Positions 1-64,000 of a stretch of 64,000 bases of DNA are shown one piece after another (the first letter of the stretch is position 1; every line of letters starts with the position of its first letter). The DNA is from Candidatus Omnitrophota bacterium. Its GTDB lineage: Bacteria; Omnitrophota; Omnitrophia; Omnitrophales; Aquincolibacteriaceae. The translations under genes were made by a program, and so were the position numbers. The notes under the pieces are model-generated. The model did no database searches, was not told the origin of the DNA, and was given only the letters and a program-made list of their open reading frames with translations. The DNA lies in contig JAFGHI010000021.1 of assembly GCA_016930235.1 (NCBI GenBank), positions 56,810-120,809 of the forward strand, in the 5' to 3' direction.

Positions 1-687
1 CCCTATCCCGAAAAAAAGGCCGAAGATTTTTTTCTTTGGATGGTGATCGGCGTTATTCTCGGAGGACGCTTAGGGTATGTCCTTTTTTACGGGTTTGACT
101 ATTACATCCAGCATCCCCTGGAAATCTTTCTCCCCTTTCAATTTGAAGGCGGTGTTACTTATACAGGGATCACCGGGATGTCATATCACGGAGGCCTTGC
201 CGGAGCGGTTTTAGCCGCTCTGTGGTTCTGCCGAAAATCGATACCCTCTTTTTGGACTTATGTGGATTACCTTATGCCTTGCATCCCCGCCGGTTATACC
301 TTTGGGCGGATCGGAAATTTCTTAAATGGAGAACTATTCGGACGCGTCACCAGCGCCCCTTGGGGGATGTATTTCCCTGCAGATCCTCTTGGAAAACTTC
401 GCCATCCTTCCCAGCTTTACGAAGCCTTCTTTGAAGGAGTCCTCCTTTTTGTGATCCTTTGGTCCATTCGGAAAAAGAATCTATTCCCAGGATTTCTTTT
501 TTCCGTCTATCTTCTGGGATACGGATTTGTCCGATTTTTTATCGAATTCACGCGTGAGCCCGACGCCCATATCGGTTTTGTTTTCGGCTCGTTAACCATG
601 GGACAGATTTTGTGTCTTGGGATGATCTTCATCGCTGTCCTATTTCTCATCTTTTTACCGAAACCGCAAAAAACGAAAGCATCTTAG
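1..687 (+). CDS. lgt: prolipoprotein diacylglyceryl transferase (5' end lies outside window)
   Basis: The reading frame is open from base 1 (PYPEKKAEDFFLW precedes the first Met). Lgt motifs are present: GVILGGRLGYVLFY, GMSYHGGLAG, GRIGNFLNGELFGR and SQLYEAFFEGV. The protein is multi-TM. Confidence 0.85.
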   Translation, partial: PYPEKKAEDFFLWMVIGVILGGRLGYVLFYGFDYYIQHPLEIFLPFQFEGGVTYTGITGMSYHGGLAGAVLAALWFCRKSIPSFWTYVDYLMPCIPAGYTFGRIGNFLNGELFGRVTSAPWGMYFPADPLGKLRHPSQLYEAFFEGVLLFVILWSIRKKNLFPGFLFSVYLLGYGFVRFFIEFTREPDAHIGFVFGSLTMGQILCLGMIFIAVLFLIFLPKPQKTKAS

Positions 688-693
688 GCGATC

Positions 694-1344
694 ATGAACC
701 AAACCATTGTTTTCGGGGACATTCATGGCTGCTATGATGAGTGGCGGGAATTAATCGATACGATACAGCCTGATTCTTCTGATCAGCTCTTTTCCGTCGG
801 CGACATGATCGGCAAAGGGCCTCATTCAAGAAAAGTCCTGGATTTGGCCCATCGGCTCTCCAATTTCCGGAGCGTCATGGGAAATTTTGAACAATACCTC
901 GTGCGCAAATGGCGAGAAAATGCACTTGCTTCGATTGACGACCCTAGGGTCCTTGTCGCTTTGAGGGACCTTGAAAGCGATATCGATCGATACCTTGAAT
1001 GGATTGCAACATGGCCTCTTTATCTTGATCTCGAGAAATGTCTTATCCTACATGCGGGACTCACGCCGGGGATACCTCTTCATAAACAGGATCCTGATGA
1101 TTTGGTCAACATCCGCACCTTCGGGGCACCTGCCAAGCCTTGGTACGATTTTTATCAGGACGACAAACTCATCGTTCACGGCCATTGGGCAAAACAAGGT
1201 TTGGTGATTCGCAACAACGTCATCGGATTAGATACGGGATGTGTCTACGGGAAAAAGCTGACCGCTCTTATCCTGCCGGAAAGAAAATTTGTCAGCGTCC
1301 CCGCCAAGAAAGTTTACGTTCCCATTCACCCAGCACAAGAGTAA
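694..1344 (+). CDS. calcineurin-like metallophosphoesterase, PrpE/ApaH-like (Ap4A hydrolase family)
   Basis: The N-terminal GDIHGCYDE and GDMIGKGPHS motifs and the later GHW motif are typical of PrpE/ApaH-type phosphatases. The 216-aa size fits. Confidence 0.6.
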   Translation: MNQTIVFGDIHGCYDEWRELIDTIQPDSSDQLFSVGDMIGKGPHSRKVLDLAHRLSNFRSVMGNFEQYLVRKWRENALASIDDPRVLVALRDLESDIDRYLEWIATWPLYLDLEKCLILHAGLTPGIPLHKQDPDDLVNIRTFGAPAKPWYDFYQDDKLIVHGHWAKQGLVIRNNVIGLDTGCVYGKKLTALILPERKFVSVPAKKVYVPIHPAQE

Positions 1345-1417
1345 AAAACAACAGAAGCGTAAAGAGGCATAGAAAAATAAATTTTGCGAGGAGATTTTTC
1401 TTGGCTTCCTTGCTTCT

Positions 1418-1669
1418 TTAGCTGCTCTGCCTTTTTTTAGGGACCGGATCGTATCCGCTCGTTCCCCACGGATGGCATCTTAAAATCCTTCTGAGGGCCA
1501 ACCAGTTTCCACCCAGAATACCGTGTTCTTGAATCGCCTCGATCATGTATTGAGAACACGTGGGCATATGGCGGCAAGAACCGGGGAAAAAAGGAGAAAT
1601 CAGCCTCTGATAAATTTTGATCATCAAGATGATCGGAAAAGCGATTAAGGCATGGATAAAAGATTTCAT
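1418..1669 (-). CDS. yidD: membrane protein insertion efficiency factor YidD
   Basis: An 83-aa protein carrying the YidD signature [14 protein letters not shown] and an N-terminal hydrophobic helix. Confidence 0.8.
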
Positions 1670-1701
1670 TTCAAGATAAACTCCGAAAGAAATCCGCTTG
1701 A

Positions 1702-2103
1702 TTAGTGGTTTTTCTTATCCTTCTCTTCTTCTTCCTGGGCTTTAATACTTAAGCGGGCGTAAGGCATGACCTTCAGTCTTCCCTTAGGTATGGGAGTTCC
1801 GTATTTCTCGCAGATTCCGTAGGTCCCCTCTTCGATTTTCTTTAGAGCCGAATCGATATCATTAAGAAGGTTTTGTCCATTGGAAGCCATGTTGATTTGG
1901 AACTCGGTGTCGAAACTGTCCGTCGCCACATCGGCCATATGAAAGCTATACCCCGACAGATCTCCGGTAGACTCTTTCTGGCTCTTATTCAGCACATCCC
2001 CCTCGATATTTTCGATGCCTTTGATAATCTTCTCGCGCAAAATGAGGAGACGCTTCTTGAAATCTTCCAACTCTTCCTGAGTAAAATTGGGCTTGCGCGG
2101 CAT
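1702..2103 (-). CDS. DksA/TraR-family regulator with degenerate zinc finger (DksA2-like)
   Basis: A coiled-coil N-terminus ([16 protein letters not shown]) is followed by a DksA-like C-terminus, [15 protein letters not shown]...ARLSIKAQ. Only 1 of the 4 canonical CxxC..CxxC cysteines is retained. Confidence 0.55.
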
Positions 2104-2127
2104 GAGATAAGGCGAGTCTGTCCTTCC

Positions 2128-2280
2128 CTATTTCTTTTCCCGAAAGACGACATAGCGCTTAAGAATGGGATCGAACTTCTTTCTTTCAAGCCTTTCCGGA
2201 TTCTTCTTCTTATTCTTGCGCGTCGTATAGCTGTAGGAACTTTCGGTGCTCTTCAGCGTAATAATTTCGCTTGGTACCAT
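2128..2280 (-). CDS. rpmG: 50S ribosomal protein L33, C-minus (zinc-ribbon-less) form
   Basis: A 50-aa ORF missed by the ORF track because it is under 60 aa. It translates to MVPSEIITLKSTESSYSYTTRKNKKKNPERLERKKFDPILKRYVVFREKK, which matches L33 with all four Zn-ribbon Cys replaced. Confidence 0.75.
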   Translation of the reverse strand: MVPSEIITLKSTESSYSYTTRKNKKKNPERLERKKFDPILKRYVVFREKK

Positions 2281-2491
2281 CGTTTATCCTTCCCTTTTCG
2301 ATAAAATTAAAAACGGTGCAGAAGTATACTCTAATTTCATCCGTTTTTCATCCTTTTTCCTACTCAATACCTTTTTGCCCGCAATTTCCCATTGTCCTGC
2401 AATAAATTGAGCCATAATGCTAAAAATTGAACGGCCATGCATCATCTGCCAAGCCATCACCGCTCGATTATTCTTATGGGATCAACCCAAG

Positions 2492-2525
2492 AAAAAAGCG
2501 AGGCTAGCTATGCTCGCAGCCTCGC
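2492..2525 (-). terminator. intrinsic terminator downstream of the SOD gene
   Basis: The 8-bp GC stem gcgaggct/agcctcgc (2498-2505 and 2518-2525) is followed on the minus strand by TTTTTT. Confidence 0.6.
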
Positions 2526-2550
2526 TTTCTTGCTTGGAGCACTCAAAAAA

Positions 2551-3153
2551 TCAACTCTTCACGGCCTTGTTGACACCCTGAAGCTGGCTTTCAACAAACT
2601 CCCAGTTCACAAGATTCCAGAAGGTCTCAACATATTTTGGGCGGGCATTCCGGTAATCGATATAATAGGCATGTTCCCAGACATCACAGGTCAAAATAGG
2701 GGTCTGGTTTTGAGTGATCGGGTTCTCCGCGTTTTTCCCCTGGACAATCTGAACGCCTCCATCTTTCCCTTTTACTAACCAAGCCCACCCGGAGCCAAAA
2801 AGGTTGACCGCCGCTTCTGAGAATTTCGCTTTAAAACTTTCGAAGCTGCCGAACCCTTTCTTGATGGTCTCGGCTAAAGCGCCTTTGGGCTCTCCTCCCC
2901 CACGAGCGGACAAACAATTCCAATAAAAAGTGTGATTCCATACCTGCGCGGCATTATTAAAGACAGGCCCCGAAGAGGTCCGGATCAGGTCTTCCAGCGA
3001 TTTTCCCGCTTCCGGTTTCCCTTCGATAAGACTATTCAACTTCGTTACATAAGCGTTGTGATGTTTCCCGTAATGGTATTCCAAGGTCTCCTTCGAAATG
3101 CGTGGCGATAAAGCGTCCAATTCGTACGGTAGTTTTGGCAGTGTGAAACTCAT
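2551..3153 (-). CDS. Fe/Mn-family superoxide dismutase
   Basis: LPKLPYELDALSPRISKETLEYHYGKHH, the DVWEHAYYIDYRN metal-binding region and the 200-aa size all fit. Confidence 0.9.
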   Translation of the reverse strand: MSFTLPKLPYELDALSPRISKETLEYHYGKHHNAYVTKLNSLIEGKPEAGKSLEDLIRTSSGPVFNNAAQVWNHTFYWNCLSARGGGEPKGALAETIKKGFGSFESFKAKFSEAAVNLFGSGWAWLVKGKDGGVQIVQGKNAENPITQNQTPILTCDVWEHAYYIDYRNARPKYVETFWNLVNWEFVESQLQGVNKAVKS

Positions 3154-3267
3154 GGGATCTCTCCTTTGATTAAAACCTGGCCTCGAAAATGGTTCGGACT
3201 ATTGCCTATTTTAACACTCGAGAGCTCAAAAGAGTTCCTGAAAATGGCGCCTTTTAAAGACTCCGTC

Positions 3268-3609
3268 CTATAATATATTTTCTCCGGAACTGCCGTCAGG
3301 CAAGAGCATCAAAGGGGGGACCTCTCCGGATTCCATCACCTGAAAGCAATGGCATAGTAGACAGCCCTTCTGAGAGAGGCAAAATTTGTTCGCTGTCTCG
3401 ACAAAAATCTTAAAATCTTCTTTCTTTAATCGGTCATAGGTAGAACACTTATCAAAATACTTACAATTAGAACCTTTTTTATGGATGATCCGGTAAAAAG
3501 GACACTCTTTATACTTCTCACTCGAGCAATAATCAAACGTATCCTGCCGAAGTTGCCCGACCTGACTTTGACATTCGCGAGTGTAATCAACAAACAAAGG
3601 ACACGGCAT
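3268..3609 (-). CDS. cysteine-rich small protein (10 Cys in 113 aa), function unknown
   Basis: A clean ORF immediately upstream of the SOD gene with clustered Cys (for example CLLCHC). I recognise no family for it. Confidence 0.4.
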   Translation of the reverse strand: MPCPLFVDYTRECQSQVGQLRQDTFDYCSSEKYKECPFYRIIHKKGSNCKYFDKCSTYDRLKKEDFKIFVETANKFCLSQKGCLLCHCFQVMESGEVPPLMLLPDGSSGENIL

Positions 3610-3683
3610 ATCTTCCCCTTTCGTTAGAAAAGCTATTTCGAAAAGATGGCCTCGGGGAAACCCCTAGCTGTCTCAACAAGCGC

Positions 3684-3718
3684 ACAAAAAGGCGGAGCAA
3701 ATCACAATTTGCTTCGCC
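3684..3718 (-). terminator. intrinsic terminator downstream of gpmA
   Basis: A 12-bp stem (ggcggagcaaat/atttgcttcgcc) with a 4-nt loop is followed on the minus strand by TTTTTGT. Confidence 0.6.
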
Positions 3719-3749
3719 GTTTCATGTAAAAAACAATAATACGTCTTGC

Positions 3750-4499
3750 TTACTTCTTGGCCTTGCCCTGGCTGGCAACGGCCTCCATCGCCTTTTTTAC
3801 CTTCTCCGGATCCCCCAAGTAATAATGGCGAATGGGCTTTAAATTCTCGTCAAGCTCATAAACAAGGGGCATCCCCGTGGGGATGTTCAATCCCACAATT
3901 TCATCATCGGTCATATGATCAAGATACTTAACCAGTGCGCGCAAACTGTTCCCGTGCGCAGCAATCAAAACTCTCTTACCCGATTGGATGGCCGGAGCAA
4001 TCACCTCATGCCAGCAAGGGAGAAATCTCGCAACGGTATCCTTCAAACACTCCGTTAACGGGACCTGCTCTTTTTTCAGATCTTTGTATCGCGGATCTTT
4101 GGCCGGATTGCGTTCATCATTGGGTTCCAATGCTGGCGGCCGGATATCGTAACTCCTGCGCCAGATCTTGACCTGATCCTCACCGAATTTTTCCGCCATT
4201 TCAGACTTACTTAACCCCTGGAGGGCTCCATAATGACGTTCGTTGAGACGCCAATCCCGAATGACAGGGATCCACATCAAATCCATCTCCTCCAGGACAA
4301 TCCAAAGAGTCCGGATGGCACGTTTCAGAACGGAAGTATAAGCAAAATCAAAAACATATCCATCCCTCTTAAGCTGCTTACCGCCATTTTGGGCCTCCGC
4401 GATCCCTTTTTCTGACAGATCAACATCTGTCCACCCCGTAAACCGGTTCTCTTTGTTCCAGACACTTTCCCCGTGGCGCACCAATACAAGTTTATACAT
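3750..4499 (-). CDS. gpmA: 2,3-bisphosphoglycerate-dependent phosphoglycerate mutase
   Basis: [30 protein letters not shown], the RHYG motif and the C-terminal K-rich tail fit GpmA. The start is set at MYKLV, which has a GGGAGG Shine-Dalgarno upstream. Confidence 0.9.
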
Positions 4500-4601
4500 T
4501 TCCGCTTTCCCTCCCATTCAAAAATGAGTCCGTCACCTTATCTTTTCCCGAAGGGCCCGAGTTTACACCAGATCTTACCAGACTTCAACTTTCCTTCACC
4601 C

Positions 4602-6341
4602 TCACAATACAGAAGCTTCAATAACCTTTTTCTCGGGTGTAATTGCAACGTCCTGATAGTCTTGATTCTTGGGGTGATTGGCACTTCGGGTCATCAACCA
4701 AATATCGAATATCAAGGCTAAAAATCCAAAGAAGTAGCGAGTTTGCACCCAAATCCGCTTGGCATAAAACGGAATAAAAGATTCCTTGGGCATACCCGGC
4801 CGTCTTTCTCTGCGGTTTTTGATCCGCCAGAATCCTCCGAGTAAAGGATGGACATCCGTAAGAAAGACAGAGGAACAAAACCAAATAAGGGATGCGAAAA
4901 GAAGACGGCGTCTGGGCCCTTTTCTCCTTAATAACAATGTCTTCAAATGCTCCCGGCTGTAAAAAGAATCCCAGGCATCCCGGTAAGCCCGCATCCAATC
5001 TGCATTGGACATACTCGGATGCTGATTGCAGGCATGGGCAGAATCATAAAGGTTGGTATCTTCCGCCATCGGAACTTTCTTTAAATAAAGATCTTGATGA
5101 TCTTTTGAACCCGGTAAAGGCGTCATCACAAAAAACTCCGCCAGATCAAGCGGCAGTTCATGTTTGAGGAAATCAACATCCCGCCTAATCGATTCATAGG
5201 TATCTCCCGGAAAACCGATAATATACCCCGCGCATGTCAGCGCTCCATGGTCCCGCCACTTTTGGAGCATCTCCCTGTAATCCTTCAGCTGATTTTGATG
5301 TTTTCCCGCCGCTTTCAGATTATCCGGATTGACCGATTCCATCCCGATAAAAACCCGCCGGACACCCGCACGCGTCATTTTCTCAATAAAATTGGGAATT
5401 TTATGCGCCACCACATCCGTCTGAATCATCAACGAACAACGAATCCCCTTCTGTTCTTTTAGATAAATGAGCCGGTCCGCAATTGCTTCCCAATCCTTAT
5501 GCCGGGCAAAATTATCGTCTGTAATAAAAATATGTTTGGATCCATTTTTAAAGTTTGTGCGCACGAGTTTCTCAATATCATCGGCATTCCGTCCGCGCAT
5601 CGTATTGCCTTGGATATGGATGATCGTACAAAAGGAACACTTAAAGGGGCAGCCCCGGCCTGCATCAAAACTTGTTTGCCTCTCAAAAAAACGAGACATG
5701 ACCGATTGAGGCAAAATAGGTCCTGGGACATTTTCGAGATTGGGTCTATCTCCGATCAAATCATAAGCGGGTTCTAATCGATTTCGGAAAGCAGCCTCTA
5801 AAAGCTCGCCCCATTTCTCTTCAACCTCGCCTGCTACAAGAGTGATCCCTTGATCCATCGCTTCTTGAAGCCCGCAACCCTTATCGGGCAGCATCGCCAT
5901 CACCCCCGAAACATGAAAACCTCCGATCATGCTCGGAATCCCTTCCGCCTTAAACTCTATAGCCAGATCGACGGCCCGCGCATACTGGTTGGTCTGAACA
6001 CCCACCATACAAGCTATGGCTTTTTCGTTTCTCTTGCGGACACTTTGACATAGCTTACGAACAGGAATCTTCTGTACGGTTTCATCGAAGGTATGGATAA
6101 CGGGTTCAACATTTTCACCCAAAAATCCTTTTTTAAAGACATCCTGAGTCAAGGAATAGAGGCAGGCCAGAGAATTACTGGTGATAATCCCCCATCCCCA
6201 ACGAATGACATACCCCTCGTCATCGTACCGGGAGGGTTTAATCAAGATAATATGAAAACGCTCTTTTGTTTTTGATGGCACAGGAATCTTTCTTGGAAAC
6301 CAGAGAGACTTGAACGGGGAACCCAACAGTTTCTCAGTCAA
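4602..6341 (-). CDS. B12-binding domain radical SAM protein (class B radical SAM; hopanoid/other C-methylase-like)
   Basis: An N-terminal cobalamin-binding-like region is followed by a radical SAM CxxxCxxC motif (CPFKCSFC). The 579-aa size and a hydrophobic C-terminal segment fit this class. Confidence 0.7.
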   Translation of the reverse strand: MTEKLLGSPFKSLWFPRKIPVPSKTKERFHIILIKPSRYDDEGYVIRWGWGIITSNSLACLYSLTQDVFKKGFLGENVEPVIHTFDETVQKIPVRKLCQSVRKRNEKAIACMVGVQTNQYARAVDLAIEFKAEGIPSMIGGFHVSGVMAMLPDKGCGLQEAMDQGITLVAGEVEEKWGELLEAAFRNRLEPAYDLIGDRPNLENVPGPILPQSVMSRFFERQTSFDAGRGCPFKCSFCTIIHIQGNTMRGRNADDIEKLVRTNFKNGSKHIFITDDNFARHKDWEAIADRLIYLKEQKGIRCSLMIQTDVVAHKIPNFIEKMTRAGVRRVFIGMESVNPDNLKAAGKHQNQLKDYREMLQKWRDHGALTCAGYIIGFPGDTYESIRRDVDFLKHELPLDLAEFFVMTPLPGSKDHQDLYLKKVPMAEDTNLYDSAHACNQHPSMSNADWMRAYRDAWDSFYSREHLKTLLLRRKGPRRRLLFASLIWFCSSVFLTDVHPLLGGFWRIKNRRERRPGMPKESFIPFYAKRIWVQTRYFFGFLALIFDIWLMTRSANHPKNQDYQDVAITPEKKVIEASVL

Positions 6342-6591
6342 CTGATCTCATGATTTTGAACTTCCAAATAATTGCTCAGGAATAGACTACCTTAAGAGCC
6401 CCCCGGGTTCAAACAAAAAAGCTGCGCTAAAAGGAGTGTTCTGGGTTCTTAGAATTAGTCCAAAGGCGTCCCCCCCCGGGCACTGTAACTTCAATCACGG
6501 TAAACTCTTTTGCTTGTGCTGGAAGGAATTAAATAATTTGAGGTTTTTTATCCTTTTTTACGTTACAATACCGCCACTTTGGAGCGGCTCT

Positions 6592-7704
6592 ATGGCTAAA
6601 AAAAACGGTCCTTTTCATCAACGCATCATTCTGGGGATTGAGCTGGAGGGTTATACCATCTCAACGCCTGATCACACCATCAGCCGGAAACTTGCTTTTC
6701 ACAGAAAAGGGACCGCTGAGAAAGGGGAAAAATTCAGGAGAGACTGGTCGATCGGAACCGAATATAACAGCCGTCCTTTTTCAACCATTCGCGAAGGTCT
6801 TTTTCTTCTCAAAACAGGCCTGAGAAAATACAATCATAGTTTGTACCGAAGAAAATCACGCAATAAAAAATGCCGGCAAATCTTTCTGGTGGGCGGCTGG
6901 AAAGACCGCTTCGCCGGGGCCCACATTCATTTGTCAGTCGCGAATCGAAAACTGACTTTTGACCAAGCCAGGAAGTTGGCGGCTCACATTCACGATCATA
7001 TACCGCTCCTCATCGCCATTTCCGCCAACTCACCCGTCTGGCAAGATAAGATTACACAAATCGCTTCCAACCGTGTCCTCAAAGGAAGTAAAACCTATTT
7101 TCAACCCATTCACCGCGGCCATTTATCGCATAAACAATTCGATGAGATCACCTTGAACCGGGCAACAAAGACAAAACCACCTACCCTCGAATGCCGGGTC
7201 ATGGATTCCAATATCCCCGAAATCATCATGATTTGCGCATGCATCATCAAGGCATGCGCCCTCGGTTATCTTCGGGGTAAAAAAATCTCGAATAAAATCA
7301 GCCACTTCCGCTTTTTAAAAAGCCGCGTCGATGCGGCCAAAAACGGAATGGATGCAAAACTTTCTTGGAATCACGATTGGCTGTCGGCCGCAAAATATCT
7401 GGACCGCTTTGTCTGGACTTACCGGCAAGAATTCCGGGAAATGGATATCCCTCAGGAGATATGGGCAGCCATGAAACTCTTAAAAAGGGGTCTGAACGGA
7501 AGTGAAATTATCCGCCACTGCGCCGAAAAAGCGTATCGAAAGCATCCTCAGACATGGAAAAAGCGACTCGCCAAAAAATATATCCAAGCAATCAATACCC
7601 TTCTTGAAGGAAATTCTTCGAAAGATTTTGTCCATCAAATGGGCATCACCATACCCAACATTTCGAGAGTCTGGCTTGGGAGAAAAAAACTCAAACTGTT
7701 ATGA
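6592..7704 (+). CDS. YbdK-like carboxylate-amine ligase (GCS2 / gamma-glutamyl:cysteine ligase family 2)
   Basis: ILGIELEGY matches the YbdK GIELE motif, and AHIHLSV, LLIAISANSPVW and LECRVMDSN match the YbdK HVHVG, ALSAASPY and EVRVMDTP blocks. The start is set at MAKKNGP (6592), which has a GGAG Shine-Dalgarno. The ORF-track start at 6436 lacks one. Confidence 0.6.
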   Translation: MAKKNGPFHQRIILGIELEGYTISTPDHTISRKLAFHRKGTAEKGEKFRRDWSIGTEYNSRPFSTIREGLFLLKTGLRKYNHSLYRRKSRNKKCRQIFLVGGWKDRFAGAHIHLSVANRKLTFDQARKLAAHIHDHIPLLIAISANSPVWQDKITQIASNRVLKGSKTYFQPIHRGHLSHKQFDEITLNRATKTKPPTLECRVMDSNIPEIIMICACIIKACALGYLRGKKISNKISHFRFLKSRVDAAKNGMDAKLSWNHDWLSAAKYLDRFVWTYRQEFREMDIPQEIWAAMKLLKRGLNGSEIIRHCAEKAYRKHPQTWKKRLAKKYIQAINTLLEGNSSKDFVHQMGITIPNISRVWLGRKKLKLL

Positions 7705-8450
7705 AAAAACGCGAACCCTTTATTGGAATCACCTGTGATATCCAGCACTACAAACGTATGAAACCGCCTTATTATGAACTTGTCTGCGATTACCGCTACC
7801 CTCAAGCCGTCAAACAAGCGGGCGGCTACCCGATCCTATTACCCATGGCCTTCGGAGAAAAGATCATTCATCGTTACCTGGATCAAATGGATGGTATCAT
7901 TATCGTTGGCGGAGACGATGTTGATCCTAAACTCTATGGCGAGAAAAAAAAACGGGGCACGGGAACTGTCCCAAAACCAAGGATTAAATTTGAATGTAAG
8001 CTCTATGAGGAGGCCAAAAGAAGAAAGCTCCCTGTCATGGGAATTTGCTATGGCATGCAGCTGATTAATGTGCTGGAAGGCGGCTCCCTCTTCCAGGATA
8101 TCCGGCGGGATGCAAGATCACGGTTAAACCATCGCAACAAAAAAAATCCACATATCCCAGTGACCATTGATCCAACTTCACGGCTTGGGAAAATTATCGG
8201 TAAAAGGCGCATCATTGCCCACTGTGAACATCACCAAGCAGTCAGTACGGTAGCGCCCTCTTTTAAACCCGTCGCCTTTGCCTCCGACAATATTATTGAG
8301 GCCATCGAAAGCCGATCGAAAAAGATCCTGGCGATCCAATGGCATCCTGAAAGACTTTTTCGGGCGCCTTCGACACGGAGACTCTTCCGCGCCTTTGTAA
8401 TGATGTGCAGGAAAAAGACGAAAAAAGCAAAACGCAGAAGAAGACGGTAA
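7701..8450 (+). CDS. class I glutamine amidotransferase-like gamma-glutamyl hydrolase (PuuD / peptidase C26 family)
   Basis: The catalytic Cys sits in GICYGMQL and the His in IQWHPE. The start overlaps the ligase stop in an ATGA motif. Confidence 0.7.
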   Translation: MKKREPFIGITCDIQHYKRMKPPYYELVCDYRYPQAVKQAGGYPILLPMAFGEKIIHRYLDQMDGIIIVGGDDVDPKLYGEKKKRGTGTVPKPRIKFECKLYEEAKRRKLPVMGICYGMQLINVLEGGSLFQDIRRDARSRLNHRNKKNPHIPVTIDPTSRLGKIIGKRRIIAHCEHHQAVSTVAPSFKPVAFASDNIIEAIESRSKKILAIQWHPERLFRAPSTRRLFRAFVMMCRKKTKKAKRRRRR

Positions 8451-8477
8451 GTCACTTGAACAACAAAGCAGCTTCTC

Positions 8478-9170
8478 TTAAGCCCGGCCGAACATACGCC
8501 TGATCTTCGCAACCATTCTTTCTTTGGTAAAACGCTCTCTTTCGCGGCGAAACCTCTTCTTGGCTTGTTCCTTCAAATGCCAAAGAGGCCAATAATACCG
8601 CATAAAAATAATCGAGGAACGACGTTTCAAGAGAACGGCGTAAAGTTTATGATCTGCAATTTGTTTTTCGGTAAATCCCTTGGGCTTTCGGGCAAAGAGA
8701 AAAACGCCCGGTTCCATGGGGTCCTTTTCCAATCTCTCGATCTTGAGATCGGAAAAAATATGCCGGGCATCTTCTATGTCATACCGCCAAAAATCATAGG
8801 GATAACCGTGATAGGCAAATCCTTCGGAACGGGTCGTCACGACAAGGCAGCCTTCGGGTTTGAGGAGTGCTTTCAGATTATGCACAATGAGCTGCCAATC
8901 AAGAACATGTTCCAGCATTTCGGTGCAAATCACCATATCAAAACGGTTTTCACCGTATTGTTTCAAAAGGTCTTCGGCACGGCATATCTCGTCCACACCG
9001 GGCCCCTGGGTAATATCAACTCCAAGGTAGGAACTGGGATGAAACGCCTGGGCGATCGGCCTGAAAGACCCGTTAACATCATAAGCGCCTACTTCAATGA
9101 CAGATTTGCCTTCGATATCTTCCCTTCGGAGTATGGTCTGACCAAATTCAAGGCAACTGGGATGGCACAC
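8478..9170 (-). CDS. class I SAM-dependent methyltransferase
   Basis: It has a Rossmann motif I (VIEVGAYDVNG) and motif II (MVICTEMLEHV). Confidence 0.6.
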   Translation of the reverse strand: MCHPSCLEFGQTILRREDIEGKSVIEVGAYDVNGSFRPIAQAFHPSSYLGVDITQGPGVDEICRAEDLLKQYGENRFDMVICTEMLEHVLDWQLIVHNLKALLKPEGCLVVTTRSEGFAYHGYPYDFWRYDIEDARHIFSDLKIERLEKDPMEPGVFLFARKPKGFTEKQIADHKLYAVLLKRRSSIIFMRYYWPLWHLKEQAKKRFRRERERFTKERMVAKIRRMFGRA

Positions 9171-9253
9171 GATTAGGGGTCCTTCTTCATAGTTTTATCA
9201 ACGCAGAAACAACACTCGAATCAAAAAAAGCTGTGCGATTAAACTCTTGAACT

Positions 9254-10261
9254 TTAGGCCTTCCCTGCTGAGCCCAGGACCTTCTCATTTTTATGCTTGT
9301 ACATTGCAATCAAGGATTCACGCGCAGGGCCCAAGTATTTCCGGGGGTCAAATTCAGCCGGCTTCTCTTTGAAAACCTTCCTGACCGTTGCCGTCATCCA
9401 GAGACGTCCGTCGGAATCAATATTGACCTTACAGACAGATGACTTTGTCGCTTTCCGGAGCTGATCTTCAGGGATCCCAACAGCATCCTTTAAGGCACCG
9501 CCGTTAGCATTGATCAACTTGACGGCTTCGACAGGAACAGAAGAAGCCCCATGGAGAACAATCGGAAAACCGGGGATTCTCCGTTGAACTTCATCCAGGA
9601 TATCAAATCGAAGTTCAGGTGGAATATAAATACCGTCGGCATTTTTGGTGCATTGTTCGGGTTTGAATTTATTGGCACCGTGAGAAGTCCCGATCGAAAT
9701 TGCCAAAGAATCAACGCCGGTTTTCTTGACGAATTCCTCAACATCTGCGGGATTGGTGTAAGTAGATTTTTCAGCCACGACCTCATCTTCAATCCCTGCT
9801 AAAACCCCCAGCTCCCCTTCGACCGTCACATCATGCTGATGGGCATATTCCACGACCTGCTTAGTAAGCTTGATATTCTCTTCAAAGGAATGATGTGAAG
9901 CATCGATCATTACTGAAGAAAAACCCGATTCGATACAGGATTTGGCAAGCTCAAAGGTGTCCCCGTGATCCAAATGGAGAGCCATCGGAACGGGCTTCAG
10001 TTTTTTTTGCTTCGCAAGCTCTTGCATCATCTGAACGGCACCTTTCCCCATGTATTGAAGGAGCGTTTGATCCGCATACTTTCGGGCACCGCTTGAGACC
10101 TGCATAATCACAGGTGACTGACTCTCCACACAGGCAATCACGATAGCCTGAATCTGCTCCATATTATTAAAGTTATAAGCCGGTATGGCGTATCCGCCCT
10201 CCATCGCCTTTTTGAACATCTCCCGTGTGTTGACAAATCCGAGTTCTTTATACGAAACCAT
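9254..10261 (-). CDS. fba: class II fructose-1,6-bisphosphate aldolase
   Basis: The Zn-ligand blocks LHLDHG, SVMIDASH and IGTSHGA are present in a 335-aa protein. Confidence 0.9.
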   Translation of the reverse strand: MVSYKELGFVNTREMFKKAMEGGYAIPAYNFNNMEQIQAIVIACVESQSPVIMQVSSGARKYADQTLLQYMGKGAVQMMQELAKQKKLKPVPMALHLDHGDTFELAKSCIESGFSSVMIDASHHSFEENIKLTKQVVEYAHQHDVTVEGELGVLAGIEDEVVAEKSTYTNPADVEEFVKKTGVDSLAISIGTSHGANKFKPEQCTKNADGIYIPPELRFDILDEVQRRIPGFPIVLHGASSVPVEAVKLINANGGALKDAVGIPEDQLRKATKSSVCKVNIDSDGRLWMTATVRKVFKEKPAEFDPRKYLGPARESLIAMYKHKNEKVLGSAGKA

Positions 10262-10488
10262 TTGATTGCTCCTTTCGTAAAAACTTCTTTTCCCTTATCT
10301 CTCTTTGCCTTACGCTTTAAAAATCAGAGGTGCCGTTTCCAATATCCTCTCGGGGGAATCAATAAGATATCTTGGGGGTTGTATGCTAAACGATATCCGG
10401 GCTTTTTTCAATGTGTAAATGCAAAACACGTTCTCTTTTATACAACCCTTTGATACCCTTTCAGTTGGAGACGAACCTTGGATTCCTC

Positions 10489-10516
10489 TTGCGAAATTCA
10501 TCCTTTGAGGTAATAT
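10489..10516 (+). promoter_or_regulatory. candidate sigma-70 promoter for the GT4 gene
   Basis: TTGCGA, a 16-nt spacer and TAATAT sit about 35 nt upstream of an AAGGAG Shine-Dalgarno and the ATG. Confidence 0.35.
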
Positions 10517-10547
10517 CATGTTCTTAACATTTTCTTCAAGGAGCGTC

Positions 10548-11756
10548 ATGAAAGCCTTACTCTTAACCAATGAATATCCTCCCCATATCTATGGGGGTGC
10601 CGGCATCCATATCGAATACTTAAGCCGGGAGTTGGCCAAACTATGTCAAGTGGATATCCGTTGCTTTGGGGATCAGAAAATCAATGAAAAATCCCTAACG
10701 GTCACGGGGTATGGGCCTATGCGGGACAAGGCCTCGGCTCCCCAGAAATTGACGATCGCCTTTGATGCCGTTCAGCGTTGTCTTGACTTTAATAAGACCT
10801 TGGTCGATGCCGATATCGTCCATTGTCACACCTGGTACACCCATTTCGGAGGAATCCTGGCTAAACTCAATTACTCTATTCCCTTTGTCCTAACATCACA
10901 CTCCCTTGAACCTTTGCGCCCCTGGAAACGCGAACAACTCGGAGGCGGTTATGATTTCAGCTGCTGGGTTGAGAAAACAGCCATCGAAATGGCGGACGCC
11001 GTCATTGCCGTCTCAAAGGATGCCAAGAAGGATATTCTCCGCTTTTTCACAATCCCCGAAGAAAAGGTCCATGTTATTTATAACGGTATTGATCCGGATG
11101 AATATCGCCCGGTCAAAGCACCCGAAAAGTTAACGCCATACGGGATCGATCTAAAGCAACCTTACGTCCTTTTTTTGGGGAGAATCACGAAACAGAAAGG
11201 AATTACTTATCTTATTGAAGCTATTTCACATATGAACCCAGATTTCCAAGTCGTCTTATGCGCCGGCGCTCCTGACACAAAAGAATTAGCCGATCAAGTG
11301 CATTCGCGAATCACTCAACTTCAAAAAGAGCGCAAGGGAGTTATCTGGATTCAAGAAATGCTTCCCACCAACGTAAAAGCAGCCCTCTTTTCCCATGCTG
11401 CCCTTTTCTGCTGCCCCTCTATTTATGAACCGTTCGGCATCATTAACCTGGAAGCTATGGCTTGTGAAACCCCTGTCGTCGCAAGCGCGGTCGGCGGAAT
11501 CCCCGAAGTGGTCGAGGATGGAAAAACCGGTGTATTAGTCTCCCTCAAGCAGAAGAAAACAAGCCCTTTTGAACCGCTCGATCCTAAGAAATTCTCAAAG
11601 GACTTGGCCCAAGCCATCAATCGCTTAATGGACAATGGACCGCTGCGTTTAAAAATGGGGAAAGCAGGACGTAAACGCGCCATTCAAATTTTCAGCTGGA
11701 AGGCCATCGCCAAAAAGACCTTTGATTTCTATCAGTCCCTTGTCAAAAAAAGTTAA
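10548..11756 (+). CDS. GT4 glycosyltransferase, GlgM / Corynebacterium-type glycogen synthase-like
   Basis: LLTNEYPPHIYGGAGIHIEYL and CQVDIRCFG resemble mycobacterial GlgM (Rv1212c), and the C-terminus has the GT-B EX7E-like region. The start is set at MKALLL, which has an AAGGAG Shine-Dalgarno. Confidence 0.65.
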   Translation: MKALLLTNEYPPHIYGGAGIHIEYLSRELAKLCQVDIRCFGDQKINEKSLTVTGYGPMRDKASAPQKLTIAFDAVQRCLDFNKTLVDADIVHCHTWYTHFGGILAKLNYSIPFVLTSHSLEPLRPWKREQLGGGYDFSCWVEKTAIEMADAVIAVSKDAKKDILRFFTIPEEKVHVIYNGIDPDEYRPVKAPEKLTPYGIDLKQPYVLFLGRITKQKGITYLIEAISHMNPDFQVVLCAGAPDTKELADQVHSRITQLQKERKGVIWIQEMLPTNVKAALFSHAALFCCPSIYEPFGIINLEAMACETPVVASAVGGIPEVVEDGKTGVLVSLKQKKTSPFEPLDPKKFSKDLAQAINRLMDNGPLRLKMGKAGRKRAIQIFSWKAIAKKTFDFYQSLVKKS

Positions 11757-11797
11757 ATTCTTTTCTTTTTTTATCTTATCACGCAAAAATCATCATT

Positions 11798-11842
11798 AAA
11801 AAAAGAAGACCACAACCTTGAATTGGTCGTGGCCTTCTTTAT
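11798..11842. terminator. bidirectional intrinsic terminator between convergent genes
   Basis: An A-run precedes a 13-bp imperfect stem (gaagaccacaacc/ggtcgtggccttc, 11 of 13 paired) that is followed by TTTAT. Confidence 0.5.
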
Positions 11843-11860
11843 AGATCTAACAAACGGGTT

Positions 11861-12010
11861 CTAGCCCTGATTGTCCTGACTGTTAAAACCGACTTGATTC
11901 ACTTCACCCAGCCCTTTTTCTCCTCGAACCTTATCTCCCCCTGCCCAAGCAAGCGCGACCGCTGTCGACAAGAAAATTAAGGCGAATGCCAAGGCTATCA
12001 ACTTCTTCAT
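11861..12010 (-). CDS. possible small secreted peptide (49 aa) with a signal peptide
   Basis: MKKLIALAFALIFLSTAVALAWA is followed by a Gly/Asp-rich tail. It lies 17 nt downstream of the RND gene. There is no homology evidence. Confidence 0.25.
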   Translation of the reverse strand: MKKLIALAFALIFLSTAVALAWAGGDKVRGEKGLGEVNQVGFNSQDNQG

Positions 12011-12026
12011 TGCTCACCTCTTTCTG

Positions 12027-15000
12027 TTAAGACGTTTTGACTTTTCGAAATCTGAAAAAGATATCCTTCTCAACACTGAAAACAGACGGGATAAGGACAA
12101 GGGTAATTAACGTCCCAAAGAGAAGCCCCCAGGTCAAGGCCAGCATCATCTCCGCCAACATCGCATCATAACCCGCAAAACCATAAGCCGTCGGCAAAAG
12201 GCCCGCAACCGTAGTTAAGGTCGTCAAGGTAACTGCGCGCAAGCGCGTCTTGGCAATATCCGCAATTTGCCGATGAGGATGGATATCTCCTTTTTCATTG
12301 TTATATTCTTTATCTAATTTCGTAAGCATAATAATAGAATCATTAATAACAACCCCTGATAATCCGAGAACGCCGATCGCAGCATAAAAACCAAACAACA
12401 CTTTCCCATGAAGCCAAAATGCAAAAACAACACCCACAATACCAAAAGGAATAGCCAGCATGATCATCAGAGGCTTCCAAATCGAATTAAAAAGAATGGC
12501 TAGGACGACATAAATCAGAAAAAGCACCATTGTGACAGCATGCCCGATATCACTTTTGGATTCCCGGGTATCTTGCACCTCGCCTCCAAAGGAAATTGTC
12601 GTCGTTGGATAATGAGCCAAAATTTCCGGGAAAATTTTTTTCTCGAGTTCTTCAGCCGCCTCTAACGGCGTCAAACGGCTTTTCTTATCCAGGCCGGCGT
12701 CAACAAGGGTGGTGCGTTTAAGGTCCTGACGGAAAATTGAATTGGGGGACTCGATCTCTTCAACCGAAACAACTTTCCCCAGCAATACCAGATAATCCCC
12801 CTGATTCTCAACCGGGATCGCGAGAATCTTATCCATACTGTCTTTGGCTTCATCAACCGTCGTCAAACGGACATCCATCTCTTCATCGCCCCTGGGAAAT
12901 TCATAAAGAATTGCGCCTTCGAGCGCTGCCCTCAACGTTGACCCCATATCGACGGGGCTAATCGACAAACGCTTGGCCATTTCCTGACTGATGCTGACCC
13001 GGAATTCGGGGATCCGAAACCCTTCATCCACCTCAATCTCCACAAAATCGGGGTGCGCTTCCATCTTCCCAATAATTTCCTGAACAACTTCATTGCGTAA
13101 AACATCATCATTCTGTTTAACTAAAATCTCGATCACTTTTCCGGTGTCTTGCCCCCATCGACTTTTACCGAAAGAAACCTTTCGAAATCCTTCCAGTTCC
13201 ATAATGGGTTTTTCAAGCTCCTTGATCAAACGGTCTGCCGACTTATTTCTCTTCTCTTTGGGGACAATTTCCATTGTGATCCGGAATTTATTTTCTTCGA
13301 TGGCTCCGCCTCTTCGGCTTCTGGCAATTTCAGTTCGATACCCGATCACTTCCTTGCCAACAAAAGGGTCTATTTTTTCTTCAATCTTCTTGACCATGCC
13401 AGCGGTATCATACCGCTTCGTCCCGGCCGCCACTTCCCCGGAGAGCACAATCTCCCTTGTTTCTTCATTCGGGAACATCACAAACTTCATCCGGGTTTGA
13501 ACGATAAAAATCGACAAGACCAACATGAAAAAGAAAGAGACGAAGATCACCTTTTTATACGGCAGGATTTTCTCGAGAAGACGCCCATATTTTTCCTCGT
13601 ACGAGTCAAACCAGTGTTGATACTTATGCCCGGTGCTTTTTTTGTTTCGGCTCCGCCATCTTTCAAAAAGAGGATGGTCAAAACTCATGTGCCCCGGCAA
13701 AATAAAAATAGACTCGAACAAACTAGCGCCCAGCACCAAGAAGATAATAGGCGGGATGTATTGGATAAACGCACTGAATCTTCCTTCGAAAAAATAAAGC
13801 GGCACGAAAGCAATACAGGTGGTCAAGATACTTGCAATAACGGGGAATAAAACATAGGAAGTCCCTTTCACAGCAGCTGTTAGGGCATCAACCCCCTGGC
13901 GAAGCATGCGCGTAATATTCTCGGCCACCACAATCGCGTCATCCACAATCATCCCCATCACGATGATCACCGCAGCCAAGGTTGTCCCATTAATCGTAAA
14001 TCCCATCCAAGAACCCGCGATCAGCGTAAAACACAAGGTAAATGGGATACCCAAAGCCACCCAAATACCTGATCGTTTATTGAGAAAAAGAAAAAGTGTA
14101 ATCAAAATGAGAATGAACCCGATCCCGCCATTGATCCCGATAATGGACAAACGGTTCCTAAGATCAATGGATTCATCATCAAGGAAAAGGACACGGATAG
14201 AAGTCCCAGCAAGCTGATTCTTCTCGTATCCCTTAACCACACGGGTGACTTCCTCAAGGGCGTCCAAGATCCCGGAAGAGCTATTTTTGACGACATTAAG
14301 CATCACCGCCTCATGACCGTTCACCTTGAGGACATTTTCATTTTTCTCAAACCCTTCTTCGATTTGAGCCAATTCCCCTAACCGGACCACACCCCCTTCA
14401 AAACCACCTTGGACAATCAGCTTCTGTAATTTCTCAACAGTGTTGAGTTCCGAGAGGAGCGTAACCTTGGGTTCCTCTCTGGTTTCAATGCTCCCCGCAG
14501 GCTTGCGGATATGATTATTTTTGATTTCCTGCATGACAGTATTGAAAGGAATCTCATATTCGATTAACTTTTCCGGTTTGACCTTGATTTGAATCTCGGG
14601 CTGCAGATATCCTCGGCGTGTCACACTATTGACTTCCGGGAGGTTTAAAAGCTGATCTTCCAACGTGAGGGCATACTTTTGAAGTTTCTGGCGGGATGGA
14701 ACATCCAATAAATGTGTTTCGGTATCGATTAGCGCAATATCCAGAATCGCCTTCTTGGATGTCTTGAAGACACGAATGTCGGGATCGTTAATGACCTCCT
14801 CGGGCAATTCGACATCGAAAACCTCGCTACGGATCTCGGTCAGAATTTCTTCAATACCATAATCCCCACGTTCCAATTCGACGTTGATCGAACTTAATCC
14901 TACACTTGAATGACTCGTAATGCGATAAACGCCGTCGATGCCGCGCAAAACTTCTTCGATAGGCTCCGTAACAAAATATTCAACATCTTCTGCTGTCGCA

Positions 15001-15161
15001 CCTGGATATTGCACCTGGATACGAACACGATCAAAAGTAATATCAGGAAGTTCTTCTTTCTTGGTATGATTCCAGGCGAGAATACCACCCATTAAAACGG
15101 CAATGACAATAGCATTCGTCAAAAAGTGCCGTTTCGCGAAATATGCAATTACTTTTTCCAT
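12027..15161 (-). CDS. RND efflux transporter permease (AcrB/HAE1-like), orphan
   Basis: A 1044-aa protein with 12 TM helices, two large periplasmic loops and the N-terminal ELPDITFDRVRIQVQYPGATAEDVE signature. There is no adjacent MFP or OMF gene. Confidence 0.85.
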   Translation of the reverse strand: MEKVIAYFAKRHFLTNAIVIAVLMGGILAWNHTKKEELPDITFDRVRIQVQYPGATAEDVEYFVTEPIEEVLRGIDGVYRITSHSSVGLSSINVELERGDYGIEEILTEIRSEVFDVELPEEVINDPDIRVFKTSKKAILDIALIDTETHLLDVPSRQKLQKYALTLEDQLLNLPEVNSVTRRGYLQPEIQIKVKPEKLIEYEIPFNTVMQEIKNNHIRKPAGSIETREEPKVTLLSELNTVEKLQKLIVQGGFEGGVVRLGELAQIEEGFEKNENVLKVNGHEAVMLNVVKNSSSGILDALEEVTRVVKGYEKNQLAGTSIRVLFLDDESIDLRNRLSIIGINGGIGFILILITLFLFLNKRSGIWVALGIPFTLCFTLIAGSWMGFTINGTTLAAVIIVMGMIVDDAIVVAENITRMLRQGVDALTAAVKGTSYVLFPVIASILTTCIAFVPLYFFEGRFSAFIQYIPPIIFLVLGASLFESIFILPGHMSFDHPLFERWRSRNKKSTGHKYQHWFDSYEEKYGRLLEKILPYKKVIFVSFFFMLVLSIFIVQTRMKFVMFPNEETREIVLSGEVAAGTKRYDTAGMVKKIEEKIDPFVGKEVIGYRTEIARSRRGGAIEENKFRITMEIVPKEKRNKSADRLIKELEKPIMELEGFRKVSFGKSRWGQDTGKVIEILVKQNDDVLRNEVVQEIIGKMEAHPDFVEIEVDEGFRIPEFRVSISQEMAKRLSISPVDMGSTLRAALEGAILYEFPRGDEEMDVRLTTVDEAKDSMDKILAIPVENQGDYLVLLGKVVSVEEIESPNSIFRQDLKRTTLVDAGLDKKSRLTPLEAAEELEKKIFPEILAHYPTTTISFGGEVQDTRESKSDIGHAVTMVLFLIYVVLAILFNSIWKPLMIMLAIPFGIVGVVFAFWLHGKVLFGFYAAIGVLGLSGVVINDSIIMLTKLDKEYNNEKGDIHPHRQIADIAKTRLRAVTLTTLTTVAGLLPTAYGFAGYDAMLAEMMLALTWGLLFGTLITLVLIPSVFSVEKDIFFRFRKVKTS

Positions 15162-15338
15162 TGTTTCAATAACTCATCATCTATAGCTTTCAAATTCGTG
15201 AGACCTTGGACAACCCAAAAACATGAACTCTCTTTTTTTTTGAAACAGACGAAGCCGGTTCTGCGGATACTCTCGGCAAAACAGGCTTCGTCCTTTTTGA
15301 TCAAGCCCCTGAAATAGCTTTGGGCCGGATAAACCGTT

Positions 15339-15851
15339 TTACCTTCCCACTCCGACCTTCTGCTGTAAAACATCCTGCAAATCTTCCTGTAACGCCTGCA
15401 AATCTTCTTCGTGCTCAACTTCATCCTGAAGAATCTGAAGCGCAATATTGTAAGTCACAGGATCCTTCGTTGCCGTCACATCCATGATATTCTTGTAAAC
15501 ACTGATGGCACATTGCTCACCTTTGATGTTCTGCTCGATCAGCGTCTTGACATGAGGATCTTCCGGAGCATCGTACCCACAATTGGAAAACTTTGGCCAA
15601 TCTTCAGGTTTCGATACAGGAGTGCCTCCAAGCTGAATGATCCTCGATGTGACCATATCCGCGTGACGAAGCTCATCCGCAGCATGCTGAGTCAACTCCG
15701 CAATCACGGCCTCCTTCATTGGCCCTTTGGCAACCTTGGCCCCCAGCCAATACTGGTAATAAGCCAGCCATTCATCCGCGTAGGCCTTCCTCAAAATCTC
15801 AACCACCTTCTTGACATCCATCCCGACAATCTCTCTTCCTCTCGTTCCCAT
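15339..15851 (-). CDS. ferritin-like diiron protein (Dps-like / DPSL family)
   Basis: It has a ferritin-like four-helix pattern with Glu/His ligand blocks (AELTQHAADELRHAD and QDEVEHEEDL). A strong AAGGAGG Shine-Dalgarno precedes the first Met. Confidence 0.6.
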   Translation of the reverse strand: MGTRGREIVGMDVKKVVEILRKAYADEWLAYYQYWLGAKVAKGPMKEAVIAELTQHAADELRHADMVTSRIIQLGGTPVSKPEDWPKFSNCGYDAPEDPHVKTLIEQNIKGEQCAISVYKNIMDVTATKDPVTYNIALQILQDEVEHEEDLQALQEDLQDVLQQKVGVGR

Positions 15852-16090
15852 CGGAAACCTCCTTCACCATCATTTACGCCCAGTTTTCAAACAGGAGACA
15901 TTCTACCAAAAAATCCAGGGAATGCCATTGCTATACCGCCCCCCTATATGGAAAATAATCATAAGTGAATCCCGAAATACAGTGCTATATTATTCCCAAG
16001 AAAAAGAGAATGGAAATTTTCGGTAAACCGCAACCGTCGGATATTGTTTCAAACTGACTCTTGACTGATCGATAGTCATCAAAGGGCACC

Positions 16091-16918
16091 ATGGGCACAA
16101 AAAAAACCTGGGAGGATAGGTATCAGGCCAGGTTTGATCAACACAAGGTTAAGCCGGCTCTCAGAAAAAAATACCAGGATTCTTTTAAGGATAGGGCCGA
16201 ATTCAAGGCTAATGTAATTTATGAGAGGATTCACCATTGCCTGGGTAGAATTCCGAAAAGCTGTTGTGATATCGGATGCGGGTTTGGTGTTGTCGCCACC
16301 CGTTTTGCCAGAGAAGGCATAGAAACATTAGGAATTGACCATGATGATGATTTGATTGAAATATGCCGCTTAAAGCAGGAGGAAGAGGGACTCCCCGGTA
16401 ATCTTTGTTATCAATCATTCGACATTTCAAAAACACTCCCCGAGAAAAAATTTGATCTGATTCTCTGTATCGACACTTTGGAACATATCCAAGATGACGC
16501 AAGCGCTCTTCACAACATGGTTTCATCCCTACAAGAAAACGGGGCTATTTATATATCAACGCCTAACAAATTCTGCTTGTTTTCTCTTCTGAGCGATCCT
16601 CATTTCCATGTCCCTTTGGTTTCCTTGATGCCGCGTCGCTGGACCGAATTGATTGTCAGCAAATTATTGCGAAAAATTTATGCCGTCGACGTCGAAAAAC
16701 TTTATTCTTTATCATCGTTGAGACAGTTGTGCAACCGCGCCCATTTAAAGATTCGGCATATCAATTTAGAGCAATTTCGAGAAACGGTCATCACCCAACC
16801 TACCCCTTTCCGGAAAATGCTTAACGCTTTATGCCGAATAAATTTTTTGAAATCCGTTTTAGAAAATATATACATTCGGTTAATCGTCAGAGAACACTGT
16901 TTTCTTTTACAGCGCTAG
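16091..16918 (+). CDS. class I SAM-dependent methyltransferase
   Basis: Motif I (CDIGCGFGVVA) and motif II (LILCIDTLEHI) are present. Confidence 0.6.
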   Translation: MGTKKTWEDRYQARFDQHKVKPALRKKYQDSFKDRAEFKANVIYERIHHCLGRIPKSCCDIGCGFGVVATRFAREGIETLGIDHDDDLIEICRLKQEEEGLPGNLCYQSFDISKTLPEKKFDLILCIDTLEHIQDDASALHNMVSSLQENGAIYISTPNKFCLFSLLSDPHFHVPLVSLMPRRWTELIVSKLLRKIYAVDVEKLYSLSSLRQLCNRAHLKIRHINLEQFRETVITQPTPFRKMLNALCRINFLKSVLENIYIRLIVREHCFLLQR

Positions 16919-17107
16919 GCAAAAGTCATCCGGAAATTTCTCTCCGCGCCGCATTGATTCAACCTCTAAAGATCCGTCGCGGCTACAACAGCAAAATAGG
17001 AATATGCTTCATCGAAAAATATTAAATTTTTCCCTAAAACCATGGCACTATTTTCGGGGTTGAATCACGAGTGACGGACTTTGAGAGGAAAACACCGTTC
17101 CGGTTAT

Positions 17108-17650
17108 TTATGTATGACTAATCCAATAGAGGCGGTTATCTTCGAGCTTATATAAAAGAGGCGCTATTTTAATCTTCGGGTATTGTTGCGAAAGACGTTG
17201 GGTTTCGCTTAGGATAAAATCAATTTCATTACCGATTTCGAACAAGGGCGAATAATGCATAAAATGATCTTCAGCTCTTTGAGCACCCCAGCCCGCATGC
17301 TCGCATAAGCCTTGAATGAACTGTTGTTTTCGAGCCTTGAGATTGACCATGCCGCATTGTGTGTGGCCTATGCGAGCCATATGTTTTACGCCGCCCACCG
17401 CAATGGCATAAGAAACCTTAAATTCGCTATAACGCAAATTAGCCCTGCCGGTTTGAAGGATATAAGCAAAGTTTTCCGGAATATTCAGCTTCTTGCGGTT
17501 ATCCATACACATTCCGATTAAGAGTTCAGCTTGTTCATAACTTTTATGCGGCATCCTGGAATTGTGATAAAGAAGCAGATCCCCTATCGGCGTTTTTTGA
17601 AATTCCTCCGGGATATCTTTCCTCTCACGAATCATAAGAAGTTTATGCAT
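17108..17650 (-). CDS. beta-class carbonic anhydrase
   Basis: The two beta-CA zinc-ligand motifs are present: CMDNR (CxDxR) and GHTQCG (HxxCG). Confidence 0.65.
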   Translation of the reverse strand: MHKLLMIRERKDIPEEFQKTPIGDLLLYHNSRMPHKSYEQAELLIGMCMDNRKKLNIPENFAYILQTGRANLRYSEFKVSYAIAVGGVKHMARIGHTQCGMVNLKARKQQFIQGLCEHAGWGAQRAEDHFMHYSPLFEIGNEIDFILSETQRLSQQYPKIKIAPLLYKLEDNRLYWISHT

Positions 17651-17682
17651 CCTCCACCTCTAAAAAATAGATTTTTTTTCTT

Positions 17683-18468
17683 TCATAGCGGAGCTGACAG
17701 TGTACGTTCGACCTGCATTGATCCATTTTGACTCGCTGCCCACATCTTTTTGACGGCCGCTGCATCAATCCTTAATGTATCAATGATCTCCTGAGCCCGC
17801 TTGAGATGCCGTTCAAATTTCTGAAGGGCTGCCTCATAAACTAATAAAAACCAGCTACTCTCCACAACCATAATCGTGGCCATGGTTTTAAGCTTTTGGG
17901 ACTGTGGCCCCTTCATCTGATAGGTCACCTGAACGGCTTCCCTTCCCCCTATCATCAGCACCTTTTCCTTCGGTTCACCTTGAGTTCCAGAGCTAGACTC
18001 GATCTTGCGCACCAATTCTGCCGCCATGGCGCGGCTCGTGTCTACCTGTGGTTTGACAGGCCGGCCCATCATTTGCACCTGGAGCATAACTTCAGGATCG
18101 GTCAGCGGCGAAAATTCAAAAAACCGCATAAAAGGTCCGCGATGCTCAAGCGGTGCTGCAAGCCATGTATCCTTAGGATGAAAAATTCTCAGTACTTTCT
18201 GCTGATTGACGGTCGCTGAGGCCTCATACCATTCCTGATCGACCTTAACATCAGCACCGGTCTTCTTCACCGACCGCAACATTTGTGTCTCGCCCGAGTT
18301 GACGGCCGAACCGTCACTTTCCAAATACTCGGTTATATCTTTGCCGTCCTCCTCAACCCAACTGGCAACTTCCTGACCGTCTTCCAAAACAATATACTTC
18401 GTCCCCGTAAGCAGGAACAAATTGGCAATAAAAAAAAGAAATACCCCTGATTTCTTCAAAGTCATCAT
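17683..18468 (-). CDS. hypothetical secreted protein
   Basis: It has an N-terminal signal peptide. Its start overlaps the upstream SGNH gene stop by 4 nt, so the two are likely co-transcribed. Confidence 0.4.
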   Translation of the reverse strand: MMTLKKSGVFLFFIANLFLLTGTKYIVLEDGQEVASWVEEDGKDITEYLESDGSAVNSGETQMLRSVKKTGADVKVDQEWYEASATVNQQKVLRIFHPKDTWLAAPLEHRGPFMRFFEFSPLTDPEVMLQVQMMGRPVKPQVDTSRAMAAELVRKIESSSGTQGEPKEKVLMIGGREAVQVTYQMKGPQSQKLKTMATIMVVESSWFLLVYEAALQKFERHLKRAQEIIDTLRIDAAAVKKMWAASQNGSMQVERTLSAPL

Positions 18469-19469
18469 CGCAGCTCCTTACCGCTTTCCGGCTGGTTATT
18501 TGTCTCTCTAAATAGAGCGTCGAAAATAATCTCAGCCAGAAGAGCATTGCCGCTTGCGGAATAGTGTGCTCCATCCCAATAGAGAGTTCTCTGATCTCCA
18601 GGGTATTTTCTGGCAATCAAGGTAGCCCCATCGATGAAATTGATCTTGTGGTCACTCAAGAAATTCTCAAACCACTTATAAGCTTCACTTCTATCCGAAA
18701 ATTCGTTTCGGCTGGGAGATAAAACAACCGTAAGATCCGCCCCCTTCTCTTTCAAAAAAGCAACCAGTTGTTCGAGGAGAATTTCACAAATATCCGATGC
18801 TTCTTTGATTGAAATCTTCTTATCACCAGCCATTTTTGAAAACAAGTTAGCTAAAACAGGACTCGGTTCGACAAATCTCTTATAAAGCCAGCTCTCCGCT
18901 AACAGGTTCCTTATATTGAATCTTTGCACCGGAACTCCGGTAAGTTTCAAATTTGTCCCATCAAATCTAAAAAGCGGTTTTCTTTTACCATAAAGGGTAT
19001 TCGTCGCTATGTCCTCAAGATCATTCGCAAAAAGGACAAGAATGACATGCTGGACATAGGGAATTTGACCGATATCCGATTTTAAGCGCAGATAGCTTTG
19101 GTCAAGTCCATAGCCGGGCACGGCTAAATTTTGAACTTGCTCATTTTTTAACTTATTTTGAAGATAAAAGGACAAAGTTTGATTGTCCGGAAGGCCATAA
19201 CCCCATGCGACTGAATCGCCTGCGATAAGAATTTGCGACCGTTTTGGATCAATCTCTTCTGAGCGGAAACCCTTCGAATTTGTATGAATACTGCCGGAAG
19301 GACGGTCGGGCAACGAAAGATTGGGAATTGGACTCCATCCGAGATAAGAATCAAACGATATAAACGTAAAAGGGTCGCGTCTTAAGAAATAATGAGAAAC
19401 ATCGATGATGAGACAACCGAGCGTAAGCGCAAGGATCGAAGAAACCAAAAATAGAAGAAAATTCGGCAA
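18465..19469 (-). CDS. SGNH/GDSL-family hydrolase (membrane-anchored)
   Basis: An N-terminal TM helix is followed by block I IAGDSVAWGYG. Confidence 0.6.
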   Translation of the reverse strand: MPNFLLFLVSSILALTLGCLIIDVSHYFLRRDPFTFISFDSYLGWSPIPNLSLPDRPSGSIHTNSKGFRSEEIDPKRSQILIAGDSVAWGYGLPDNQTLSFYLQNKLKNEQVQNLAVPGYGLDQSYLRLKSDIGQIPYVQHVILVLFANDLEDIATNTLYGKRKPLFRFDGTNLKLTGVPVQRFNIRNLLAESWLYKRFVEPSPVLANLFSKMAGDKKISIKEASDICEILLEQLVAFLKEKGADLTVVLSPSRNEFSDRSEAYKWFENFLSDHKINFIDGATLIARKYPGDQRTLYWDGAHYSASGNALLAEIIFDALFRETNNQPESGKELR

Positions 19470-19699
19470 TAAAGATTTGATTTTTTGAAGGCTACTGATA
19501 GTCTTTCCCTCCCCTAAAAAAAGGCCGAAAATTGGCCATGAAAAATTTTATTTCCCGGCAACGCCTGTTGACGGCAACTTCCCGTCCTTTCTAATCTTAT
19601 CTGAAAGCGAGAAACCGAAACTAACGGTATTGTAGCAAACTCCCATCGATAACCGAAGACCCTTGAAAGATATCAGGATGTGAGCGGTCTAACATATCC

Positions 19700-29003: not shown

Positions 29004-30472
29004 ACGATCACTCCTCCGGCTACACGGCCTGCTTCCAAAAGCAGCTTCTGGAAGGGGCCCGGGATGTAAAAACCCATCACGAAGATCACGATCAAGCCGA
29101 TGTCGAGAACACTGTCCATCAAGAAACTTTTTTCTGATGCCGGAGACTCCTCCGAAGCGCCAAAAGTCATCCCATTGGCGTGCCTCAAAAAACCGATAAA
29201 GATAAGCGCTAGTAAAACGAGCAAGAAGACGCAAGGAATAAATTTCCCGGCCAGGAATCCTGCGCTTAAAATAAGGAATTCGCTGACAAAAATGCTGAAC
29301 GGCGGCATCCCGGCAATGGCCAAGACACCTAAGAAGAAAATGATGCCCAAAAACGGGTTTTCCAGGAAGATCCCTTTTATCTTACCGATCTCTTTGGTCT
29401 TAAAAAGATAAAGCAGATGCCCGCAACTAAAAAAAAGCATGGATTTTGTGAATGCGTGGTTCACGATGTGAAGGATCGCTGCGTAGGCCCCGAACGCGCC
29501 GCCAAAACCCAGTCCCACGGCCGCAAGTCCCATATGCTCGACACTGGAATAAGCCAGAAGACGTTTATAATCTTTTTGCTCCAGGATAAACGGCGTTGCA
29601 ACAGCAACAGAAAGAACTCCAAATAAAATGAGGAGCGTCCCTGAGAATGCGGATCCAGTCGCAGCTGTGGTCAGAATGTGGAACCTCAGTATTCCCAAAG
29701 TTGCACAGCTTAAAAGCACGCCGGAAAGAAGTGCACTCACGGGGGCTGGAGCCTGGCTGTGCGCATCCGGAAGCCAGGAATGGAACGGCGCGAGACCCGC
29801 TTTGGTTCCGTAACCCACCAGAATAAAAATAAAAGCAAGACGGATAATCTGTGGATCTAACTGTCCGGCCCTGCTCAAAAGGAAGGTCCAATTCAGTAAA
29901 AAAACGTTCTCTCCCGCGCTCACTTGAGCGATCGCCGAATAATAGACCAGGATGATCCCGAAAAGCGCGAGCGCAATCCCGACGCTGCAAAGAATCAGGT
30001 ATTTCCATGCGGCCTCGATCGAACTTTTCTTGTCATCTACGTTGACCAGGAACGCTGAAGCTAGCGTCGTTCCCTCGATCGCGATCCACATAATGCCAAG
30101 ATTATTGGAAAAAACGGTCAAAAGCATGGTGAAAAGGAAAAGATGGAAAAAGAAAGCATACCGTCGAAGCCTTAAAGAAGAGATGCTTGAATCTCCTTCT
30201 TTGAAAAGATATCCCCCCGCATAGACGGCCGAAAGCATTCCTACGCTCGTGATCAGAAGCACAAAGACCGCGGACAGCGAATCCATCATGAGATTCCCGC
30301 TAAAAGCGAACACACGGGGCGACCAGTAAACCCCAAAAACAAAGAGCCATGCTCCGATCGCGGAAAGCACGGCGCCGGTCGTGAACGTCAGTCGCGTCAT
30401 CCTCTTAGGGCAAGGGATCAAACAAAGAAACGCAAAAATAAGGGGCATCCAAAGGACCCTGTCGATCGTCAT
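29000..30472 (-). CDS. antiporter-like membrane subunit (NuoN/HyfF/MnhD family)
   Basis: A 490-aa protein with about 14 TM helices and the conserved blocks AWKYLIL and GLAPFHSWLPDAH. Confidence 0.75.
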   Translation of the reverse strand: MTIDRVLWMPLIFAFLCLIPCPKRMTRLTFTTGAVLSAIGAWLFVFGVYWSPRVFAFSGNLMMDSLSAVFVLLITSVGMLSAVYAGGYLFKEGDSSISSLRLRRYAFFFHLFLFTMLLTVFSNNLGIMWIAIEGTTLASAFLVNVDDKKSSIEAAWKYLILCSVGIALALFGIILVYYSAIAQVSAGENVFLLNWTFLLSRAGQLDPQIIRLAFIFILVGYGTKAGLAPFHSWLPDAHSQAPAPVSALLSGVLLSCATLGILRFHILTTAATGSAFSGTLLILFGVLSVAVATPFILEQKDYKRLLAYSSVEHMGLAAVGLGFGGAFGAYAAILHIVNHAFTKSMLFFSCGHLLYLFKTKEIGKIKGIFLENPFLGIIFFLGVLAIAGMPPFSIFVSEFLILSAGFLAGKFIPCVFLLVLLALIFIGFLRHANGMTFGASEESPASEKSFLMDSVLDIGLIVIFVMGFYIPGPFQKLLLEAGRVAGGVIV

Positions 30473-30476
30473 CGTA

Positions 30477-31136
30477 TTATCCTTTCAAAACGGTCATATC
30501 GTCCGCGTCGATACTTTCAAAAGCATCGCGGATCTTAAAAACAAAAATTCCCATAATCATCGCAGCGACCAACACGTCGAAAAAGATTCCCATCTCGACC
30601 AAAAGCGGCATGCCGAAGGTCATAGTGACAGCCATTAAAAAAAGACCGTTCTCAATTAGAAGCAGGCCGAGAACCTGACTGATCGCTTTTTTCCGGGTCG
30701 TCATCATTAACATGCCGAAAAAGACGGTCGAGACAGCAAGCGGAATGAACTCACTAAAGGCAACCGGTTTCAGGATCTTGCCATCTCCCGTGACATAAAA
30801 CGAAATAAACACAAGCAGAACAGCCAAAAGAAGTGAAAAGGGAATGTTGAAACAACTTTCGACCTCTTTGCGAATCCCGAGCCGCCGGATGATCCTAAAA
30901 AAAACTTGCGGGATCACGATCGTTTTCAGAATAAGCGTCAAAATCGCAGGGACCAACAGATGCTCGACATGGTTCGTGACCGCAATCACCGCAGTAATAA
31001 GCGCGAGTAGGAAAGAGTGCGTTGCGTAGGCACGGATACACGTCCCTATCCGGGAAGACGCGAGGATCCAGAAAGAAGCAATCAGAAGAACCATCCCAAA
31101 AAAATGAATCAGCGAAGCCGCGAGTTCCGGACTCAT
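30477..31136 (-). CDS. HyfE-like small membrane subunit (hydrogenase-4 component E family)
   Basis: A 219-aa protein with 6-7 TM helices. Its position and size match hyfE. Confidence 0.55.
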   Translation of the reverse strand: MSPELAASLIHFFGMVLLIASFWILASSRIGTCIRAYATHSFLLALITAVIAVTNHVEHLLVPAILTLILKTIVIPQVFFRIIRRLGIRKEVESCFNIPFSLLLAVLLVFISFYVTGDGKILKPVAFSEFIPLAVSTVFFGMLMMTTRKKAISQVLGLLLIENGLFLMAVTMTFGMPLLVEMGIFFDVLVAAMIMGIFVFKIRDAFESIDADDMTVLKG

Positions 31137-32083
31137 ACTCCCCTCCCGATCATCAGTTGCCCCAGAAGAGAAAGGATGGCCAGAACAAAAGCCACCGCCA
31201 GAAGGTCCGGGACCCTAAAAAGACGCAATTTCGCAGAATGGATCTCAATCCACCCGATAACAAACGCCAGAAAAAAGACTTTCGCGAGGTAAAGAACCAG
31301 CGACAATCCAAAAGCCAGCGGGTCCCACGAACCCGCAATCCCCCAGGGGAAAAAAAGATCCGACAAGAGTGTCAAAAATACCAGCTGTTTAATCTGATGG
31401 CTCCATTCAATCAGGGCCAGATACCGTCCGGAATATTCAAGGATCATGGCCTCGTGAACCATTGTCAGCTCCAGGTGTGTTGCCGGATTATCCACAGGGA
31501 TCCTTCCACTTTCCGCGATTGTTACGATCAGCAGTGCTCCGAAAGCAAGGCTCGTAAAAAAAAGCATCTGTGTGGGCGATCCGGAAGCGAAATATGAAAC
31601 AATCCCTTCCAGGGACAACGTGTGGGCGCAAAAACCCAAAGAGAAAAAAGCGAGCAGAAGCGCCGGCTCCGCAAGTGACGAAAGCGTCATCTCCCGACTT
31701 GAACCCATACCACCGAACGTAGTGCCAGTGTCCAATGCCGCAAGCGCTAAAAAGAAACGGCCCAAAGCCAGGAGGTAAACAAAGAGGATCACATCCCCCG
31801 TAAAACCAAAAAGAGAACGTATACCTAAAACCGGCAGCATCGAAGCCGCCGCAAAAGTTGACACAAAAAGGACGAAAGGCATGGCATGAAAGATCCAGGA
31901 CGCCGTTTCCGAGATTACCATGTTCTTCCGGAATAATTTCAGTAGATCCGAATAGACCTGGATCAAGCTCGGCCCCACGCGGTTCTGCGAAGCCGCTTTC
32001 ATTTTTTTGATGAACCAGCTAAGCGCAGGCGCCAAAATCGCCAGGAACAAAAGTTGGATAACGGACAAAAGGATCGCCAGCAT
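31133..32083 (-). CDS. NuoH/HyfC/HycD-like membrane subunit
   Basis: A 316-aa protein with 8 TM helices and the NuoH-like blocks RVGPSLIQVYSDLLKL and EYSGRYLALIEW. Confidence 0.7.
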   Translation of the reverse strand: MLAILLSVIQLLFLAILAPALSWFIKKMKAASQNRVGPSLIQVYSDLLKLFRKNMVISETASWIFHAMPFVLFVSTFAAASMLPVLGIRSLFGFTGDVILFVYLLALGRFFLALAALDTGTTFGGMGSSREMTLSSLAEPALLLAFFSLGFCAHTLSLEGIVSYFASGSPTQMLFFTSLAFGALLIVTIAESGRIPVDNPATHLELTMVHEAMILEYSGRYLALIEWSHQIKQLVFLTLLSDLFFPWGIAGSWDPLAFGLSLVLYLAKVFFLAFVIGWIEIHSAKLRLFRVPDLLAVAFVLAILSLLGQLMIGRGV

Positions 32084-34110
32084 CAGGAACGCCCTCCGAA
32101 GAAAAAAAGCAGAAGGATCAGCGTAATAAAAATATAGCTTAAATAAAGCTGGATGTGCCCTGTCTGAATCTGCTTGGCCTTCCGGGATAGAACAGCAACA
32201 AACTCTGACAAAGGTTTATAAACCCATTCATCCACGTGATGCGTAATCTTTGACTCAAAACGCTGTGCAGTCCTGAGCATTGCATGACCTTCATCTTCCA
32301 ACTCCACACGGCGGGTCGGTTGATAGAGAAATGAAAAGATCCGGCGTAAAGGCTTGGAATAACCTGTGGCTGTATACTGCATACGCGGTTCAAGTCCCGG
32401 CATCCCGCAATCCCAGCTGGGACAGATGCGGACAATCTTTTTTCCAAGCAACACCCGCAAAAAGATTACGGCCCCGACCAAAAATGCCGAAAGGATCAAA
32501 GCGATAAGAACCGGGGAAAACTGGCTTGACTCTGAGGGGGATATCAAAAAGGATTTCCGAACCATGGCTCCCATCGGAATATCCGTGCCGGATAAAGTTT
32601 TTGCCACTTTCCCAAGAATAGGCACAATCCATGGAGCCGCCAGGGCCAACCCAAAACAACTCGCGGCCAGGATCCCCATTCCAGCTTTCATGGATCCGCT
32701 CACTTCATGCGCGTGGGCGGCCTGCTCAGAACGGGGCTTCCCTAAAAAGCTGATGCCAAAAGCCTTCACAAAACAGGTGGCCGCCAAAGCACCCGCAAGC
32801 CCAAGAAGCGCGGCTAAAAGCGGTGAAAAAAAACGCAGGGCCGGGCTCGCACCTTCGCATCCCAGCAGAAGCACGATAAAAGTCAGCCATTCGCTCACAA
32901 ATCCATTGAGAGGGGGTAACGCCGAAATCGCAGCCGAACCGATGAAAAAACAAGCGGCCGTCCAGGGCATGTTCCGTATCAAGCCGCCCAAACGCTCGAT
33001 ATCTTTTATGTGGGTGCCAGAAAGAATGGAACCCGCGCCAAGAAAGAGCAGCCCTTTGAAAGTTGCGTGATTTATTACATGATAAAGGGCGGCAATCAGG
33101 GCGAAGGAAGCGTAGAAGGGCTTCTTCGCGGAAGAAAAAACAAGCGCCATTCCAACGCCCAGCAGAATGATCCCGATGTTTTCGATGCTGTGAAAAGCAA
33201 GAAGCCGTTTGAGATCATGTTCCATCAAGGCATAGAGAACACCGAGCAGCGTTGAAAAAATCGCAACCGCAAGCACCGCGGATCCCCACCACGCGGGTAT
33301 CGCGCCAAGAAAGTTAAAAAGGAACAGAAGCAACCCGTAGATCGCCGTTTTGATCATGACTCCTGACATGAGCGCCGAGACATGGCTTGATGCCTGCGGA
33401 TGAGCCTGGGGCAACCAGATGTGAAGCGGGATCACGCCGGCTTTGGTCCCAAATCCGATGAACGCCGCGAGAAAAATAACGTTTTTAAGAACAGGCGGCA
33501 GCGTAACCGCAGCTCCTCTGAATGCATCGAATGAAAAAGAGCCCGCATGGATGTAAAGAAGCAGGAATGCGGCGGTAATAAAAGCGGTCCCCACATGCGT
33601 CATGATCAGGTAAAGCCTCCCGGCAGACAGGGCTTCGGGTCTTTCATGTTCAAAGATCACGAGAAAATAGGACGTAAGAGACATGATCTCCCAAAAAAGG
33701 AGAAAATAGAAAGCATTTTGCACTGTGACCACGAACAGCATCGCAAGAATGAAAAAATTATAGAAGAACCCCAGAAGCGCTATGCTCTTCCTCCCCTGAA
33801 ATTCCCGGGTATAACCGATGGCGAACAGAGAAGCAGCCAATGAAAGAAAAGAAATAATAAGAAGAAAGAAGGCTGAAAAGGGTCCCGCCACGAAGCGTAA
33901 AGCGCCTACCGGGAAACTCCCCTGCAATTCCAGGACCCAGGATCCTCCCGTGAAAAGGATGCCAAGCGAAAAGAGGATGCCCAACGCGCTCGCCAGAACA
34001 GCCAAGCCATGCGTCACGCGGTTCGCTTTTTCTCCGTGTTGTTCAAAAAGAAAACCCGCGATCCCTCCCAATATATGCAGCAACACCTGAACAAAAAATA
34101 ATAATTCCAT
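32083..34110 (-). CDS. NuoL/HyfB/MnhA-like antiporter-like membrane subunit
   Basis: A 675-aa protein with about 16 TM helices and the blocks GVIPLHIWLPQAHP and HATFKGLLF. It is the first gene of the operon. Confidence 0.75.
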   Translation of the reverse strand: MELLFFVQVLLHILGGIAGFLFEQHGEKANRVTHGLAVLASALGILFSLGILFTGGSWVLELQGSFPVGALRFVAGPFSAFFLLIISFLSLAASLFAIGYTREFQGRKSIALLGFFYNFFILAMLFVVTVQNAFYFLLFWEIMSLTSYFLVIFEHERPEALSAGRLYLIMTHVGTAFITAAFLLLYIHAGSFSFDAFRGAAVTLPPVLKNVIFLAAFIGFGTKAGVIPLHIWLPQAHPQASSHVSALMSGVMIKTAIYGLLLFLFNFLGAIPAWWGSAVLAVAIFSTLLGVLYALMEHDLKRLLAFHSIENIGIILLGVGMALVFSSAKKPFYASFALIAALYHVINHATFKGLLFLGAGSILSGTHIKDIERLGGLIRNMPWTAACFFIGSAAISALPPLNGFVSEWLTFIVLLLGCEGASPALRFFSPLLAALLGLAGALAATCFVKAFGISFLGKPRSEQAAHAHEVSGSMKAGMGILAASCFGLALAAPWIVPILGKVAKTLSGTDIPMGAMVRKSFLISPSESSQFSPVLIALILSAFLVGAVIFLRVLLGKKIVRICPSWDCGMPGLEPRMQYTATGYSKPLRRIFSFLYQPTRRVELEDEGHAMLRTAQRFESKITHHVDEWVYKPLSEFVAVLSRKAKQIQTGHIQLYLSYIFITLILLLFFFGGRS

Positions 34111-34202
34111 TTTCTCCTAATGCGACCTCTCAATATTACATCCTAAGTTTTTTTGAATTTTGTGTGTTTAATTTTGTACCGTTTCCAAAAGTGTCGGGTT
34201 TA

Positions 34203-34255
34203 AATAAAAAAAGGTGCTGGGGGATTATACACCCATAACGCCTTTTAGTAAAAAG
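34203..34255 (+). repeat. partial copy C of the intergenic element (A-run, hairpin with GGATTATACAC loop, T-run)
   Basis: AAATAAAAAAGGTGCTGGGGGATTATACACCCATAACGCCTTTTAGTAAAAAG aligns with copy A at 22887-22940. Confidence 0.55.
34223..34251 (-). promoter_or_regulatory. sigma-70-like promoter (TTTACT-17-TGTATAAT) for the complex-I-like operon
   Basis: The minus strand reads TTTACT aaaaggcgttatgggtg TATAAT with an extended-10 TG, about 110 nt upstream of the first gene. Confidence 0.45.
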
Positions 34256-34369
34256 ACCCCTGGGCTCTCCCTTCCGCTACGCTCCAGGGACGGCTTCGGG
34301 TTTCGCCCTTCGCACGGAACCTTGTATCGGCCTCCGGCCGATGGTTCTCGCATCGCAAAGAAACATCAC

Positions 34370-34409
34370 AAAAAAAGGCCACAAGCATTTGACTGCCGTG
34401 GCCTTTTTT
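34370..34409. terminator. bidirectional intrinsic terminator downstream of tRNA-Asn
   Basis: The structure is AAAAAAA-GGCCAC-(15 nt)-GTGGCC-TTTTTT. Confidence 0.6.
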
Positions 34410-34416
34410 GTGATGA

Positions 34417-34489
34417 CTCCCCCGCCTGGGCTCGAACCAGGGACAAAGCGGTTAACAGCCGCTTGCTCTACCAACTGAGCTACAGGGGA
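34417..34489 (-). tRNA. tRNA-Asn (anticodon GUU)
   Basis: The minus strand reads TCCCCTGTAGCTCAGTTGGTAGAGCAAGCGGCTGTTAACCGCTTTGTCCCTGGTTCGAGCCCAGGCGGGGGAG. It folds as a cloverleaf with a 7-bp acceptor stem, a CTGTTAA anticodon loop and a TTCGAGC T-loop. The 3' CCA is not encoded. Confidence 0.85.
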
Positions 34490-34801
34490 ATGAATCTTCA
34501 AATAACAGTGCGGCTTATCTTCGATCCCCCGCATTATATGCACGTACTGTCGTGCGGTCAATCCATGTTGTCACTCGTAGATGGATGGGGTTCTAACTCA
34601 TTCCCGTTCAAGACATTGAGATAGATTAGTCGACCTTGACCCAACATACTGGGCATACATATATGTCATTTTATAGAATCTTATACCAAATACATAATTG
34701 TAGACTCTTTCTTTATTATGCAATTCGACGGTTGATTCGATAGCTTATAACATATTATATATAAAAGAGATATGTCTTTTCTGAAAATGAATTGATAATG
34801 T

Positions 34802-34817
34802 TGGCATGCCCCATGCA
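34802..34817 (+). promoter_or_regulatory. sigma-54 (-24/-12) promoter for amtB-glnK
   Basis: TGGCATGccccaTGCA has the GG and GC elements at the canonical 10-nt spacing. It lies about 50 nt upstream of the amtB ATG in an AT-rich leader. Confidence 0.6.
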
Positions 34818-34866
34818 GTCCTTATAAAGTTATTCGAATAACCGATTTCATTAAAAGGAGCCTTCT

Positions 34867-36177
34867 ATGAATTATTGGGTAAAAATAGTATTCAGCTTAT
34901 TGATTCTAATTCCATTATTATGCTCTCCGTCGTCATTCGCCGCTGCGGTGAGTCCTGAGATGTTTGCGGTCAACAATACTTGGATGCTTGTCGCAACGTT
35001 TCTTGTATTTATCATGCATTTAGGATTTGCGACTCTTGAGACAGGATTGACGCGTTCAAAAAACACTGTCAACATCCTTTTCAAAAACACCCTGATCGTA
35101 GCCATTGGAATCCTCACCTATGCGCTTATGGGATTCAATCTCATGTATCCGGGTGAATTTTCCTTGGGTCAATTTTTCGGGTTTGCAGGCTTCGGTATCG
35201 GAACCGATGCCGCCGGCCTTACCAGTGCTTATAACGAGGGGTATACGTATTGGACGGATTTTATGTTTCAGGCCATGTTCGCTGCTACCGCAGCAACCAT
35301 TGTCTCGGGGGCAGTCGCTGAGCGGGTGAAACTCCACAGTTTCCTTATCTTTTCAACGATCTATGTTGCCATTATCTATCCCTTGGTTGGTTCTTGGAAA
35401 TGGGGGGGCGGATGGCTGGATGAGATGGGCTTTTATGATTTTGCAGGTTCCACACTCGTTCATTCCGTCGGGGGATGGGGGGCGTTAGCTGGCGTTCTGC
35501 TACTCGGCCCTCGATTCGGAAAATACGTCAATGAGAACATCAACCCCATTATGGGCCATAGCATGCCGCTTGCAACGATCGGAGTCTTTCTTCTATGGTT
35601 GGGTTGGTTTGGCTTCAACGGAGGTTCGGTTTTATCGGCCAACCCCGGAATGGTATCTTTTGTTTTTGCCACAACCACCCTCGCCGCCGCCGCAGGCATT
35701 GTAGGAGCGATGTTTACAAGCTGGTCGATTCAAAAAAAACCTGATTTATCCATGGTCTTAAACGGTTGCCTGGCGGGGCTTGTCGGTATTACTGCGGGAG
35801 CCGATACGGTTTCAATCGCATCCTCCGTTATCATTGGATTCTTTGCCGGTATCCTGGTCGTTCTTTCGGTGATCTTGATCGACCGTATCCGGATCGATGA
35901 CCCGGTGGGTGCTATTTCCGTCCATTTAGTCTGCGGAATTTGGGGCACTCTTGCCGTCGGAATCTTTAGCACCAACCCGGAACACAGCTTCGGAGTACAA
36001 CTAATCGGTGTTTTGGCAGCCGGGGCAATGTGTTTTACCAGTGCATTTCTCATTTTTGGCCTGTTAAAACTAACTTTAGGTATCCGTGTCAGCCAGGACG
36101 AAGAACTCCGCGGTTTGGATGTGGGAGAACATGGTATGGAAGCCTATAACGGTTTTCAAATTTTCACAACACAATAG
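34867..36177 (+). CDS. amtB: ammonium transporter
   Basis: A signal peptide is followed by 11 TM helices with the Amt blocks DFAGSTLVHSVGGW and LGWFGFNGGS. An AAAGGAG Shine-Dalgarno is present. Confidence 0.9.
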   Translation: MNYWVKIVFSLLILIPLLCSPSSFAAAVSPEMFAVNNTWMLVATFLVFIMHLGFATLETGLTRSKNTVNILFKNTLIVAIGILTYALMGFNLMYPGEFSLGQFFGFAGFGIGTDAAGLTSAYNEGYTYWTDFMFQAMFAATAATIVSGAVAERVKLHSFLIFSTIYVAIIYPLVGSWKWGGGWLDEMGFYDFAGSTLVHSVGGWGALAGVLLLGPRFGKYVNENINPIMGHSMPLATIGVFLLWLGWFGFNGGSVLSANPGMVSFVFATTTLAAAAGIVGAMFTSWSIQKKPDLSMVLNGCLAGLVGITAGADTVSIASSVIIGFFAGILVVLSVILIDRIRIDDPVGAISVHLVCGIWGTLAVGIFSTNPEHSFGVQLIGVLAAGAMCFTSAFLIFGLLKLTLGIRVSQDEELRGLDVGEHGMEAYNGFQIFTTQ

Positions 36178-36204
36178 TCTTAGATTAAAATGGAGGATGA
36201 AATC

Positions 36205-36546
36205 ATGAAACTTGTCATTGCCTATATTCAGCCGGAACGGTTAACCCCCGTTAAACAATCGCTCTATGATGCTGAAATCTATAAAATGTCGGTCACCAAT
36301 GCCCTTGGGTGCGGACAACAAAAGGGTTATCACGAAAGTTACCGAGGCACCGACATCGAAGTCAATCTCTTGAAGAAAGTACGCCTTGAGATTGCAGTAA
36401 ACGATGATTATGTCCAACAAACGATTGATGCAATCATCAAAGGCGCGAGAACAGGTAAGATCGGGGACGGAAAGATCTTTGTCCTGGATCTGCCGGAATG
36501 CATCCGGATCCGGACCGGCGAAAAAAGCCAAGACGCCATCGGCTAA
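36205..36546 (+). CDS. glnK: nitrogen regulatory protein P-II
   Basis: [13 protein letters not shown], the T-loop YRGTDIEV (Tyr51) and the KIGDGKIFV block are present. A GGAGG Shine-Dalgarno sits 8 nt upstream. The start is set at MKL, not at the ORF-track Met. Confidence 0.85.
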
Positions 36547-36584
36547 AGTTTCGCCATCTTCGCCCAGCTCCGGCGCCCACAATG

Positions 36585-36678
36585 CCACCGCTTCGCCCAC
36601 CGCGTAGGTGGCCTTTTCAACCATTCCTAACGTTAGGTTTGTACGAAAAGGCCACCTACGCGGTGGGCGAAGCGGTGG
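36585..36678. repeat. perfect 33-bp inverted repeat with a 28-nt spacer containing a 12-bp palindrome
   Basis: The arms at 36585-36617 and 36646-36678 are exact reverse complements (ccaccgcttcgcccaccgcgtaggtggcctttt). The spacer holds cctaacgttagg at 36626-36637. The structure sits between convergent glnK and a histidine kinase gene. Confidence 0.8.
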
Positions 36679-36684
36679 ATAGGA

Positions 36685-37917
36685 TTAAGAAATAATTTTG
36701 GGGAATGTTAGGATAAATTTTGTGCCCTTGCCAATTTCACTTTCAACGGCAATCTTCCCGTGATGAGCCTTCACAGTCTTATCAATCACCATGAGACCAA
36801 GCCCCGTCCCCTTTTCTCCTTTCGTTGAGAAAAAGGCCTGAAAAAGCTTCGCCCGAACCTCTTCACTCATCCCCTGTCCATTATCCTCAACCGTGATTTG
36901 ATAGGTATCCGGATCCACAGAAAAGACGCGGATACGGACAAAGGATTTCTCTTGGCGGCAAGCCTCAAGGGCATTTTTGACGATATTTAACAATGACCGA
37001 TAGATCGACTGATATTCCATATCAACCTGCGGAAAGTTCTCCTCTACCTGAAAATCAAGTTCTGCATTAAACTGACGGGCCTTCTCCTCCAAGTCACCTT
37101 GGAGTTCTTTCAGGAGATCCTTCGGATCCACTTTTTGGGCTTCAATCTTGTAGTCTTTCGTCAAACTCAGCATCTCATAAACAAAACCATTCATATTCTT
37201 GATCGCTTTTTCCATCCCCTTCATCCCGCGCTTGAGAAATTCCTGATTACCCTTTTCAATCCCCCGCTTGAGCCAATCTGATGAAAAGGTTGCCAGCTGA
37301 ATAATATTTTTGACTTCATGAAGAACCATGCTGACCGTCTGCCCGATCGCCGCAAGCCTTTCCATCTTGATATTCTGCTCATAAAGGAGAATGTTTTTGA
37401 GCGCTCCCGCCATTTGAGCCGCCAGGTTGGCAGCCGCTTCCAAATCCGGCCCCGAAAAACCTTCCGATGCAGAATCACGCACAAAACAGGCAATCCCAAT
37501 CTCGGTATTCCGGACAATCAACGGAACAAAGAGAGCTTTCCCGGTACAAACTGGCTGACCTTTTTGAAAATGCGCCTTCGCCTCCTCAACCAGATTCCCG
37601 GGTAATTGACCGGCTGGATCCGAACTGGATTCTAACCATAATTGATCCTCAGCTCCCGACAAGAAAAGATACCCGCCGCAGGCATGGACAAAGGCCTGAA
37701 CACTTTCGACAAAGAAATCACAGAGAAGCTTCTTGTCGAGGAAGGAATTGTAGATTTTCCCCACTTCATGGATTGATTGATGATCCCGATCCAATGAGCA
37801 CATGGTCGGCATCTTAACGAATGTCGATACGAATTGCAAGCCTCGAACAACATGAAAATATTGTCGTTTCGAGCCATTTCCATTATAATTCATGATCACA
37901 TAAACGAATATTCCCAT
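36685..37917 (-). CDS. GAF-domain sensor histidine kinase
   Basis: It has an H-box (LHEVKNIIQ), N/G boxes (VEDNGQGM and GTGLGLMVIDK) and an N-terminal GAF-like region. The start is uncertain: the ORF track runs to 38022 and would overlap the divergent kinase gene, so I chose the internal Met at 37917. Confidence 0.6.
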   Translation of the reverse strand: MGIFVYVIMNYNGNGSKRQYFHVVRGLQFVSTFVKMPTMCSLDRDHQSIHEVGKIYNSFLDKKLLCDFFVESVQAFVHACGGYLFLSGAEDQLWLESSSDPAGQLPGNLVEEAKAHFQKGQPVCTGKALFVPLIVRNTEIGIACFVRDSASEGFSGPDLEAAANLAAQMAGALKNILLYEQNIKMERLAAIGQTVSMVLHEVKNIIQLATFSSDWLKRGIEKGNQEFLKRGMKGMEKAIKNMNGFVYEMLSLTKDYKIEAQKVDPKDLLKELQGDLEEKARQFNAELDFQVEENFPQVDMEYQSIYRSLLNIVKNALEACRQEKSFVRIRVFSVDPDTYQITVEDNGQGMSEEVRAKLFQAFFSTKGEKGTGLGLMVIDKTVKAHHGKIAVESEIGKGTKFILTFPKIIS

Positions 37918-37929
37918 AGGCCATAAAAA

Positions 37930-38370
37930 ATGAAACCTTCGGTCCAAGAACAATTTGAAATCAAAAGCGACCCCAAAGAGCTTCAGGGCCTTAGGGAAAA
38001 GGTGAGTCGCCTTATTCATCAACTGGAATTTTCAGAAAAAGCCGCCAATGATATTCTTGTCGCCTTGGGGGAAGGATGCACGAACGCCACCCGTCACTCC
38101 TATGAGGGGAAACTCGACCAACCCATCCATATTCGCATCGAAGGCGATTCAAAAAAAATAAAAATCAGCATTCGTGATTTCGGCCGGAAAATAGACCTCT
38201 CGAAAATTAAAACACCCAAGCTCCCTCCCGATAAACCGGGAGGTCTCGGGATTTATTTCATGCAGACAATGATGGATCAGATCGAGTATAATACCAAGCA
38301 CCCCGAGGGGAATGAGCTTATCTTGACCAAATACAACGAACAAGGAGAATCCCGTGAAAATCCAAGTTAA
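37930..38370 (+). CDS. RsbW/SpoIIAB-family anti-sigma-factor-type serine protein kinase (HATPase_c)
   Basis: It has an N box (EGCTNATRHSY), a G1 box (RDFGRKID) and a G2 box (GGLGIYFM). The 146-aa size fits. Confidence 0.7.
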   Translation: MKPSVQEQFEIKSDPKELQGLREKVSRLIHQLEFSEKAANDILVALGEGCTNATRHSYEGKLDQPIHIRIEGDSKKIKISIRDFGRKIDLSKIKTPKLPPDKPGGLGIYFMQTMMDQIEYNTKHPEGNELILTKYNEQGESRENPS

Positions 38371-38692
38371 GCAAGAGTCCGAAGGCCTTGAATTAGTGGA
38401 ACTTCAAGGGGATCTTGATTTCCACTGTTCACCGGAACTCCGGGAAGCCCTCTCCAAGTTAGTGGATCGTCAGGCCTCAAAAATCCTTATCGACCTCAAA
38501 CAAGTGGGTTATGTCGACAGTTCCGGACTTGCGACATTTGTCGAGCTTTTCCAGAAAATGAAACGTTACGGGGGAAAACTCGTACTCTTTAATCTCACAC
38601 AAAGCGTCCGCAGTGTTTTTGAGATTGCGAAGCTGGATTCCATCTTCAAGCTCGCTCAAAACCGGGAAGAAGCGCTCACGCTTGCCCAATGA
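38354..38692 (+). CDS. STAS-domain anti-sigma-factor antagonist / MlaB-like protein
   Basis: A 112-aa STAS fold with GYVDSSGLATF, which matches the SpoIIAA DSSGLG phospho-serine motif. It overlaps the kinase gene by 17 nt and mlaE by 4 nt. Confidence 0.7.
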   Translation: MKIQVKQESEGLELVELQGDLDFHCSPELREALSKLVDRQASKILIDLKQVGYVDSSGLATFVELFQKMKRYGGKLVLFNLTQSVRSVFEIAKLDSIFKLAQNREEALTLAQ

Positions 38693-39498
38693 CAAAATTA
38701 GAATCTTATTTCGGATCTATCGGGAAAACAACGCATCAGTTTCTTATCGAAGTGGCCAAAATATGGCAGCTGGTCACTGATTTCTTCTACTGGGCTATCC
38801 TTGCCCCCTTTAAAGGCAAAAAAAGCTTTGGCCGGGAGGCTTTTTCAAGACAGCTTTTCTTCATGGGGAATGAATCCCTCTTTATCGTTGCACTCGTCTC
38901 TGCCTCTGTAGGGGCCGTCTTAGCCCTTCAAGCAGCCTATCAGTTAAAGGAATTCGGTGCCCTCATGTACACAGGCGCATTAGTCAGTGTCTCCATGGCC
39001 CGAGAATTAGGTCCTATCATCACCGCCATTGTGATTGCGGGGCGAGTCGGCGCAAGTATCACCGCAGAGCTTGGCACAATGAAAGTGCAGGAAGAGGTCG
39101 ATGCACTCGTTACCATGGGAATCCCGCCCATTCCTTTCTTGGTCGTTCCGAGGATCCTCGCTATTATCATCATGCTTCCCAGCTTAACCGTCCTGAGTTA
39201 TGCCATTGGGATCCTTGGCGGCTATCTCATTTCAACAACCAGCTTGGGGATCGGTTCAGAAGTTTATCTCCAAGAAAGCTTTGATGCCTTAGTCGCCAAA
39301 GATCTGATGACAGGTTTGGCCAAAAGTTTTGTTTTCTCCCTTTTAGTTGGGTTTATTGCAATTTATACCGGCCTAGGCGTCCGCGGCGGCGCCGAAGGAG
39401 TCGGCCGCGCAACAACACAATCGGTTGTGGCATCCATTATTGCCATCATCGTTGCTGATGGTATTTGCACAGCCGTCTTTTACTATGTGTTCCCATGA
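38689..39498 (+). CDS. mlaE: phospholipid ABC transporter permease MlaE
   Basis: A 269-aa protein with 5-6 TM helices in the MlaE/Ttg2B family. Confidence 0.8.
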   Translation: MTKLESYFGSIGKTTHQFLIEVAKIWQLVTDFFYWAILAPFKGKKSFGREAFSRQLFFMGNESLFIVALVSASVGAVLALQAAYQLKEFGALMYTGALVSVSMARELGPIITAIVIAGRVGASITAELGTMKVQEEVDALVTMGIPPIPFLVVPRILAIIIMLPSLTVLSYAIGILGGYLISTTSLGIGSEVYLQESFDALVAKDLMTGLAKSFVFSLLVGFIAIYTGLGVRGGAEGVGRATTQSVVASIIAIIVADGICTAVFYYVFP

Positions 39499-40301
39499 GT
39501 GAACCCGTTATCGAAATTCGAAACGTTCAGAAATGGTTCGGAGAAAGAAGAGTCTTAACGGGTGTCAACGTTGACGTCCATGAAGGAGAAACCCTTGTGA
39601 TCATGGGCGGATCCGGCTGCGGTAAAAGTACACTTCTGCGGGCCATTATCGGCCTTATGCACCCAGAAGAAGGCTCCATCAAAATCTTCGGTCAAGACAT
39701 GGCCTCCGCAACCGATGATGAAAAGAATGAGATCCGGAAAAAATTCGGTATGCTCTTTCAAGGTTCCGCCCTTTTTAATTCCCTGACGGTCGGTGAAAAT
39801 GTCGCGCTTCCTTTAAAGGAACACACAGATCTTGATGATGATATTATTAATATTATCGTAAAAGTAAAACTGGAATTGGTCGGCTTAACCGGATTTGAGA
39901 GTCTCAAACCCTTTGAAATCTCAGGCGGGATGAAAAAAAGAGTCGCTTTGGCCCGGGCCATAGCCTTAGACCCCAAAATCGTTTTCTATGATGAGCCGGG
40001 GGCTGGTTTGGACCCGATCACGGCCAGTGTAATTGACCACTTGATTATGGACCTGAGTAAAAAACTCAAGATGACCTCTGTCGTCGTTACGCATGAAATG
40101 ACAAGCGCCTTTAGGATTGCCGACCGGATCATTGTCCTGCAGCAAGGAAAGGTGGTCGCAGAAGGCGGTCCAGAGGCTATCCGGAAGTCTGATCATCCTT
40201 ACGTAAAGCAATTTATCCATGGTGAAATTGACGGACCTATCTCTTTTAAAGAATCTCGAGACAGTTATTTGAAAGGAATCTTTGGCGATGAAGAAATCTG
40301 A
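39495..40301 (+). CDS. mlaF: phospholipid ABC transporter ATP-binding protein MlaF
   Basis: It has a Walker A (GGSGCGKST), an ABC signature (ISGGMKKRVALARA) and a Walker B (VFYDEPGAGLD). The start at MSEPVIEI overlaps mlaE in an ATGA motif. Confidence 0.85.
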   Translation: MSEPVIEIRNVQKWFGERRVLTGVNVDVHEGETLVIMGGSGCGKSTLLRAIIGLMHPEEGSIKIFGQDMASATDDEKNEIRKKFGMLFQGSALFNSLTVGENVALPLKEHTDLDDDIINIIVKVKLELVGLTGFESLKPFEISGGMKKRVALARAIALDPKIVFYDEPGAGLDPITASVIDHLIMDLSKKLKMTSVVVTHEMTSAFRIADRIIVLQQGKVVAEGGPEAIRKSDHPYVKQFIHGEIDGPISFKESRDSYLKGIFGDEEI

Positions 40302-40923
40302 TCCCTATACCCCAAATGAAATACGCTCCGGTTTAATGGTTGTCAGTTGTGTTGTGGTTCTGCTGGGCCTGCTTTTCTTTGCCAGTAAATCCCAGCTCTT
40401 TAAGCAAACCTACCAAGCTGACATCCTTTTTAACTACATCAGTGGTCTTGCCAAGAATGCCCCTGTTCATTTTGCCGGCCACGAAGTCGGGAAAGTCACG
40501 GACATCCGCTTCTTAGGCGGTTCGGATAATTCCGTCCTTGTCACCGTTACGATCAGCCGCGATGTTGTCCTCAAAAGGGACTCCCGGGCTTTCATCAACG
40601 TCCTGGGTTTTATGGGTGAAAAATTTATCGAGATCAGTCCTGGCACGATCGAAGCCCAGCCCCTTGGGAAGGGCGCCACGCTTCGAGGAGATGACCCTGT
40701 CGCCATGATGGAGGTTGTCAAGAAAGGTACTGAAATCTTGGCAGAGTTTGAGAAGATCTCTGTCTCTCTTCAAAACCTGATTGCCAATATGAATGATCTC
40801 CTGGGCGAAAATGAAGAAGAGGTTGAAGATATTTTCAAGAATTTGGATGAAGCTTCCGTCAACCTAAAAGAAATGACGGCGGACCTTAAACAAAAACCCT
40901 GGAAGTTACTAAGGAAGGGTTAA
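40282..40923 (+). CDS. mlaD: MCE-domain protein MlaD
   Basis: An N-terminal TM anchor is followed by an MCE domain (VHFAGHEVGKVTDI) and a C-terminal coiled coil. Confidence 0.8.
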   Translation: MAMKKSDPYTPNEIRSGLMVVSCVVVLLGLLFFASKSQLFKQTYQADILFNYISGLAKNAPVHFAGHEVGKVTDIRFLGGSDNSVLVTVTISRDVVLKRDSRAFINVLGFMGEKFIEISPGTIEAQPLGKGATLRGDDPVAMMEVVKKGTEILAEFEKISVSLQNLIANMNDLLGENEEEVEDIFKNLDEASVNLKEMTADLKQKPWKLLRKG

Positions 40924-40929
40924 TTCGGT

Positions 40930-43290
40930 TTATTCTTCTTCTGTTGAAGCGGCAGGCTCCCTTGAGATGTAAATTTCCCTCGGCTTAGCTCCTTGCGTCG
41001 GACCGATTAAGCCTTCCGCTTCCATCTGATCGATGATTCGAGCCGCGCGTGTATAACCCAAGCGAAGTCTCCGTTGAAGATTGGAAGTCGAAGCCTGACC
41101 TGTTTCCAAAACAATGCTGACGGCTTCATCGAAAAGCTCATCTTTCTCAAGCGCCCCGCCTCCGGCCGTCTTGCCTTCCTGTGCCGAAATTATCTCGGAA
41201 TGATATTCAGGAGCCCTTTGTGATGAGAGGAATTCCACTAAACGATTAATCTCTTCATCCGTAACGAGAGAGCCTTGACCGCGAATGGGTTTATCCCCGC
41301 CCGGCTGAATGAAGAGCATGTCCCCGCGGCCCAACAAGCTTTCTGCGCCCATTCCGTCCAAGACCGTCCTCGAATCCACTTTGGAGGCAACTTTAAAAGA
41401 AATACGGGCCGGGAAATTGGCCTTAATGACGCCCGTAATCACATCAACCGACGGCCTCTGAGTTGCCAGGATCAAGTGAATCCCGACCGCACGGGAAAGC
41501 TGCGCCAGCCGCATAATGGCAGTTTCGACCTTATCTTGGGCAACCATCATTAAATCGGCAAGCTCATCAATGATGACTACAATATAGGGAAGTTTTACAG
41601 GAATAACATTTTCAGAATTTTCAGCGTTGGTTATTTCCTCTTTCGCTTCTTCGGAAAGATTTCGCGCATTAAAGGCTTTGATATTCCGGACCCCCACCGT
41701 CGCAAACAACCGGTAACGATTTTCCATTTCATTAACAACCCAGTTCAGGGTATGAGATGCCTTCCGGACATCCGTCACAACGGGAGCAAGCATATGGGGA
41801 AGTTTGTTGTAGCCAGCTAACTCCACCATTTTAGGATCAATCATCACAAATTTTAGATCCTCCGGCGAGGCATGATAGAGAAGGCCTCCGATAATGGAAT
41901 TAACGCAAACGGTTTTACCGCTTCCGGTCGTCCCTGCAATCAGGATATGCGGCATATCAGCTAGGTCGGCAACCAAAGATTCCCCGCTGGTACTCTTCCC
42001 CAAACATAACGGCAATGCCGCCTCACCGTGAAATTCCGATGAATCCACAAGTTCCCTTAAGTAAACGAGGCTCGAAACACTATTAGGGACCTCAACTCCA
42101 ACAGCGGCCTTACCGGGAATCGGGGCAATCATACGAATGCTGGTGGCTTTCATCGCTAACGCAAGATCATCGGACAAAGCCGTGATGGAGTTAACTTTCA
42201 CCCCAGGCGCGGGCAAGAGCTCATAGCGGGTAATCACAGGCCCCTGTTCGATCTCCACAACTTTAACCTCAATCCCAAATTCTGCGAGAGCTGACTCCAA
42301 AACCCTGGCCTTAGCGTGTAAATCTTCCGATTTTCCTTCCGGAGCAAACTCCGGTTTTCTAAGCAATTCAAGCGGCGGAAAATTATAATTTCCCCCACGC
42401 GAAGCGGTCGAACCAACAACACTCTCATGTCGTTTCTCTTCTTCTTGGTCCGCCCGGCCGGGAATCCCCGTCCCCTCTTTCTTGGAACGCAGTTTACTTT
42501 CTTCACGAGACGAAACAGGACGGGTCACACCCTCCCGCTCCCTCTTACTTTCCGCTCGCCCTCCTTTTTTTCCCTCATCTGCATACTCGGACCTATATTT
42601 TTTCACTTTAAGCGGCATAGAAGGTAAAGTGGGGATAATCCCCTCCTGTTTCTTAGCTCCGACCTTTCTTTCCCGCGTCCTCTTCCTCTCTTCAGGAACA
42701 ATCCCTCGCGCTGTATCAATAATCCAATCACGGGAAAATTCCGCTTTTTCGAGGAACCCGTCTGTGAATTTCTCTACTCGTTTCCACAATTGATGAAACA
42801 AGGGATAAAGAAGGAAATCCGTCGCAAGCAAGATTGAAAGAAGCAAGCAGGCCCCAGCCAGAATAAATCCGCCCAGAAATCCGAAATACCTCAAGAGATG
42901 AGTCCCGGCTAAGTATCCGACAGCACCCCCATATTCAAATTGACGATCCGGACTGACTGAAAGGGTTACAAGCGTCGAGGTTGAAAAAAGCGCAATGGCT
43001 AAGCCAATAAAGTTGAATATCTTTCTTTCAGGAACCTTTTGTGCAAAAAAACAGCTCGCCCAAAGCAGAAAAAGCAATGGAATAACATACGCGCTCATAC
43101 CAAAAGTCAAAAGTAGTCCAAAGGCCAGATAAGCCCCGATAACTCCCGTATAGTTTTGAACAGGTGAGGCAGGATGAGAAGTATAAAAACCAATATCACC
43201 CTCGTGGGAAAAAATAAGGCTGCCGAGAGTAAACAGCCCTAATAAAAGGAATATAACACCCCAAATTTCGTTCTTACGCTCTTTTTTCAT
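40930..43290 (-). CDS. ftsK: DNA translocase FtsK
   Basis: It has N-terminal TM helices, a low-complexity linker and a motor domain with a Walker A (GTTGSGKT). The C-terminal gamma/winged-helix region carries LQRRLRLGYTRAARIIDQMEAEG. Confidence 0.9.
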   Translation of the reverse strand: MKKERKNEIWGVIFLLLGLFTLGSLIFSHEGDIGFYTSHPASPVQNYTGVIGAYLAFGLLLTFGMSAYVIPLLFLLWASCFFAQKVPERKIFNFIGLAIALFSTSTLVTLSVSPDRQFEYGGAVGYLAGTHLLRYFGFLGGFILAGACLLLSILLATDFLLYPLFHQLWKRVEKFTDGFLEKAEFSRDWIIDTARGIVPEERKRTRERKVGAKKQEGIIPTLPSMPLKVKKYRSEYADEGKKGGRAESKREREGVTRPVSSREESKLRSKKEGTGIPGRADQEEEKRHESVVGSTASRGGNYNFPPLELLRKPEFAPEGKSEDLHAKARVLESALAEFGIEVKVVEIEQGPVITRYELLPAPGVKVNSITALSDDLALAMKATSIRMIAPIPGKAAVGVEVPNSVSSLVYLRELVDSSEFHGEAALPLCLGKSTSGESLVADLADMPHILIAGTTGSGKTVCVNSIIGGLLYHASPEDLKFVMIDPKMVELAGYNKLPHMLAPVVTDVRKASHTLNWVVNEMENRYRLFATVGVRNIKAFNARNLSEEAKEEITNAENSENVIPVKLPYIVVIIDELADLMMVAQDKVETAIMRLAQLSRAVGIHLILATQRPSVDVITGVIKANFPARISFKVASKVDSRTVLDGMGAESLLGRGDMLFIQPGGDKPIRGQGSLVTDEEINRLVEFLSSQRAPEYHSEIISAQEGKTAGGGALEKDELFDEAVSIVLETGQASTSNLQRRLRLGYTRAARIIDQMEAEGLIGPTQGAKPREIYISREPAASTEEE

Positions 43291-43416
43291 CGTCTCAAGG
43301 TATCCTATTGTGGACTCGCCGGTCAGCTATTTGAGCGGATAGCGCATGAACTCACGTGGATAGATCCTCTCTCGAGCTGCGGACATGTAATGACCTCTCA
43401 CGCTTTCCGCGATACG

Positions 43417-43866
43417 CTAAAAACCGGTATGTCCGAACCCGCCGCTTCCGCGAAGAGTTTCAGTAAGGTTATCGACCGAAATAAACCTTGCCTTTACCAC
43501 CTCGGCGAGCACAGCTTGGGCAATGCGGGTTCCGCGGGTCACCTTAAAGTCTTCCTGCCCTAGATTAATCATGATGACCTTAATTTCACCCCGATAATCC
43601 GAATCAATTGTCCCCGGTGTATTGAGGAGAGTCACTCCGTGTCTTAAGGCAAGCCCGCTTCTAGGCCTGATCTGAACCTCATATCCGAGAGGCAAGGAAA
43701 TAGAAATCCCTGTGGGAATCAAAACCCTTTGGCCCGGGCAGATCATGATAGGTTCTTCATTAGCTGCGACTAAATCAAAACCGCTGGAACCTTCAGTTTG
43801 GTAGGCTGGAACCTCTAACCCTTTAAAATGAGGATGTTGTTGGATCTCGATCTCGAGTTCTTTCAC
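43417..43866 (-). CDS. dut: dUTP diphosphatase
   Basis: The dUTPase motifs SSGFDL, RPRSGLA, GTIDSDYRGE and the C-terminal GGFGHTG are present. Confidence 0.9.
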   Translation of the reverse strand: MKELEIEIQQHPHFKGLEVPAYQTEGSSGFDLVAANEEPIMICPGQRVLIPTGISISLPLGYEVQIRPRSGLALRHGVTLLNTPGTIDSDYRGEIKVIMINLGQEDFKVTRGTRIAQAVLAEVVKARFISVDNLTETLRGSGGFGHTGF

Positions 43867-46061
43867 CGGCGTGATCTGGGTCGTGAGCGGGGCCCTCCAT
43901 CACGCCCTCGATCGCGTCCTTTCGATATCTCTGAAATTGGGTCGCGTTCCACATCAGGAGGGAGCATCGGCATTCCCCCTTCTTTGGCTTGCTTAATACT
44001 CAGATTAACTTTCCCTCTTTCGTCAATTTCCATCACTTTAACGGGAACCACATCGCCGATTTTTAGATAATCAGCGACATTCTTGACATAACCGTCGGAA
44101 ACTTCAGACACATGACAGAGGCCATCCGTCCCGGGCATGATCTCACAAAAAGCTCCGAACGCAACTAAACGTCTGACCGTCCCTTGATAAATCTTTCCAA
44201 TCTCAGGTTCTTCGGTCAATGCACGGACGCGCTCAAGCGCTGCATCACCGGCTTTTCCGTCCACGGCAGCAACCGACACGGTACCGTCATCTTCAATATC
44301 GATTTTGGCACCTGTCTCTTCGGTGATTTTTCGGATATTCTTTCCTCCGGGGCCGATCAGTTCTCCGATTTTAGCCGGATTAATCTTCAAGGTGACAATC
44401 CGGGGAGCATAAGCTGATAATTCCTGCCGCGGAGCCGAAATCACCTGATGGATCATATCCAAAATTTTCATTCGGGCTTCCCTGGCATGATCAAAAGCTT
44501 CATCCATGGTGGCCCGGTCAATCCCGGCAATTTTCAAATCCATTTGAAGCGCCGTCAAGCCTTCGCGTGTTCCCGCTGCCTTAAAATCCATATCACCGTG
44601 ATGGTCTTCGATTCCCGCGATATCCGTTAAGACTTGGAATTTTTTCTCACCCGTAATCAATCCAATAGCAATCCCTGCAACGGGGGCTTTAAGAGGAACT
44701 CCCGCATCCATAAGAGATAGCGTTCCTCCGCAAACCGTTGCCATGGAGCTAGAACCATTGGATTCTAAAATTTCCGAAACCAACCTTACCGTATAAGGGA
44801 AATCAGGATGTTCCGGCATCACCGGCGTTAAAGCACGTTCTGCCAGGGCTCCGTGACCAATCTCTCGCCGCCCCGGCCCACGATTGGGTTTAGCTTCCCC
44901 AACGCTGAAAGGCGGAAAATTGTAATGCAGCATAAACCTTTTCCATTCCTCACCTTCGAGCGAATCGATCCTCTGTTCGTCTTCCCCCGTTCCAAGAGTT
45001 GTCACGCAAAGACTTTGCGTCTGTCCCCGGGTAAACAAGGCCGATCCGTGCGTCCTGGGGAGAACACCAATTTCACAAGTAATTTTTCGGATCTCTCTTA
45101 CGCCACGGCCGTCGGGCCTTTTCCCCTTTTCGAGAATAAACTCTCTCACCTTCTCTTTTTCGATTTCATCAAATATCATTTTGACATGCGCTTCCTTAAA
45201 ATCGGGCGACTCGACATCAAACTGACCCAGAACCTTTTCTTGATAAACCTTCCGAGTTTCGGCCTCCCGTTCCTCCTTCGAGTTTAAGGTAAAAATCCTT
45301 TGAAATTCATCGCCGGCTGTTTTCCTGACTTTATCAAAATACTCTTGAGGGATCTCCAAACCCTTGACAGAACGTTTGGCTTTCCCAAATTTCGCTTGTA
45401 GCTCCTTTTGGATCGTAATCATCTTCTGAATTTCCTGGTGCCCGAACCAAATCGCTTCCTTCATTTTATCTTCTGAAATTTCCTTGGCTCCAGCTTCGAT
45501 CATAATCACTTTTTCTTTTGTTCCGGCCAAAACAAGATCAAGATCGCTATTGGCCAATTCTGAGGCCGTAGGATTGGCCACCAATTTCCCTTCGATGATC
45601 CCGACCCGAACAGCACCAATCGGTGCATGAAAAGGGACATCTGAAATCATGAGAGCCGCCGAAGCCCCATTCATCGAAAGAATATCCGTTGGATTTTCTC
45701 CGTCGGCAGACAAAACAGTCACAGTCACTTGGGTTTCACAGAAAAAATTATCAGGAAAAAGAGGACGTATCGGTCGATCGATCAATCGCGAGATCAGGAT
45801 TTCTTTTTCGGTCGGACGGCCTTCTCTTTTAAAATATCCTCCAGGAATACGCCCAGCGGCATAAGTCCGCTCACGGTAATCAACCGTTAAGGGGAAAAAA
45901 TCTATCCCTTCTTTAGCTTCCGGCGCTGCAACCACCGCAGCAAGGATAATTGTATCTCCCGAACGAACCGTAATAGCACCGTGCGCTTGCCGCGCAATGT
46001 GTCCGGTCTCAAAAATAATTTCCTGATTTCCAACTTGGGTCTTCATATGTTCAATTGTCAT
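43863..46061 (-). CDS. pnp: polynucleotide phosphorylase
   Basis: It has two RNase PH domains with KH and S1 domains. The N-terminus reads FETGHIARQAHGA, and the C-terminus carries an RS/RG-rich tail. Confidence 0.9.
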   Translation of the reverse strand: MTIEHMKTQVGNQEIIFETGHIARQAHGAITVRSGDTIILAAVVAAPEAKEGIDFFPLTVDYRERTYAAGRIPGGYFKREGRPTEKEILISRLIDRPIRPLFPDNFFCETQVTVTVLSADGENPTDILSMNGASAALMISDVPFHAPIGAVRVGIIEGKLVANPTASELANSDLDLVLAGTKEKVIMIEAGAKEISEDKMKEAIWFGHQEIQKMITIQKELQAKFGKAKRSVKGLEIPQEYFDKVRKTAGDEFQRIFTLNSKEEREAETRKVYQEKVLGQFDVESPDFKEAHVKMIFDEIEKEKVREFILEKGKRPDGRGVREIRKITCEIGVLPRTHGSALFTRGQTQSLCVTTLGTGEDEQRIDSLEGEEWKRFMLHYNFPPFSVGEAKPNRGPGRREIGHGALAERALTPVMPEHPDFPYTVRLVSEILESNGSSSMATVCGGTLSLMDAGVPLKAPVAGIAIGLITGEKKFQVLTDIAGIEDHHGDMDFKAAGTREGLTALQMDLKIAGIDRATMDEAFDHAREARMKILDMIHQVISAPRQELSAYAPRIVTLKINPAKIGELIGPGGKNIRKITEETGAKIDIEDDGTVSVAAVDGKAGDAALERVRALTEEPEIGKIYQGTVRRLVAFGAFCEIMPGTDGLCHVSEVSDGYVKNVADYLKIGDVVPVKVMEIDERGKVNLSIKQAKEGGMPMLPPDVERDPISEISKGRDRGRDGGPRSRPRSRR

Positions 46062-46097
46062 TGATAAGTCCTTCCTCTGGATAGACTACGGTAGGTT

Positions 46098-46367
46098 CTA
46101 TTTACGCAAATCGAGGCGTGAAATCAACTTTTGGTATCGTTCAGGATCCTCGCGACGAAGATAGGTTAACAGGCTTTTTCGTTTCCCAACCATTTTGATG
46201 AGTCCGTACCGGGAGTGATGGTCTTTCTGATGAGCTTTAAAGTGTTCATCCAGACTGTTGATCCGTTCCGTGAGAAGGGATACTTGGACCTCCACGGAAC
46301 CCGTATCATTACGGTTCCCACGATATTCCGATATTAACTTCTTCTTATTGTCCTTTGCTAGCGGCAT
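46098..46367 (-). CDS. rpsO: 30S ribosomal protein S15
   Basis: An 89-aa protein with the S15 signatures GSVEVQVSLLTERI and HSRYGL. Confidence 0.9.
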   Translation of the reverse strand: MPLAKDNKKKLISEYRGNRNDTGSVEVQVSLLTERINSLDEHFKAHQKDHHSRYGLIKMVGKRKSLLTYLRREDPERYQKLISRLDLRK

Positions 46368-46430
46368 TGTAATTTACCTAACTCCTTATTGTATTTGTAT
46401 TTACATCACAAACAGGCGATGTAGTATACT

Positions 46431-47456
46431 CTACTTGTCAATCTTTGTAAAGGCCTTCTTTCGGGCCTTCTTAAGAAATTCCCTTGCGTTTTGAATATCC
46501 CTCTGGATTTGTCTTTTTAAATCTTCAGCATCCGGAAAGGTCCTTTCCTCCCGAATTCTCGGAAATATAACTACTTCAAGCGTTTTTTGGTACAGATCAC
46601 CCTGAAAATCCAAGAGAAATATCTCCAGTATCCCCTGACTTTCCCGTTCCTGAAAGGTGGGACGAACTCCAAAATTCATAACTCCCTCAAACCAAGCCCC
46701 CCATTGACAGACGGGAAACTCATAAATCCCCTTTTTTTCATTATAGTTCTCCGAATTTAGGACAGCCCGGGCATAAACAGGATAAACCCCGAAAGGAGGC
46801 AGTACTTCCGTCTCGATATCTAAATTGGCCGTGGGAAATCCCAACTCAGTTCCTCTCCCTTTTCCCGGGATGACTCTTGCCAGCACACTCAACGGACGAC
46901 CTAGGCATGTCTCGGCCTCTTCAAGTTTTCCTTCCTGAATCAATCGGCGGATCCGCGAACTCGAAACAATATCACCTCCAGCTTCAACAGCTTTGATCTC
47001 CGTAAATTGGAAACCATATTCTTTGGCCAAAGCTTTCAAGAGGGTTGCATTGCCCTGTCTTTTGTAACCAAATCTTGCATTGTCCCCTAAACAGATTTCT
47101 GAAATGTGAAGCTTTTCAACGAGAATATCCCTCACAAACTGATGGGGGGTTAACTTGGAAAATTCCTTCGTGAAAGAAACCAAAAAACAAATGTCGATGC
47201 CGGTTTGATTGAGTAAGAACAGGCGGTGATCCTGAGATGTCAAAAGTGGGGGTTTCGATTCGGGATGAAGAATATGCTGCGGATGCGCTTCAAAAGACAG
47301 AACCGCCGACTTTCCTTTTCTGCGGTTGGCTTCACCAATAGCATGTTTAAGAAGGGCCTGATGCCCCCGATGAATGCCATCGAAATTCCCAAGTGCAAGA
47401 ATGAGAGGAGTTTCTTTGTCCGGCGAAAACCGGTTAAGATCCCGAACGATAAGCAT
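46431..47456 (-). CDS. ribF: bifunctional riboflavin kinase / FMN adenylyltransferase
   Basis: LALGNFDGIHRGHQ marks the FAD synthetase part, and the C-terminal riboflavin kinase domain has GFPTANL. Confidence 0.85.
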   Translation of the reverse strand: MLIVRDLNRFSPDKETPLILALGNFDGIHRGHQALLKHAIGEANRRKGKSAVLSFEAHPQHILHPESKPPLLTSQDHRLFLLNQTGIDICFLVSFTKEFSKLTPHQFVRDILVEKLHISEICLGDNARFGYKRQGNATLLKALAKEYGFQFTEIKAVEAGGDIVSSSRIRRLIQEGKLEEAETCLGRPLSVLARVIPGKGRGTELGFPTANLDIETEVLPPFGVYPVYARAVLNSENYNEKKGIYEFPVCQWGAWFEGVMNFGVRPTFQERESQGILEIFLLDFQGDLYQKTLEVVIFPRIREERTFPDAEDLKRQIQRDIQNAREFLKKARKKAFTKIDK

Positions 47457-48156
47457 AATCTGGCGTATACCAAAAAGGAAGTATCTTTGATCTCATCTTA
47501 GCAAGATCGGATTGTTTTAATTCGTCAATCGTAACACTATTTTCCAGTCGGAATTGGCCGCTGCGAACGCGCCTCAACTCCGCTAACGTCGCACAACAAC
47601 CTAAGGCTTCTCCTAAATCATTGACGAGTGTTCTTAAATAAGTTCCTTTCGAAACACTCGCCTGAAAATGAATAAAGGGACCTTCTTTTTTCTCCATATC
47701 AAAATTTTGAACGACCACTTTCCGTTCCTGGCGGGGCACATCCATCCCTTTTCGGGCCAGTTTGTACAGCCGGACACCCTTGTGTTTCAAAGCCGAAACC
47801 ATCGGCGGAACCTGAAGGATCTCACCTGTGAAATCCTGAGCTTTCCGGCGGACATCTTCCAAGGCAATATGCTCCCAAGGAGCCGTTTGGATCACTTTTC
47901 CCTGGCGATCATGGGAATCCGTCTTAACCCCTAATTCCATCACGCCACGGTATTCTTTATCACACGAACTAAGGGCAATTGAATGCTTTGTGGCCCTTCC
48001 TAAAAGAAGTACCAATAACCCCGTCGCTAAAGGGTCCAGGGTCCCCGCATGACCGACCTTCTTGATCTTATAACGCCTTTTGACAAAGGCGCAGACATCA
48101 TGTGAAGTCCAATCTTTCGGTTTATCGACAACTAAAATACCATCGATCGAATTCAT
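47434..48156 (-). CDS. truB: tRNA pseudouridine(55) synthase
   Basis: GILVVDKPKDWTSHDV and the catalytic Asp in HAGTLDPLATGLL are present. The start at MNSIDG overlaps nrnA in an ATGA motif. Confidence 0.85.
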   Translation of the reverse strand: MNSIDGILVVDKPKDWTSHDVCAFVKRRYKIKKVGHAGTLDPLATGLLVLLLGRATKHSIALSSCDKEYRGVMELGVKTDSHDRQGKVIQTAPWEHIALEDVRRKAQDFTGEILQVPPMVSALKHKGVRLYKLARKGMDVPRQERKVVVQNFDMEKKEGPFIHFQASVSKGTYLRTLVNDLGEALGCCATLAELRRVRSGQFRLENSVTIDELKQSDLAKMRSKILPFWYTPDYAYRSGS

Positions 48157-49136
48157 TCTATTGCCATTTCCTCGTGGATTCGCTTTAAGATGACTTTCTG
48201 AGCCTCTTCGATCGTTGCCCGGAAAGCACACCCGGAAGCCTTCCGATGGCCTCCTCCTCCAAACGCTGTTGCAATCTTATTCACATCACATTCCCCTTTT
48301 GAACGAAAAGAAACCTTCACGAAAGGAACCTCCTTTTGTTCCATTAGGGTAAAGGCGATTTTGACCTCTTTCAAATATCTCAAAAAATCCACAAACCCTT
48401 CAGTATCCTCATCACTCGCCTTTAACTCTTCCAAGTCACGTCTTTTGATCCAGCTCCACGCGATAGCACCTTTTGCATCTATTTGGACACGCGAAAGTAA
48501 CCGGCCAAAAAGGTTTATTTTTTTAAGTGAGTACGTTGAATATAGTTCTTCATTAAGCTTTTCAAGGGGAATACCAATGTTAATGAGTTCGGACGCCCGC
48601 CGATGTGTCTGGGCTGTCGTGTTCCCGTATTTAAATGACCCCGTATCCGTGGATATCGCAACGTAAAGATCCCGGGCCTCTTCCTTTGAGATGGAAATTT
48701 TAAGAGCATGAAAAAGCATCATGACCACTTCCCCTGTTGCAGAAGCTTGAGGCCGAACAAAATTATAATCACCGAAAAAATCATTGCTGATATGGTGATC
48801 AAAGTTGAATACAACAGTTTCAGGCCCTATAAATTGTTTCACAGACCCTATCCGGTCAAGATTGGGGCAATCAACAACAATCGCTGACTCAAAAAGAGTT
48901 GCCTTGGTTAAGTCTTTCGGAAGATTCCATTTCTTTGACGAAAGGCACGTCAATCTTTCCGGAAAAGGATCCTCGCATACAACCGTCGTGTTTTTACCGA
49001 GCCTCCTTAAGAGAGAATCGAGCGCCAGAAGACTTCCGATAGCATCTCCTTCCGGAGCAACATGGCAGGAAAGAAGATAACGGTCGTACTTCTTAAGGGC
49101 TGCACAAATCCTTCCAAGAGAGTGATTCTTCTTCAA
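48153..49136 (-). CDS. nrnA: DHH/DHHA1 phosphoesterase NrnA (nanoRNase / pAp phosphatase)
   Basis: It has the DHH motif (FDHHISN) and the DHHA1 motif GGGHRKASG. Confidence 0.75.
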   Translation of the reverse strand: MKKNHSLGRICAALKKYDRYLLSCHVAPEGDAIGSLLALDSLLRRLGKNTTVVCEDPFPERLTCLSSKKWNLPKDLTKATLFESAIVVDCPNLDRIGSVKQFIGPETVVFNFDHHISNDFFGDYNFVRPQASATGEVVMMLFHALKISISKEEARDLYVAISTDTGSFKYGNTTAQTHRRASELINIGIPLEKLNEELYSTYSLKKINLFGRLLSRVQIDAKGAIAWSWIKRRDLEELKASDEDTEGFVDFLRYLKEVKIAFTLMEQKEVPFVKVSFRSKGECDVNKIATAFGGGGHRKASGCAFRATIEEAQKVILKRIHEEMAIE

Positions 49137-49169
49137 AACTGTTCCCCTTAAAATTAGAAATTTATCGAT

Positions 49170-49526
49170 CTAGGACATCTCTCCCTTATCTTTCAGGTCC
49201 TTCAAAACGCGATCGATTTCAAAACCTTTTTCAATAGACGGGTCATAGGAGAATGTGAGTTTTGGGGTATTTTTCATCTGAAGGGCTTTCCCGATTTCGC
49301 GCTGGAGAAAACCAGCCGCCCGCTCTAAAACCTGTTGGGTTTCTTTTCTTTCTTTCGCATCACCAAATCGTGAATAAAAAACCCTGGCGGATTTTAGATC
49401 CGGACTTACATTAACATGGGTAATCGTCACAAATCCTAGTCGGGGGTCTTTGATCTTGTGCAGAACAAGTTTCCCCAGTTCCATTTGGAGCAAATGCCCA
49501 ACACGATCCGTACGTTTTCCTTGCAT
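49170..49526 (-). CDS. rbfA: ribosome-binding factor A
   Basis: A 118-aa protein with RVGHLLQMELGKLV and KH-like RbfA blocks. Confidence 0.85.
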   Translation of the reverse strand: MQGKRTDRVGHLLQMELGKLVLHKIKDPRLGFVTITHVNVSPDLKSARVFYSRFGDAKERKETQQVLERAAGFLQREIGKALQMKNTPKLTFSYDPSIEKGFEIDRVLKDLKDKGEMS

Positions 49527-49559
49527 GGGTTCGTCACCGCTTTTTCGAAGTAGGTCAAT

Positions 49560-51674
49560 TTAAAGTTTTGATGCCATTCTTTCAAGGCGGTAGGATTCAA
49601 TCACATCGTTCTCACGAAGATCATCAAAACCATCCATAGCAATGCCGCATTCATATCCTTGAGCAACATCCCTGACATCATCTTTGAACCGTTTCAAGCT
49701 TGAAAGCTTCCCGTCAAAAACAACAATATGGTCACGAATCACCCGGGCCTTGTTGTTACGTATGACTTTCCCCTTCACCACAATCCCCCCACCGATCGTC
49801 CCCACTTTAGAACTTTTGAAAATCTTACGAATCTGAGCTTTTCCTTCAATAACTTCCTGGTAGGTGGGCTCCAAGAGACCTTCCATAGCTTTGCGGACAT
49901 CTTCAACCACCTCGTAAATGATATTATAAAAGCGTAAATCGACCCCCTCTTTTTCAGCAATAGATTGCGCTTTAGGATCAGCTTTAACATGAAACCCAAG
50001 GACAATCGCATCCGAAGCGGTGGCCAGCATAACATCGGATTCATTAATGCCTCCCATCCCGCTGTGGATCACCCGCACCCGGCATTTATCCGTACTCAAC
50101 TTTTCAAGAGATTGGGTCAAGGCTTCCGCTGAACCTTGAACATCAGCTTTAATGATCATTTTCAATTCCTTGAAATTCCCCTCGGATATCCGTTCATAGA
50201 GATCTTCCAAAGAAAGATGCTTATGAGCTCCGCTCATTTCCCTCTCACGTTTTTCAAGTTCTCTTTGGCGTGTAATTTCGCGTGCTACCTTTTCGGAATT
50301 TACTTGAAACAATTCCTCGCCGGCCTCAGGCACACCGTTCAGTCCGCTGACTTCTACAGCATAAGAAGGAGCCGCTTCGCGCACCGATTTCCCTAAATCA
50401 TTCCGAAGGGCACGAATACGCCCCATATAAGACCCACAGACAATAATATCTCCAACATGCAATGTTCCGGTTTGAACCAACACAGTCGCTACCGGACCGC
50501 TCCCTTTCGATATATGGCTCTCGACAACCGTCCCTTTTGCTGACCGGTCCGGATTTGCTTTAAGTTCTAATATCTCTGATTCAAGGAGAAGCATCTCGAG
50601 CAACATCTCAATCCCTTTACCCGTTTTTGCAGAAACTTCGACGCAGATGGTCTTGCCCCCCCATACCTCCGGAACCAAATCAATTTTCTGGAGCTGCATC
50701 ATAACCTTTTGCACATTCGCTGCCGGAAGATCCACCTTGTTGATAGCAACAACCATGGGACAACCGGCCTCACGGGCATGACTGATAGCTTCAATCGTTT
50801 GTGGCATAATTCCATCATCAGCTGCCACCACCAAGACAACCACATCCGTCACATTAGCCCCTCGGGCCCGCATCGCCGTAAACGCTTCATGCCCCGGAGT
50901 ATCAACGAAAGTAACGTGCCCTTTCCCCGGAATGTCAACACCGTAAGCCCCAATATGCTGCGTAATCGCACCCTTTTCTCTAGCAGCAACATTGGTTTTC
51001 CGGATCGCATCTAAAAGAGATGTTTTCCCATGGTCCACATGGCCCATCATGGTAACAACGGGAGGACGGAGTTTTAATTTTTTAGGGTCTTCATCTTCAG
51101 GAAGCCCGGAAACAATCTTTTCAGCAACGCTTTCTGCCTTTTTCACAGATAGACCTAGCTGTTTAGCTACCTTAAAAACAATCTCTTCATTGAGGAGATG
51201 ATTGACATTCGCAAAAATTCCTATCCCCATTAACGATTTGATTAATTCCGGAATCTTGATCTTGAATAAATCGGCAAGATTCCCTACGGTTACCGGAATC
51301 GGAATCGGAATCACGTTTTTTTCTTCGTCTTGCTTTTTTTCTTCCTTCTGCAACCCCGCTTGAAGAGGTTCTTCGCCTTCCTCCGATTCCTTTTCCATTG
51401 CTTGTGGAGCTTCCTTCGGGGAAGCGGGGCGGGCGGGTTCAGCCTTAGCTTTCTCTTTTTTCAAAGGCGCTTTTTTTATTTTGCCTTTTTCTTGCTTCTC
51501 TTCTTTTTTGGCTTCGGGAATTATCTTTTTGGCTTCAGGTTTTGTCAGCCCATCGACCATGGCATCATCCACAAGCGACATATGGTTTTTAACATCACCG
51601 CCCATCTTTTTTATTTGGGCGATAAGTTCTTTGCTTGTTATCCCTAATTCTTTTGCCAGTTCGTGGACACGCAT
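49560..51674 (-). CDS. infB: translation initiation factor IF-2
   Basis: A K/E-rich N-terminus is followed by a GTPase domain with G1 [10 protein letters not shown]3 DTPGHEAF and G4 NKVD. Confidence 0.95.
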
Positions 51675-51683
51675 AGGAATACT

Positions 51684-52832
51684 TTACTCTTTCTTACCTG
51701 TATCTTTTTCATCTTTTTGAAGAATAGCTTTATGAGCGGCCGCAATGATTTTTTCTGCTGATTTTTCGCCAATCCCCGGGATTTTCGTCAAATCCTCGAC
51801 GGAAGCCTTAAGAAGATCTTTCAAACTCTGGATCCCATGTTCGCGTAAAAGGTCCGCCGTTTTTCCTCCGACACCTTCCAAAGCATCGAGCGGCACTCTC
51901 TGGCTCATACTTCTTACATCTAACCGCCAACCGATTAATTTGGAAGCCAACCGGACATTTTGCCCTTTTTTCCCGATAGCCAAAGACAATTGATCATCCT
52001 GGACAAGGATGTTGGCAGACTCCTCTTCCTTACGGAGATGGATTTCTGCAAGTTCAGCCGGAGCCATTGCATTACGGATATAAGTTTCCAAATCGCTGCT
52101 GAAACGGATAATATCGATCTTTTCTCCACCTAGCTCGCGAACAATGTTTTTTACCCTTTGTCCACGTATACCGACACAAGAGCCGACACAATCAATTTTG
52201 TCATCATTGGAAGTCACGGCTATCTTGGAACGGGCCCCCGCTTCCCTGACAACTCCCCGAATTTGTACAATACCCTCGCGGATTTCAGGAACTTCCCCTT
52301 CAAATAAAACGCTCACCAATCCTGCATGAGCCCGGGACAAAATAATTTCCGGTCCTTTTGGGGTTTTTTTCACTTCCAAGACATAAGCCCGGATCAAATC
52401 GCCCTGTCGGTAATGGTCTTGAGGGGACTGCTCTCTGGCCGGAAGGATGCCCTCGGTCTTTCCTAAATCAACGATGATGGCTTTCTTTTCGATACGGTGA
52501 ACGGTCCCGGTCACAATATCGTGCAACCGCTTCGTGTATTCGTCAAAAATGGACTCGCGCTCCGCTTCTCTAATCTTCTGGATGATCACCTGTTTAGCCG
52601 TCTGTGCGGCAATTCGCCCGAAATCAACATCATCCACTTCTTCCCCATTCTTTAATAAGCGGATATCACAAGTAATAGGGTCCACTTTAATCTCAATGTC
52701 TTCCCCTTGGGAACCGTAGGTCTTTCGGCAGGCTGAGATCAAAGCTTGCCTGAGGGCTTCCAAAAGAACTTCTTTGGTGATACCCTTTTCTTTCTCGATA
52801 TACTCCAGTGAAGACTTCAGCTCTTGATTCAT
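51684..52832 (-). CDS. nusA: transcription termination/antitermination factor NusA
   Basis: The S1 domain and two KH domains carry GKKGQNVRLASKL, with a C-terminal HhH region. Confidence 0.9.
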   Translation of the reverse strand: MNQELKSSLEYIEKEKGITKEVLLEALRQALISACRKTYGSQGEDIEIKVDPITCDIRLLKNGEEVDDVDFGRIAAQTAKQVIIQKIREAERESIFDEYTKRLHDIVTGTVHRIEKKAIIVDLGKTEGILPAREQSPQDHYRQGDLIRAYVLEVKKTPKGPEIILSRAHAGLVSVLFEGEVPEIREGIVQIRGVVREAGARSKIAVTSNDDKIDCVGSCVGIRGQRVKNIVRELGGEKIDIIRFSSDLETYIRNAMAPAELAEIHLRKEEESANILVQDDQLSLAIGKKGQNVRLASKLIGWRLDVRSMSQRVPLDALEGVGGKTADLLREHGIQSLKDLLKASVEDLTKIPGIGEKSAEKIIAAAHKAILQKDEKDTGKKE

Positions 52833-52861
52833 TGGTAACTTCCCCTCAAACTCTTCTGAAA

Positions 52862-52890
52862 ATAAAAAAGTGGGCTAACTGCCCACTTCT
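52862..52890 (-). terminator. intrinsic terminator upstream of nusA, ending the preceding gene
   Basis: GTGGGC-agtta-GCCCAC is followed on the minus strand by TTTTTT. Confidence 0.6.
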
Positions 52891-53052
52891 TCTCAACCTC
52901 CAGATTTTCCGATTTCGTAGCACGTTATTATACGTAAACCCCTGATTCTGTCAAGGGTTCCGACAAATCCTAGGGGCAAATAAAAACCCCCAAAGCCCTA
53001 CCTTCGAGCTCTGGGGGTATTCTGTAATTCTATTAATATGAATAGGTTATGG

Positions 53053-53667
53053 CTATTTACCTGTCTCGTTTAAATCCTTTTCAAGGAACTCCCTAAGGTC
53101 TCCTAATATCCTCGCAACATCGCCCCCGGGGTTCTGAGCGAGAATCTGCCCGATTTTCTCTTTGGCGGCCTGAATTTTCTCTGTATCGTGCTTGATTCTC
53201 CGGATAATCTTATTCACTTCAACCGCTGTTTCATGAAAAAAATCACCTTCCCGGAGACGCACGGGAACCGGAATCTCCTTGCTTGCACCACGGTTCATCC
53301 GGATGAAGATCTGCCTAAAACGGTAAACCGGTCCGGCAACGCGATGCAGGAAGAAAATCCCAAATGTTCCAAGGACCATCAAAGAGGCAAATAAAATCAG
53401 GGAAATCCTCAAAATCAGCTGATATTGCACTTCCCCTAATACCTCGATGGGGTTGATCTTGCCAAACCGGAAACCTCCTCCAAAAGCGGCCTCCCGTATT
53501 GTTTCATGAACGACAAAACCAATCGCAAGCCCCGATACAATTAGGAGCCCAAGCACAACCATGGTAAATTCACGTTGCATCGGCCTGTGAATAAGAACGT
53601 TACGGACACGCCTTTTATAAGGTCGGGTCCCCTCCTGCGCTTGATTTTCGATATTTTCCTGATTCAT
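53053..53667 (-). CDS. hypothetical two-TM membrane protein with a HAMP-like linker
   Basis: The architecture is TM1, a short loop, TM2, then an amphipathic segment (HRVAGPVYRFRQIFIRMNRGA) and a coiled coil. There is no output domain. Confidence 0.3.
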   Translation of the reverse strand: MNQENIENQAQEGTRPYKRRVRNVLIHRPMQREFTMVVLGLLIVSGLAIGFVVHETIREAAFGGGFRFGKINPIEVLGEVQYQLILRISLILFASLMVLGTFGIFFLHRVAGPVYRFRQIFIRMNRGASKEIPVPVRLREGDFFHETAVEVNKIIRRIKHDTEKIQAAKEKIGQILAQNPGGDVARILGDLREFLEKDLNETGK

Positions 53668-53697
53668 AACGATGTCTCCTGTGATTAGAAACTTGTT

Positions 53698-56600
53698 TTA
53701 TGTTGATAAATTTTTTCTGTCAACTCCAATCGATTCACGAACTCTTAAGACCCATCCCCGATTTTTCGCAAAGTCTTTGGCTCTCCCTGTCAATTCTTCA
53801 GAAATTAAAATAAAATGAGGGAGAATGAAAAGCGTTAAAAACGTAGAACTTAAAAGTCCGCCGATCACAGTGATCGCAAGCGGTGACCATAAATCGCTGG
53901 ATTGTCCCCATTTTAAGGCCATCGGCAAAAAACCAAAAACCGTCGAAAATGTCGTCATCAAAATCGGTCGCAACCGGTCACATCCCGCATGGACTAGAAT
54001 TTCCCGTTCTGTCGCGCCCTCCGTTTTTAAATGATTCATACGGTCTACCAAAATAATAGCAGCGTTAACAACATACCCCGCAAGCAAAATCATGCCGATA
54101 AAAACCTGCTGGCTCAAGGGGGTTTTAGTAATGACCAAGGCAACCCAAATCCCGACGCCGGCCATCGGGACCGAAATCATCACAAGCAAAGGCTGAATAT
54201 AACTTTGGAAAAGACAGGCCAGTACCATATAAACGAGGAAAATCGTAAGAATAAGTGCCAGAGTAAGTTCTGACTTCCCCTTCATCAACTCTTCGTAAGC
54301 CCCTCCAAAACGCCAATAATAATCATCCGGCATTTCTACTCCGGTAAGAGATTCTTTGACTTCGCGAGCTATCGCTTCAAGCGGCCTCTTTGTATCCCCC
54401 TTCACAAAGACGTAACGATATTTATCTTTCCGATCGATTGTTTGCGGTCCTACAGACGGATAAAAATTGGCAATCTCCCCTAATGGGATTTGAGTCCCCG
54501 ATTTAGTGGCAATGTGAATAAGCTTCAAATCCTCGATCTTTTGCCGGTAAATCGCCTGAAGACGGGTAATCGTCTCAATTTCCTCTCCCTTTGATAATTC
54601 ATGAAACTTTGTCGGGCGCATTCCTCTCACTTGAGCATGCATCGAATCGGCAACGTCACTAACCGTCAAGCCATAGAGAGCTGCACGCCCTTTATCGACA
54701 ACCAAAGAATATTCAGGCCTTTTCCTGAGGTCTGTCATCACTAAATTGATCAAACCCGGAACCTTGGACATACGATTAGCAAACTCAAGCGCAAGCTTTT
54801 CCAACACATCATTTTCATGACCGAAAATATTAACAATCAATTTCTTTTGTTCGCTTGAACTTGCCCCTTCATCAACAATTAAACTGTAATCATCGTGTAT
54901 TTCTTTGATGGCTTCATTGCCTTTCTCATCCACAATCTGCATAATTTCATCTTTGGAGAATTGACGTTCTTTGCTCGGTTTTAAACGGACGAAAATCTTG
55001 ACATCATCTTTCCGCACCGTTGAAGAAAACATCTCAACGTCCGAAATTTTTGAAAGAATATTTTCCAATCTTTTCACAGCGTCATCATTCGTATCCAGCT
55101 TTGCACCTGCCAACGGGAACACAACTATCGCAAATTCATTTTCTTGAAGGGTCGTCGGCCAATCCATATCCCTTTTCTTTAACATTCCTATGGAACCTAA
55201 GGTAATCATCGCAATTAAACCCATGGCGATCGAACGTTGAAGTAAACTCCGGCTCAAGGTCCATGCAATAACATAACGGTAGACACCAGGAACTAAGAGA
55301 AAACCAAAAACGGAAAAAACGATCCCAAAAGCAATGAAAGTCAAAATAGAGCCCCAGAAAACACCTTTCATCAACACCCCTTGCCAGAAAGAGATAAGGA
55401 GAATAAAAATAAATGCGCCGGCCGCGATCCGAAAAAGTCTTCGGTGCTTGCCCGGAAAATAATCCCTTAACCAAATCAATCTGCTCCGCCACCAATCGCC
55501 CAAGGAAGTCGGTTTGATTTCGATCTTGCCTTGAGCCCAACTGGTTAAAAGCATAGGCACGAGCATCTGAGCAACAAAAAATGATGCGATCAGAGAAGCG
55601 CAAACAGTAAACGCAAAACCCGCATAAACAATTTGGATTTTCTTGTCGATGAAAACAACGGGCAAGAAAACAATCAGCGTCGTAATGAGCGAGGCCAATA
55701 AAGGCAACCATACTTCTTCAGCCCCCTGACGGATTGCAATGATATCATTAGCTCCATGCTCCTTTTTGGTAAAAACATTTTCCAATATCACAACAGTACT
55801 GTCGACAAGGATTCCCACTGCTAATGCCAATCCGCTCAAAGTCATCACGTTAATGCTGATCCCCATAAACTTCATAAAGAAAAAGGTGCAAACAACAGAT
55901 GCGGGGATAGAAATCAAAACAATAAGAGCAAGAACCATTTGCCTCAAAAATAAATAAATAATCGCAATGGCAAGAAACATCCCAATAAAAAGTGCCGTTC
56001 GAACATCATGGATAGCGCGGGAAATCATCTCCGCCTTGTCTGAAACAACAATAATGTCCAGGGCATCCTTGTATTCTTTCTCAAAATCATCTAAGACCTG
56101 GCGGGTCATCTTAATCACCGGAATGGTATTCGATAAACTTGTCTTCTTAATGTAGACCGTAACATTTTGCTCGAGATTCAAACGGGCATAATCGGCAGGT
56201 TCGAGATATGAATCCTTGATCACCGCTATTTCTTTTAGCGGGATAATAGACCCCTGTCTCGTTGCATGAACACCTAGCTCCCCAACCTCTTCAACACTTT
56301 CAAAAGCACCCATGCTACGGACAGCAATCTCGAACTTCCCCCGGTCGAAACTCCCCGCCAGAAGATTGATATTGCTTTGCCCAAGGATATCCATCACCTT
56401 CCCAATGGGAATGTTATAAGCCACCATCTTGTCCCGATCTAATTCAACCAGGATTTTCCTCTCCCGGCCGCCGTAAACTTCAACGCTCGCAACCCCATCC
56501 ACTCGTGCAAGAACCGGTTTTAATTCTGTCTCTACTAAATCCCGAACCTCTTCAGGAGACAAACTCTCCGAGGTCAACGCAAAAACAAAAACAGCGGCTT

Positions 56601-57006
56601 GCGCATCGTCATAATTAGCTATCACCGGTTTTTCGATTTCTCGCGGCAAGAGTGGCCGCACACGAGCAAACTTTTCACGAACTTCAAGAGCTGCAAATTT
56701 CATGTTGGTTCCCGGCTCAAATTCCATAGTGACTCGGGATTCTGCTTCGCGGGAATTGGAGTAAAGGTTCTTAAGATGTGAGACTGTCGCTGTGACTTCT
56801 TCGACCAAGCGGGTAATTCTTTTTTCAACCTCTAACGGGGGAAGACCTCCTCGAGCACGGATAATGATGCTGATAATCCCGGTATTCTGCCCTTGGTAAA
56901 GCTCAACAGGAAGGCGTGAAAGGGATATAAGCCCCATGATAATAAGGCCCAGAAAAACCATCGCGGTTAAAACAGGCCTTCGAATGGAAAAAGATGGCAA
57001 TCCCAT
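53698..57006 (-). CDS. RND efflux transporter permease (second of a tandem pair, MdtC-like position)
   Basis: About 1100 aa with 12 TM helices. The start at MGLPSFSIRRPV lies 1 nt after the upstream RND stop. Confidence 0.85.
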   Translation of the reverse strand: MGLPSFSIRRPVLTAMVFLGLIIMGLISLSRLPVELYQGQNTGIISIIIRARGGLPPLEVEKRITRLVEEVTATVSHLKNLYSNSREAESRVTMEFEPGTNMKFAALEVREKFARVRPLLPREIEKPVIANYDDAQAAVFVFALTSESLSPEEVRDLVETELKPVLARVDGVASVEVYGGRERKILVELDRDKMVAYNIPIGKVMDILGQSNINLLAGSFDRGKFEIAVRSMGAFESVEEVGELGVHATRQGSIIPLKEIAVIKDSYLEPADYARLNLEQNVTVYIKKTSLSNTIPVIKMTRQVLDDFEKEYKDALDIIVVSDKAEMISRAIHDVRTALFIGMFLAIAIIYLFLRQMVLALIVLISIPASVVCTFFFMKFMGISINVMTLSGLALAVGILVDSTVVILENVFTKKEHGANDIIAIRQGAEEVWLPLLASLITTLIVFLPVVFIDKKIQIVYAGFAFTVCASLIASFFVAQMLVPMLLTSWAQGKIEIKPTSLGDWWRSRLIWLRDYFPGKHRRLFRIAAGAFIFILLISFWQGVLMKGVFWGSILTFIAFGIVFSVFGFLLVPGVYRYVIAWTLSRSLLQRSIAMGLIAMITLGSIGMLKKRDMDWPTTLQENEFAIVVFPLAGAKLDTNDDAVKRLENILSKISDVEMFSSTVRKDDVKIFVRLKPSKERQFSKDEIMQIVDEKGNEAIKEIHDDYSLIVDEGASSSEQKKLIVNIFGHENDVLEKLALEFANRMSKVPGLINLVMTDLRKRPEYSLVVDKGRAALYGLTVSDVADSMHAQVRGMRPTKFHELSKGEEIETITRLQAIYRQKIEDLKLIHIATKSGTQIPLGEIANFYPSVGPQTIDRKDKYRYVFVKGDTKRPLEAIAREVKESLTGVEMPDDYYWRFGGAYEELMKGKSELTLALILTIFLVYMVLACLFQSYIQPLLVMISVPMAGVGIWVALVITKTPLSQQVFIGMILLAGYVVNAAIILVDRMNHLKTEGATEREILVHAGCDRLRPILMTTFSTVFGFLPMALKWGQSSDLWSPLAITVIGGLLSSTFLTLFILPHFILISEELTGRAKDFAKNRGWVLRVRESIGVDRKNLST

Positions 57007-57007
57007 C

Positions 57008-60000
57008 TTATACCATCTCTTCCTCGTCGTCACTCCCCAGAATGCGTTCGGTTAAACGGACGACAAAAATATAAAGACAGGGAACAACGATCAGTGTAAG
57101 AAACGTGGCGGATAATAATCCCCCCATCACCGTAATGGCAAGAGGCCTTCTTAACTCCGCGCCTTCTCCGAATCCCATAGCAAGAGGAATCAACGCTACA
57201 ACAGTCGTCAGGGCGCTCATCAGGATAGGACGAGTTCTGATTTTTGCAGCCTGAACCGTTGCCTCAGCAAGCTCCATCCCCTCTTCACGCAATTGATTGA
57301 TATATTCAATCAAGACAATCCCGTTATTGACGACAACACCCCCTAAGACAATAATTCCTATAAAAGAGATAATATTGAGTGAAGTCCCTGTCAGCCATAA
57401 TGCTATCGCCACACCAAAAAATGCCAGCGGTACCGTAATCATAATAATCAGCGGTTGAACAAATGACTCAAAGAGGGATGCCATAATCATATAAACAAGC
57501 ATGATGGAAAGGGCAAAAGCAAACGTCACCATAGCAAAACTTTCTTTGATCTCGCGCGCTTTTCCGGAGAGAACAACTTGAAAATCCTGAGGAACATCAA
57601 TGGTCTTTAGAATATCCTGGACATTCGCTAAAACATCCTTCGTTTTCTTACTTTTAAGGATATCGGCTTCGACAATAACCGTCCTTTCCTGATCCATGCG
57701 GCGGATCTCACTGGGGCCCAAACCTCTTTGAACCTGAGCCACTTCTTTGATGGGGATAAAAGCATCCAAAACCTGAGAATAAAGAAGAAGATCATTGATA
57801 TTATCAAGATTTTCGCGATCTTTTTCGCTTAAGCGTACCCGAACATCAATTTCCTTACCGCCTTCCCGGTATTCGGTAGCTACAACCCCATCAATGGCAG
57901 CCTTGGCTGTGAGGGAAATGTCTAAAGCGGATATCCCATAGAGGGCCGCTCGCCGCTTATCAATTTCGAGCTTTGTCTCAGGAGAAGGCTCCCCGATATT
58001 GTCCTGAATATTCATAACCCCTGAAATCGATGCCAGTTTTTTTTCTATGCGATCAACCAAATCACTCATAGTATCAAAATCATACCCTTTCACCTCAACT
58101 ACAATCGGCTTTGTCGCACCAGCTTTTGCAAACTCCTGAAACTCACTTTCCTGAACAATGAAATCAACCGTCGCTTTTTCAAGATCCAAATCCTTGACGT
58201 GCCCCCAGATACTTTGGACAATTTCAGAGGATGATTTTTTTCTATCTTTTTTTAGACTCACAAGAATTAAGGCCTGCGAGGGTCTCAATGTTTCAATCTT
58301 GACCTCTCCCCGGCTTGTTTTCTCAGACCCGATCGTTGTAGCGACATCTTGAACATCTTTAAGAGTATGAAGATAATCTTCGATCTTCTTACAAATTCCA
58401 TTCGTAATTTCCAGCCGTGTCCCAATCGGCATATCAACCTTAACCAAAAATTGCCCCTGGTCAACCTTGGGAAGAACTTCCCGGTCTAACGTGGGATAGA
58501 TGACGAAGATGATGGCACAAAGGCCAATCACAGCAAGAAAAACCATCCAAATAAACCTGTTCTGTTTCGCGCGAGACGCTCCCTGGAGAAAATTCCTCTC
58601 TAAAATCCCGGCCCAAGGAATCGGCCGATAATGCTTTGCCTGCATCTTCAAATAGGTTGAAAGCATTACGACAAGAGTAAGAGGAATAATGATGGCAATC
58701 ACAAGAGCAAAAATCACAGTCAAGGAAAGATCTTTCGTAATCTGTCCCAAAATACCTGGAACGAAAAGGATCAAAGGGAAAAAGACGGCAATGGTTGTAA
58801 GGTTTGAAGCAATAACCGCCCACATCACTTCTTGGGCACCGTAAATGGCCCCTTGTTCAACCCCATCCCCTAATTGATGCCGCCGGTAAATATTCTCTAA
58901 AACAACGATGCTCGTATCCACAATCATCCCAACGGCTAACGCCAGTCCTCCTAATGACATAATGTTAAGCGTAATTCCGCTAACCCCCATCATGAAGAAA
59001 ACACCCATGATCGTGATGGGGATGGACACCGTGACAAGAAGAGAAGCATACGTTGACCGCAAAAAGAGAAAAAGGATGATAAACGCAAGAAAACCTCCGG
59101 CCAAAGCTTCATTGAAAAGGTTTCTTAATGACTGGCGAATAAACGTAGAATGATCATAAATAATATCGTACCGCAGGCCTCGCGATTCTACGTCCTCTTT
59201 CAGAAATTCAAGCTCTTTCTTGAGCCGGTCAACCACTTCAATGGTATTGGCGCCAGCTTGTTTCTGGATTGAGATCGAAAGATTCTCTTTCCCATTAAAT
59301 CTTGAAATGCTCGTCTTTTCAGCAAATCCGTCAATAATATTGGCAATATCTCGCGTCAGGACCAAACGCTTCTCCAAAAGCTGCTCGGCCAAATCTGCCC
59401 GTTCCCCATCAATGGTTGCCCGGGGGCCCCGCTGTCCACCTTTTTCGACGAAACTAGTATCTTGGCGTCTTAATTCTTCCACCACATCCGCTCCGACCAC
59501 TGCATAGCCTATCTCTTTGACGGATCGGAATTCTCCCACCGTACGGATAAGGTACTCATACAACCCTTTTTTGATGCTCCCGGCCGGATAAGAAATATTC
59601 GATTCATCAATAGAGTCGATAACATCAAGAAGGGAGAGGTGATTCGCCATCAAACGCCCCTGATCGATTTCGACTAAGATTTCTCGATCGACACCGCCCG
59701 AGATAGTTGCAGAGGCTACCCCTTCGACTTTCTCAAGGTTATCTTTCAGCATTTTTTCAGAAAGCAACTTCAAACGGATGGGCTCAAGATCTTTCCCTGT
59801 CACGGAAAGAATCATAATAGGGCGGGCCAAAGGATCAAATTTCAAGATCACAGGGTCTTCGGCTTCCTTGGGGAGTCTCTCTTTAATCAGGTCGATCTTT
59901 TCTCTTACGGCAAGCGCGGCAAAATCAATGTCCTGGCCCCAATTAAACGAAACAACAATTGTGCTCCGCCCTTCCCGAGAAACAGATTCGATCCTTTTTA

Positions 60001-60229
60001 ATCCCGAAACCGATCCTACGGATTCTTCAATGGGTTTTGTGATCAGCTGTTCGATTTCTTCGGGTGCGGCATTAACGTAATCAGTGACAACTGTGACCTG
60101 AGGAAAAGTAATGGGAGGAAAGAGTTCCTGAGGCAATCGGGTAAAGGAAATAAACCCAACGACGATCAATCCCAAAGTGACCATCACCACAGTCACTTTT
60201 TTGCGTATTGCGTATTCGGGTAACGTCAT
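57008..60229 (-). CDS. RND efflux transporter permease (first of a tandem pair, MdtB-like position)
   Basis: A 1073-aa protein with the N-terminal LPQELFPPITFPQVTVVTDYVNAAPEEIEQLITKPIEE signature and 12 TM helices. Confidence 0.85.
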   Translation of the reverse strand: MTLPEYAIRKKVTVVMVTLGLIVVGFISFTRLPQELFPPITFPQVTVVTDYVNAAPEEIEQLITKPIEESVGSVSGLKRIESVSREGRSTIVVSFNWGQDIDFAALAVREKIDLIKERLPKEAEDPVILKFDPLARPIMILSVTGKDLEPIRLKLLSEKMLKDNLEKVEGVASATISGGVDREILVEIDQGRLMANHLSLLDVIDSIDESNISYPAGSIKKGLYEYLIRTVGEFRSVKEIGYAVVGADVVEELRRQDTSFVEKGGQRGPRATIDGERADLAEQLLEKRLVLTRDIANIIDGFAEKTSISRFNGKENLSISIQKQAGANTIEVVDRLKKELEFLKEDVESRGLRYDIIYDHSTFIRQSLRNLFNEALAGGFLAFIILFLFLRSTYASLLVTVSIPITIMGVFFMMGVSGITLNIMSLGGLALAVGMIVDTSIVVLENIYRRHQLGDGVEQGAIYGAQEVMWAVIASNLTTIAVFFPLILFVPGILGQITKDLSLTVIFALVIAIIIPLTLVVMLSTYLKMQAKHYRPIPWAGILERNFLQGASRAKQNRFIWMVFLAVIGLCAIIFVIYPTLDREVLPKVDQGQFLVKVDMPIGTRLEITNGICKKIEDYLHTLKDVQDVATTIGSEKTSRGEVKIETLRPSQALILVSLKKDRKKSSSEIVQSIWGHVKDLDLEKATVDFIVQESEFQEFAKAGATKPIVVEVKGYDFDTMSDLVDRIEKKLASISGVMNIQDNIGEPSPETKLEIDKRRAALYGISALDISLTAKAAIDGVVATEYREGGKEIDVRVRLSEKDRENLDNINDLLLYSQVLDAFIPIKEVAQVQRGLGPSEIRRMDQERTVIVEADILKSKKTKDVLANVQDILKTIDVPQDFQVVLSGKAREIKESFAMVTFAFALSIMLVYMIMASLFESFVQPLIIMITVPLAFFGVAIALWLTGTSLNIISFIGIIVLGGVVVNNGIVLIEYINQLREEGMELAEATVQAAKIRTRPILMSALTTVVALIPLAMGFGEGAELRRPLAITVMGGLLSATFLTLIVVPCLYIFVVRLTERILGSDDEEEMV

Positions 60230-60232
60230 GCA

Positions 60233-61588
60233 CTAGAGTTCGGCTTCTTGAGTTTCGAGGAGGCGTATCTTCTTGCCGTCTTCAAGCCGTTCGATGGCAG
60301 ATACTGCAACAATCTCTCCTTCCGAAACACCTGCGTCAATTTGTGTATAGTCGGGGCGAGTATAACCCACGGCGACAGCCCGTTTCTCAACAGTCCCTTT
60401 TTCGGGTTGAATTACATAAACGAATTGCTCACCTTCGCCGCCTTGAACAGCATCCGTAGGAAGAACTAAAGTGTTCTTCTTGCTGTAAAGGAGGATGCGG
60501 ATGCGGGCAAACATTCCAGGAAGCAAAAGACGGTCCGGATTTTCAACCCGGACTCTTGCTGTTGCGGTACGGCTCGAACCGGCGACAACCGGAGCAATAT
60601 TTTCAATAACACCTTCAAAAGTTCGATTGGGGTAGGCATCGATAAAGACCCGGGCTTTTTGTCCCAAAGCAATTTTATTGACATCGCGTTCGACCACTCC
60701 AAATTCTGCGTAAACATATTCCGTCATGATATGGGTGCCCAGAAGGGTATTCTGACTGATAGTTTCCCCCTCTTCAACATTCAGATCTCCGAGCATACCC
60801 GCAGAAGGCGCATAGAGATTGGACTTTTCAAGCATCGACTCATGCGCCTTCACTTCCAAACGAGCAGCCTCCGATTCATATTTCGCAGAATCCAATTCGA
60901 TCTTGACCTTATCTAAAGTTGTCTCGGGAATCGCCCCCATCGAAAAAAGTTTCTCGTGTTCTCCTACTTTTTCCGCAGCAAGTTGAACCTGCGTTTCCGC
61001 TTTATTCAATTGAGCCTGTGCTCGTTTTAAACGCAAAAGAATATCGTCCTGACGAAGAGAGATTAAAAGAGCCCCTTCCTCATAACGTTCCCCCTCGCGA
61101 TAATTAATGGAACTGACAACCCCGGGGATTTCAAAACTCAGTTTGAATTCAACGGCCCCCTTGACGGTCCCGAGGGCATTGAGAGAATCTTCATAATTAA
61201 ACCTTCCGACTTTAAAACCTTTCACCGCAACAGGTGCGTCCTTCGTCGGTCCTTCCTGGGCAATCATCTGTTCAAGCGATGCATGATCTCCGCCTCCAAA
61301 AAAGCAGCTTTTGATCACAAAAAATCCGACGACGATAACAACTAAAATAAGGACTTTCCCTAGATGACGGCCCATTCCACCTTCATCAGCGCCATCAGGA
61401 GGTTCAATACCAATTCCGTGATCATCCCCAGCACCCTCGCGGGCTTTCTGTACGGATTCCGCTCCCTTTTGAAAAAGATTCTGGAACCTTTTCCCTAAAT
61501 TCCTTTTTCTAGGTTCCGAAGTCCCCGGATCTTGGGATCCCGGGGTTTCAGGGGTCTCTGGGCTATTTGGCGTTTCGTTAGGATCCAT
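60233..61588 (-). CDS. RND efflux periplasmic adaptor (membrane fusion protein) with a long acidic/Pro-rich N-terminal extension
   Basis: It has a TM anchor and biotinyl-lipoyl, coiled-coil and beta-barrel MFP blocks (YAPSAGMLGDLNVEEGE). The start is set at MDPNETP; the ORF track extends to 61624. Confidence 0.75.
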   Translation of the reverse strand: MDPNETPNSPETPETPGSQDPGTSEPRKRNLGKRFQNLFQKGAESVQKAREGAGDDHGIGIEPPDGADEGGMGRHLGKVLILVVIVVGFFVIKSCFFGGGDHASLEQMIAQEGPTKDAPVAVKGFKVGRFNYEDSLNALGTVKGAVEFKLSFEIPGVVSSINYREGERYEEGALLISLRQDDILLRLKRAQAQLNKAETQVQLAAEKVGEHEKLFSMGAIPETTLDKVKIELDSAKYESEAARLEVKAHESMLEKSNLYAPSAGMLGDLNVEEGETISQNTLLGTHIMTEYVYAEFGVVERDVNKIALGQKARVFIDAYPNRTFEGVIENIAPVVAGSSRTATARVRVENPDRLLLPGMFARIRILLYSKKNTLVLPTDAVQGGEGEQFVYVIQPEKGTVEKRAVAVGYTRPDYTQIDAGVSEGEIVAVSAIERLEDGKKIRLLETQEAEL

Positions 61589-63245
61589 ATTTCTCCTCAA
61601 TATCGAAATAATCTCGAATTCCAATGGCGTGATTTAATTCTGCCTTGGCTGAAAAGTAATCTGCAAGGGCCCGGTGCAAAGCCGTTTTTTCTTGCAAAAG
61701 ATCAATTTCGTTTTCTAAATATTCCGAAATTTCAACTTCGTTTTGTCCCAAGCGATGGGCCGCTAAACGGGTTAATCGAGCCCGGTAATCAACCCTCTGA
61801 AGAGTCGATTGCACTTGGATCTTGGCCTTTTCAAAATCATAATAAGACTGTTTGACACTTCGGACAACTTCTTTTTCAGCCTGCTCGAGGGCAATGACCT
61901 GATCCAAACGGGAAACTTCGGCCTCCTTTGCCTCAGCAATCTTATTTAATCCGTCCAAAACGCCCACTCGTACAGTGTTACTGGTTGTCTGAGAAGGGGT
62001 CCCCCTGGCAAATTGGGAGATAGAAGGCCCCCTCTCATCATTTTCGAACTGATATTTAATATTGCTGCCTGCGGCATTCCATCTCAATTCAAGAAAAAGC
62101 CGGAATTCCTTAAATAAAGGGGGTTCATTGGAGACAAAATCAAAGGCCTCTCCCATTTTCCCAAGTTCCAGGGTAATATCGGCTTGAGGGATCATTTCCC
62201 CCCAGCGAATCTTTTCCTCTAAACGGGCACTCTCCAATTTAGAGGCCTCGACTTGAAGTTCAGCACGATTACGGTAGGCTAAATCAACTAATTCCACTAA
62301 TTTCGGGCCCGAAATATCCTTTTCATACTGTGTCGGGAATTCTTCGTACGTTTCAAGAGCACTATCCGAAGCCGTTATGTCATCCTCGACAAGGGAACCC
62401 ACCTCATAAAGAGGAGAAATCCGAAGCGGATCATGATCCTGAACATTCAAGAATCTCTGCAACTCAAGTTTGGCAAGTTCCAGCTCCTGCTTGGCTGTTT
62501 CAAAATCATATTGCAGCTGATTAAATAAAGACTGGACATTCAGATGTTCGATTTCTGAAATCAACTTGCTTTTATGTTTTTCATTAGAAATACCCGCAAA
62601 ACGGCTCATCTTATCCCTAACTTCTTTTGCATCATGAACAACTTGCAGGGCACGATTATATTCAAAATAGGCAATGGAAACGTCTTTGACAAGGTCCTCG
62701 ATAATTCCCTGATATTCCTTTTGAGATGCTTCGAGTTCTGCTTTTTCTTGAAGAAAAGTGTGCCATAGAATCCCGCCGCGAAAAATTGGCTGTGTCATCG
62801 TTAATCTATAGCTATTGGAGTTCGTCGGCGAACCGGAAAGAACGCCGTCGCTGATGTTGAATTCGAAATTGGCTTCGGGAAACAAATTCCGAAGCGCCAC
62901 CAAAATACGGCGTCTCGCCAAAGAAATCCTTTCGCGAGCCACTTTAACTGAATTATCAATATCCAGTGCTCTCGCCACTAAATCCTTAAGCTTCCTCTCG
63001 GGGCCCGAGACAAAAACCTGCCTTTTCTCAAGATTCTTGCGGCTGATCTCCGACTTCACATAGCCTTTATCCAAATAAGGCATCTTGTCATAGCGTTGTT
63101 GTCGCAATGTCTGGACTTGATCCTGCATAGATTGTTTGACGATCACCTGCTGAGAGGATCCCACTTCGCTGGCTGCCATCCCTGCAGACGGACAAATCAG
63201 GAAGACAATAAGAATCAACAATAAGGATTGAGCTTGCCGTCGCAT
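61578..63245 (-). CDS. outer membrane efflux protein (TolC-family OMF)
   Basis: It has a signal peptide and two repeated OEP halves with long coiled coils. The 555-aa size fits. Confidence 0.75.
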   Translation of the reverse strand: MRRQAQSLLLILIVFLICPSAGMAASEVGSSQQVIVKQSMQDQVQTLRQQRYDKMPYLDKGYVKSEISRKNLEKRQVFVSGPERKLKDLVARALDIDNSVKVARERISLARRRILVALRNLFPEANFEFNISDGVLSGSPTNSNSYRLTMTQPIFRGGILWHTFLQEKAELEASQKEYQGIIEDLVKDVSIAYFEYNRALQVVHDAKEVRDKMSRFAGISNEKHKSKLISEIEHLNVQSLFNQLQYDFETAKQELELAKLELQRFLNVQDHDPLRISPLYEVGSLVEDDITASDSALETYEEFPTQYEKDISGPKLVELVDLAYRNRAELQVEASKLESARLEEKIRWGEMIPQADITLELGKMGEAFDFVSNEPPLFKEFRLFLELRWNAAGSNIKYQFENDERGPSISQFARGTPSQTTSNTVRVGVLDGLNKIAEAKEAEVSRLDQVIALEQAEKEVVRSVKQSYYDFEKAKIQVQSTLQRVDYRARLTRLAAHRLGQNEVEISEYLENEIDLLQEKTALHRALADYFSAKAELNHAIGIRDYFDIEEKYGS

Positions 63246-63410
63246 TGAATATTGACCTTATTTATTTGTATACGCAATCACAAGTTCTTTTGAAAGTCTA
63301 AGCCTTAACGGTATTGAAAAGATTTATTAAGGAGCCTTCTCAAGACAGACGCAGAGCTCGGCCCCTCTTTTGTCTCTTATTTATCGGCTAACATCAAGCA
63401 AGGCTTAAAC

Positions 63411-63959
63411 TTAAAGAAAGGAAGGTGCCGTTACTAGGGATAGGACAGCTTCGCGGTACCTAGGATTAACCCAATTGTGTTTTAACATACCATGAAAGAA
63501 AAGGCTTTCCCCTTCCCTCAATAAAATTTTCTTCTCTTCAATCTCCACTTCAACACGGCCTACCAATACCGAAATATGGAATGGGTAGTGATGATCCAAG
63601 AAAGAGCCATCCATTTTCCTTTTCGGCCCAAGGATCACCTTCCCACAGAAGAAATCCTTCACAAAGGGCGTAAATGAAATAATCTTGATCCCCATCTTAT
63701 GAAAGTCCATTTGGCAAAAACCTTTCTGAGTCCCTTGATAAAGAAAATGAGGGGCCTGCATTTCGGCTTCATAAAATAAGCGCCCGAGCGGGAGCCTAAG
63801 CCCCTCAGAAATAACTTGTAAAATCCTGATGGAGGGATTCCGAATCCTCCCTTTTTCAATCGCAGTCAAGGTCCTAGGATCCAACCCTTTGGCCTTTCGG
63901 CAAAGCTCGATTCCCGACAACCCCTTTGCTTGACGTAAAGCACGAATCGTCACCCCCAA
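63411..63959 (-). CDS. XRE-family HTH / cupin-domain transcriptional regulator
   Basis: The N-terminal HTH reads LRQAKGLSGIELCRKAKGLDPRTLTAIEKG, and the C-terminus is a cupin beta-barrel. It sits immediately upstream of the efflux operon on the same strand. Confidence 0.65.
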   Translation of the reverse strand: MGVTIRALRQAKGLSGIELCRKAKGLDPRTLTAIEKGRIRNPSIRILQVISEGLRLPLGRLFYEAEMQAPHFLYQGTQKGFCQMDFHKMGIKIISFTPFVKDFFCGKVILGPKRKMDGSFLDHHYPFHISVLVGRVEVEIEEKKILLREGESLFFHGMLKHNWVNPRYREAVLSLVTAPSFL

Positions 63960-64000
63960 ATTGAGATGGGGTTTTGAATCCCGGAGATTCTCTTTGAACT

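Follow-up and report, generated by a model that had tools for sequence, protein, structure and literature searches.

Control by Zur of C-minus (C-) paralogs of the ribosomal proteins L31 and L33 and of the DksA paralog DksA2 has been established in other organisms (PMC8000910, PMC9213440, PMC4010833). In Pseudomonas aeruginosa, DksA2 (PA5536) is a two-cysteine, Zur-regulated paralog beside the four-cysteine DksA1 (PMC9213440, PMC4010833, PMC8000910), and in mycobacteria a C- L33 is one of several Zur-regulated alternative ribosomal proteins encoded in one operon (PMC5912738). C-minus bL33 is classed by the absence of the metal-binding pattern CxxC...Cxx[C/D/E] (PMC10450194). Chlamydia trachomatis encodes only one DksA, the C1-type CT407, which lies in the context nrdR-dksA-lspA and fails to complement E. 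coli dksA (PMC9126822), and the DksA of Rhodobacter sphaeroides (RSP2654) is a functional housekeeping factor (PMC4010833). In the published C4/C2/C1 classification of DksA, the first cysteine is always retained. As Makarova et al. are said to have reported in 2001, the C-minus bL33 of E. coli is its sole housekeeping copy.

The window analysed here is a stretch of 64,000 nucleotides (64 kb) from a Candidatus Omnitrophota bacterium, in which a gene for bL33 is followed on the same strand by a dksA-like gene (gap of 24 nt) and by yidD (gap of 32 nt) (Table 1). The neighbouring genes in the window include, apart from yidD, sodB, gpmA, lgt and a metallophosphoesterase gene. In profile searches, the product of rpmG exceeded the curated cut-offs for bL33 over its full length (PF00471, E=1.2e-15 and 58.1 bits, cut-off 25; TIGR01023, 55.4 bits, cut-off 23.95; NF001860, 63.8 bits, cut-off 50), and a Shine-Dalgarno-like sequence, GGAAGGA, is located 6 nt upstream of its ATG. 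This gene had been taken as unannotated in the original prediction; however, its product is 100% identical to MBN1688041.1, which carries the rpmG annotation in GenBank. The dksA-like product is 100% identical to MBN1688040.1.

Table 1. Features in and around the rpmG-dksA-yidD gene group (positions are those of the window)
Feature	Position	Strand	Details and basis
rpmG, bL33 of the C-minus form	2128..2280	minus	50 aa, MVPSEIITLKSTESSYSYTTRKNKKKNPERLERKKFDPILKRYVVFREKK
dksA-like gene, one-cysteine (C1) zinc-independent type by sequence pattern	1702..2103	minus	133 aa; PF01258 above cut-off
yidD (membrane protein insertion efficiency factor)	1418..1669	minus	PF01809, E=1.6e-30; TIGR00278
Promoter-like site upstream of rpmG, ATGAAA-17-TATACT	2323..2351	minus	consensus scan, 9/12 matches
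Inverted repeat across the putative promoter	2306..2351		ATTAAAAACGG / CCGTTTTTCAT, 24-nt spacer
Intrinsic terminator of sodB	2492..2531	minus	GCGAGGCU...AGCCUCGC then UUUUUUCUU; inverted repeat and fold
Possible terminator hairpin then U-run after yidD	1347..1425	minus	in the gap where yidD and the metallophosphoesterase gene converge

All four zinc-ribbon cysteines of L33 are indeed replaced, as had been predicted: the protein contains no cysteine at all, the ligand positions being occupied by S11, S14, D37 and L40 in the alignment with C+ relatives, and with the CxxC...Cxx[C/D/E] pattern absent it belongs to the C-minus isoform. The bL33 of E. coli likewise has no zinc ligands and bears a C-terminal motif KFDP(V/I)(V/L)(R/K) in place of CxxC, as does the window protein (E ~5e-10); it is among the nearest solved L33 chains. 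The top-scoring solved chain is a mycobacterial alternative C- L33 (9E16, 6DZI; E=1.6e-11), from which the zinc ribbon is also absent. In E. coli and in proteobacterial metagenome loci rpmG lies in rpmB-rpmG, whereas the rpmG of the window is beside neither rpmB nor secE-nusG.

The relatives of this L33 form a graded series with four cysteines (P0133), one cysteine (P0130-132) or no ligand cysteine (P0121-129). Eight relatives are without any of the four ligand cysteines, two of them having one stray cysteine outside the ligand positions. The one-cysteine form occupies the canonical site, in the order tuf-rpmG-tRNA-Trp-secE-nusG-rplK (L096-L098). The zero-cysteine clade, in the loci examined, was located at neither classical rpmG position (tuf-secE-nusG or rpmB-rpmG). 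In a related MAG, whose zero-cysteine L33 (MFZ5802636.1) and NusG (MFZ5802332.1) were both assembled from run SRR32167788, the canonical site reads tuf-tRNA-Trp-secE-nusG, without any L33-like sequence in 20.5 kb. A weak L33-like tblastn match in L174 (7813-7890, E=0.007) was judged to be due to chance, as it falls in an AT-rich, stop-rich stretch between two tRNAs. For the MAG of the window, NusG is MBN1688918.1, and its retrieved contig begins inside tRNA-Trp, with the tuf side outside view.

The gene downstream of rpmG encodes, as had also been predicted, a DksA/TraR protein that keeps one of four finger cysteines. Membership in the superfamily is indicated by the PF01258 match (E=5.5e-9, 36.3 bits, cut-off 24.9) together with a predicted coiled coil followed by a C-terminal globular domain. 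The finger reads C98-E-K-Y101-(17 residues)-S119-I-K-A122, i.e., C98-x2-Y101-x17-S119-x2-A122, and C98 is the sole cysteine of the protein. The spacing, the first cysteine, the serine and the alanine all fit the zinc-independent C1/C2 pattern of DksA; ligand position 2, however, is tyrosine, neither serine nor threonine, and thus outside the published CxxS/T pattern, as in 87 of 120 relatives. Scores against the NCBIfam DksA models were below the cut-offs (TIGR02420, 59.8 vs. 115.5 bits; NF033459, 70.6 vs. 105 bits). The best-scoring NCBIfam model was that of the Bacillus YteA family (TIGR02890), whose HxAD-type tip region is also present in the window protein, but the score of 102.3 bits is below the cut-off of 134.4 bits and the protein therefore falls outside this family by the criterion of NCBI.

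Functional DksA is recognised by a DxxDxA tip, of which D74 and A76 of E. coli are critical residues. In the window protein, the coiled-coil tip H55-M-A-D58-V-A60 could be aligned without gaps to DEADLA of DksA2. The first aspartate is replaced, giving HxxDxA, and the tip is of low confidence in the AF2 model; across 40 homologs, A57, D58 and A60 were invariant and H55 nearly so. The AF2 model consists of helices 9-46 and 55-92 followed by the globular domain, and in Foldseek it matched 4IJJ, 1TJL and 6PTG at a probability of 1.00, with TM ~0.7 for 4IJJ and 1TJL. The best Foldseek match was P. aeruginosa DksA2 (4IJJ, TM 0.72), which has a zinc-independent fold, shares alanine at ligand position 4 with the window protein and was the next PDB sequence match (E=3.8e-10) after 6PTG, the C. 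trachomatis C1-DksA (E=1.1e-22 over residues 7-128). This closest solved relative was crystallised with no metal; like the window protein, it retains the first finger cysteine only (C-D-V-S...T-V-K-S vs. C-E-K-Y...S-I-K-A) and has a GYSxHxADxxTDxFD tip region. The DksA of R. sphaeroides, as in the window, keeps the first of four cysteines with alanine at position 4; however, its identity to E. coli DksA is 42% and it has the full DxxDxA motif, whereas the match between the window protein and the E. coli factor is weak (E=5e-4). We infer a DksA-like activity for the window protein with some caution, because it scores below the DksA and YteA cut-offs and its chlamydial relative failed in the E. 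coli complementation.

Among the best 120 cluster representatives related to the window DksA, 72 were of the one-cysteine, 24 of the two-cysteine and 22 of the four-cysteine type, the finger positions being CYSA (66), CYCA (21), CTSA (6), CTCA (3), CCCC (22), CCCH (1) and SSTE (1). Four-cysteine Omnitrophota forms showed 53-59% identity to the window protein, about level with many one-cysteine forms. In an NJ tree constructed with the finger columns masked, ligand positions 2 and 4 changed about two times, and position 3 flipped between cysteine and serine at least nine times, a pattern that resembles drift inside one orthologous group. The locus ileS-dksA-lspA-lgt-rluD is common to one-cysteine and four-cysteine Omnitrophota DksA, and since both occupy it they are regarded as orthologs. 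In these relatives ileS lies upstream, lspA between dksA and lgt, and rluD downstream; the distance from dksA to the downstream lgt is 0.6-1.2 kb in 21 genome loci, whether one-cysteine or four-cysteine. The dksA-lspA linkage is shared with Chlamydia; dksA follows nrdR there and rpmG in the window. In the closest relatives dksA and lgt are directly adjacent; the window still has lgt at a distance of 1 kb, though in inverted orientation. In Omnitrophota, the primary ortholog appears to be the one-cysteine DksA, and the same holds for several relatives from Planctomycetota, Verrucomicrobiota, Fibrobacterota and Chlamydiota. The DksA of the window is probably not a DksA2 in the strict sense, because one-cysteine DksA of its type shares the primary dksA context with four-cysteine forms. 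As the same states recur in relatives, the cysteine-free L33 and the cysteine-depleted DksA are not sequencing noise.

The adjacency of rpmG and dksA was confined to this genome: about 170 related loci (80 genome, 80 metagenome and 11 further loci) were compared, and not one shows it. Specifically, no L33 gene adjoined dksA in the 80 DksA genome loci, no dksA occurred within 3 kb of the L33 gene in the 80 L33 metagenome loci, and the two were not adjacent in the 11 further contigs of the closest relatives. A 138-aa gene after rpmG in L089 was examined as possible DksA and found to be something else. In one WOR-3 locus, a C+ L33 lies 2.4 kb from dksA.

The original prediction had offered two readings of this pair, i.e., a zinc-starvation module of paralogs co-regulated by Zur, or a lineage without zinc in both proteins. 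The shared dksA locus, the L33 data from the canonical site and the unconserved adjacency favour the second reading over the first: the adjacency is a one-off, the one-cysteine DksA holds the primary ortholog locus, and cysteine loss is graded among the relatives of both proteins. We consider it likely that L33 and DksA are housekeeping copies of an Omnitrophota lineage with decayed Cys4 sites, which came to adjoin each other by local rearrangement. In both bL33 and the DksA-family factor, the Cys4 structural zinc site would have decayed over evolution. L33 would fold and join the 50S subunit zinc-free, like its E. coli counterpart, which is C-minus and constitutive, and the DksA-like protein would retain its coiled-coil and globular fold zinc-free, like Pseudomonas DksA2 and the one-cysteine chlamydial DksA, with its tip, including the conserved D58 and A60, presumably entering the secondary channel of RNA polymerase. 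A rearrangement specific to this genome may have joined the gpmA/sodB/rpmG neighbourhood to that of dksA/lgt, both rpmG and dksA presumably being single-copy genes, and the group rpmG-dksA-yidD would probably be expressed constitutively, with transcription starting after the sodB terminator at a sigma-70-like promoter.

Under the module reading, the genome would also encode Cys4 forms of L33 and DksA, and a metal sensor, Zur or a different one, would keep rpmG-dksA, possibly with yidD, silent until zinc runs short; the products would then replace the Cys4 forms and free zinc. Such an arrangement has the precedents cited above, the nearest solved L33 chain is the mycobacterial alternative form, the two genes lie close together behind their own promoter region with an inverted repeat, and the position of the zero-cysteine L33 clade away from the canonical rpmG sites would also fit a relocated extra copy. 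However, we regard this reading as very unlikely. In addition to the isolated adjacency and the primary dksA locus, the related MAG with a zero-cysteine L33 has no rpmG at tuf-secE-nusG. Among the best 120 DksA matches, only P0001 was located on this contig or carried an accession of the MBN168 series, every other NCBI-named or accessioned cluster belonging to different assemblies. The tblastn searches used approximate query sequences for L33 (C+ and C-), E. coli DksA, further zinc-ribbon ribosomal proteins, Zur, Fur and ZnuA, and detected in the 64 kb no second copy of L33 or DksA, no Zur, Fur or ZnuA and no other C- ribosomal protein gene; nor did the adjoining 7.5 kb, outside the window at its start, contain a second L33. 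These two stretches are the part covered of a genome that probably measures 1-3 Mb. The window dksA differs from P. aeruginosa DksA2 in its primary-ortholog synteny and in that neither a Zur box above chance upstream of rpmG nor, in the 64 kb, a four-cysteine partner was found, and the window differs from the mycobacterial operon in having no further C- ribosomal protein gene. Pfam scans of most larger ORFs of the window revealed no zinc homeostasis genes, and the clustering typical of zinc regulons (znuABC, COG0523, other C- ribosomal proteins) was not seen there.

The original prediction had proposed a search for a Zur box; upstream of rpmG, six Zur/Fur box consensuses, from which a lineage-specific operator of Omnitrophota may differ, gave best matches with 5-11 mismatches, i.e., at chance level. 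No Rfam match to an RNA leader was obtained upstream of rpmG even at E<=1. The inverted repeat across the putative promoter was considered as an operator and rejected: when the intergenic region was shuffled 2000 times, a perfect 8-nt inverted repeat within 40 nt appeared in 156 cases (8%), the repeat itself occurs a single time in the window, and relatives do not share it in front of their rpmG, so it is probably due to chance. A loss of zinc fingers across the proteome was likewise dismissed. The IleRS of L007, a one-cysteine-DksA locus, had no zinc-finger Pfam match, yet its CxxC...CxxC is intact, and cysteine makes up 1.0% of the other ORFs of the window, with a 10-cysteine ORF only 1 kb away.

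The three genes are probably transcribed together with yidD as the last gene, as suggested by the 24-nt and 32-nt gaps without an intervening terminator; no terminator-like site was found between them on the minus strand. The promoter-like site is weak on its own, because four sites were found in the region vs. 2.1 expected, but by eye its -10 region, GAGTATACT, resembles those upstream of rpmG in relatives (L089, L093, L094). The hairpin after yidD is also weak (-19.6 kcal/mol, z=-1.8; 13/200 shuffles as stable). The terminator of sodB is predicted to fold with -33.4 kcal/mol (z=-4.8; 0/200 shuffles as stable) and, since it intervenes, sets sodB apart from the rpmG transcription unit.

A single transcript of this kind could tie the synthesis of an RNA polymerase regulator to that of a ribosomal protein and thereby to growth rate, the cysteine loss then being incidental. 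In E. coli, the promoters of rRNA and ribosomal protein genes are under DksA control (PMC4010833). In one relative dksA is flanked by hisI and a Trm112p-like gene, and in another these two genes flank rpmG; the common flanks hint that rpmG and dksA shared a neighbourhood earlier. A linkage under selection should recur, however, yet it is absent from the approximately 170 related loci, which makes such coupling quite unlikely.

The thiol-switch threshold of DksA is set by its zinc and cysteine content. The cysteine loss in DksA could therefore have been selected for insensitivity to oxidants and not for zinc economy, with sodB, immediately upstream of rpmG, as an oxidative-stress context, and the same idea has been raised for the C1-DksA of Chlamydia (PMC9126822). 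This explanation appears very unlikely: the strong terminator separates sodB from rpmG, in relatives (L088) sodB is linked to rpmG and not to dksA, the parallel cysteine loss in L33 would be left unexplained, and the flips at position 3 among close relatives look like relaxed constraint and not selection.

Based on the preferred reading of decayed housekeeping copies, a cysteine-free L33 or a cysteine-depleted DksA should not by itself be taken as a sign of zinc-starvation paralogs. Otherwise the results are mainly of value for annotation, with a modest comparative value in the graded series of cysteine loss in both L33 and DksA. It is also conceivable, though rather doubtful, that a subclade of Omnitrophota is dismantling the Cys4 sites of small housekeeping proteins stepwise, as a lineage-wide adaptation of which the intermediates are still living. 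The intermediates that could be cited are L33 with four, one and zero cysteines, of which the one-cysteine form is at the tuf-nusG site, and DksA with four, two, one and zero cysteines and a previously unreported tyrosine at position 2. If true, such a process could reflect zinc economy, or thermostabilising metal sites that are not needed in cold groundwater and lake habitats, and the clade would be a natural series for studying the replacement of zinc ribbons. The tyrosine in place of cysteine at ligand position 2, together with the one homolog without any finger cysteine, slightly extends the published C4/C2/C1 classification of DksA.

The original prediction placed a cysteine-free L33 beside a cysteine-depleted DksA, and this was confirmed. 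No cysteine is present in the rpmG product, whose ligand positions are S11, S14, D37 and L40 in the alignment with ribbon-retaining relatives, and C98 is the sole cysteine of the DksA-like protein, with the finger C98-x2-Y101-x17-S119-x2-A122. The description of rpmG as unannotated was wrong, because both proteins are 100% identical to Candidatus Omnitrophota MAG entries in GenBank (MBN1688040.1 and MBN1688041.1). The DksA-like protein scored 36.3 bits against Pfam DksA/TraR (cut-off 24.9) and stayed under the NCBIfam equivalog cut-offs of both DksA and YteA. At 0.43 and 0.46, the GC contents of the pair are like that of the window (0.46), and therefore recent import is not indicated. Between gpmA and sodB, an ORF without Pfam or NCBIfam match encodes 10 cysteines, which contradicts a general cysteine avoidance by the organism. 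Two other ORFs look spurious, one over the rpmG promoter region (a gene call in the annotation of one public assembly, L081) and one antisense to dksA and rpmG.

Coordinates of features in the window
Feature	Position	Strand	Remark
yidD	1418-1669	minus	
dksA-like gene	1702-2103	minus	133 aa; passes Pfam DksA/TraR model
ORF antisense to dksA and rpmG	1873-2304	plus	143 aa
rpmG	2128-2280	minus	50 aa; far above all curated L33 cut-offs
ORF over rpmG promoter region	2284-2460	minus	58 aa
C-CGTTTT element	2296-2322	minus	
Inverted repeat	2306-2316 / 2341-2351		
Weak sigma-70-like site	2351-2323		ATGAAA-17-TATACT; upstream of rpmG
sodB terminator	2492-2531		strong hairpin then U-run; -33.4 kcal/mol, z=-4.8
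sodB	2551-3153	minus	
ORF with 10 cysteines	3268-3609	minus	113 aa
AcrB-type RND transporter	12027-15161	minus	
Ech/Hyf-like cluster	26505-34110	minus	six genes
tRNA	34417-34489		
AcrB-type RND transporters	53698-63245	minus	

The pair had been interpreted as a zinc-starvation module under Zur or, failing that, as a lineage trait. In the 64 kb of the window and the related loci examined, the module was not supported, and cysteine loss in both proteins is best read as a probable lineage trait. Matches of six Zur/Fur consensus boxes to the rpmG upstream region were at chance level, although an Omnitrophota operator may differ from these consensus sequences, and the proposed Zur box was not recovered. 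No Fur/Zur, ZnuA or second L33 or DksA copy was found by tblastn in the 64 kb, and Pfam scans of most larger window ORFs revealed no zinc homeostasis genes; their content was metabolism, efflux pumps, a group-4-hydrogenase/complex-I-like module, Mla, FtsK and a nusA-infB-pnp cluster.

The rpmG ATG is preceded by a Shine-Dalgarno-like GGAAGGA, and the -10 region of its putative promoter resembles those 5' of rpmG in relatives. Gaps of 24 nt (rpmG-dksA) and 32 nt (dksA-yidD), no terminator-like sites between the three genes on the minus strand, and a weak hairpin 3' of yidD suggest a single rpmG-dksA-yidD transcript; metallophosphoesterase and lgt genes converge on them from the plus strand. The inverted repeat over the promoter is expected in 8% of shuffles and occurs once in the window, and its left arm is not conserved in relatives. 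The C-CGTTTT element, about 6-8 nt past the putative -10, recurs in the rpmG leaders of two relatives (L089 and L094) and may be a conserved leader feature; Rfam had no match for it or the leader.

Adjacency of the two genes did not recur. None of 80 DksA genome loci had an L33 gene adjoining dksA, a WOR-3 genome having L33 of the ribbon-bearing (C+) form 2.4 kb from dksA, and none of 80 L33 metagenome loci, retrieved with the L33 alignment, had a DksA-like gene within 3 kb. It was also absent from the examined contigs of the closest relatives, where rpmG is loosely near gpmA, sodB, hisI and trm112, and dksA near lgt, lspA and hisI. At the window junction two neighbourhoods are joined. The surroundings of rpmG and of dksA are both fluid in gene order. 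An upstream hisI and a downstream Trm112p-like gene flank dksA in one relative (L082 5471-7329) and rpmG in another (L088 4482-5428), and the two genes may once have shared a neighbourhood.

For DksA, the mixture of cysteine classes within one synteny favours the lineage trait. In the top 120 cluster representatives, nearly all of them labelled Omnitrophota or without taxon label, the finger positions were CYSA (66), CYCA (21), CTSA (6), CTCA (3), CCCC (22), CCCH (1) and SSTE (1), so that the window's own pattern, CYSA, is the most frequent in the clade. Four-Cys forms showed 53-59% identity to the window DksA, and many one-Cys forms were no closer. On the neighbour-joining tree, with the four finger columns masked, positions 2 and 4 changed about twice, and position 3 alternated between Cys and Ser nine or more times, which looks like relaxed constraint after metal-site loss within one orthologous group. 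Synteny agrees with this reading: the context ileS-dksA-lspA-lgt-rluD is common to four-Cys (L003, L004, L006, L021) and one-Cys loci (L001, L007, L086), and in 21 species-representative genomes dksA is followed by lgt at a distance of 0.6-1.2 kb. In the relatives closest to the window DksA (L085, L087), dksA and lgt abut directly; the window lgt lies 1 kb away in inverted orientation. One-Cys DksA also occurs in Planctomycetota, Verrucomicrobiota, Fibrobacterota and one Simkaniaceae genome.

A homolog from ENA (P0095, 198 aa) lacks Cys throughout the finger, its four positions reading S, S, T and E, in conflict with the published claim of an always-conserved first cysteine; it is a single sequence on a 689-bp contig. 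Many Omnitrophota homologs (P0013, P0045, P0066, P0095 and others; columns 1-85 of the homolog alignment A1) carry Lys/Ser/Ala-rich N-terminal extensions of 30-70 residues, reminiscent of Streptomyces DdbA, in which a DksA-like domain bears a histone-H1-like tail (PMC3643593); the window DksA has no such extension.

DksA proteins fall into classes C4, C2 and C1, with the zinc-free motif CxxS/T-x17-C/S/TxxA, and Chlamydia species have one C1 ortholog only, with a metal-free crystal; its gene is co-transcribed with lspA, and the protein does not complement E. coli dksA (PMC9126822). The one-Cys DksA of R. sphaeroides is the functional housekeeping DksA, and Pseudomonas DksA2 is a Zur-regulated paralog (PMC4010833). 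The closest solved relative of the window DksA was C. trachomatis DksA (6PTG, E=1.1e-22), followed by P. aeruginosa DksA2 (4IJJ) and E. coli DksA. In the AlphaFold model (40 homologs, mean pLDDT 76), helices 9-46 and 55-92 form a coiled coil whose tip is of low confidence, and the C-terminal globular domain is modelled confidently; the best structural matches were DksA2, E. coli DksA and chlamydial DksA. The tip H55-M-A-D58-V-A60 aligned without gaps to D-E-A-D-L-A of DksA2, although with His in place of the first Asp, and none of the 40 homologs varied at A57, D58 or A60; residues equivalent to the critical D74 and A76 thus appear to be retained, and the protein is a putative zinc-free DksA-type secondary-channel factor.

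For L33, close relatives were graded from four Cys (P0133, STCDC...CPGC) through one (P0130-132, KKYCPVLRK) to no ligand Cys (P0121-129). Among the 80 metagenome loci, C+ rpmG adjoined tuf/nusG/rplK in 39 of 41 cases, and the 27 proteobacterial-type rpmG genes without ribbon cysteines (C-) adjoined rpmB, the arrangement also known from E. coli. The three one-Cys Omnitrophota-type genes (L096 3001-3156, L097, L098) stand in tRNA-Thr-tuf-rpmG-tRNA-Trp-secE-nusG-rplK; the ribbon was therefore lost from the primary copy in a related lineage, and the one-Cys form is an intermediate of this decay. The zero-Cys 'KSTES' clade, which includes the window, was at neither classical position.

A further rpmG copy at the classical site of such genomes was sought via NusG, the same-MAG protein being picked by GenBank accession proximity. 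For a relative with zero-Cys L33 (MFZ5802636.1), NusG was MFZ5802332.1, both assembled from run SRR32167788, and no L33-like sequence was found in 20.5 kb of its tRNA-Thr-tuf-tRNA-Trp-secE-nusG-rplK-rplA-rplJ-rplL-rpoB-rpoC locus. This related MAG (GCA_049324575.1) thus has tuf-tRNA-Trp-secE-nusG without intervening rpmG (L174 8301-10534); its zero-Cys rpmG is found on a separate contig, flanked by hisI and a Trm112p-like gene (L088). The contig with the NusG of the window MAG (MBN1688918.1) starts inside tRNA-Trp. The nearest solved L33 chains were an alternative C- L33 from mycobacteria and the C- L33 that E. coli makes constitutively, and thus sequence by itself is indecisive on paralog status. 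Species with C- isoforms alone have been counted, and heat-adapted bacteria are reported as the only ones in which the metal sites are kept without exception (PMC10450194). The pair adds one C- bL33 and one C1-type DksA to kinds already known; minor variations are Tyr at ligand position 2 and the zero-Cys P0095.

Many metagenomic L33 genes (L135, L138, L140-L143, L160 and others) had the pattern CTEC...CPRE, a CCCE-type putative metal site (PMC10450194), and all those with visible flanks adjoined tuf/nusG. Where one JGI contig stops, part of the rpmG 3' end is repeated in inverted orientation (L091 5669-5719), probably an assembly artefact.

Elsewhere in the window, six clustered genes look like an energy-converting hydrogenase of Ech/Hyf type or a complex-I-like module, with a 20-kDa subunit bearing a ferredoxin domain, a fused 30/49-kDa NiFe-like subunit, two antiporter-like subunits, a NuoH-like subunit and one ORF without family match; a tRNA lies just past it. 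The window also has three AcrB-type RND transporters, for which no connection to metals emerged; two of them stand side by side, accompanied by a membrane-fusion protein and an outer-membrane factor.

Follow-up and report, generated by a model that had tools for sequence, protein, structure and literature searches.

A YbdK-like ligase gene overlapping a Peptidase_C26 hydrolase gene: a conserved bacterial pair that may form and cleave gamma-glutamyl amides

The gene pair in the Omnitrophota window

A cassette of 1.86 kb, made by two overlapping genes, resides in the window, i.e. the whole stretch of 64,000 nucleotides of Candidatus Omnitrophota DNA analysed here. The first gene encodes a putative carboxylate-amine ligase, the second a putative hydrolase of the Peptidase_C26 type (C26). 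The genes and the features surrounding them are, in window coordinates:

4602-6341, minus strand: radical-SAM gene, neighbour of the pair
6581-6584, plus strand: GGAG ribosome-binding site, 7 nt 5' of the ligase ATG, read from the sequence
6592-7704, plus strand: ligase gene, open reading frame from ATG 6592 to TGA 7704, 370 aa
7701-7704, plus strand: ATGA, start of the C26 gene over the ligase stop, read from the sequence
7701-8450, plus strand: C26 gene, open reading frame from ATG 7701 to the stop at 8450, 249 aa
8478-9170, minus strand: methyltransferase gene, convergent with the pair (Methyltransf_23, E 2e-11)

Both reading frames and their ATGA overlap had been placed at these positions in a preliminary description of the locus, and are confirmed by the sequence; the convergent methyltransferase mentioned there is also present. 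The junction, CTGTTATGAAAA, features the ligase stop and the C26 start in overlapping register, an arrangement which probably couples the translation of the two genes. The ligase frame could be extended to an in-frame GTG at 6436, but the starts of homologues fall near 6592; ATG 6592 is favoured because of these starts and of the GGAG motif. A scan for promoters and terminators yielded no signal exceeding shuffled expectation.

The encoded proteins

The ligase is identical to a "hypothetical protein" (P0001) of a Candidatus Omnitrophica MAG. Conserved segments of the two proteins are encoded as follows:

6634-6648, plus strand: GIELE (G15, E17, E19), GhExE metal/ATP signature of the ligase, invariant in 27 homologues, aligned to GIELE of YbdK
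6688-6750, plus strand: ligase loop, residues 33-53, KLAFHRKGTAEKGEKFRRDWS, pLDDT below 50 yet conserved
6922-6930, plus strand: HIH (H111, H113), active-site HxH block of the ligase, invariant, aligned to HVH of YbdK
7189-7206, plus strand: ECRVMD (E200, R202, D205), active-site ExRxxD block of the ligase, invariant, aligned to EVRVMD of YbdK
8046-8048, plus strand: nucleophile Cys116 of C26, in GICYGMQ, invariant in 23 partner proteins, aligned to the Cys of Lin1909 and SpuA
8343-8351, plus strand: His215-Pro-Glu217 of C26, in QWHPE, remainder of the triad, invariant in 23 partner proteins, aligned to QWHPE of Lin1909 and SpuA

The blocks noticed earlier (GIELE, HxH and RVMD in the ligase, the Cys in GICYGMQ and the His in WHPE in C26) are all found in the translations. 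[quoted passage not shown] The AF2 model of the ligase (pLDDT 86, pTM 0.88) has its best PDB fold match in YbdK (1r8g/1tt4; Foldseek E 3e-11, TM 0.60-0.66, 18-19% identity), followed by PafA and Dop (TM 0.48-0.57, 10-12% identity). The best 50 matches listed by Foldseek are all YbdK, GCL, PafA/Dop or GS, and GatB is absent among them. Judged from motifs and model, the protein is most probably a GS/GCS-fold carboxylate-amine ligase in which the motifs for binding metal and ATP are intact.

YbdK of E. coli, a carboxylate-amine ligase of the GCS2 family, is weakly active as gamma-Glu-Cys ligase, and 1tt4 is its Salmonella homologue. YbdK and the window ligase are similar in size, and the GhExE, HxH, (A/N)SP and ExRxxD blocks are common to both. 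In contrast, the loop 33-53 and a C-terminal helical region, both conserved in relatives of the window ligase, have no counterpart in the YbdK alignment. Residues G40, E43, G45, E46, F48, R50 and D51 of the loop are invariant in the family alignment, and the segment may form a mobile lid of the active site, or an interface.

Pfam GCS2 (PF04107) matches residues 106-161 only (28.2 bits, cut-off 21). Scores fall below cut-off on the YbdK subfamily model TIGR02050 (39.4 bits, cut-off 176.4), the YbdK equivalog NF010040 (26 bits, cut-off 425), and the NCBIfam glutamate-cysteine ligase models PRK13517/PRK13518 (19-36 bits, cut-offs 332-437). Because of these scores, the term YbdK-like, already used in the preliminary description, holds for fold and motifs, not for family membership. 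No Pfam family besides GCS2 was matched at E<=0.1, including COOH-NH2_lig (PF14395)/'new CAL', and at the same threshold no PafA/Dop model was matched in Pfam or NCBIfam. A distant relative of the ligase (P0291) touches COOH-NH2_lig weakly (22 bits); the window ligase does not. Out of 1.84 billion proteins, 27 representatives of the family were retrieved at E<=1e-30; members are annotated just as 'hypothetical' or 'glutamate-cysteine ligase family'. The family alignment has 85 invariant columns, with ~50% identity between phyla. By sequence criteria it is a small, sharply bounded and uncharacterised family, separate from YbdK.

The C26 protein matches Pfam Peptidase_C26 (PF07722) along the entire profile (1-219 of 219; 189.4 bits, E 1e-55, cut-off 20.5). 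Sequence matches in the PDB are Lin1909 (E 4e-37), SpuA (E 1e-21) and PuuD (E 1e-18); the score on the PuuD equivalog NF008471 (gamma-glutamyl-GABA hydrolase) is below cut-off (79.3 bits, cut-off 266). The AF2 model (pLDDT 92.6) fits PuuD (6vtv) and SpuA (7d50) with TM 0.85-0.87 and rmsd about 2.2-2.5 A, versus TM 0.55-0.67 for glutaminase subunits or domains; 1l9x and 4l7q are also among the structural matches. The protein is accordingly well described, as had been proposed from its motifs, as a predicted class-I amidotransferase-like hydrolase of the PuuD/SpuA type, with an intact Cys-His-Glu triad.

Distribution and genomic context

The preliminary description had considered that the two genes might not be neighbours elsewhere. 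They are: counting one genome per species, C26 lies directly downstream of the ligase in 55 of 64 bacterial loci, and the pair is kept in at least six phyla (Omnitrophota, Nitrospirota, Planctomycetota, Elusimicrobiota, Acidobacteriota, Thermodesulfobacteriota). Of the 60 scored loci, 55 show a 4- or 8-nt overlap between the ligase stop and the C26 start, and the distance matrices of the two proteins correlate in mirror-tree analyses (r = 0.90-0.97). Chance is far from accounting for this pairing. Phyla are intermixed within clades, suggesting that the pair is transferred as a cassette. Ligases with no hydrolase nearby were found in about ten bacterial lineages. In one bacterial locus (L139) C26 is replaced by a GuaA-subunit-A-like class-I gene, which overlaps the ligase start. 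Long ORFs in three high-GC loci (L002, L003, L018) were rejected as ligase-C26 fusions, each corresponding to two tblastn matches in different frames. Neither protein matched PADLOC defence-protein models and no relatives of the pair were found on viral contigs; a phage or defence-system origin was rejected on both grounds.

Archaeal ligase orthologues, either Thermoproteota-type or Asgard, are not accompanied by C26, and no hydrolase resides near the ligase in any of the Thermoproteota-type loci. Members of a clade including Asgard and Bathyarchaeota carry an N-terminal CPxC...CPxC zinc ribbon, absent from all bacterial ligases. In three Asgard loci the ligase adjoins a gene for a GlmS-N-like class-II domain (bit score 154 with the model of the GlmS N-domain, versus 24 with that of EgtC). 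This gene is convergent and not co-transcribed with the ligase, and the three genomes are related and share synteny.

Besides ligase and C26, neighbour clustering revealed no gene conserved across phyla. The radical-SAM and methyltransferase genes of the window were rejected as parts of the system, as neither is conserved beside the pair elsewhere; they are not homologous to a radical-SAM/methyltransferase fusion found downstream in locus L079. Neither neighbour clustering nor further contexts showed an oxidase, a dehydrogenase or any other enzyme for a 'middle' step to be conserved beside the pair, and no gshB-like gene is linked to it in the contexts examined. Searches beside the pair for a Pup-like or precursor-peptide ORF, or any other conserved small ORF, were negative. 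The sole recurrent small upstream ORF encodes a YtxH-like membrane protein, and is restricted to Nitrospirales. A 91-aa ORF in locus L082 is a Cys-rich lipoprotein-like sequence.

Some neighbours recur within limited lineages: Ddl-like ATP-grasp, M20 fusion, DmpA/S58, S15 and transglutaminase-like proteins. These peptide ligases and peptidases point to small amino-acid or peptide substrates. A histidine kinase and a sigma-54 regulator, encoded downstream of the pair in Nitrospirales, were set aside as partners, the arrangement being confined to that order. A KamA-like neighbour had suggested a glutamate 2,3-aminomutase, and hence beta-glutamine; the idea is not supported, as the lysine 2,3-aminomutase model scores higher than the glutamate model (478 vs 418 bits, both under cut-offs).

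Candidate activities of the pair

Bacteria recurrently handle amines (polyamines, ethanolamine, arylamines) by coupling ATP-dependent gamma-glutamylation to a hydrolase of the amidotransferase-like type. To our knowledge, all characterised partnerships of this type for amines use glutamine-synthetase-type ligases. Polyamine pathways of the PuuA/PuuD and PauA/SpuA type resemble the window pair in joining an ATP-dependent gamma-glutamyl-amine ligase to a C26 hydrolase. PuuA, however, is a glutamine-synthetase-type dodecamer, whereas the window ligase is YbdK-like, and an oxidase and a dehydrogenase are encoded nearby in the Puu and Pau systems, unlike in the conserved surroundings of the window-type pair. 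In ergothioneine synthesis, the GCS2-family enzyme EgtA installs a gamma-glutamyl group, later removed by the stand-alone amidotransferase-like EgtC; in contrast to C26, EgtC belongs to class II (Ntn), and clusters with the required EgtB and EgtD, neither of which is present here. In the AtdA1/AtdA2 and NpaA1/NpaA2 systems for the degradation of aniline and 1-naphthylamine, too, a ligase gene and one for an amidotransferase-like hydrolase lie side by side. The two enzymes reverse each other, and the AtdA2-type hydrolase, by undoing the synthesis of gamma-glutamylanilide or -naphthylamide, holds the product at a safe level (PMC11335346). Those ligases are GS-like, and their operons include a product-consuming Rieske dioxygenase, whereas the window-type pair has no linked enzyme that would consume the product.

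'New CAL' ligases encoded beside an amidotransferase-like thiol peptidase or a gamma-glutamyl cyclotransferase have been proposed to produce glutathione-like peptides or metabolites (Iyer, Burroughs and Aravind 2008, PMC2588565). This comparative-genomic prediction, of the kind invoked in the preliminary description, follows equal logic, with a GCS2-sized carboxylate-amine ligase linked to an amidotransferase-like thiol peptidase; it concerns, however, another ligase family (Clostridium perfringens CJD_1902), with a different phyletic range. Full-text literature searches yielded no paper characterising the ligase–C26 pair, in line with the same description.

The reading tentatively favoured, with a little less than even confidence, follows PuuA/PuuD or AtdA1/AtdA2: the ligase would form a gamma-glutamyl amide, and C26 would cleave such an amide. 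In the presence of ATP and Mg2+, the ligase would activate a carboxylate as acyl-phosphate. Judged by analogy with almost every enzyme of this fold, the activated group would most likely be a gamma-carboxylate, either that of glutamate itself or that of a glutamyl moiety, and its coupling to an amine would give a gamma-glutamyl amide. C26 would cut a gamma-glutamyl-N bond via a Cys116 thioester, releasing glutamate. The pair would hence add gamma-glutamyl to, and remove it from, a small amine, amino acid or short peptide. C26 might act on a processed derivative, following the PuuA/PuuD or EgtA/EgtC logic, or keep the ligase product itself at a safe level, following that of AtdA1/AtdA2. The folds, the preserved catalytic residues, the conserved coupling and the joint inheritance are what the data show; glutamate as donor, the kind of amine, and a compound common to both enzymes are inferred.

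The formation and cleavage of a gamma-glutamyl amide is supported because the core catalytic blocks of the ligase are kept and its best fold match is YbdK, because C26 is structurally a stand-alone hydrolase with an invariant triad, and because the genes are conserved as a pair, overlap and co-evolve. Class-I amidotransferase and C26 enzymes have a common specificity for a P1 gamma-glutamyl group (PMC12958103), and the gamma-glutamyl bond is of the type made by GS-fold ligases (PMC2588565); this match is a further support, as are the mutually reversing pairs of aniline and 1-naphthylamine degradation and the lineage-limited peptide ligases and peptidases encoded beside the pair. Other data count against it. 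With no conserved middle enzyme, a ligase and a hydrolase working on one compound would establish a futile, ATP-burning cycle. Overlaps kept so strictly to 4 or 8 nt in different phyla typify subunits of one enzyme more than separate pathway steps. The GuaA-type and GlmS-N-like partners, found in one and three loci, respectively, fit poorly, as the best-known role of GuaA-type glutaminase and GlmS-N class-II domains is the supply of ammonia. Ligase-only loci, both bacterial and Thermoproteota-type, also count against it.

Should a gamma-glutamyl amide be made and cleaved, the window pair would represent a partnership of the amine-handling kind on a separate, uncharacterised YbdK-like branch, inherited and exchanged as a two-gene unit in poorly studied phyla. 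Identification of the substrate would give a function to proteins now simply called 'hypothetical' or 'glutamate-cysteine ligase family'; nitrite oxidisers and candidate phyla could prove to have a new small gamma-glutamyl metabolite, or else the pair a new amidotransferase architecture. Since the cassette is small, self-contained and easily expressed, the question is directly testable.

The latter outcome corresponds to the main, though rather unlikely, alternative, in which ligase and C26 are subunits of one glutamine-dependent amidotransferase, and ammonia produced by C26 is fed to the ligase. The net reaction would be R-COOH + Gln + ATP -> R-CONH2 + Glu + ADP + Pi, following the GatCAB or MurT/GatD logic with a YbdK-like synthetase subunit. 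In GatCAB, GatDE and MurT/GatD, too, one subunit activates a carboxylate with ATP and a separate one is the glutaminase, the two being encoded by adjacent and often overlapping genes; their glutaminases, however, are of the amidase, asparaginase or CobQ type, whereas the window-type partner is C26. The conserved overlap and the correlated distances are what subunits should show, the lack of further conserved neighbours agrees with a cassette that makes up one whole enzyme, and partnerless archaeal ligases could take free ammonia. GatB and GatE, each served by a glutaminase on another subunit, have been placed in the same ligase superfamily (Iyer 2008, PMC2588565). The occurrence of three non-orthologous partners of glutamine-amidotransferase type (C26, GuaA-subunit-A-like, GlmS-N-like) also agrees with an amidotransferase. 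Yet the main partner has the stand-alone structure of PuuD and SpuA, not that of glutaminase subunits, and we know of no PF07722-type protein acting as ammonia-channelling subunit. The GuaA-type partner comes from one locus only, and the Asgard class-II gene is convergent and limited to three syntenic, related genomes. Moreover, stand-alone amidotransferase-like proteins may also be gamma-glutamyl peptidases, in class II (EgtC) as well as in class I (GGP1, PMC12958103). A more specific proposal, unlikely as well, is that the YbdK/GS-fold protein is the synthetase subunit of a new glutamine-dependent amidotransferase with interchangeable glutaminases (C26, GuaA-type, Asgard GlmS-N-type), which amidates a widely available carboxylate; a macromolecular target may apply in the archaea with zinc ribbons.

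A reversible modification, in which the ligase adds a glutamyl-type isopeptide or amide to a macromolecule or cofactor tail and C26 erases or trims it, is considered improbable. The analogues would be PafA with Pup, or poly-gamma-glutamyl tailing, with an eraser like Dop or gamma-glutamyl hydrolase. PafA and Dop share the fold superfamily of the window ligase and a ligase/eraser logic centred on the glutamyl gamma-carboxylate, and rank second after YbdK as fold matches; their TM values are only 0.48-0.57, and their family models do not match the ligase. The eraser here would be a C26 thiol hydrolase rather than a ligase paralogue, and the pair is associated neither with proteasome genes nor with a Pup-like or other conserved small ORF, the YtxH-like one being found in Nitrospirales only. 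Eukaryotic C26 enzymes trim poly-gamma-glutamate tails, and a self-sufficient write/erase pair would match the autonomous cassette. The unusual conservation of the ligase across phyla and its conserved flexible loop are also in favour of a modification system. Zinc ribbon modules often bind proteins or nucleic acids, and the one of the Asgard/Bathyarchaeota clade fits the same idea, although no bacterial member has it.

That the ligase is a housekeeping gamma-glutamylcysteine ligase for a glutathione or gamma-Glu-Cys pool, with C26 as the cognate peptidase, is very improbable: true gamma-Glu-Cys ligases occur in the YbdK family (NCBIfam names) and the plant class-I amidotransferase-like peptidase GGP1 degrades glutathione (PMC12958103), but the grouping with housekeeping enzymes contemplated in the preliminary description is not seen (19-39 bits on all GCL and YbdK NCBIfam models, cut-offs 176-437), the family profile reaches YbdK among PDB sequences at E 0.2-0.4 only, the family is tiny and isolated, and no gshB-like gene is linked.

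The Thermoproteota-type ligase genes lie in the order RNR-CobA-ligase-DNA ligase. The synteny comes from one closely related lineage, in which neighbours are 82-96% identical, and a hint to B12 salvage drawn from it is speculation.

The ligase and its C26 partner

Two overlapping genes of the window encode a carboxylate-amine ligase of the GS/GCS fold and a Peptidase_C26 protein (hereafter C26); the gene pair is called the cassette.

6592-7704, + strand: ligase ORF, 370 aa
7701-8450, + strand: C26 ORF, 249 aa

The ORFs share an ATGA overlap, as reported in the preliminary description, and every motif cited there is found in the window sequence. The ligase ATG at 6592 has a GGAG 7 nt upstream, and homologues begin at this position, not at the upstream in-frame GTG at 6436. 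Database entries 100% identical to both proteins come from a Candidatus Omnitrophica metagenome-assembled genome.

The ligase had been called YbdK-like, a label that holds for fold and catalytic blocks, but not for family membership. The Pfam GCS2 match (28 bits) is limited to residues 106-161, and the NCBIfam models for YbdK and glutamate-cysteine ligase give 19-39 bits, far under cut-offs of 176-437. Judged by sequence models, the ligase lies outside the YbdK and GCL families, and does not group with housekeeping gamma-glutamylcysteine ligases. A 27-homologue profile run against PDB sequences reaches YbdK at E 0.2-0.4 only, the aligned blocks being the catalytic ones. The fold is evident from a confident AlphaFold2 model (pLDDT 86, pTM 0.88), which is best matched by YbdK (1r8g/1tt4; E 3e-11, TM 0.60-0.66, 18-19% identity), then by Dop/PafA, plant and E. 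coli gamma-glutamylcysteine ligases, and glutamine synthetases. Throughout the family the catalytic blocks do not vary (GhExE, with G15, E17 and E19; H111/H113; N146-S147-P148; E200/R202/D205). The protein would thus seem able to catalyse ATP/Mg-dependent carboxylate-amine ligation. Residues 33-53 form a low-confidence loop in the model, yet include seven invariant residues, and may be a mobile lid or interface.

Exhaustive searching of 1.84 billion representative proteins with a profile yielded only 118 matches at E<=1e-3, 27 of them at E<=1e-30. Full-length members score at least 205 bits, the next proteins at most 67; of nine of the latter that were scanned, four have no Pfam match and five a weak GCS2 match. 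These scores mark out a small family with sharp limits. Its alignment features about 50% identity across phyla and 85 invariant columns.

C26 matches the Peptidase_C26 Pfam profile end to end (189 bits). The nearest PDB sequences are Lin1909 (3fij, E 4e-37), SpuA (7d4r) and PuuD (6vtv). The model (pLDDT 92.6) superposes on PuuD and SpuA at TM 0.85-0.87, but on glutaminase subunits (GuaA-A, TrpG) only at about 0.6. The triad C116/H215/E217 and an HHQ block are invariant across 23 partner sequences. The description as a PuuD-like hydrolase holds, but the NCBIfam score (79 bits, cut-off 266) is too low for a PuuD orthologue.

Conservation and neighbourhood of the cassette

Scanning one genome per species identified 78 loci with ligase relatives (designated L plus a number). 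The 64 listed ahead of a Thermoproteota-type block comprise 63 bacterial loci and L056, from a Woesearchaeota archaeon and devoid of C26. In 55 of these 64 the ligase gene is directly followed, in the same orientation, by a C26 homologue; of the nine exceptions, L012 and L060 at least stop at a contig edge. The same picture emerged from 76 further metagenome loci. Overall, 94 of 165 loci have a strong C26 match, the remainder being mostly archaeal or truncated, and about ten bacterial lineages carry the ligase with no partner nearby. The pairing is strongly conserved, and adjacency is kept across phyla. Of 60 loci scored, 19 have a 4-nt and 36 an 8-nt overlap between ligase stop and C26 start. 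Correlating ligase with C26 pairwise distances gave r = 0.97 over 52 pairs and 0.90 when 27 non-redundant pairs were used, values attained in none of 2000 permutations. Ligase and C26 trees feature the same three clades. Since phyla are mixed within each, and Omnitrophota, Elusimicrobiota and Acidobacteriota are each found in two, the cassette has probably moved horizontally as a unit.

Clustering of all neighbour ORFs revealed no third gene conserved across phyla. Two genes of the window, the methyltransferase convergent with the cassette and the radical-SAM gene upstream of it, were rejected as cassette parts, being local neighbours only. The radical-SAM protein (4602-6341, - strand; 579 aa, hydrophobic C-terminal tail) is encoded divergently from the ligase and not conserved with it; its nearest NCBIfam models, B12-binding radical-SAM methyltransferases, all score far under cut-off (best PhpK family, 69 vs 600 bits). 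Searches for defence-system and viral signals found none for the cassette.

Other neighbours are lineage-limited. A histidine kinase and a sigma-54 regulator 3' of the cassette are kept within Nitrospirales only. Ddl-like ATP-grasp ligases flank it in L009, L027, L038 and L039, the L039 copy being fused to an M20 peptidase. In Thermodesulfobacteriota a KamA-like aminomutase accompanies the cassette in L009 and L027, and a DmpA/S58 peptidase does so in L009 as well as in related metagenome contigs. An S15 peptidase gene overlaps the C26 stop in L080, and transglutaminase-like proteins are encoded nearby in Phycisphaerae. These neighbours hint at amino-acid or short-peptide chemistry, and define no pathway.

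In Thermodesulfobacteriota (L009 254-5963, L027 2484-5847, L101, L102, L104, L159) the cassette follows the KamA-like radical-SAM aminomutase, nearest to lysine 2,3-aminomutase AblA yet under its cut-off, and a tandem double Ddl-like ligase; with the DmpA/S58 aminopeptidase of L009 and related contigs, the group has the appearance of an uncharacterised beta-amino-acid peptide cluster. In Nitrospirales (L010-L033 and related loci) the ligase is preceded, at about 700 nt and on its own strand, by a conserved gene for a 77-aa YtxH-like small membrane protein; the unrelated L079 also has an upstream YtxH gene, on the opposite strand.

Variant members and predicted function

GS/GCS-fold enzymes phosphorylate a carboxylate, usually the glutamyl gamma-carboxylate, and join it to an amine or ammonia (PMC2588565); class-I amidotransferases and C26 enzymes cut gamma-glutamyl-N bonds via a thioester (PMC12958103). 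In the simplest reading, the ligase would phosphorylate a carboxylate and couple it to an amine, and C26 would break the resulting gamma-glutamyl amide. This reading, already advanced in the preliminary description, is supported, and we adopt it tentatively, giving it slightly less than an even chance. In its favour, the main partner has the structure of a stand-alone PuuD/SpuA-type hydrolase, and recurrent neighbours are peptide-type enzymes. Its weak point is that no linked gene encodes an enzyme consuming the product, so that unlinked genes or regulation would have to prevent a futile cycle. Adjacent ligase and amidotransferase-like hydrolase genes have a precedent in PuuA/PuuD. The cassette resembles in the same respect AtdA1/AtdA2 and NpaA1/NpaA2, where the hydrolase undoes the ligase step, limiting a toxic intermediate (PMC11335346).

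Some variant loci suggest that ligase and partner might instead form a heteromeric glutamine-dependent amidotransferase. L139, a bacterial locus from a sediment-type metagenome contig and the sole case of its kind, has no C26 and carries in its place a classical 212-aa class-I enzyme, GuaA-subunit-A-like (83 bits); its Cys lies in GICFGHQ, its His-x-Glu in QFHAE. Three related Asgard loci have, just 3' of the ligase and convergent with it, a gene for a stand-alone class-II amidotransferase-like protein.

L139 1161-1799, + strand: class-I glutamine amidotransferase gene, upstream, overlapping the ligase start (1784-2896) by 16 nt
L084 8271-8948, - strand: class-II amidotransferase-like gene, Asgard locus
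L085 8299-8973, - strand: class-II amidotransferase-like gene, Asgard locus
L087 6417-7118, - strand: class-II amidotransferase-like gene, Asgard locus

The class-II products (about 225-233 aa) are Ntn proteins with an N-terminal Cys, scoring 154 bits with the GlmS N-domain model vs 24 with EgtC. A heteromeric enzyme would account for the three unrelated amidotransferase-type partners, the autonomy of the cassette and the strictly kept stop/start overlap. Two points count against it: the main partner has a PuuD-type architecture, and the variant loci behind the idea are very few. PGK lies upstream in L084, L085 and L087, so the class-II arrangement may be merely inherited synteny, and the gene is missing from three other loci of the same clade. 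We regard the heteromeric enzyme as the main alternative, if a less likely one.

In that clade (Helarchaeota and Promethearchaeota of the Asgard group, and Bathyarchaeota; 33-45% identity) the ligase domain is fused at its N terminus to a CPxC...CPxC zinc ribbon of about 45-65 aa (database proteins P0247, P0249, P0250, P0252, P0255; loci L084-L089), found in no bacterial member. The ribbon, the resemblance to PafA/Dop and the high conservation of the ligase would fit a write/erase system acting on a protein or cofactor, an improbable alternative against which speaks the lack of a target ORF linked to the cassette. That the ligase is a housekeeping gamma-Glu-Cys ligase is most improbable: both the family-model scores and the family's rarity contradict it.

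Among published predictions of ligase/peptidase pairs, the closest one found treats a different ligase family (PMC2588565). A full-text literature search found no paper characterising a ligase-C26 pair, in line with the earlier statement that none is known to be biochemically characterised. What appears new is a gamma-glutamyl ligase and amidotransferase-like hydrolase partnership rebuilt on a different scaffold, that of an orphan family, not YbdK proper. The cassette finding is robust, has a wide taxonomic range and can be tested directly; it would be conceptually surprising only if the amidotransferase or macromolecular reading were true.

Thermoproteota- and Brockarchaeota-type ligases (36-42% identity) have no C26 and reside in a fixed RNR-CobA-ligase-DNA ligase synteny. 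The upstream class-II ribonucleotide reductase (L066-L068, L072, L073; e.g. L072 1014-4811) measures about 870 or 1266 aa, the longer form having an insertion between ...NPC/VSGDT... and ...HNC/GEEP... that looks like an intein.

Other features of the window

Between superoxide dismutase and phosphoglycerate mutase genes lies a 113-aa Cys-rich ORF (3268-3609, - strand) with several CxxC-like pairs and no Pfam or NCBIfam match. The stretch 26505-34110 (- strand) has higher GC (about 0.50) and a strong AT skew (up to 0.31); the skew is probably due to membrane-protein coding bias. It encodes a membrane module like complex I or group-4 [NiFe]-hydrogenases: a fused 30-kDa/49-kDa subunit bearing a NiFe-hydrogenase signature, a 20-kDa subunit that contains ferredoxin domains, and antiporter-like subunits. 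Two features follow it.

34417-34489, - strand: tRNA, next to the membrane module
34867-36177, + strand: ammonium transporter gene, after the tRNA

What the first reader, a model, noticed from the sequence alone, without database searches (positions are those of the whole stretch)
36585..36678. Exceptionally long perfect palindrome (33-bp arms) with a nested 12-bp palindrome between glnK and the histidine kinase gene
The arms at 36585-36617 and 36646-36678 are exact reverse complements over 33 nt. The 28-nt spacer contains the perfect palindrome CCTAACGTTAGG. Intrinsic terminators rarely exceed about 12-bp stems and usually tolerate mismatches. A flawless 33-bp stem instead suggests a REP/MITE-like element, a recognition site for a dimeric DNA-binding protein or a recombinase, or an RNA element processed by a double-strand-specific RNase. 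It abuts the kinase stop codon within 6 nt and lies 38 nt after the glnK stop.
Basis: seen in the sequence. Interest (0 to 1): 0.55.

Follow-up and report, generated by a model that had tools for sequence, protein, structure and literature searches.

The report
Giant single-copy hairpin between convergent genes
A real, GC-rich 94-base palindrome with a flawless 34-bp stem fills the gap between the ends of two facing genes (glnK and a sensor kinase) in an uncultured Omnitrophota genome; it is most likely an oversized shared transcript-end hairpin, no other copy was found anywhere I could search, and the rest of this genome could not be searched.

Summary
The arms at 36585-36618 and 36645-36678 are exact reverse complements over 34 nt. 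The 26-nt spacer has the perfect 12-mer CCTAACGTTAGG exactly on the symmetry axis. It is by far the most stable local fold in the 64-kb window (-83.8 kcal/mol against a mean of -20.7, sd 6.1).

A second assembly, from run SRR13394437, breaks exactly 30 nt (k-1) into each arm. That is what a true inverted repeat of at least 31 nt produces, so an assembly artefact is unlikely.

The element is the only candidate terminator structure between convergent glnK and the kinase gene. It is not a canonical intrinsic terminator, because no T-tract follows the stem on either strand. This genome does use canonical terminators elsewhere.

No second copy turned up in the window, 505 kb of related loci, GTDB species genomes, JGI metagenomes, IMG/VR, plasmids or phages. 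No transposase or RAYT gene lies in the window, and no Rfam family matches. Kinase orthologues in relatives lack both the element and the glnK junction.

Best reading: an RNA 3'-end barrier and stabiliser, REP-like in action and REPIN-like in anatomy, created at the DNA level by inverted duplication or insertion of a palindromic element. Membership of REP, REPIN or MITE families is not shown. Interest is modest.

The parts
36585..36618 (.). Arm 1 of the palindrome, 34 nt, 68% GC: CCACCGCTTCGCCCACCGCGTAGGTGGCCTTTTC
   Evidence: Exact reverse complement of 36645-36678. GC content.
36645..36678 (.). Arm 2 of the palindrome, 34 nt: GAAAAGGCCACCTACGCGGTGGGCGAAGCGGTGG
   Evidence: Logan contig L023 begins at 36649, which is 30 nt inside this arm.
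36619..36644 (.). Spacer of 26 nt. Two asymmetric 7-nt blocks (36619-36625 AACCATT and 36638-36644 TTTGTAC) form the internal loops. They flank the on-axis perfect 12-mer CCTAACGTTAGG (36626-36637), which caps the hairpin as a 4-bp stem with an ACGT loop.
   Evidence: Folds. The 12-mer is unique in the window. Mismatch clustering P = 4e-4.
36597..36611 (.). Small palindrome inside arm 1, CCACC-GCGTA-GGTGG (-7.5 kcal/mol alone), followed by CCTTTTC. A polymerase coming from glnK meets this mini-terminator-like motif first.
   Evidence: The mirror copy was flagged as terminator-like.
36652..36666 (.). Mirror copy of the small palindrome inside arm 2. On the - strand it reads CCACCGCGTAGGTGG followed by CCTTTTCGTA, so a polymerase coming from the kinase gene meets it first.
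36547..36584 (.). GC-rich (63%) left flank between the glnK stop and arm 1. It holds CTTCGCCCA (36558-36566), a direct repeat of arm positions 7-15, and may be a decayed partial third copy of the unit (weak evidence).
   Evidence: The whole gap 36547-36684 is the most GC-rich intergenic region in the window (59% against 36-50%).
36190..36546 (+). P-II / GlnK-like gene. The likely start is the ATG at 36205, which has a GGAGGA ribosome-binding site. It ends 38 nt before arm 1.
   Evidence: Pfam PF00543, E = 4e-24. Logan contig L102 carries it and ends 30 nt into arm 1.
34867..36177 (+). amtB ammonium transporter gene, upstream of glnK and probably in the same operon.
   Evidence: Pfam PF00909, E = 3e-116.
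36685..37803 (-). Sensor histidine kinase gene, convergent with glnK. NCBI protein MBN1688072.1 is the 372-aa form. Its TAA stop at 36685-36687 lies 6 nt from arm 2.
   Evidence: Pfam HATPase_c.

Best explanation
This is a genuine element, single-copy in all data I could search: a 94-nt GC-rich quasi-palindrome that is the only structured sequence in the 138-nt gap between convergent glnK and a sensor kinase gene in a Candidatus Omnitrophota MAG.

Mechanism (inferred, not shown). Transcripts arriving from either side fold into the same very stable hairpin: a 34-bp perfect stem, small internal loops, and a 4-bp cap with a tetraloop, about -82 to -84 kcal/mol. The hairpin acts as a shared 3'-end structure. 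It hinders read-through into the opposing gene. That action would be non-canonical, because no U-tract follows the stem. It may be helped by the weak CCACC-N5-GGUGG + CCUUUUC motif that each polymerase meets first, by Rho, or by polymerase collision. The hairpin also blocks 3'-to-5' exonucleases, and so sets and stabilises the 3' ends of both mRNAs, as E. coli REP elements do.

Origin (inferred). The stem is pure Watson-Crick with no G-U pair, so it is equally perfect on both strands. That points to a DNA-level event, either an inverted duplication or template switch, or the insertion of a REPIN-like palindromic element. Gradual RNA-level selection would not be expected to give this.
For: Real and extreme:
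- Exact 34-nt arms.
- The strongest 100-nt fold in the window, more than 10 sd from the mean, with z about -11 on both strands.

Not an assembly artefact:
- Logan contigs L102 and L023, from run SRR13394437, are 100% identical to the window and stop exactly 30 nt (k-1) into arm 1 and arm 2.

Position fits a transcript-end role:
- It lies 38 nt and 6 nt after the two stop codons, and without it the gap would hold only 44 nt with no strong hairpin.
- In the closest amtB-glnK relatives, the gap between glnK and the convergent gene also carries strong hairpins. L105 has a 13-bp A/T-flanked bidirectional terminator, and L103 and L107 have two hairpins each.

Literature:
- Perfect inverted repeats in bacteria are more than 12-fold enriched just downstream of transcript ends (PMC13155455).
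- E. coli REPs act as combined terminator and stabiliser, and those between convergent genes go with higher expression of both genes (bioRxiv 10.64898/2026.03.23.713779).

DNA-level origin:
- 0 G-U pairs and 0 mismatches in 34 bp.
- All 5 mismatches sit in one 7-nt block (P = 4e-4).
- GC is 59-68% in a 46% GC genome, the highest of any intergenic region in the window.
Against: - No T/U-tract follows the stem on either strand. The tails are ATAGGATTAA on the + strand and CATTGTGGGC on the - strand.
- The same genome has canonical terminators with stems of about 11-14 bp or more followed by T5-T7, at sodA, the gene at 3750-4517, the gene at 10518-11756, tRNA-Asn and the gene at 53053-53667. Classical intrinsic termination is therefore not predicted here.
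- The small hairpins inside the arms are weak (-7.5 kcal/mol, followed by T4).
- There is no conservation to lean on. The nearest kinase orthologues are at most about 60% identical. They lack both the element and a downstream glnK.
- There are no RNA 3'-end data.
- A perfect DNA palindrome is equally what a selfish element or a neutral recent duplication would look like.
Confidence: 0.45

Rival explanations
1. It is a non-autonomous palindromic mobile element (REPIN- or MITE-like). The two arms are inverted REP-like units mobilised in trans by a transposase encoded elsewhere in the genome. The site between convergent 3' ends is simply where such insertions are tolerated.
For: - The anatomy matches the published REPIN description: two inverted units, each with its own short palindrome plus flanks, separated by a spacer that itself forms a hairpin (PMC3337134).
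- It is extragenic.
- Its GC content is foreign to the surrounding DNA.
- The arms are identical, as in a young insertion.
- A GTAG tetranucleotide lies next to the inner stem (read directly from the sequence).
- There may be a decayed partial third copy in the left flank.
- The glnK-kinase junction is not conserved in relatives.
Against: - Only one copy in 64 kb, with no singlet of the 17-nt core even at 3 mismatches, and none by blastn-short.
- No copy in 505 kb of related Omnitrophota loci.
- In GTDB species genomes the 20-mer gave 22 hits, all single matches in high-GC genomes with no extension beyond the 20-mer.
- None in JGI metagenomes, IMG/VR, plasmids or phages.
- No called protein in 5.8 billion clusters shares words with the open frame that crosses the element.
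- No transposase or Y1_Tnp domain in any ORF of 150 aa or more in the window.
- No target-site duplication: the flanks are CAATG and ATAGG.
Confidence: 0.2
2. It is a recent, essentially neutral by-product of replication: an inverted duplication or template switch, or a quasi-palindrome 'corrected' to perfection. It has had no time to decay and has no dedicated function.
For: - Perfect Watson-Crick symmetry over 34 bp.
- A singleton in every search.
- No conservation in any relative.
- It sits where a palindrome does least harm.
Against: - A simple fold-back gives symmetry right through the centre. Here a perfect centre and perfect arms are separated by a discrete asymmetric 7-nt block, which random decay does not explain (P = 4e-4).
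- The GC-rich sequence has no source elsewhere in the window.
- Without it neither gene would have any 3' hairpin.
Confidence: 0.2
3. It is a DNA-level binding site. Each arm holds a dyad, CCACC-N5-GGTGG, with the two centres 55 bp apart. These could bind a dimeric regulator, for example an NtrC-type activator acting on the sigma-54-like promoter of amtB-glnK from downstream, or a recombinase or structure-specific protein that recognises a cruciform.
For: - The dyad occurs in the window only in the two arms.
- From my own knowledge, it resembles the core of NtrC sites (GCACC-N5-GGTGC). This was not tested.
- A -24/-12 type motif, TGGCATGCCCCATGCA, lies 50 nt upstream of the amtB start.
- The DNA hairpin is very stable.
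Against: - A binding site needs about 17 bp, not 34 bp of perfect symmetry.
- The location is 1.8 kb downstream of the promoter, at gene 3' ends.
- Two matches to the dyad pattern are not rare by chance (22 of 100 shuffles), and the sigma-54 pattern count is at chance level across the window.
- No sigma-54 activator gene was found in the window (Pfam).
- Positive supercoiling between convergent genes disfavours cruciform extrusion (twin-domain model, established knowledge).
Confidence: 0.05
4. It is an assembly or library artefact: a hairpin chimera, or a mis-join of two loci that share a repeat.
For: - The window comes from a short-read MAG.
- Both Logan contigs break at the arms, so that assembly shows no single contig crossing the element.
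Against: - The breaks fall exactly k-1 = 30 nt into each arm, as expected when a real inverted repeat of at least 31 nt is present in the reads.
- The arms match no common sequencing adapter that I know (my own knowledge).
- The spacer is asymmetric yet has an on-axis palindrome, which a chimeric join would not give.
- A 94-nt element is spanned by ordinary 100-150-nt reads.
Confidence: 0.05

Closest known systems
Bidirectional intrinsic (Rho-independent) terminators between convergent genes
   Same: - A GC-rich hairpin placed within a few tens of nt of both stop codons.
- Symmetric, so both transcripts fold alike.
- The only structured element in the gap.
- This genome and its relatives use hairpins at such sites, for example the tRNA-Asn terminator at 34364-34415 and the 13-bp stem in L105.
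   Different: - Canonical examples have an A-tract, a stem that here runs to about 11-14 bp or more, and a T-tract. This element has a 34-bp stem and a structured 26-nt apex.
- The T4/A4 runs lie inside the stem, next to the spacer, instead of outside it, so no U-tract follows the hairpin on either strand.
REP elements and REPINs (REP doublets forming hairpins; Bertels and Rainey, PMC3116915 and PMC3337134)
   Same: - Extragenic.
- Two inverted units, each with its own small palindrome and flanks, and a spacer that also folds. The whole forms a hairpin of about 100 nt.
- The expected action on RNA, partial termination plus protection of the 3' end, is what has been reported for E. coli REPs.
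   Different: - REPs and REPINs are defined by tens to hundreds of copies per genome and a cognate RAYT gene. One copy was found here and no RAYT in 64 kb.
- REPIN arms are usually imperfectly paired. These arms are perfect.
MITEs with long terminal inverted repeats (such as Correia elements, RUP and Nezha; named from my own knowledge)
   Same: A short, non-coding, intergenic element, palindromic end to end, whose composition differs from its surroundings.
   Different: No target-site duplication, no other copies, no parent IS with matching ends in the window, and at 94 nt it is at the small end of the range.

Membership tests
Intrinsic (Rho-independent) terminator | A GC-rich stem-loop shortly downstream of a stop codon. 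| tested here: met
   The stem starts 38 nt after the glnK stop and 6 nt after the kinase stop. The arms are 68% GC.
Intrinsic (Rho-independent) terminator | A U/T-rich tract immediately 3' of the stem. | tested here: not met
   The tails are ATAGGATTAA (+) and CATTGTGGGC (-). The scan flagged only the 5-bp mini hairpin inside arm 2. Canonical terminators in the same window carry T5-T7.
Intrinsic (Rho-independent) terminator | A stem of typical size (in this window about 11-14 bp, up to about 25 pairs when flanking A/T tracts are counted) with a short loop. | tested here: not met
   The stem is 34 bp with a 26-nt structured apex, at -83.8 kcal/mol against -17 to -33 for the canonical terminators in this window.
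REP / REPIN | Many copies per genome (tens to hundreds). | tested here: inconclusive
   One copy in the 64-kb window, with no singlets. No copy in the public collections searched. The rest of this MAG could not be read.
REP / REPIN | A cognate RAYT (Y1 HUH transposase) gene in the genome. | tested here: inconclusive
   No such domain in any ORF of 150 aa or more in the window.
REP / REPIN | Two REP units in inverted orientation, each with its own palindrome, separated by a spacer that forms a hairpin; extragenic. | tested here: met
   34-nt inverted units that each hold CCACC-GCGTA-GGTGG, and a spacer capped by CCTAACGTTAGG. Definition taken from PMC3337134.
MITE | A target-site duplication flanking the terminal inverted repeats. 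| tested here: not met
   The flanks read ...CACAATG | element | ATAGGAT..., with no direct repeat of 2-10 nt.
MITE | Multiple copies, or a parent IS with the same ends. | tested here: inconclusive
   None in the window or in any collection searched.
Any curated RNA family (Rfam 15) | A score at or above the family's gathering threshold. | tested here: not met
   Only hits to plant miRNA-precursor models (MIR841, MIR834) at 34-39 bits against a threshold of 200. These are generic long-hairpin matches.
Integron attC site | R'' (RYYYAAC) and R' (GTTRRRY) core sites at the outer ends of an imperfect palindrome with extrahelical bases. | tested here: not met
   GTTAGGT and CCTAAC lie at the centre, not at the ends. 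The outer ends are CCACCGC and GCGGTGG, and the stem has no bulges. The consensus is from my own knowledge.

The most novel reading that the evidence does not exclude
The element is the visible member of a lineage-restricted family of REPIN-like palindromic mobile elements in Omnitrophota. On this reading the other copies and the mobilising transposase lie in the part of the MAG that I could not read. The 34-nt arm, with its internal CCACC-N5-GGTGG hairpin and adjacent GTAG, would be the unit that the transposase recognises.
Probability: 0.12. Interest if true: 0.5.

Novelty: new member of a known kind. Interest (0 to 1): 0.27.

Why it matters
If the hairpin does set both transcript ends, it shows that a candidate-phylum bacterium can use a very long duplex with no U-tract as a shared 3'-end barrier, in place of the canonical terminators it uses elsewhere. 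That would be a useful test case for hairpin-only or Rho-assisted termination and for 3'-end protection.

If it proves to be multi-copy, it would extend REPIN-like elements to Omnitrophota.

As it stands it is one locus in one MAG, with no comparative or expression data, so its wider significance is limited.

Tried and rejected
**Searches for other copies**
- Window with the 33-mer and the 17-mer core at 3 mismatches: only the two arms.
- blastn-short of the 138-nt gap and of the arm against the window and 78 related loci: only chance 9-13-mers.
- GTDB species genomes with a 20-mer: 22 hits, all single, all in high-GC genomes, none extending beyond the 20-mer.
- JGI metagenomes with a 24-mer: 0 hits.
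- IMG/VR with a 21-mer and with a gapped two-arm pattern: 0 hits.
- Plasmids and phages by blastn: nothing meaningful.
- Protein-space trick: the frame that stays open across the element, searched against 5.8 billion protein clusters, in case copies elsewhere had been called as ORFs. No candidate.

**Origin of the arm**
- Gene-fragment origin (the arm reads EKATYAVGEAV outward on both strands): tblastn against the window and the loci found nothing.
- Short arm k-mers that are mildly over-represented in the window (GGCCTTTT, ACCGCTTCG) are a terminator-type motif and sequences that fall inside annotated coding regions of the window. They are not dispersed copies of the element.

**Known RNA families and comparative tests**
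- Rfam: only sub-threshold miRNA-precursor hits.
- Orthologous kinase loci: upstream synteny (rsbW-STAS-MlaE-ABC-MlaD) is kept, but glnK and the palindrome are absent downstream.
- Closest amtB-glnK loci (L103, L105, L107): they have their own hairpins, but these do not align with this element.

**Retrieving more of the genome**
- Exact-protein look-ups of the kinase (445-aa and 372-aa forms), amtB and the 113-aa GlnK were not on record.

**Ideas rejected from the sequence or context**
- Sequencing adapter: the arms match none that I know (own knowledge).
- DNA uptake sequence pair: no dispersed copies.
- Replication terminus or dif site: GC skew does not switch anywhere in the window.
- attC site: core sites in the wrong place.
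- Protelomerase site: no phage or plasmid context.
- Retron: no reverse transcriptase nearby.
- Stop-codon read-through signal: the stop is TAA, and the extended frame is antisense to glnK.

Full report
**1. Is it there?**

Yes. The sequence and the repeat finder show arms at 36585-36618 and 36645-36678 that are exact reverse complements over 34 nt.

The 26-nt spacer has the perfect 12-mer CCTAACGTTAGG at 36626-36637, exactly on the symmetry axis. The whole 94 nt is therefore a quasi-palindrome, with 42 of 47 positions paired. The five mismatches all lie in one 7-nt block next to the stem (AACCATT against TTTGTAC). If five mismatches fell at random among 47 positions, that clustering would have probability 4e-4.

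The arm occurs nowhere else in the window, even with 3 mismatches, and in no shuffle. The 12-mer is unique. No other inverted repeat in the window comes near it.

In a sliding 100-nt fold of both strands, the element scores -83.8 kcal/mol against a window mean of -20.7 (sd 6.1). The runner-up is the tRNA-Asn terminator at -53.7. In context, the RNA folds are -96.7 and -98.4 kcal/mol with z about -11 on the two strands. The DNA fold is -51.7 kcal/mol with z -13.9.

**2. Is it an artefact?**

Unlikely. Two contigs from an independent de Bruijn assembly (Logan, run SRR13394437) are 100% identical to the window. L102 carries amtB' and glnK and ends 30 nt into arm 1. L023 carries the kinase side and begins 30 nt into arm 2. 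Thirty is k-1 for k = 31, which is exactly where a graph must branch if the reads contain a true inverted repeat of at least 31 nt.

The run may be the same one the MAG was built from; I could not check. So this is a second assembler, not necessarily a second sample.

The arms match no sequencing adapter that I know. The asymmetric spacer with an on-axis palindrome is not what a chimeric join would produce.

**3. Where is it?**

- The window comes from a Candidatus Omnitrophica/Omnitrophota MAG. The kinase is NCBI protein MBN1688072.1, on a 130,555-bp contig.
- Pfam confirms amtB (34867-36177, +), a P-II/GlnK gene (36190/36205-36546, +) and a GHKL sensor kinase (36685-37803, -).
- The neighbourhood is core chromosome. 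To the left lie a group-4 NiFe-hydrogenase/Mrp-like cluster, a P-type ATPase and tRNA-Asn. To the right lie rsbW-STAS, MlaEFD, ftsK, pnp, truB, infB and nusA.
- No ORF of 150 aa or more in the window has a transposase, integrase or Y1 (RAYT) domain.
- The 138-nt gap 36547-36684 is the most GC-rich intergenic region in the window: 59%, with arms at 68%, against 36-50% for all the others and 46% overall.
- GC skew does not switch in the window.

**4. Is it an ordinary terminator?**

No. This genome has textbook intrinsic terminators: an A-tract, a GC-rich stem (about 11-14 bp, more when the flanking A/T tracts pair) and T5-T7. They occur after sodA (2551), the genes at 3750-4517 and 10518-11756, tRNA-Asn (34364-34415) and the gene at 53053-53667.

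The palindrome has a 34-bp stem and is followed by ATAGGATTAA on the + strand and CATTGTGGGC on the - strand. Neither strand has a U-tract. Its T4/A4 runs face inward, next to the spacer.

Each arm does hold a small palindrome, CCACC-GCGTA-GGTGG (-7.5 kcal/mol), followed by CCTTTTC. A polymerase from either side meets this motif first. By the standard of the other terminators in the window it is weak.

Without the palindrome the gap would be 44 nt with no strong hairpin, so it is the only candidate 3' structure for both genes.

**5. Are there other copies, or relatives?**

None was found.
- Window and 505 kb of related loci: only chance short matches.
- GTDB species genomes: a 20-mer gave 22 single hits in unrelated high-GC genomes, and none extended beyond the 20-mer.
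- JGI metagenomes: 0 hits.
- IMG/VR: 0 hits, twice.
- Plasmids and phages: nothing meaningful.
- Rfam: only sub-threshold plant miRNA-precursor models, which are generic long-hairpin matches.
- A peptide read across the element shares no words with any of 5.8 billion protein clusters, so no copy elsewhere has been called as an ORF.

It is evidently not among the GTDB representatives searched, since the 20-mer scan did not recover this locus. Copy number in the genome therefore remains the main open point.

**6. Comparative context**

The nearest kinase orthologues are only about 59-60% identical. Seventy-eight metagenome loci with relatives were fetched. In the closest ones the upstream rsbW-STAS-MlaE-ABC-MlaD synteny is kept. 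None has glnK or amtB downstream, and none has a comparable hairpin after the kinase stop.

AmtB is 82% identical to proteins found in other contexts, some labelled Calditrichota or Acidobacteriota. In three such loci, amtB-glnK is again followed by a convergent gene, with hairpins in the gap. L105 has a 13-bp A/T-flanked bidirectional terminator. L103 and L107 have a terminator plus a conserved hairpin of about 80 nt. These do not align with the element here.

So a hairpin at this kind of junction is usual, but this particular sequence is not inherited from any relative in reach.

Perfect stems of 14 bp or more are rare in those 505 kb: 13 cases, the longest 28 bp.

**7. What it most likely is and does**

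The stem has no G-U pair and no mismatch, so it is equally perfect on both strands. RNA-level selection tolerates G-U pairs and would not enforce that. The symmetry was therefore made, or is maintained, at the DNA level. Possible routes are inverted duplication or template switching, or insertion of a palindromic element. The foreign GC content and a possible decayed partial repeat (CTTCGCCCA at 36558-36566) lean slightly towards imported or duplicated DNA.

The discrete 7-nt asymmetric block between a perfect stem and a perfect centre is not random decay. It gives the RNA two small internal loops below a 4-bp cap with a tetraloop.

For function I commit to a shared RNA 3'-end structure, at about 0.45. 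On this reading the hairpin impedes read-through into the opposing gene in a non-canonical way, possibly assisted by Rho, by polymerase collision, or by the weak inner motifs. It also blocks 3' exonucleases such as PNPase, so it defines and stabilises both mRNA ends.

This is how REPs are now described in E. coli, including higher expression of both genes when a REP lies between convergent genes. It also agrees with the more than 12-fold enrichment of perfect inverted repeats just downstream of bacterial transcript ends.

What is shown: the structure, its position, its uniqueness and its reality. What is inferred: termination, stabilisation and possible RNase III cleavage.

**8. Rivals**

- A REPIN- or MITE-like mobile element (0.2). 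The anatomy fits the REPIN definition, but copy number and transposase are unproven and there is no target-site duplication.
- A neutral recent inverted duplication (0.2).
- A DNA-binding site built on the two CCACC-N5-GGTGG dyads, perhaps linked to the sigma-54-like promoter of amtB (0.05).
- An assembly artefact (0.05).

The first two are compatible with the element also acting on RNA.

**9. Verdict**

None of the more exotic readings gained support, and the REP/MITE idea fails the one defining test I could apply, copy number, as far as the data reach.

I file it as a new, singleton member of the known kind 'extragenic palindromic hairpin at convergent gene ends'. It is unusual for its stem length, its perfection and its inward-facing T-tracts. 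Interest is 0.27.

Counting copies in the full MAG and checking read support in SRR13394437 would settle most of what remains open.

Noticed in passing
window 34364-34415 (- strand, just downstream of tRNA-Asn at 34415-34490): A textbook bidirectional intrinsic terminator: CATCACAAAAAAGGCCAC...GTGGCCTTTTTTTGTGATG, about -32 kcal/mol. It shares the 10-mer AAAAGGCCAC / GTGGCCTTTT with the inner end of the palindrome's stem. There the A and T runs are on the outside; in the palindrome they are on the inside.
   Followed up: partly
window 34802-34817 (+): TGGCATGCCCCATGCA is a near-consensus sigma-54 type -24/-12 motif with one mismatch, 50 nt upstream of the amtB start codon. This fits nitrogen-regulated expression of amtB-glnK. 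The motif count across the whole window is at chance level, so only the position is suggestive.
   Followed up: partly
L103 about 5754-5845 and L107 about 4237-4325 (+): In the two closest amtB-glnK loci, a conserved hairpin of about 80 nt with a branched apex, followed by a T-tract, lies after the first glnK terminator and before a convergent response-regulator gene. The two copies are alike, with what look like a few pair-preserving changes on inspection of the sequences. No Rfam family matches. It could be a small RNA or a second terminator.
   Followed up: partly
window 34867-36177 (amtB) against 36685-37803 (kinase): AmtB is 82% identical to proteins from contigs labelled Calditrichota and 78% to Acidobacteriota ones, and only 73% to one labelled Omnitrophota. 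The neighbouring kinase has no relative above about 60%. The window's own AmtB was absent from the protein collection. The amtB-glnK pair may have been acquired horizontally, or AmtB may simply be much more conserved.
   Followed up: no
L031 633-671 and 6068-6108; L060 1321-1361: A repeated hairpin with a 17-18-bp perfect stem ending ...TTCTCATCGATT occurs twice in one related Omnitrophota metagenome contig and once in another. It looks like a dispersed REP-like repeat, and it is unrelated in sequence to the element studied here.
   Followed up: no
L062 6618-6674: A 57-bp perfect palindrome (28-bp arms and a 1-nt centre: CCCTCTCTTCCCTTTCCCCCGTCCGCCG c ...) lies in a high-GC contig that carries a distant kinase relative, in what appears to be a gap between the two long same-strand ORFs. 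It shows that very long perfect palindromes occur sporadically elsewhere.
   Followed up: partly
window 36241-36687 (- strand): The kinase reading frame stays open past its TAA stop, through the whole palindrome, and on for about 148 codons antisense to glnK. The + strand also has a frame that stays open across the entire element. This is probably a side effect of GC-rich palindromic and antisense-of-coding sequence, and no homologue was found.
   Followed up: partly
window 26505-34110 (- strand): A cluster for a group-4 membrane-bound NiFe-hydrogenase or Mrp-like complex: a fused 30-kDa/49-kDa NuoCD-like large subunit, a NuoB-like subunit with a ferredoxin domain, NuoH-like and two NuoL/M-like antiporter subunits. 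A P-type cation ATPase and a PsiE-family gene lie beside it.
   Followed up: no
window 1345-2550: A 1.2-kb stretch between two convergent genes holds no ORF of 150 aa or more. I did not examine it for small genes or RNAs.
   Followed up: no

Follow-up and report, generated by a model that had tools for sequence, protein, structure and literature searches.

How the activity of Mla phospholipid transporters is controlled is an open question, for which E. coli gives no handle. The locus described here, in which a serine kinase gene and a STAS gene precede mlaE, mlaF and mlaD, raises the question of whether lipid transport can be the output of a partner switch. It lies in a 64,000-nt stretch of DNA (contig JAFGHI010000021.1 of assembly GCA_016930235.1, Candidatus Omnitrophota bacterium, positions 56,810-120,809, forward strand), hereafter called the window. 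According to the original prediction, reversible phosphorylation of the STAS protein gates Mla transport; those parts of the proposal that can be checked computationally hold, and at the level of sequence it is supported.

An operon of five overlapping genes

Five genes on the + strand occupy positions 37930-40923 of the window, in the order kinase-STAS-MlaE-MlaF-MlaD. The genes and the sites within them that are relevant to the argument are:

37930..38370, + strand: RsbW/SpoIIAB-type GHKL serine kinase, 146 aa (PF13581 HATPase_c_2, E 1e-27)
38354..38692, + strand: single-domain STAS protein of the RsbV/SpoIIAA type, 112 aa (PF01740, E 6e-24)
38519..38521, + strand: codon of Ser56 (D55-S-S-G-L59), the predicted phospho-acceptor, aligned with SpoIIAA Ser58 and E. 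coli MlaB Thr52
38689..39498, + strand: MlaE permease, 269 aa (PF02405, 1.8e-75; TIGR00056, 242.3 bits, cut-off 212.2)
39495..40301, + strand: MlaF ABC ATPase, 268 aa, with an ISGGM signature and a C-terminal extension of ~25 aa; matches A. baumannii and E. coli MlaF
39843..39866, + strand: helix face I117/I120/I121/V124 of the MlaF helical subdomain, candidate STAS contact surface (class-discriminating columns)
40227..40298, + strand: MlaF C-terminal extension EIDGPISFKESRDSYLKGIFGDEEI, in which Y258/I262/F263 align with E. coli Y261/L265/L266
40288..40923, + strand: MlaD, 211 aa, membrane-anchored at its N terminus, with a single MCE domain and a helix at the C terminus (PF02470, 1.2e-17)

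All five open reading frames named in the original prediction exist, and their domains were assigned by profile searches. The kinase and STAS genes had been described as fused into the mla operon, which is correct in that a single operon is formed; at the protein level no fusion occurs in the window. Gene starts were refined by HMM alignment and by the gene calls of a Logan contig identical in sequence; they place the beginning of mlaF at ATG 39495, not TTG 39465, and that of mlaD at ATG 40288. Successive overlaps are 17 nt (the STAS gene with the kinase stop), 4 nt (the STAS gene with the mlaE start), 4 nt and 14 nt. The GTG start of the STAS gene is preceded at 6 nt by a strong Shine-Dalgarno sequence, AAGGAG, and mlaD ends 6 nt before a convergent ftsK gene.

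The transporter proteins belong to the same MlaE, MlaF and MlaD families as those of the MlaFEDB complexes of E. coli, A. baumannii and P. aeruginosa. MlaD scores 64.4 bits against PF02470 (cut-off 25.1). MlaF aligns through residue 258 with MlaF of A. baumannii (232 bits) and E. coli (202 bits), its tail can be aligned with those of the A. baumannii, P. aeruginosa and E. coli proteins to residue 258-264, and its ISGGM corresponds to the Mla-type LSGGM signature. Because its top NCBIfam match, PRK11831 MlaF, reaches 239.8 bits, under the 441-bit cut-off, the window protein is by sequence a member of the MlaF family and not an E. coli-type equivalog. The gene order differs from the F-E-D-C-B order in E. 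coli, and MlaC is absent; neither this periplasmic protein nor the outer-membrane protein MlaA is encoded in the window operon. MlaA, MlaB and MlaC are sparsely distributed, and an MlaEFD core has been proposed (Grasekamp et al., PMC10665443).

The kinase and its putative substrate

The N, G1 and G2 boxes attributed to the kinase are present (N box, E48/N52/H56; G1, D83-x-G85; G2, G105-L106-G107). These residues are invariant among 18 orthologues, and E48, N52, H56, D83, G85, G105 and G107 are retained in 42-44 of 44 Mla-linked kinases. RsbW and SpoIIAB are the best NCBIfam matches, both scoring under their equivalog cut-offs, and are also the closest structures to an AlphaFold2 model of the kinase (pLDDT 87.6; TM 0.79-0.86 to SpoIIAB). 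A missing ATP lid had been named as a sign that the kinase is dead; the lid is there, shorter than that of SpoIIAB by about 4-8 residues. Judged from sequence and model, the kinase is RsbW/SpoIIAB-like.

The STAS protein exceeds the cut-off of the anti-sigma-factor antagonist family TIGR00377 (82.8 bits, cut-off 53.45) and falls below that of NCBIfam mlaB_1 (33.3 bits, cut-off 90); matches to MlaB entries in the PDB have E values of 4e-4 to 0.27. Its model contains five strands and four helices, with helix 2 beginning at residue 56. In a Foldseek search the model superimposed on RsbV with an rmsd of 1.1 Å and on SpoIIAA with a TM score of 0.90, and E. coli MlaB ranked 31st (TM 0.65). By these sequence and model comparisons the protein is of the RsbV/SpoIIAA type and not an MlaB orthologue: it is of full size, whereas E. 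coli MlaB is a minimal STAS protein of 97 aa. The two systems nevertheless share a single small STAS gene and an aligned acceptor position. The DSSGL motif was correctly likened to that of SpoIIAA, since it comprises residues 55-59 and Ser56 aligns with Ser58. Serine occupies this position in all 18 Omnitrophota/Auribacterota copies, and serine or threonine in all stand-alone metagenome copies. In E. coli MlaB, T52 occupies a central position in the interface with MlaF; binding to MlaF is weakened by T52E, and ATPase activity is lost with T52A.

The linkage recurs in three phyla

The kinase-STAS-mla arrangement was found at 17 distinct Omnitrophota/Auribacterota loci with differing flanks: 16 genome loci with kinase orthologues of 35-59% identity, and one further locus (L131), with the order kinase-STAS-MlaE-MlaF(-MlaD). 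Upstream of the kinase orthologues are histidine kinase, HD-GYP, rib or PP2C genes. The soil group among the metagenome loci described below belongs to the Acidobacteriota, with 2406 kinase homologues at E<=1e-10; one further locus (L130) is from Ca. Acidoferrum. Conservation of the five-gene arrangement, a check put forward with the original prediction, is thus borne out, as Omnitrophota, Auribacterota and Acidobacteriota all keep the order although the flanking genes are unrelated. Chance adjacency was rejected on the same grounds. Among 24 more distant RsbW-like kinases, PP2C or STAS neighbours occur and Mla genes were found beside none.

The search was also conducted from the transporter side, using the best 80 MlaE relatives in metagenomes. 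Of the 63 loci that were informative, 28, many of them from Acidobacteriota, contain the kinase and STAS genes directly upstream of mlaE, 5 the STAS gene only, and 30 no stand-alone STAS gene. Since the broadened STAS HMM (712 positions, long ORFs included) does not detect E. coli MlaB, the STAS-less loci were re-searched leniently and with an approximate E. coli MlaB query, which returned noise (E>3) apart from STAS::MlaE fusions. Such fusion ORFs (L062, L061, L054, L118), of a kind noted previously as STAS::DUF140 (PMC1810536, PMC5016091), tie the STAS domain to the transporter. One of them, L118, had been classed as STAS-less and contains the domain after all, fused and without the acceptor serine. 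The fused copies have no kinase in cis, and in some the acceptor is replaced (Ile in L118, Ala in L073). In these fusions, as in SLC26/SulP proteins, a membrane transporter carries a STAS domain that serves in regulation or assembly.

The kinase-STAS pair can also exist apart from Mla. In three Omnitrophota lineages that have no mlaEFD in cis, the kinase (L004) or the kinase and STAS genes (L011, L012) are kept next to a histidine kinase gene.

A phosphatase completes the module in many relatives

A partner switch requires a PP2C phosphatase, for which a search had been recommended. None of the SpoIIE/RsbU type is encoded in the 64-kb window, as determined by tblastn, HMM and phmmer searches, nor was a receiver domain, a second kinase or a second STAS protein found there. 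In many relatives, by contrast, a PP2C gene adjoins the operon. About half of the kinase-STAS-mla loci have a SpoIIE-type PP2C in cis, which completes the partner-switching triad. It directly follows mlaD in five loci (L006, L008, L013, L014, L022), the first two of which encode CHASE2-SpoIIE proteins by Pfam, and directly precedes the kinase in three (L023-25). In the metagenome set it accompanies 16 of the 28 kinase-STAS loci, and it is also present in the Ca. Acidoferrum locus. Sensor domains are attached to the module in related loci, CHASE2 or PAS to the phosphatase, and HD-GYP to the kinase by fusion, which suggests the phosphatase or the kinase, rather than the transporter, as the entry point of the signal.

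MlaF co-varies with the STAS protein

If the STAS protein binds MlaF as MlaB does, features of MlaF would be expected to co-occur with the STAS gene. In E. coli MlaF, Y261, L265 and L266 dock in the MlaF/MlaB groove (PMC7367683), and in Veillonella, which lacks MlaB, the MlaF extension is shorter (PMC10665443). The Y-x3-ΦΦ tail helix of the window MlaF aligns with that of E. coli residue for residue. In HMM-anchored tails the motif Y-[LIVM]-x-x-[LIVM] was present in 37 of 39 STAS-linked MlaFs and in 0 of 23 others (Fisher p 5e-15, a value that overstates independence as the compared loci are related by descent). STAS-linked MlaFs form at least three clusters in the MlaF tree, and the difference is seen between sisters, with YIDRLL in the STAS-containing locus L087 and no motif in the STAS-less L071 clade. 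The top class discriminators in the MlaF core are columns 120, 124 and 117; this helix face is hydrophobic only in STAS-linked MlaFs and is charged in the STAS-less proteins. MlaF of the fused-STAS locus L118 has no tail motif. Both the tail motif and the hydrophobic face of the helix go with the presence of the STAS protein, which argues that it would bind MlaF as MlaB does. The motif may serve as a simple sequence marker that predicts Mla systems with a STAS subunit.

The motif also bears on which of the two regulatory proteins faces the transporter. STAS-only operons (L087, L107, L119, L128) and E. coli have it without a kinase in cis, which points to the STAS protein, not the kinase, as the partner of MlaF.

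Proposed mechanism and alternatives

In the model we prefer, the cytoplasmic STAS accessory subunit of the MlaEFD phospholipid ABC transporter, a functional counterpart of MlaB, would serve as substrate for a partner-switching module of its own. The docking site of unphosphorylated STAS would be the MlaF helical subdomain, where the C-terminal helix from the adjacent MlaF would pack against the STAS protein; once bound, STAS would stabilise or activate the ATPase on MlaE. The RsbW-like kinase, co-translated with STAS, would bind this protein by the same face and phosphorylate Ser56, whereby STAS would be released from MlaF and transport turned down. A PP2C, in the relatives often anchored in the membrane and bearing a CHASE2 or PAS sensor, would remove the phosphate and restore transport; the PP2C of the genome studied here would have to be encoded outside the window. 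The model builds on observed features: the genes present, the conservation of their motifs and of their linkage, and the co-variation of MlaF with the STAS protein. Its predicted elements are the binding of STAS to MlaF, the phosphorylation of Ser56, the direction in which transport changes and the nature of the signal. That unphosphorylated STAS supports MlaF, that the kinase releases it by phosphorylating Ser56 and that a sensor PP2C reverses the reaction has, in our estimate, a probability of roughly 0.6.

The principal alternative, which we regard as unlikely, is a classical partner switch in which the kinase would be an anti-sigma factor with a sigma or other transcriptional output and the STAS protein its antagonist; mlaEFD would belong to the same stress response by co-transcription only, without contact between STAS and MlaF. 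In favour of such a switch are the closest relatives of both proteins in sequence and fold, RsbV/RsbW and SpoIIAA/SpoIIAB, the kinase or kinase-STAS genes that persist without mla, and R22 of the kinase, which aligns with SpoIIAB R20 and is kept by 41 of the 44 kinases. Arguing against it are the order kinase-STAS-permease instead of STAS-kinase-sigma, the lack of a called sigma-factor gene within 6-7 kb at any of six loci annotated with Pfam, and the existence of STAS::MlaE fusions. Moreover, mere co-transcription leaves unexplained why the MlaF tail motif and helix face track the STAS protein.

Somewhat more doubtful is a mechanism in which the kinase itself carries the output, binding and inhibiting MlaF or MlaE until unphosphorylated STAS relieves the inhibition by sequestering it. 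This would follow the canonical RsbW/SpoIIAB logic, as RsbV does for RsbW, and would suit a kinase that is the first gene and is nearly always found with STAS (28 loci with both, 5 with STAS only). The tail motif in the kinase-less operons and in E. coli argues against it, as does the better conservation of the STAS protein (64-89% identity, compared with 41-59% for the kinase). We consider it quite improbable that the transporter is the sensor, with STAS as a constitutive MlaB-like subunit whose access to the kinase depends on the transport state of MlaF and whose phospho-signal leads to some other output, in the manner of Bce-type ABC systems that sense flux: MlaF-STAS co-variation fits either direction of information flow and some genomes keep a kinase-STAS pair beside a histidine kinase where mla is lacking, but no output gene is conserved beside the module across phyla, and the sensor domains are on the PP2C and in HD-GYP::kinase fusions.

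Returning to STAS-mediated control of MlaF, a broader reading can be formulated, for which we see about even odds. The system would be a true partner switch with an ABC lipid transporter as its output, one STAS protein alternating between kinase and MlaF through the same Ser56-centred face. The rate of phospholipid trafficking would be set post-translationally by envelope-sensing PP2Cs with CHASE2 or PAS domains, joined in some lineages by fusions of HD-GYP to the kinase. Such switches would be widespread in Omnitrophota, Auribacterota and Acidobacteriota and could be ancestral to the kinase-less proteobacterial MlaB.

Relation to other partner switches

With the RsbV-RsbW-RsbU/P and SpoIIAA-SpoIIAB-SpoIIE switches of B. 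subtilis the window locus shares the GHKL kinase boxes and the DSSG acceptor serine, and its relatives the PP2C; RsbV/RsbW and SpoIIAA/SpoIIAB are the best structural matches of its STAS protein and kinase. Unlike those switches, it has no sigma-factor gene, its gene order is reversed, and it lies inside an operon for an ABC lipid transporter, to which it is coupled in translation. Partner switches with non-sigma outputs are HptB-HsbR-HsbA of P. aeruginosa, SypE-SypA of V. fischeri and BtrU/V/W of Bordetella, in which the phosphorylation state of the STAS protein decides its action on a target protein. The HenR-All4160 switch of Anabaena acts on an envelope-polysaccharide enzyme (bioRxiv 10.64898/2026.04.08.717354). 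In all of these the STAS protein carries the output, as proposed here. The proposed target, the nucleotide-binding subunit of an ABC lipid transporter, was not found described for any partner switch.

According to the original prediction, phospho-gating had not been seen described for Mla. The idea as such is older, as phosphorylation of MlaB Thr52 was proposed by Thong et al. 2016 (PMC5016091) and Kolich et al. 2020 (PMC7367683); what full-text searches of openly accessible papers did not turn up is the linkage of kinase, STAS and Mla genes. E. coli MlaB has no known kinase (PMC7367683), in contrast to the window system with its kinase in cis and the relatives with an additional PP2C, and the cognate kinase and phosphatase encoded in an Mla operon appear to be the new element. 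Kinase-bearing Mla operons, many of them also with a phosphatase, are natural systems for a direct test of Mla phospho-switching. If the model is true, partner switching reaches beyond transcription to act directly on an ABC transporter, lipid trafficking is linked to sensor domains of the envelope such as CHASE2, and it is explained why MlaB is a STAS protein.

The divergent histidine kinase

Upstream of the operon are two further features:

36685..37812, - strand: cytoplasmic histidine kinase with H-box LHEVKN and HATPase_c domain (Pfam HATPase_c, 1.7e-23)
37861..37889, + strand: promoter-like site TTGTCG-17-TATAAT, 10/12 matches, ~40 nt upstream of the kinase ATG; candidate

The mechanical ORF of the histidine kinase reaches 38022, but the start is most likely at 37812, as orthologues align from residue ~4-8; a divergent region of 117 bp therefore remains between it and the serine kinase gene. 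The promoter-like site in this region is a candidate only, since the number of such sites does not exceed the shuffle expectation. A divergently transcribed GAF-domain histidine kinase had been predicted at this place; the gene and its orientation were confirmed, whereas the GAF assignment is weak (GAF_2/GAF_3, E 0.005, 17.6 bits, below the cut-off of 28.6). NCBIfam alignments of the AtoS/ZraS type cover residues 215-444. As a universal source of the signal the protein was rejected, being confined to one Omnitrophota lineage and absent from others. In 13 Omnitrophota loci, three of them without mla, it is syntenic and divergently upstream of the serine kinase, to whose module it possibly provides an input.

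Organization of the operon

Pfam and NCBIfam searches assigned a domain to each of the five ORFs on the + strand at positions 37930-40923, and the kinase-STAS-mlaE-mlaF-mlaD arrangement of the original prediction was thereby confirmed.

37930-38370, +, serine kinase of the HATPase_c_2 type (PF13581, 1e-27; top named matches RsbW and SpoIIAB, under their equivalog cut-offs)
38354-38692, +, single-domain STAS protein (PF01740, 6e-24; TIGR00377, anti-sigma-factor antagonist, 82.8 bits, above the cut-off)
38689-39498, +, MlaE (TIGR00056, above its cut-off)
39495-40301, +, MlaF-like ATPase (top NCBIfam match PRK11831, MlaF)
40288-40923, +, MlaD (MCE domain, PF02470)

An identical public contig of 3.9 kb supplied gene calls which, together with HMM-guided starts, place the start of mlaF at ATG 39495 and that of mlaD at ATG 40288, so that the five genes overlap, in order, by 17, 4, 4 and 14 nt. 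The sequence AAGGAG lies 6 nt before the GTG start of the STAS gene. The source of the window is an uncultured Candidatus Omnitrophota bacterium. Since a TolC-like outer-membrane protein and RND pumps are encoded there as well, the organism is a diderm, in which an Mla system makes sense.

The STAS protein and its kinase

The model of the STAS protein (pLDDT 92.6) contains five strands and four helices and superimposes on RsbV with an rmsd of 1.1 A and on SpoIIAA with a TM of 0.90; among the structural matches, E. coli MlaB comes no higher than 31st (TM 0.65/0.75). Ser56, within the motif D-S-S-G-L, begins helix 2. Its aligned counterparts are Ser58 in SpoIIAA, as had been proposed for a phosphorylatable serine, and, via alignment offsets, Thr52 in MlaB. 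These equivalences are based on PDB alignments; the MlaB sequence of E. coli and the SpoIIAA sequence of B. subtilis served as probes only. In SpoIIAA/SpoIIAB the serine equivalent to Ser56 sits in the active site of the kinase (PDB 1TH8/1TID, the best structural matches). Against NCBIfam mlaB_1 the STAS protein scores 33 bits, with a cut-off of 90. In terms of family, it is an antagonist of the RsbV/SpoIIAA type rather than an orthologue of MlaB.

The N, G1 and G2 boxes noticed in the kinase correspond to conserved catalytic residues: E48, N52, R55, H56, D83, G85 and G105-L106-G107 are invariant in 18 orthologues, and 42-44 of 44 Mla-linked kinases from several phyla retain E48, N52, H56, D83, G85, G105 and G107. 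The AF2 model (pLDDT 87.6) matches SpoIIAB (TM 0.79-0.86) and RsbW. A kinase that is dead for want of an ATP lid had been named as one of the outcomes that would speak against the prediction; in HMMER alignments the lid is present, though shorter, by about 4 residues than that of SpoIIAB and by about 8 than that of RsbW. Both proteins are intact components of a partner switch. Identity to relatives amounts to 64-89% for the STAS protein (38354-38692; best 120 matches) versus 41-59% for the kinase (37930-38370). Much stronger conservation of the STAS protein would be expected if this small protein has several binding partners to satisfy.

Recurrence of the gene order

A scan for kinase homologues, with one genome per species and annotation by HMM, yielded 41 loci. 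The full order occurs in 16 distinct loci (the window, L002, L006, L008, L010, L013, L014, L017-L022 and L023-25, the last belonging to UBP3/Auribacterota) and in one further locus, L131. In L002, L006 and L008, the kinase homologues of which are 41-55% identical, the same five genes follow differing upstream genes. At 24 more distant RsbW-like kinases of the same scan Mla was never found (0/24), and ordinary PP2C/STAS modules were present instead.

The question was also approached from the transporter side, using the best 80 MlaE relatives in metagenomes (38-53% identity), fetched by MlaE alignment. Upstream sequence sufficed to classify 63 of the 80 loci: a kinase plus STAS lies directly upstream of MlaE in 28, a stand-alone STAS only in 5, and no stand-alone STAS in 30. 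A large soil group among these loci consists of Acidobacteriota, and a Ca. Acidoferrum contig carries kinase-STAS-MlaE-MlaF-MlaD-ABC_trans_aux, with a SpoIIE gene next to it on the opposite strand. The five-gene order thus recurs in related genomes, and the metagenome and Acidobacteriota cases indicate that the linkage is widespread and no peculiarity of the window genome.

Co-variation of MlaF with the STAS protein

MlaF differs according to whether a STAS gene is present, which suggests that the STAS protein acts on MlaF. A C-terminal motif, Y-[LIVM]-x-x-[LIVM], is present in 37 of 39 STAS-linked MlaFs versus none of 23 others. The tail of the window MlaF reads YLKGIF, and its Y258, I262 and F263 correspond exactly, in the alignment, to Y261, L265 and L266 of E. 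coli. These three E. coli residues reach into the groove that separates MlaB from the helical subdomain of MlaF (Kolich et al., PMC7367683). Veillonella MlaF has a shorter C-terminal extension, and no MlaB is present (PMC10665443). STAS-linked operons fall into at least three clusters of the MlaF tree. At L087, a relative's locus with STAS, the MlaF tail is EPDGPVPLKLSPEDYIDRLL; in its sister clade, which has no STAS, the tails start alike and then lose the Y helix.

Outside the tail, MlaF columns 120, 124 and 117 separate the two classes best. They form one helix face, occupied by I/V/M/L/T with STAS and by E/K/Q/R without it, the pattern expected of a putative partner-covered surface. The published MlaB site lies on the MlaF helical subdomain; that it comprises this helix is what we infer, since the published text does not itemise residues.

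N-terminal STAS-like extensions of MlaE (STAS::MlaE fusion ORFs) occur at L062:3-1097, L061:121-1248, L054:203-1366 and L118:4233-5627, in each case without a cis kinase. Some have Ser or Thr at the acceptor position, and L118 has Ile. The L118 MlaF is without the Y motif; the co-variation therefore holds for stand-alone STAS proteins only. A further MlaE ORF with such an extension, L073:522-1604, likewise without a cis kinase, has Ala at the acceptor position.

A proposed model of phospho-gated transport

Two papers, of 2016 and 2020, had proposed that MlaB is regulated by phosphorylation, each stating that there was no evidence and no known kinase (PMC5016091, PMC7367683). T52 of E. coli MlaB lies centrally in its interface with MlaF; binding to MlaF is weakened by T52E, and ATPase activity is abolished by T52A (PMC5016091, PMC7367683). 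In the simplest model, one face of the STAS protein would serve both partners, the kinase and MlaF. Unphosphorylated STAS would support MlaF, phosphorylation of Ser56 by the kinase would release it, and a sensor PP2C would restore it. We infer the sign of the effect on MlaF and the signals involved. We assign this model a probability of roughly 0.6; sequence comparison, within its reach, supports the original reading of phospho-gated Mla transport.

A phylogenomic survey of 2023 found MlaB to be sparse and proposed an MlaEFD core, with kinases unmentioned (PMC10665443), and Casali and Riley recorded STAS neighbours and fusions but not kinases (PMC1810536). In the freely accessible literature searched by full text, no kinase/PP2C-linked Mla operon is described. 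Partner switches with non-sigma outputs are already known, including one acting on an envelope-polysaccharide enzyme in a 2026 preprint (bioRxiv 10.64898/2026.04.08.717354). With the present arrangement, which is widespread, a standing hypothesis of the Mla field becomes a testable system.

Phosphatase and possible inputs

The search for a PP2C phosphatase had a divided outcome. The gene lies directly 3' of mlaD in L006, L008, L013, L014 and L022, directly 5' of the kinase in L023-25, and in 16 of the 28 kinase-plus-STAS metagenome loci; the PP2Cs of L006 and L008 possess a CHASE2 domain (Pfam). In many relatives the kinase-STAS-phosphatase triad therefore brackets the transporter. Within the 64-kb window there is no PP2C, receiver domain or second STAS, which means that the phosphatase is encoded elsewhere or that the lineage is without one. 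On one acidobacterial-type contig (L093:1724-4556), STAS-MlaEFD comes after a PAS-PP2C gene and an ORF for an ECF-like sigma factor, with no cis kinase.

The divergent histidine kinase gene upstream of the kinase (36685..37812, -) keeps its position in 13 syntenic Omnitrophota loci, and other lineages do not have it. In its Omnitrophota lineage it may provide an input to the module. At three sites mlaEFD is absent beside it (L004:6001-6428, L012:7986-9024 and L011:1891-3210). L004 keeps the kinase alone, with ftsK beginning 4 nt past the kinase stop, while both L012 and L011 also have STAS, next to a plain kinase in L012 and to an HD-GYP::kinase fusion in L011; none of the three has mlaEFD in cis.

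In several Omnitrophota the Mla-linked kinase is directly preceded by an HD-GYP domain (motif HHENFDGSGYP), either as single-ORF fusions (L131:5907-7004 and L011:1222-2322; 365 aa and 367 aa) or as separate genes (L006:5342-6004, L019:7141-7863 and L020:7216-7995). This proximity hints at an input of c-di-GMP or a related signal into the kinase. The window has no such HD-GYP domain.

Other features of the window

Just upstream of the histidine kinase, a tRNA-Asn (GTT) gene at 34415-34490 (-) is followed by two + strand genes, named from their translations alone: one at 34867-36177 for an ammonium transporter and one at 36190-36546 for a P-II protein. A membrane-bound [NiFe]-hydrogenase/complex-I-like cluster (26505-34110, -; Complex1_49kDa, Complex1_30kDa, NiFeSe_Hases, Proton_antipo_M) differs from the rest of the window by a raised GC content, about 0.50, and by a strongly positive AT skew of the + strand (0.17-0.31). 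The genes at 53698-63245 (-), encoding a TolC-like OEP, a membrane-fusion protein of the HlyD type and two tandem RND pumps (1111 and 1073 aa), look like an MdtABC-like heteromeric efflux operon and show that an outer membrane is present in the organism; the window encodes a third RND pump at 12027-15161.
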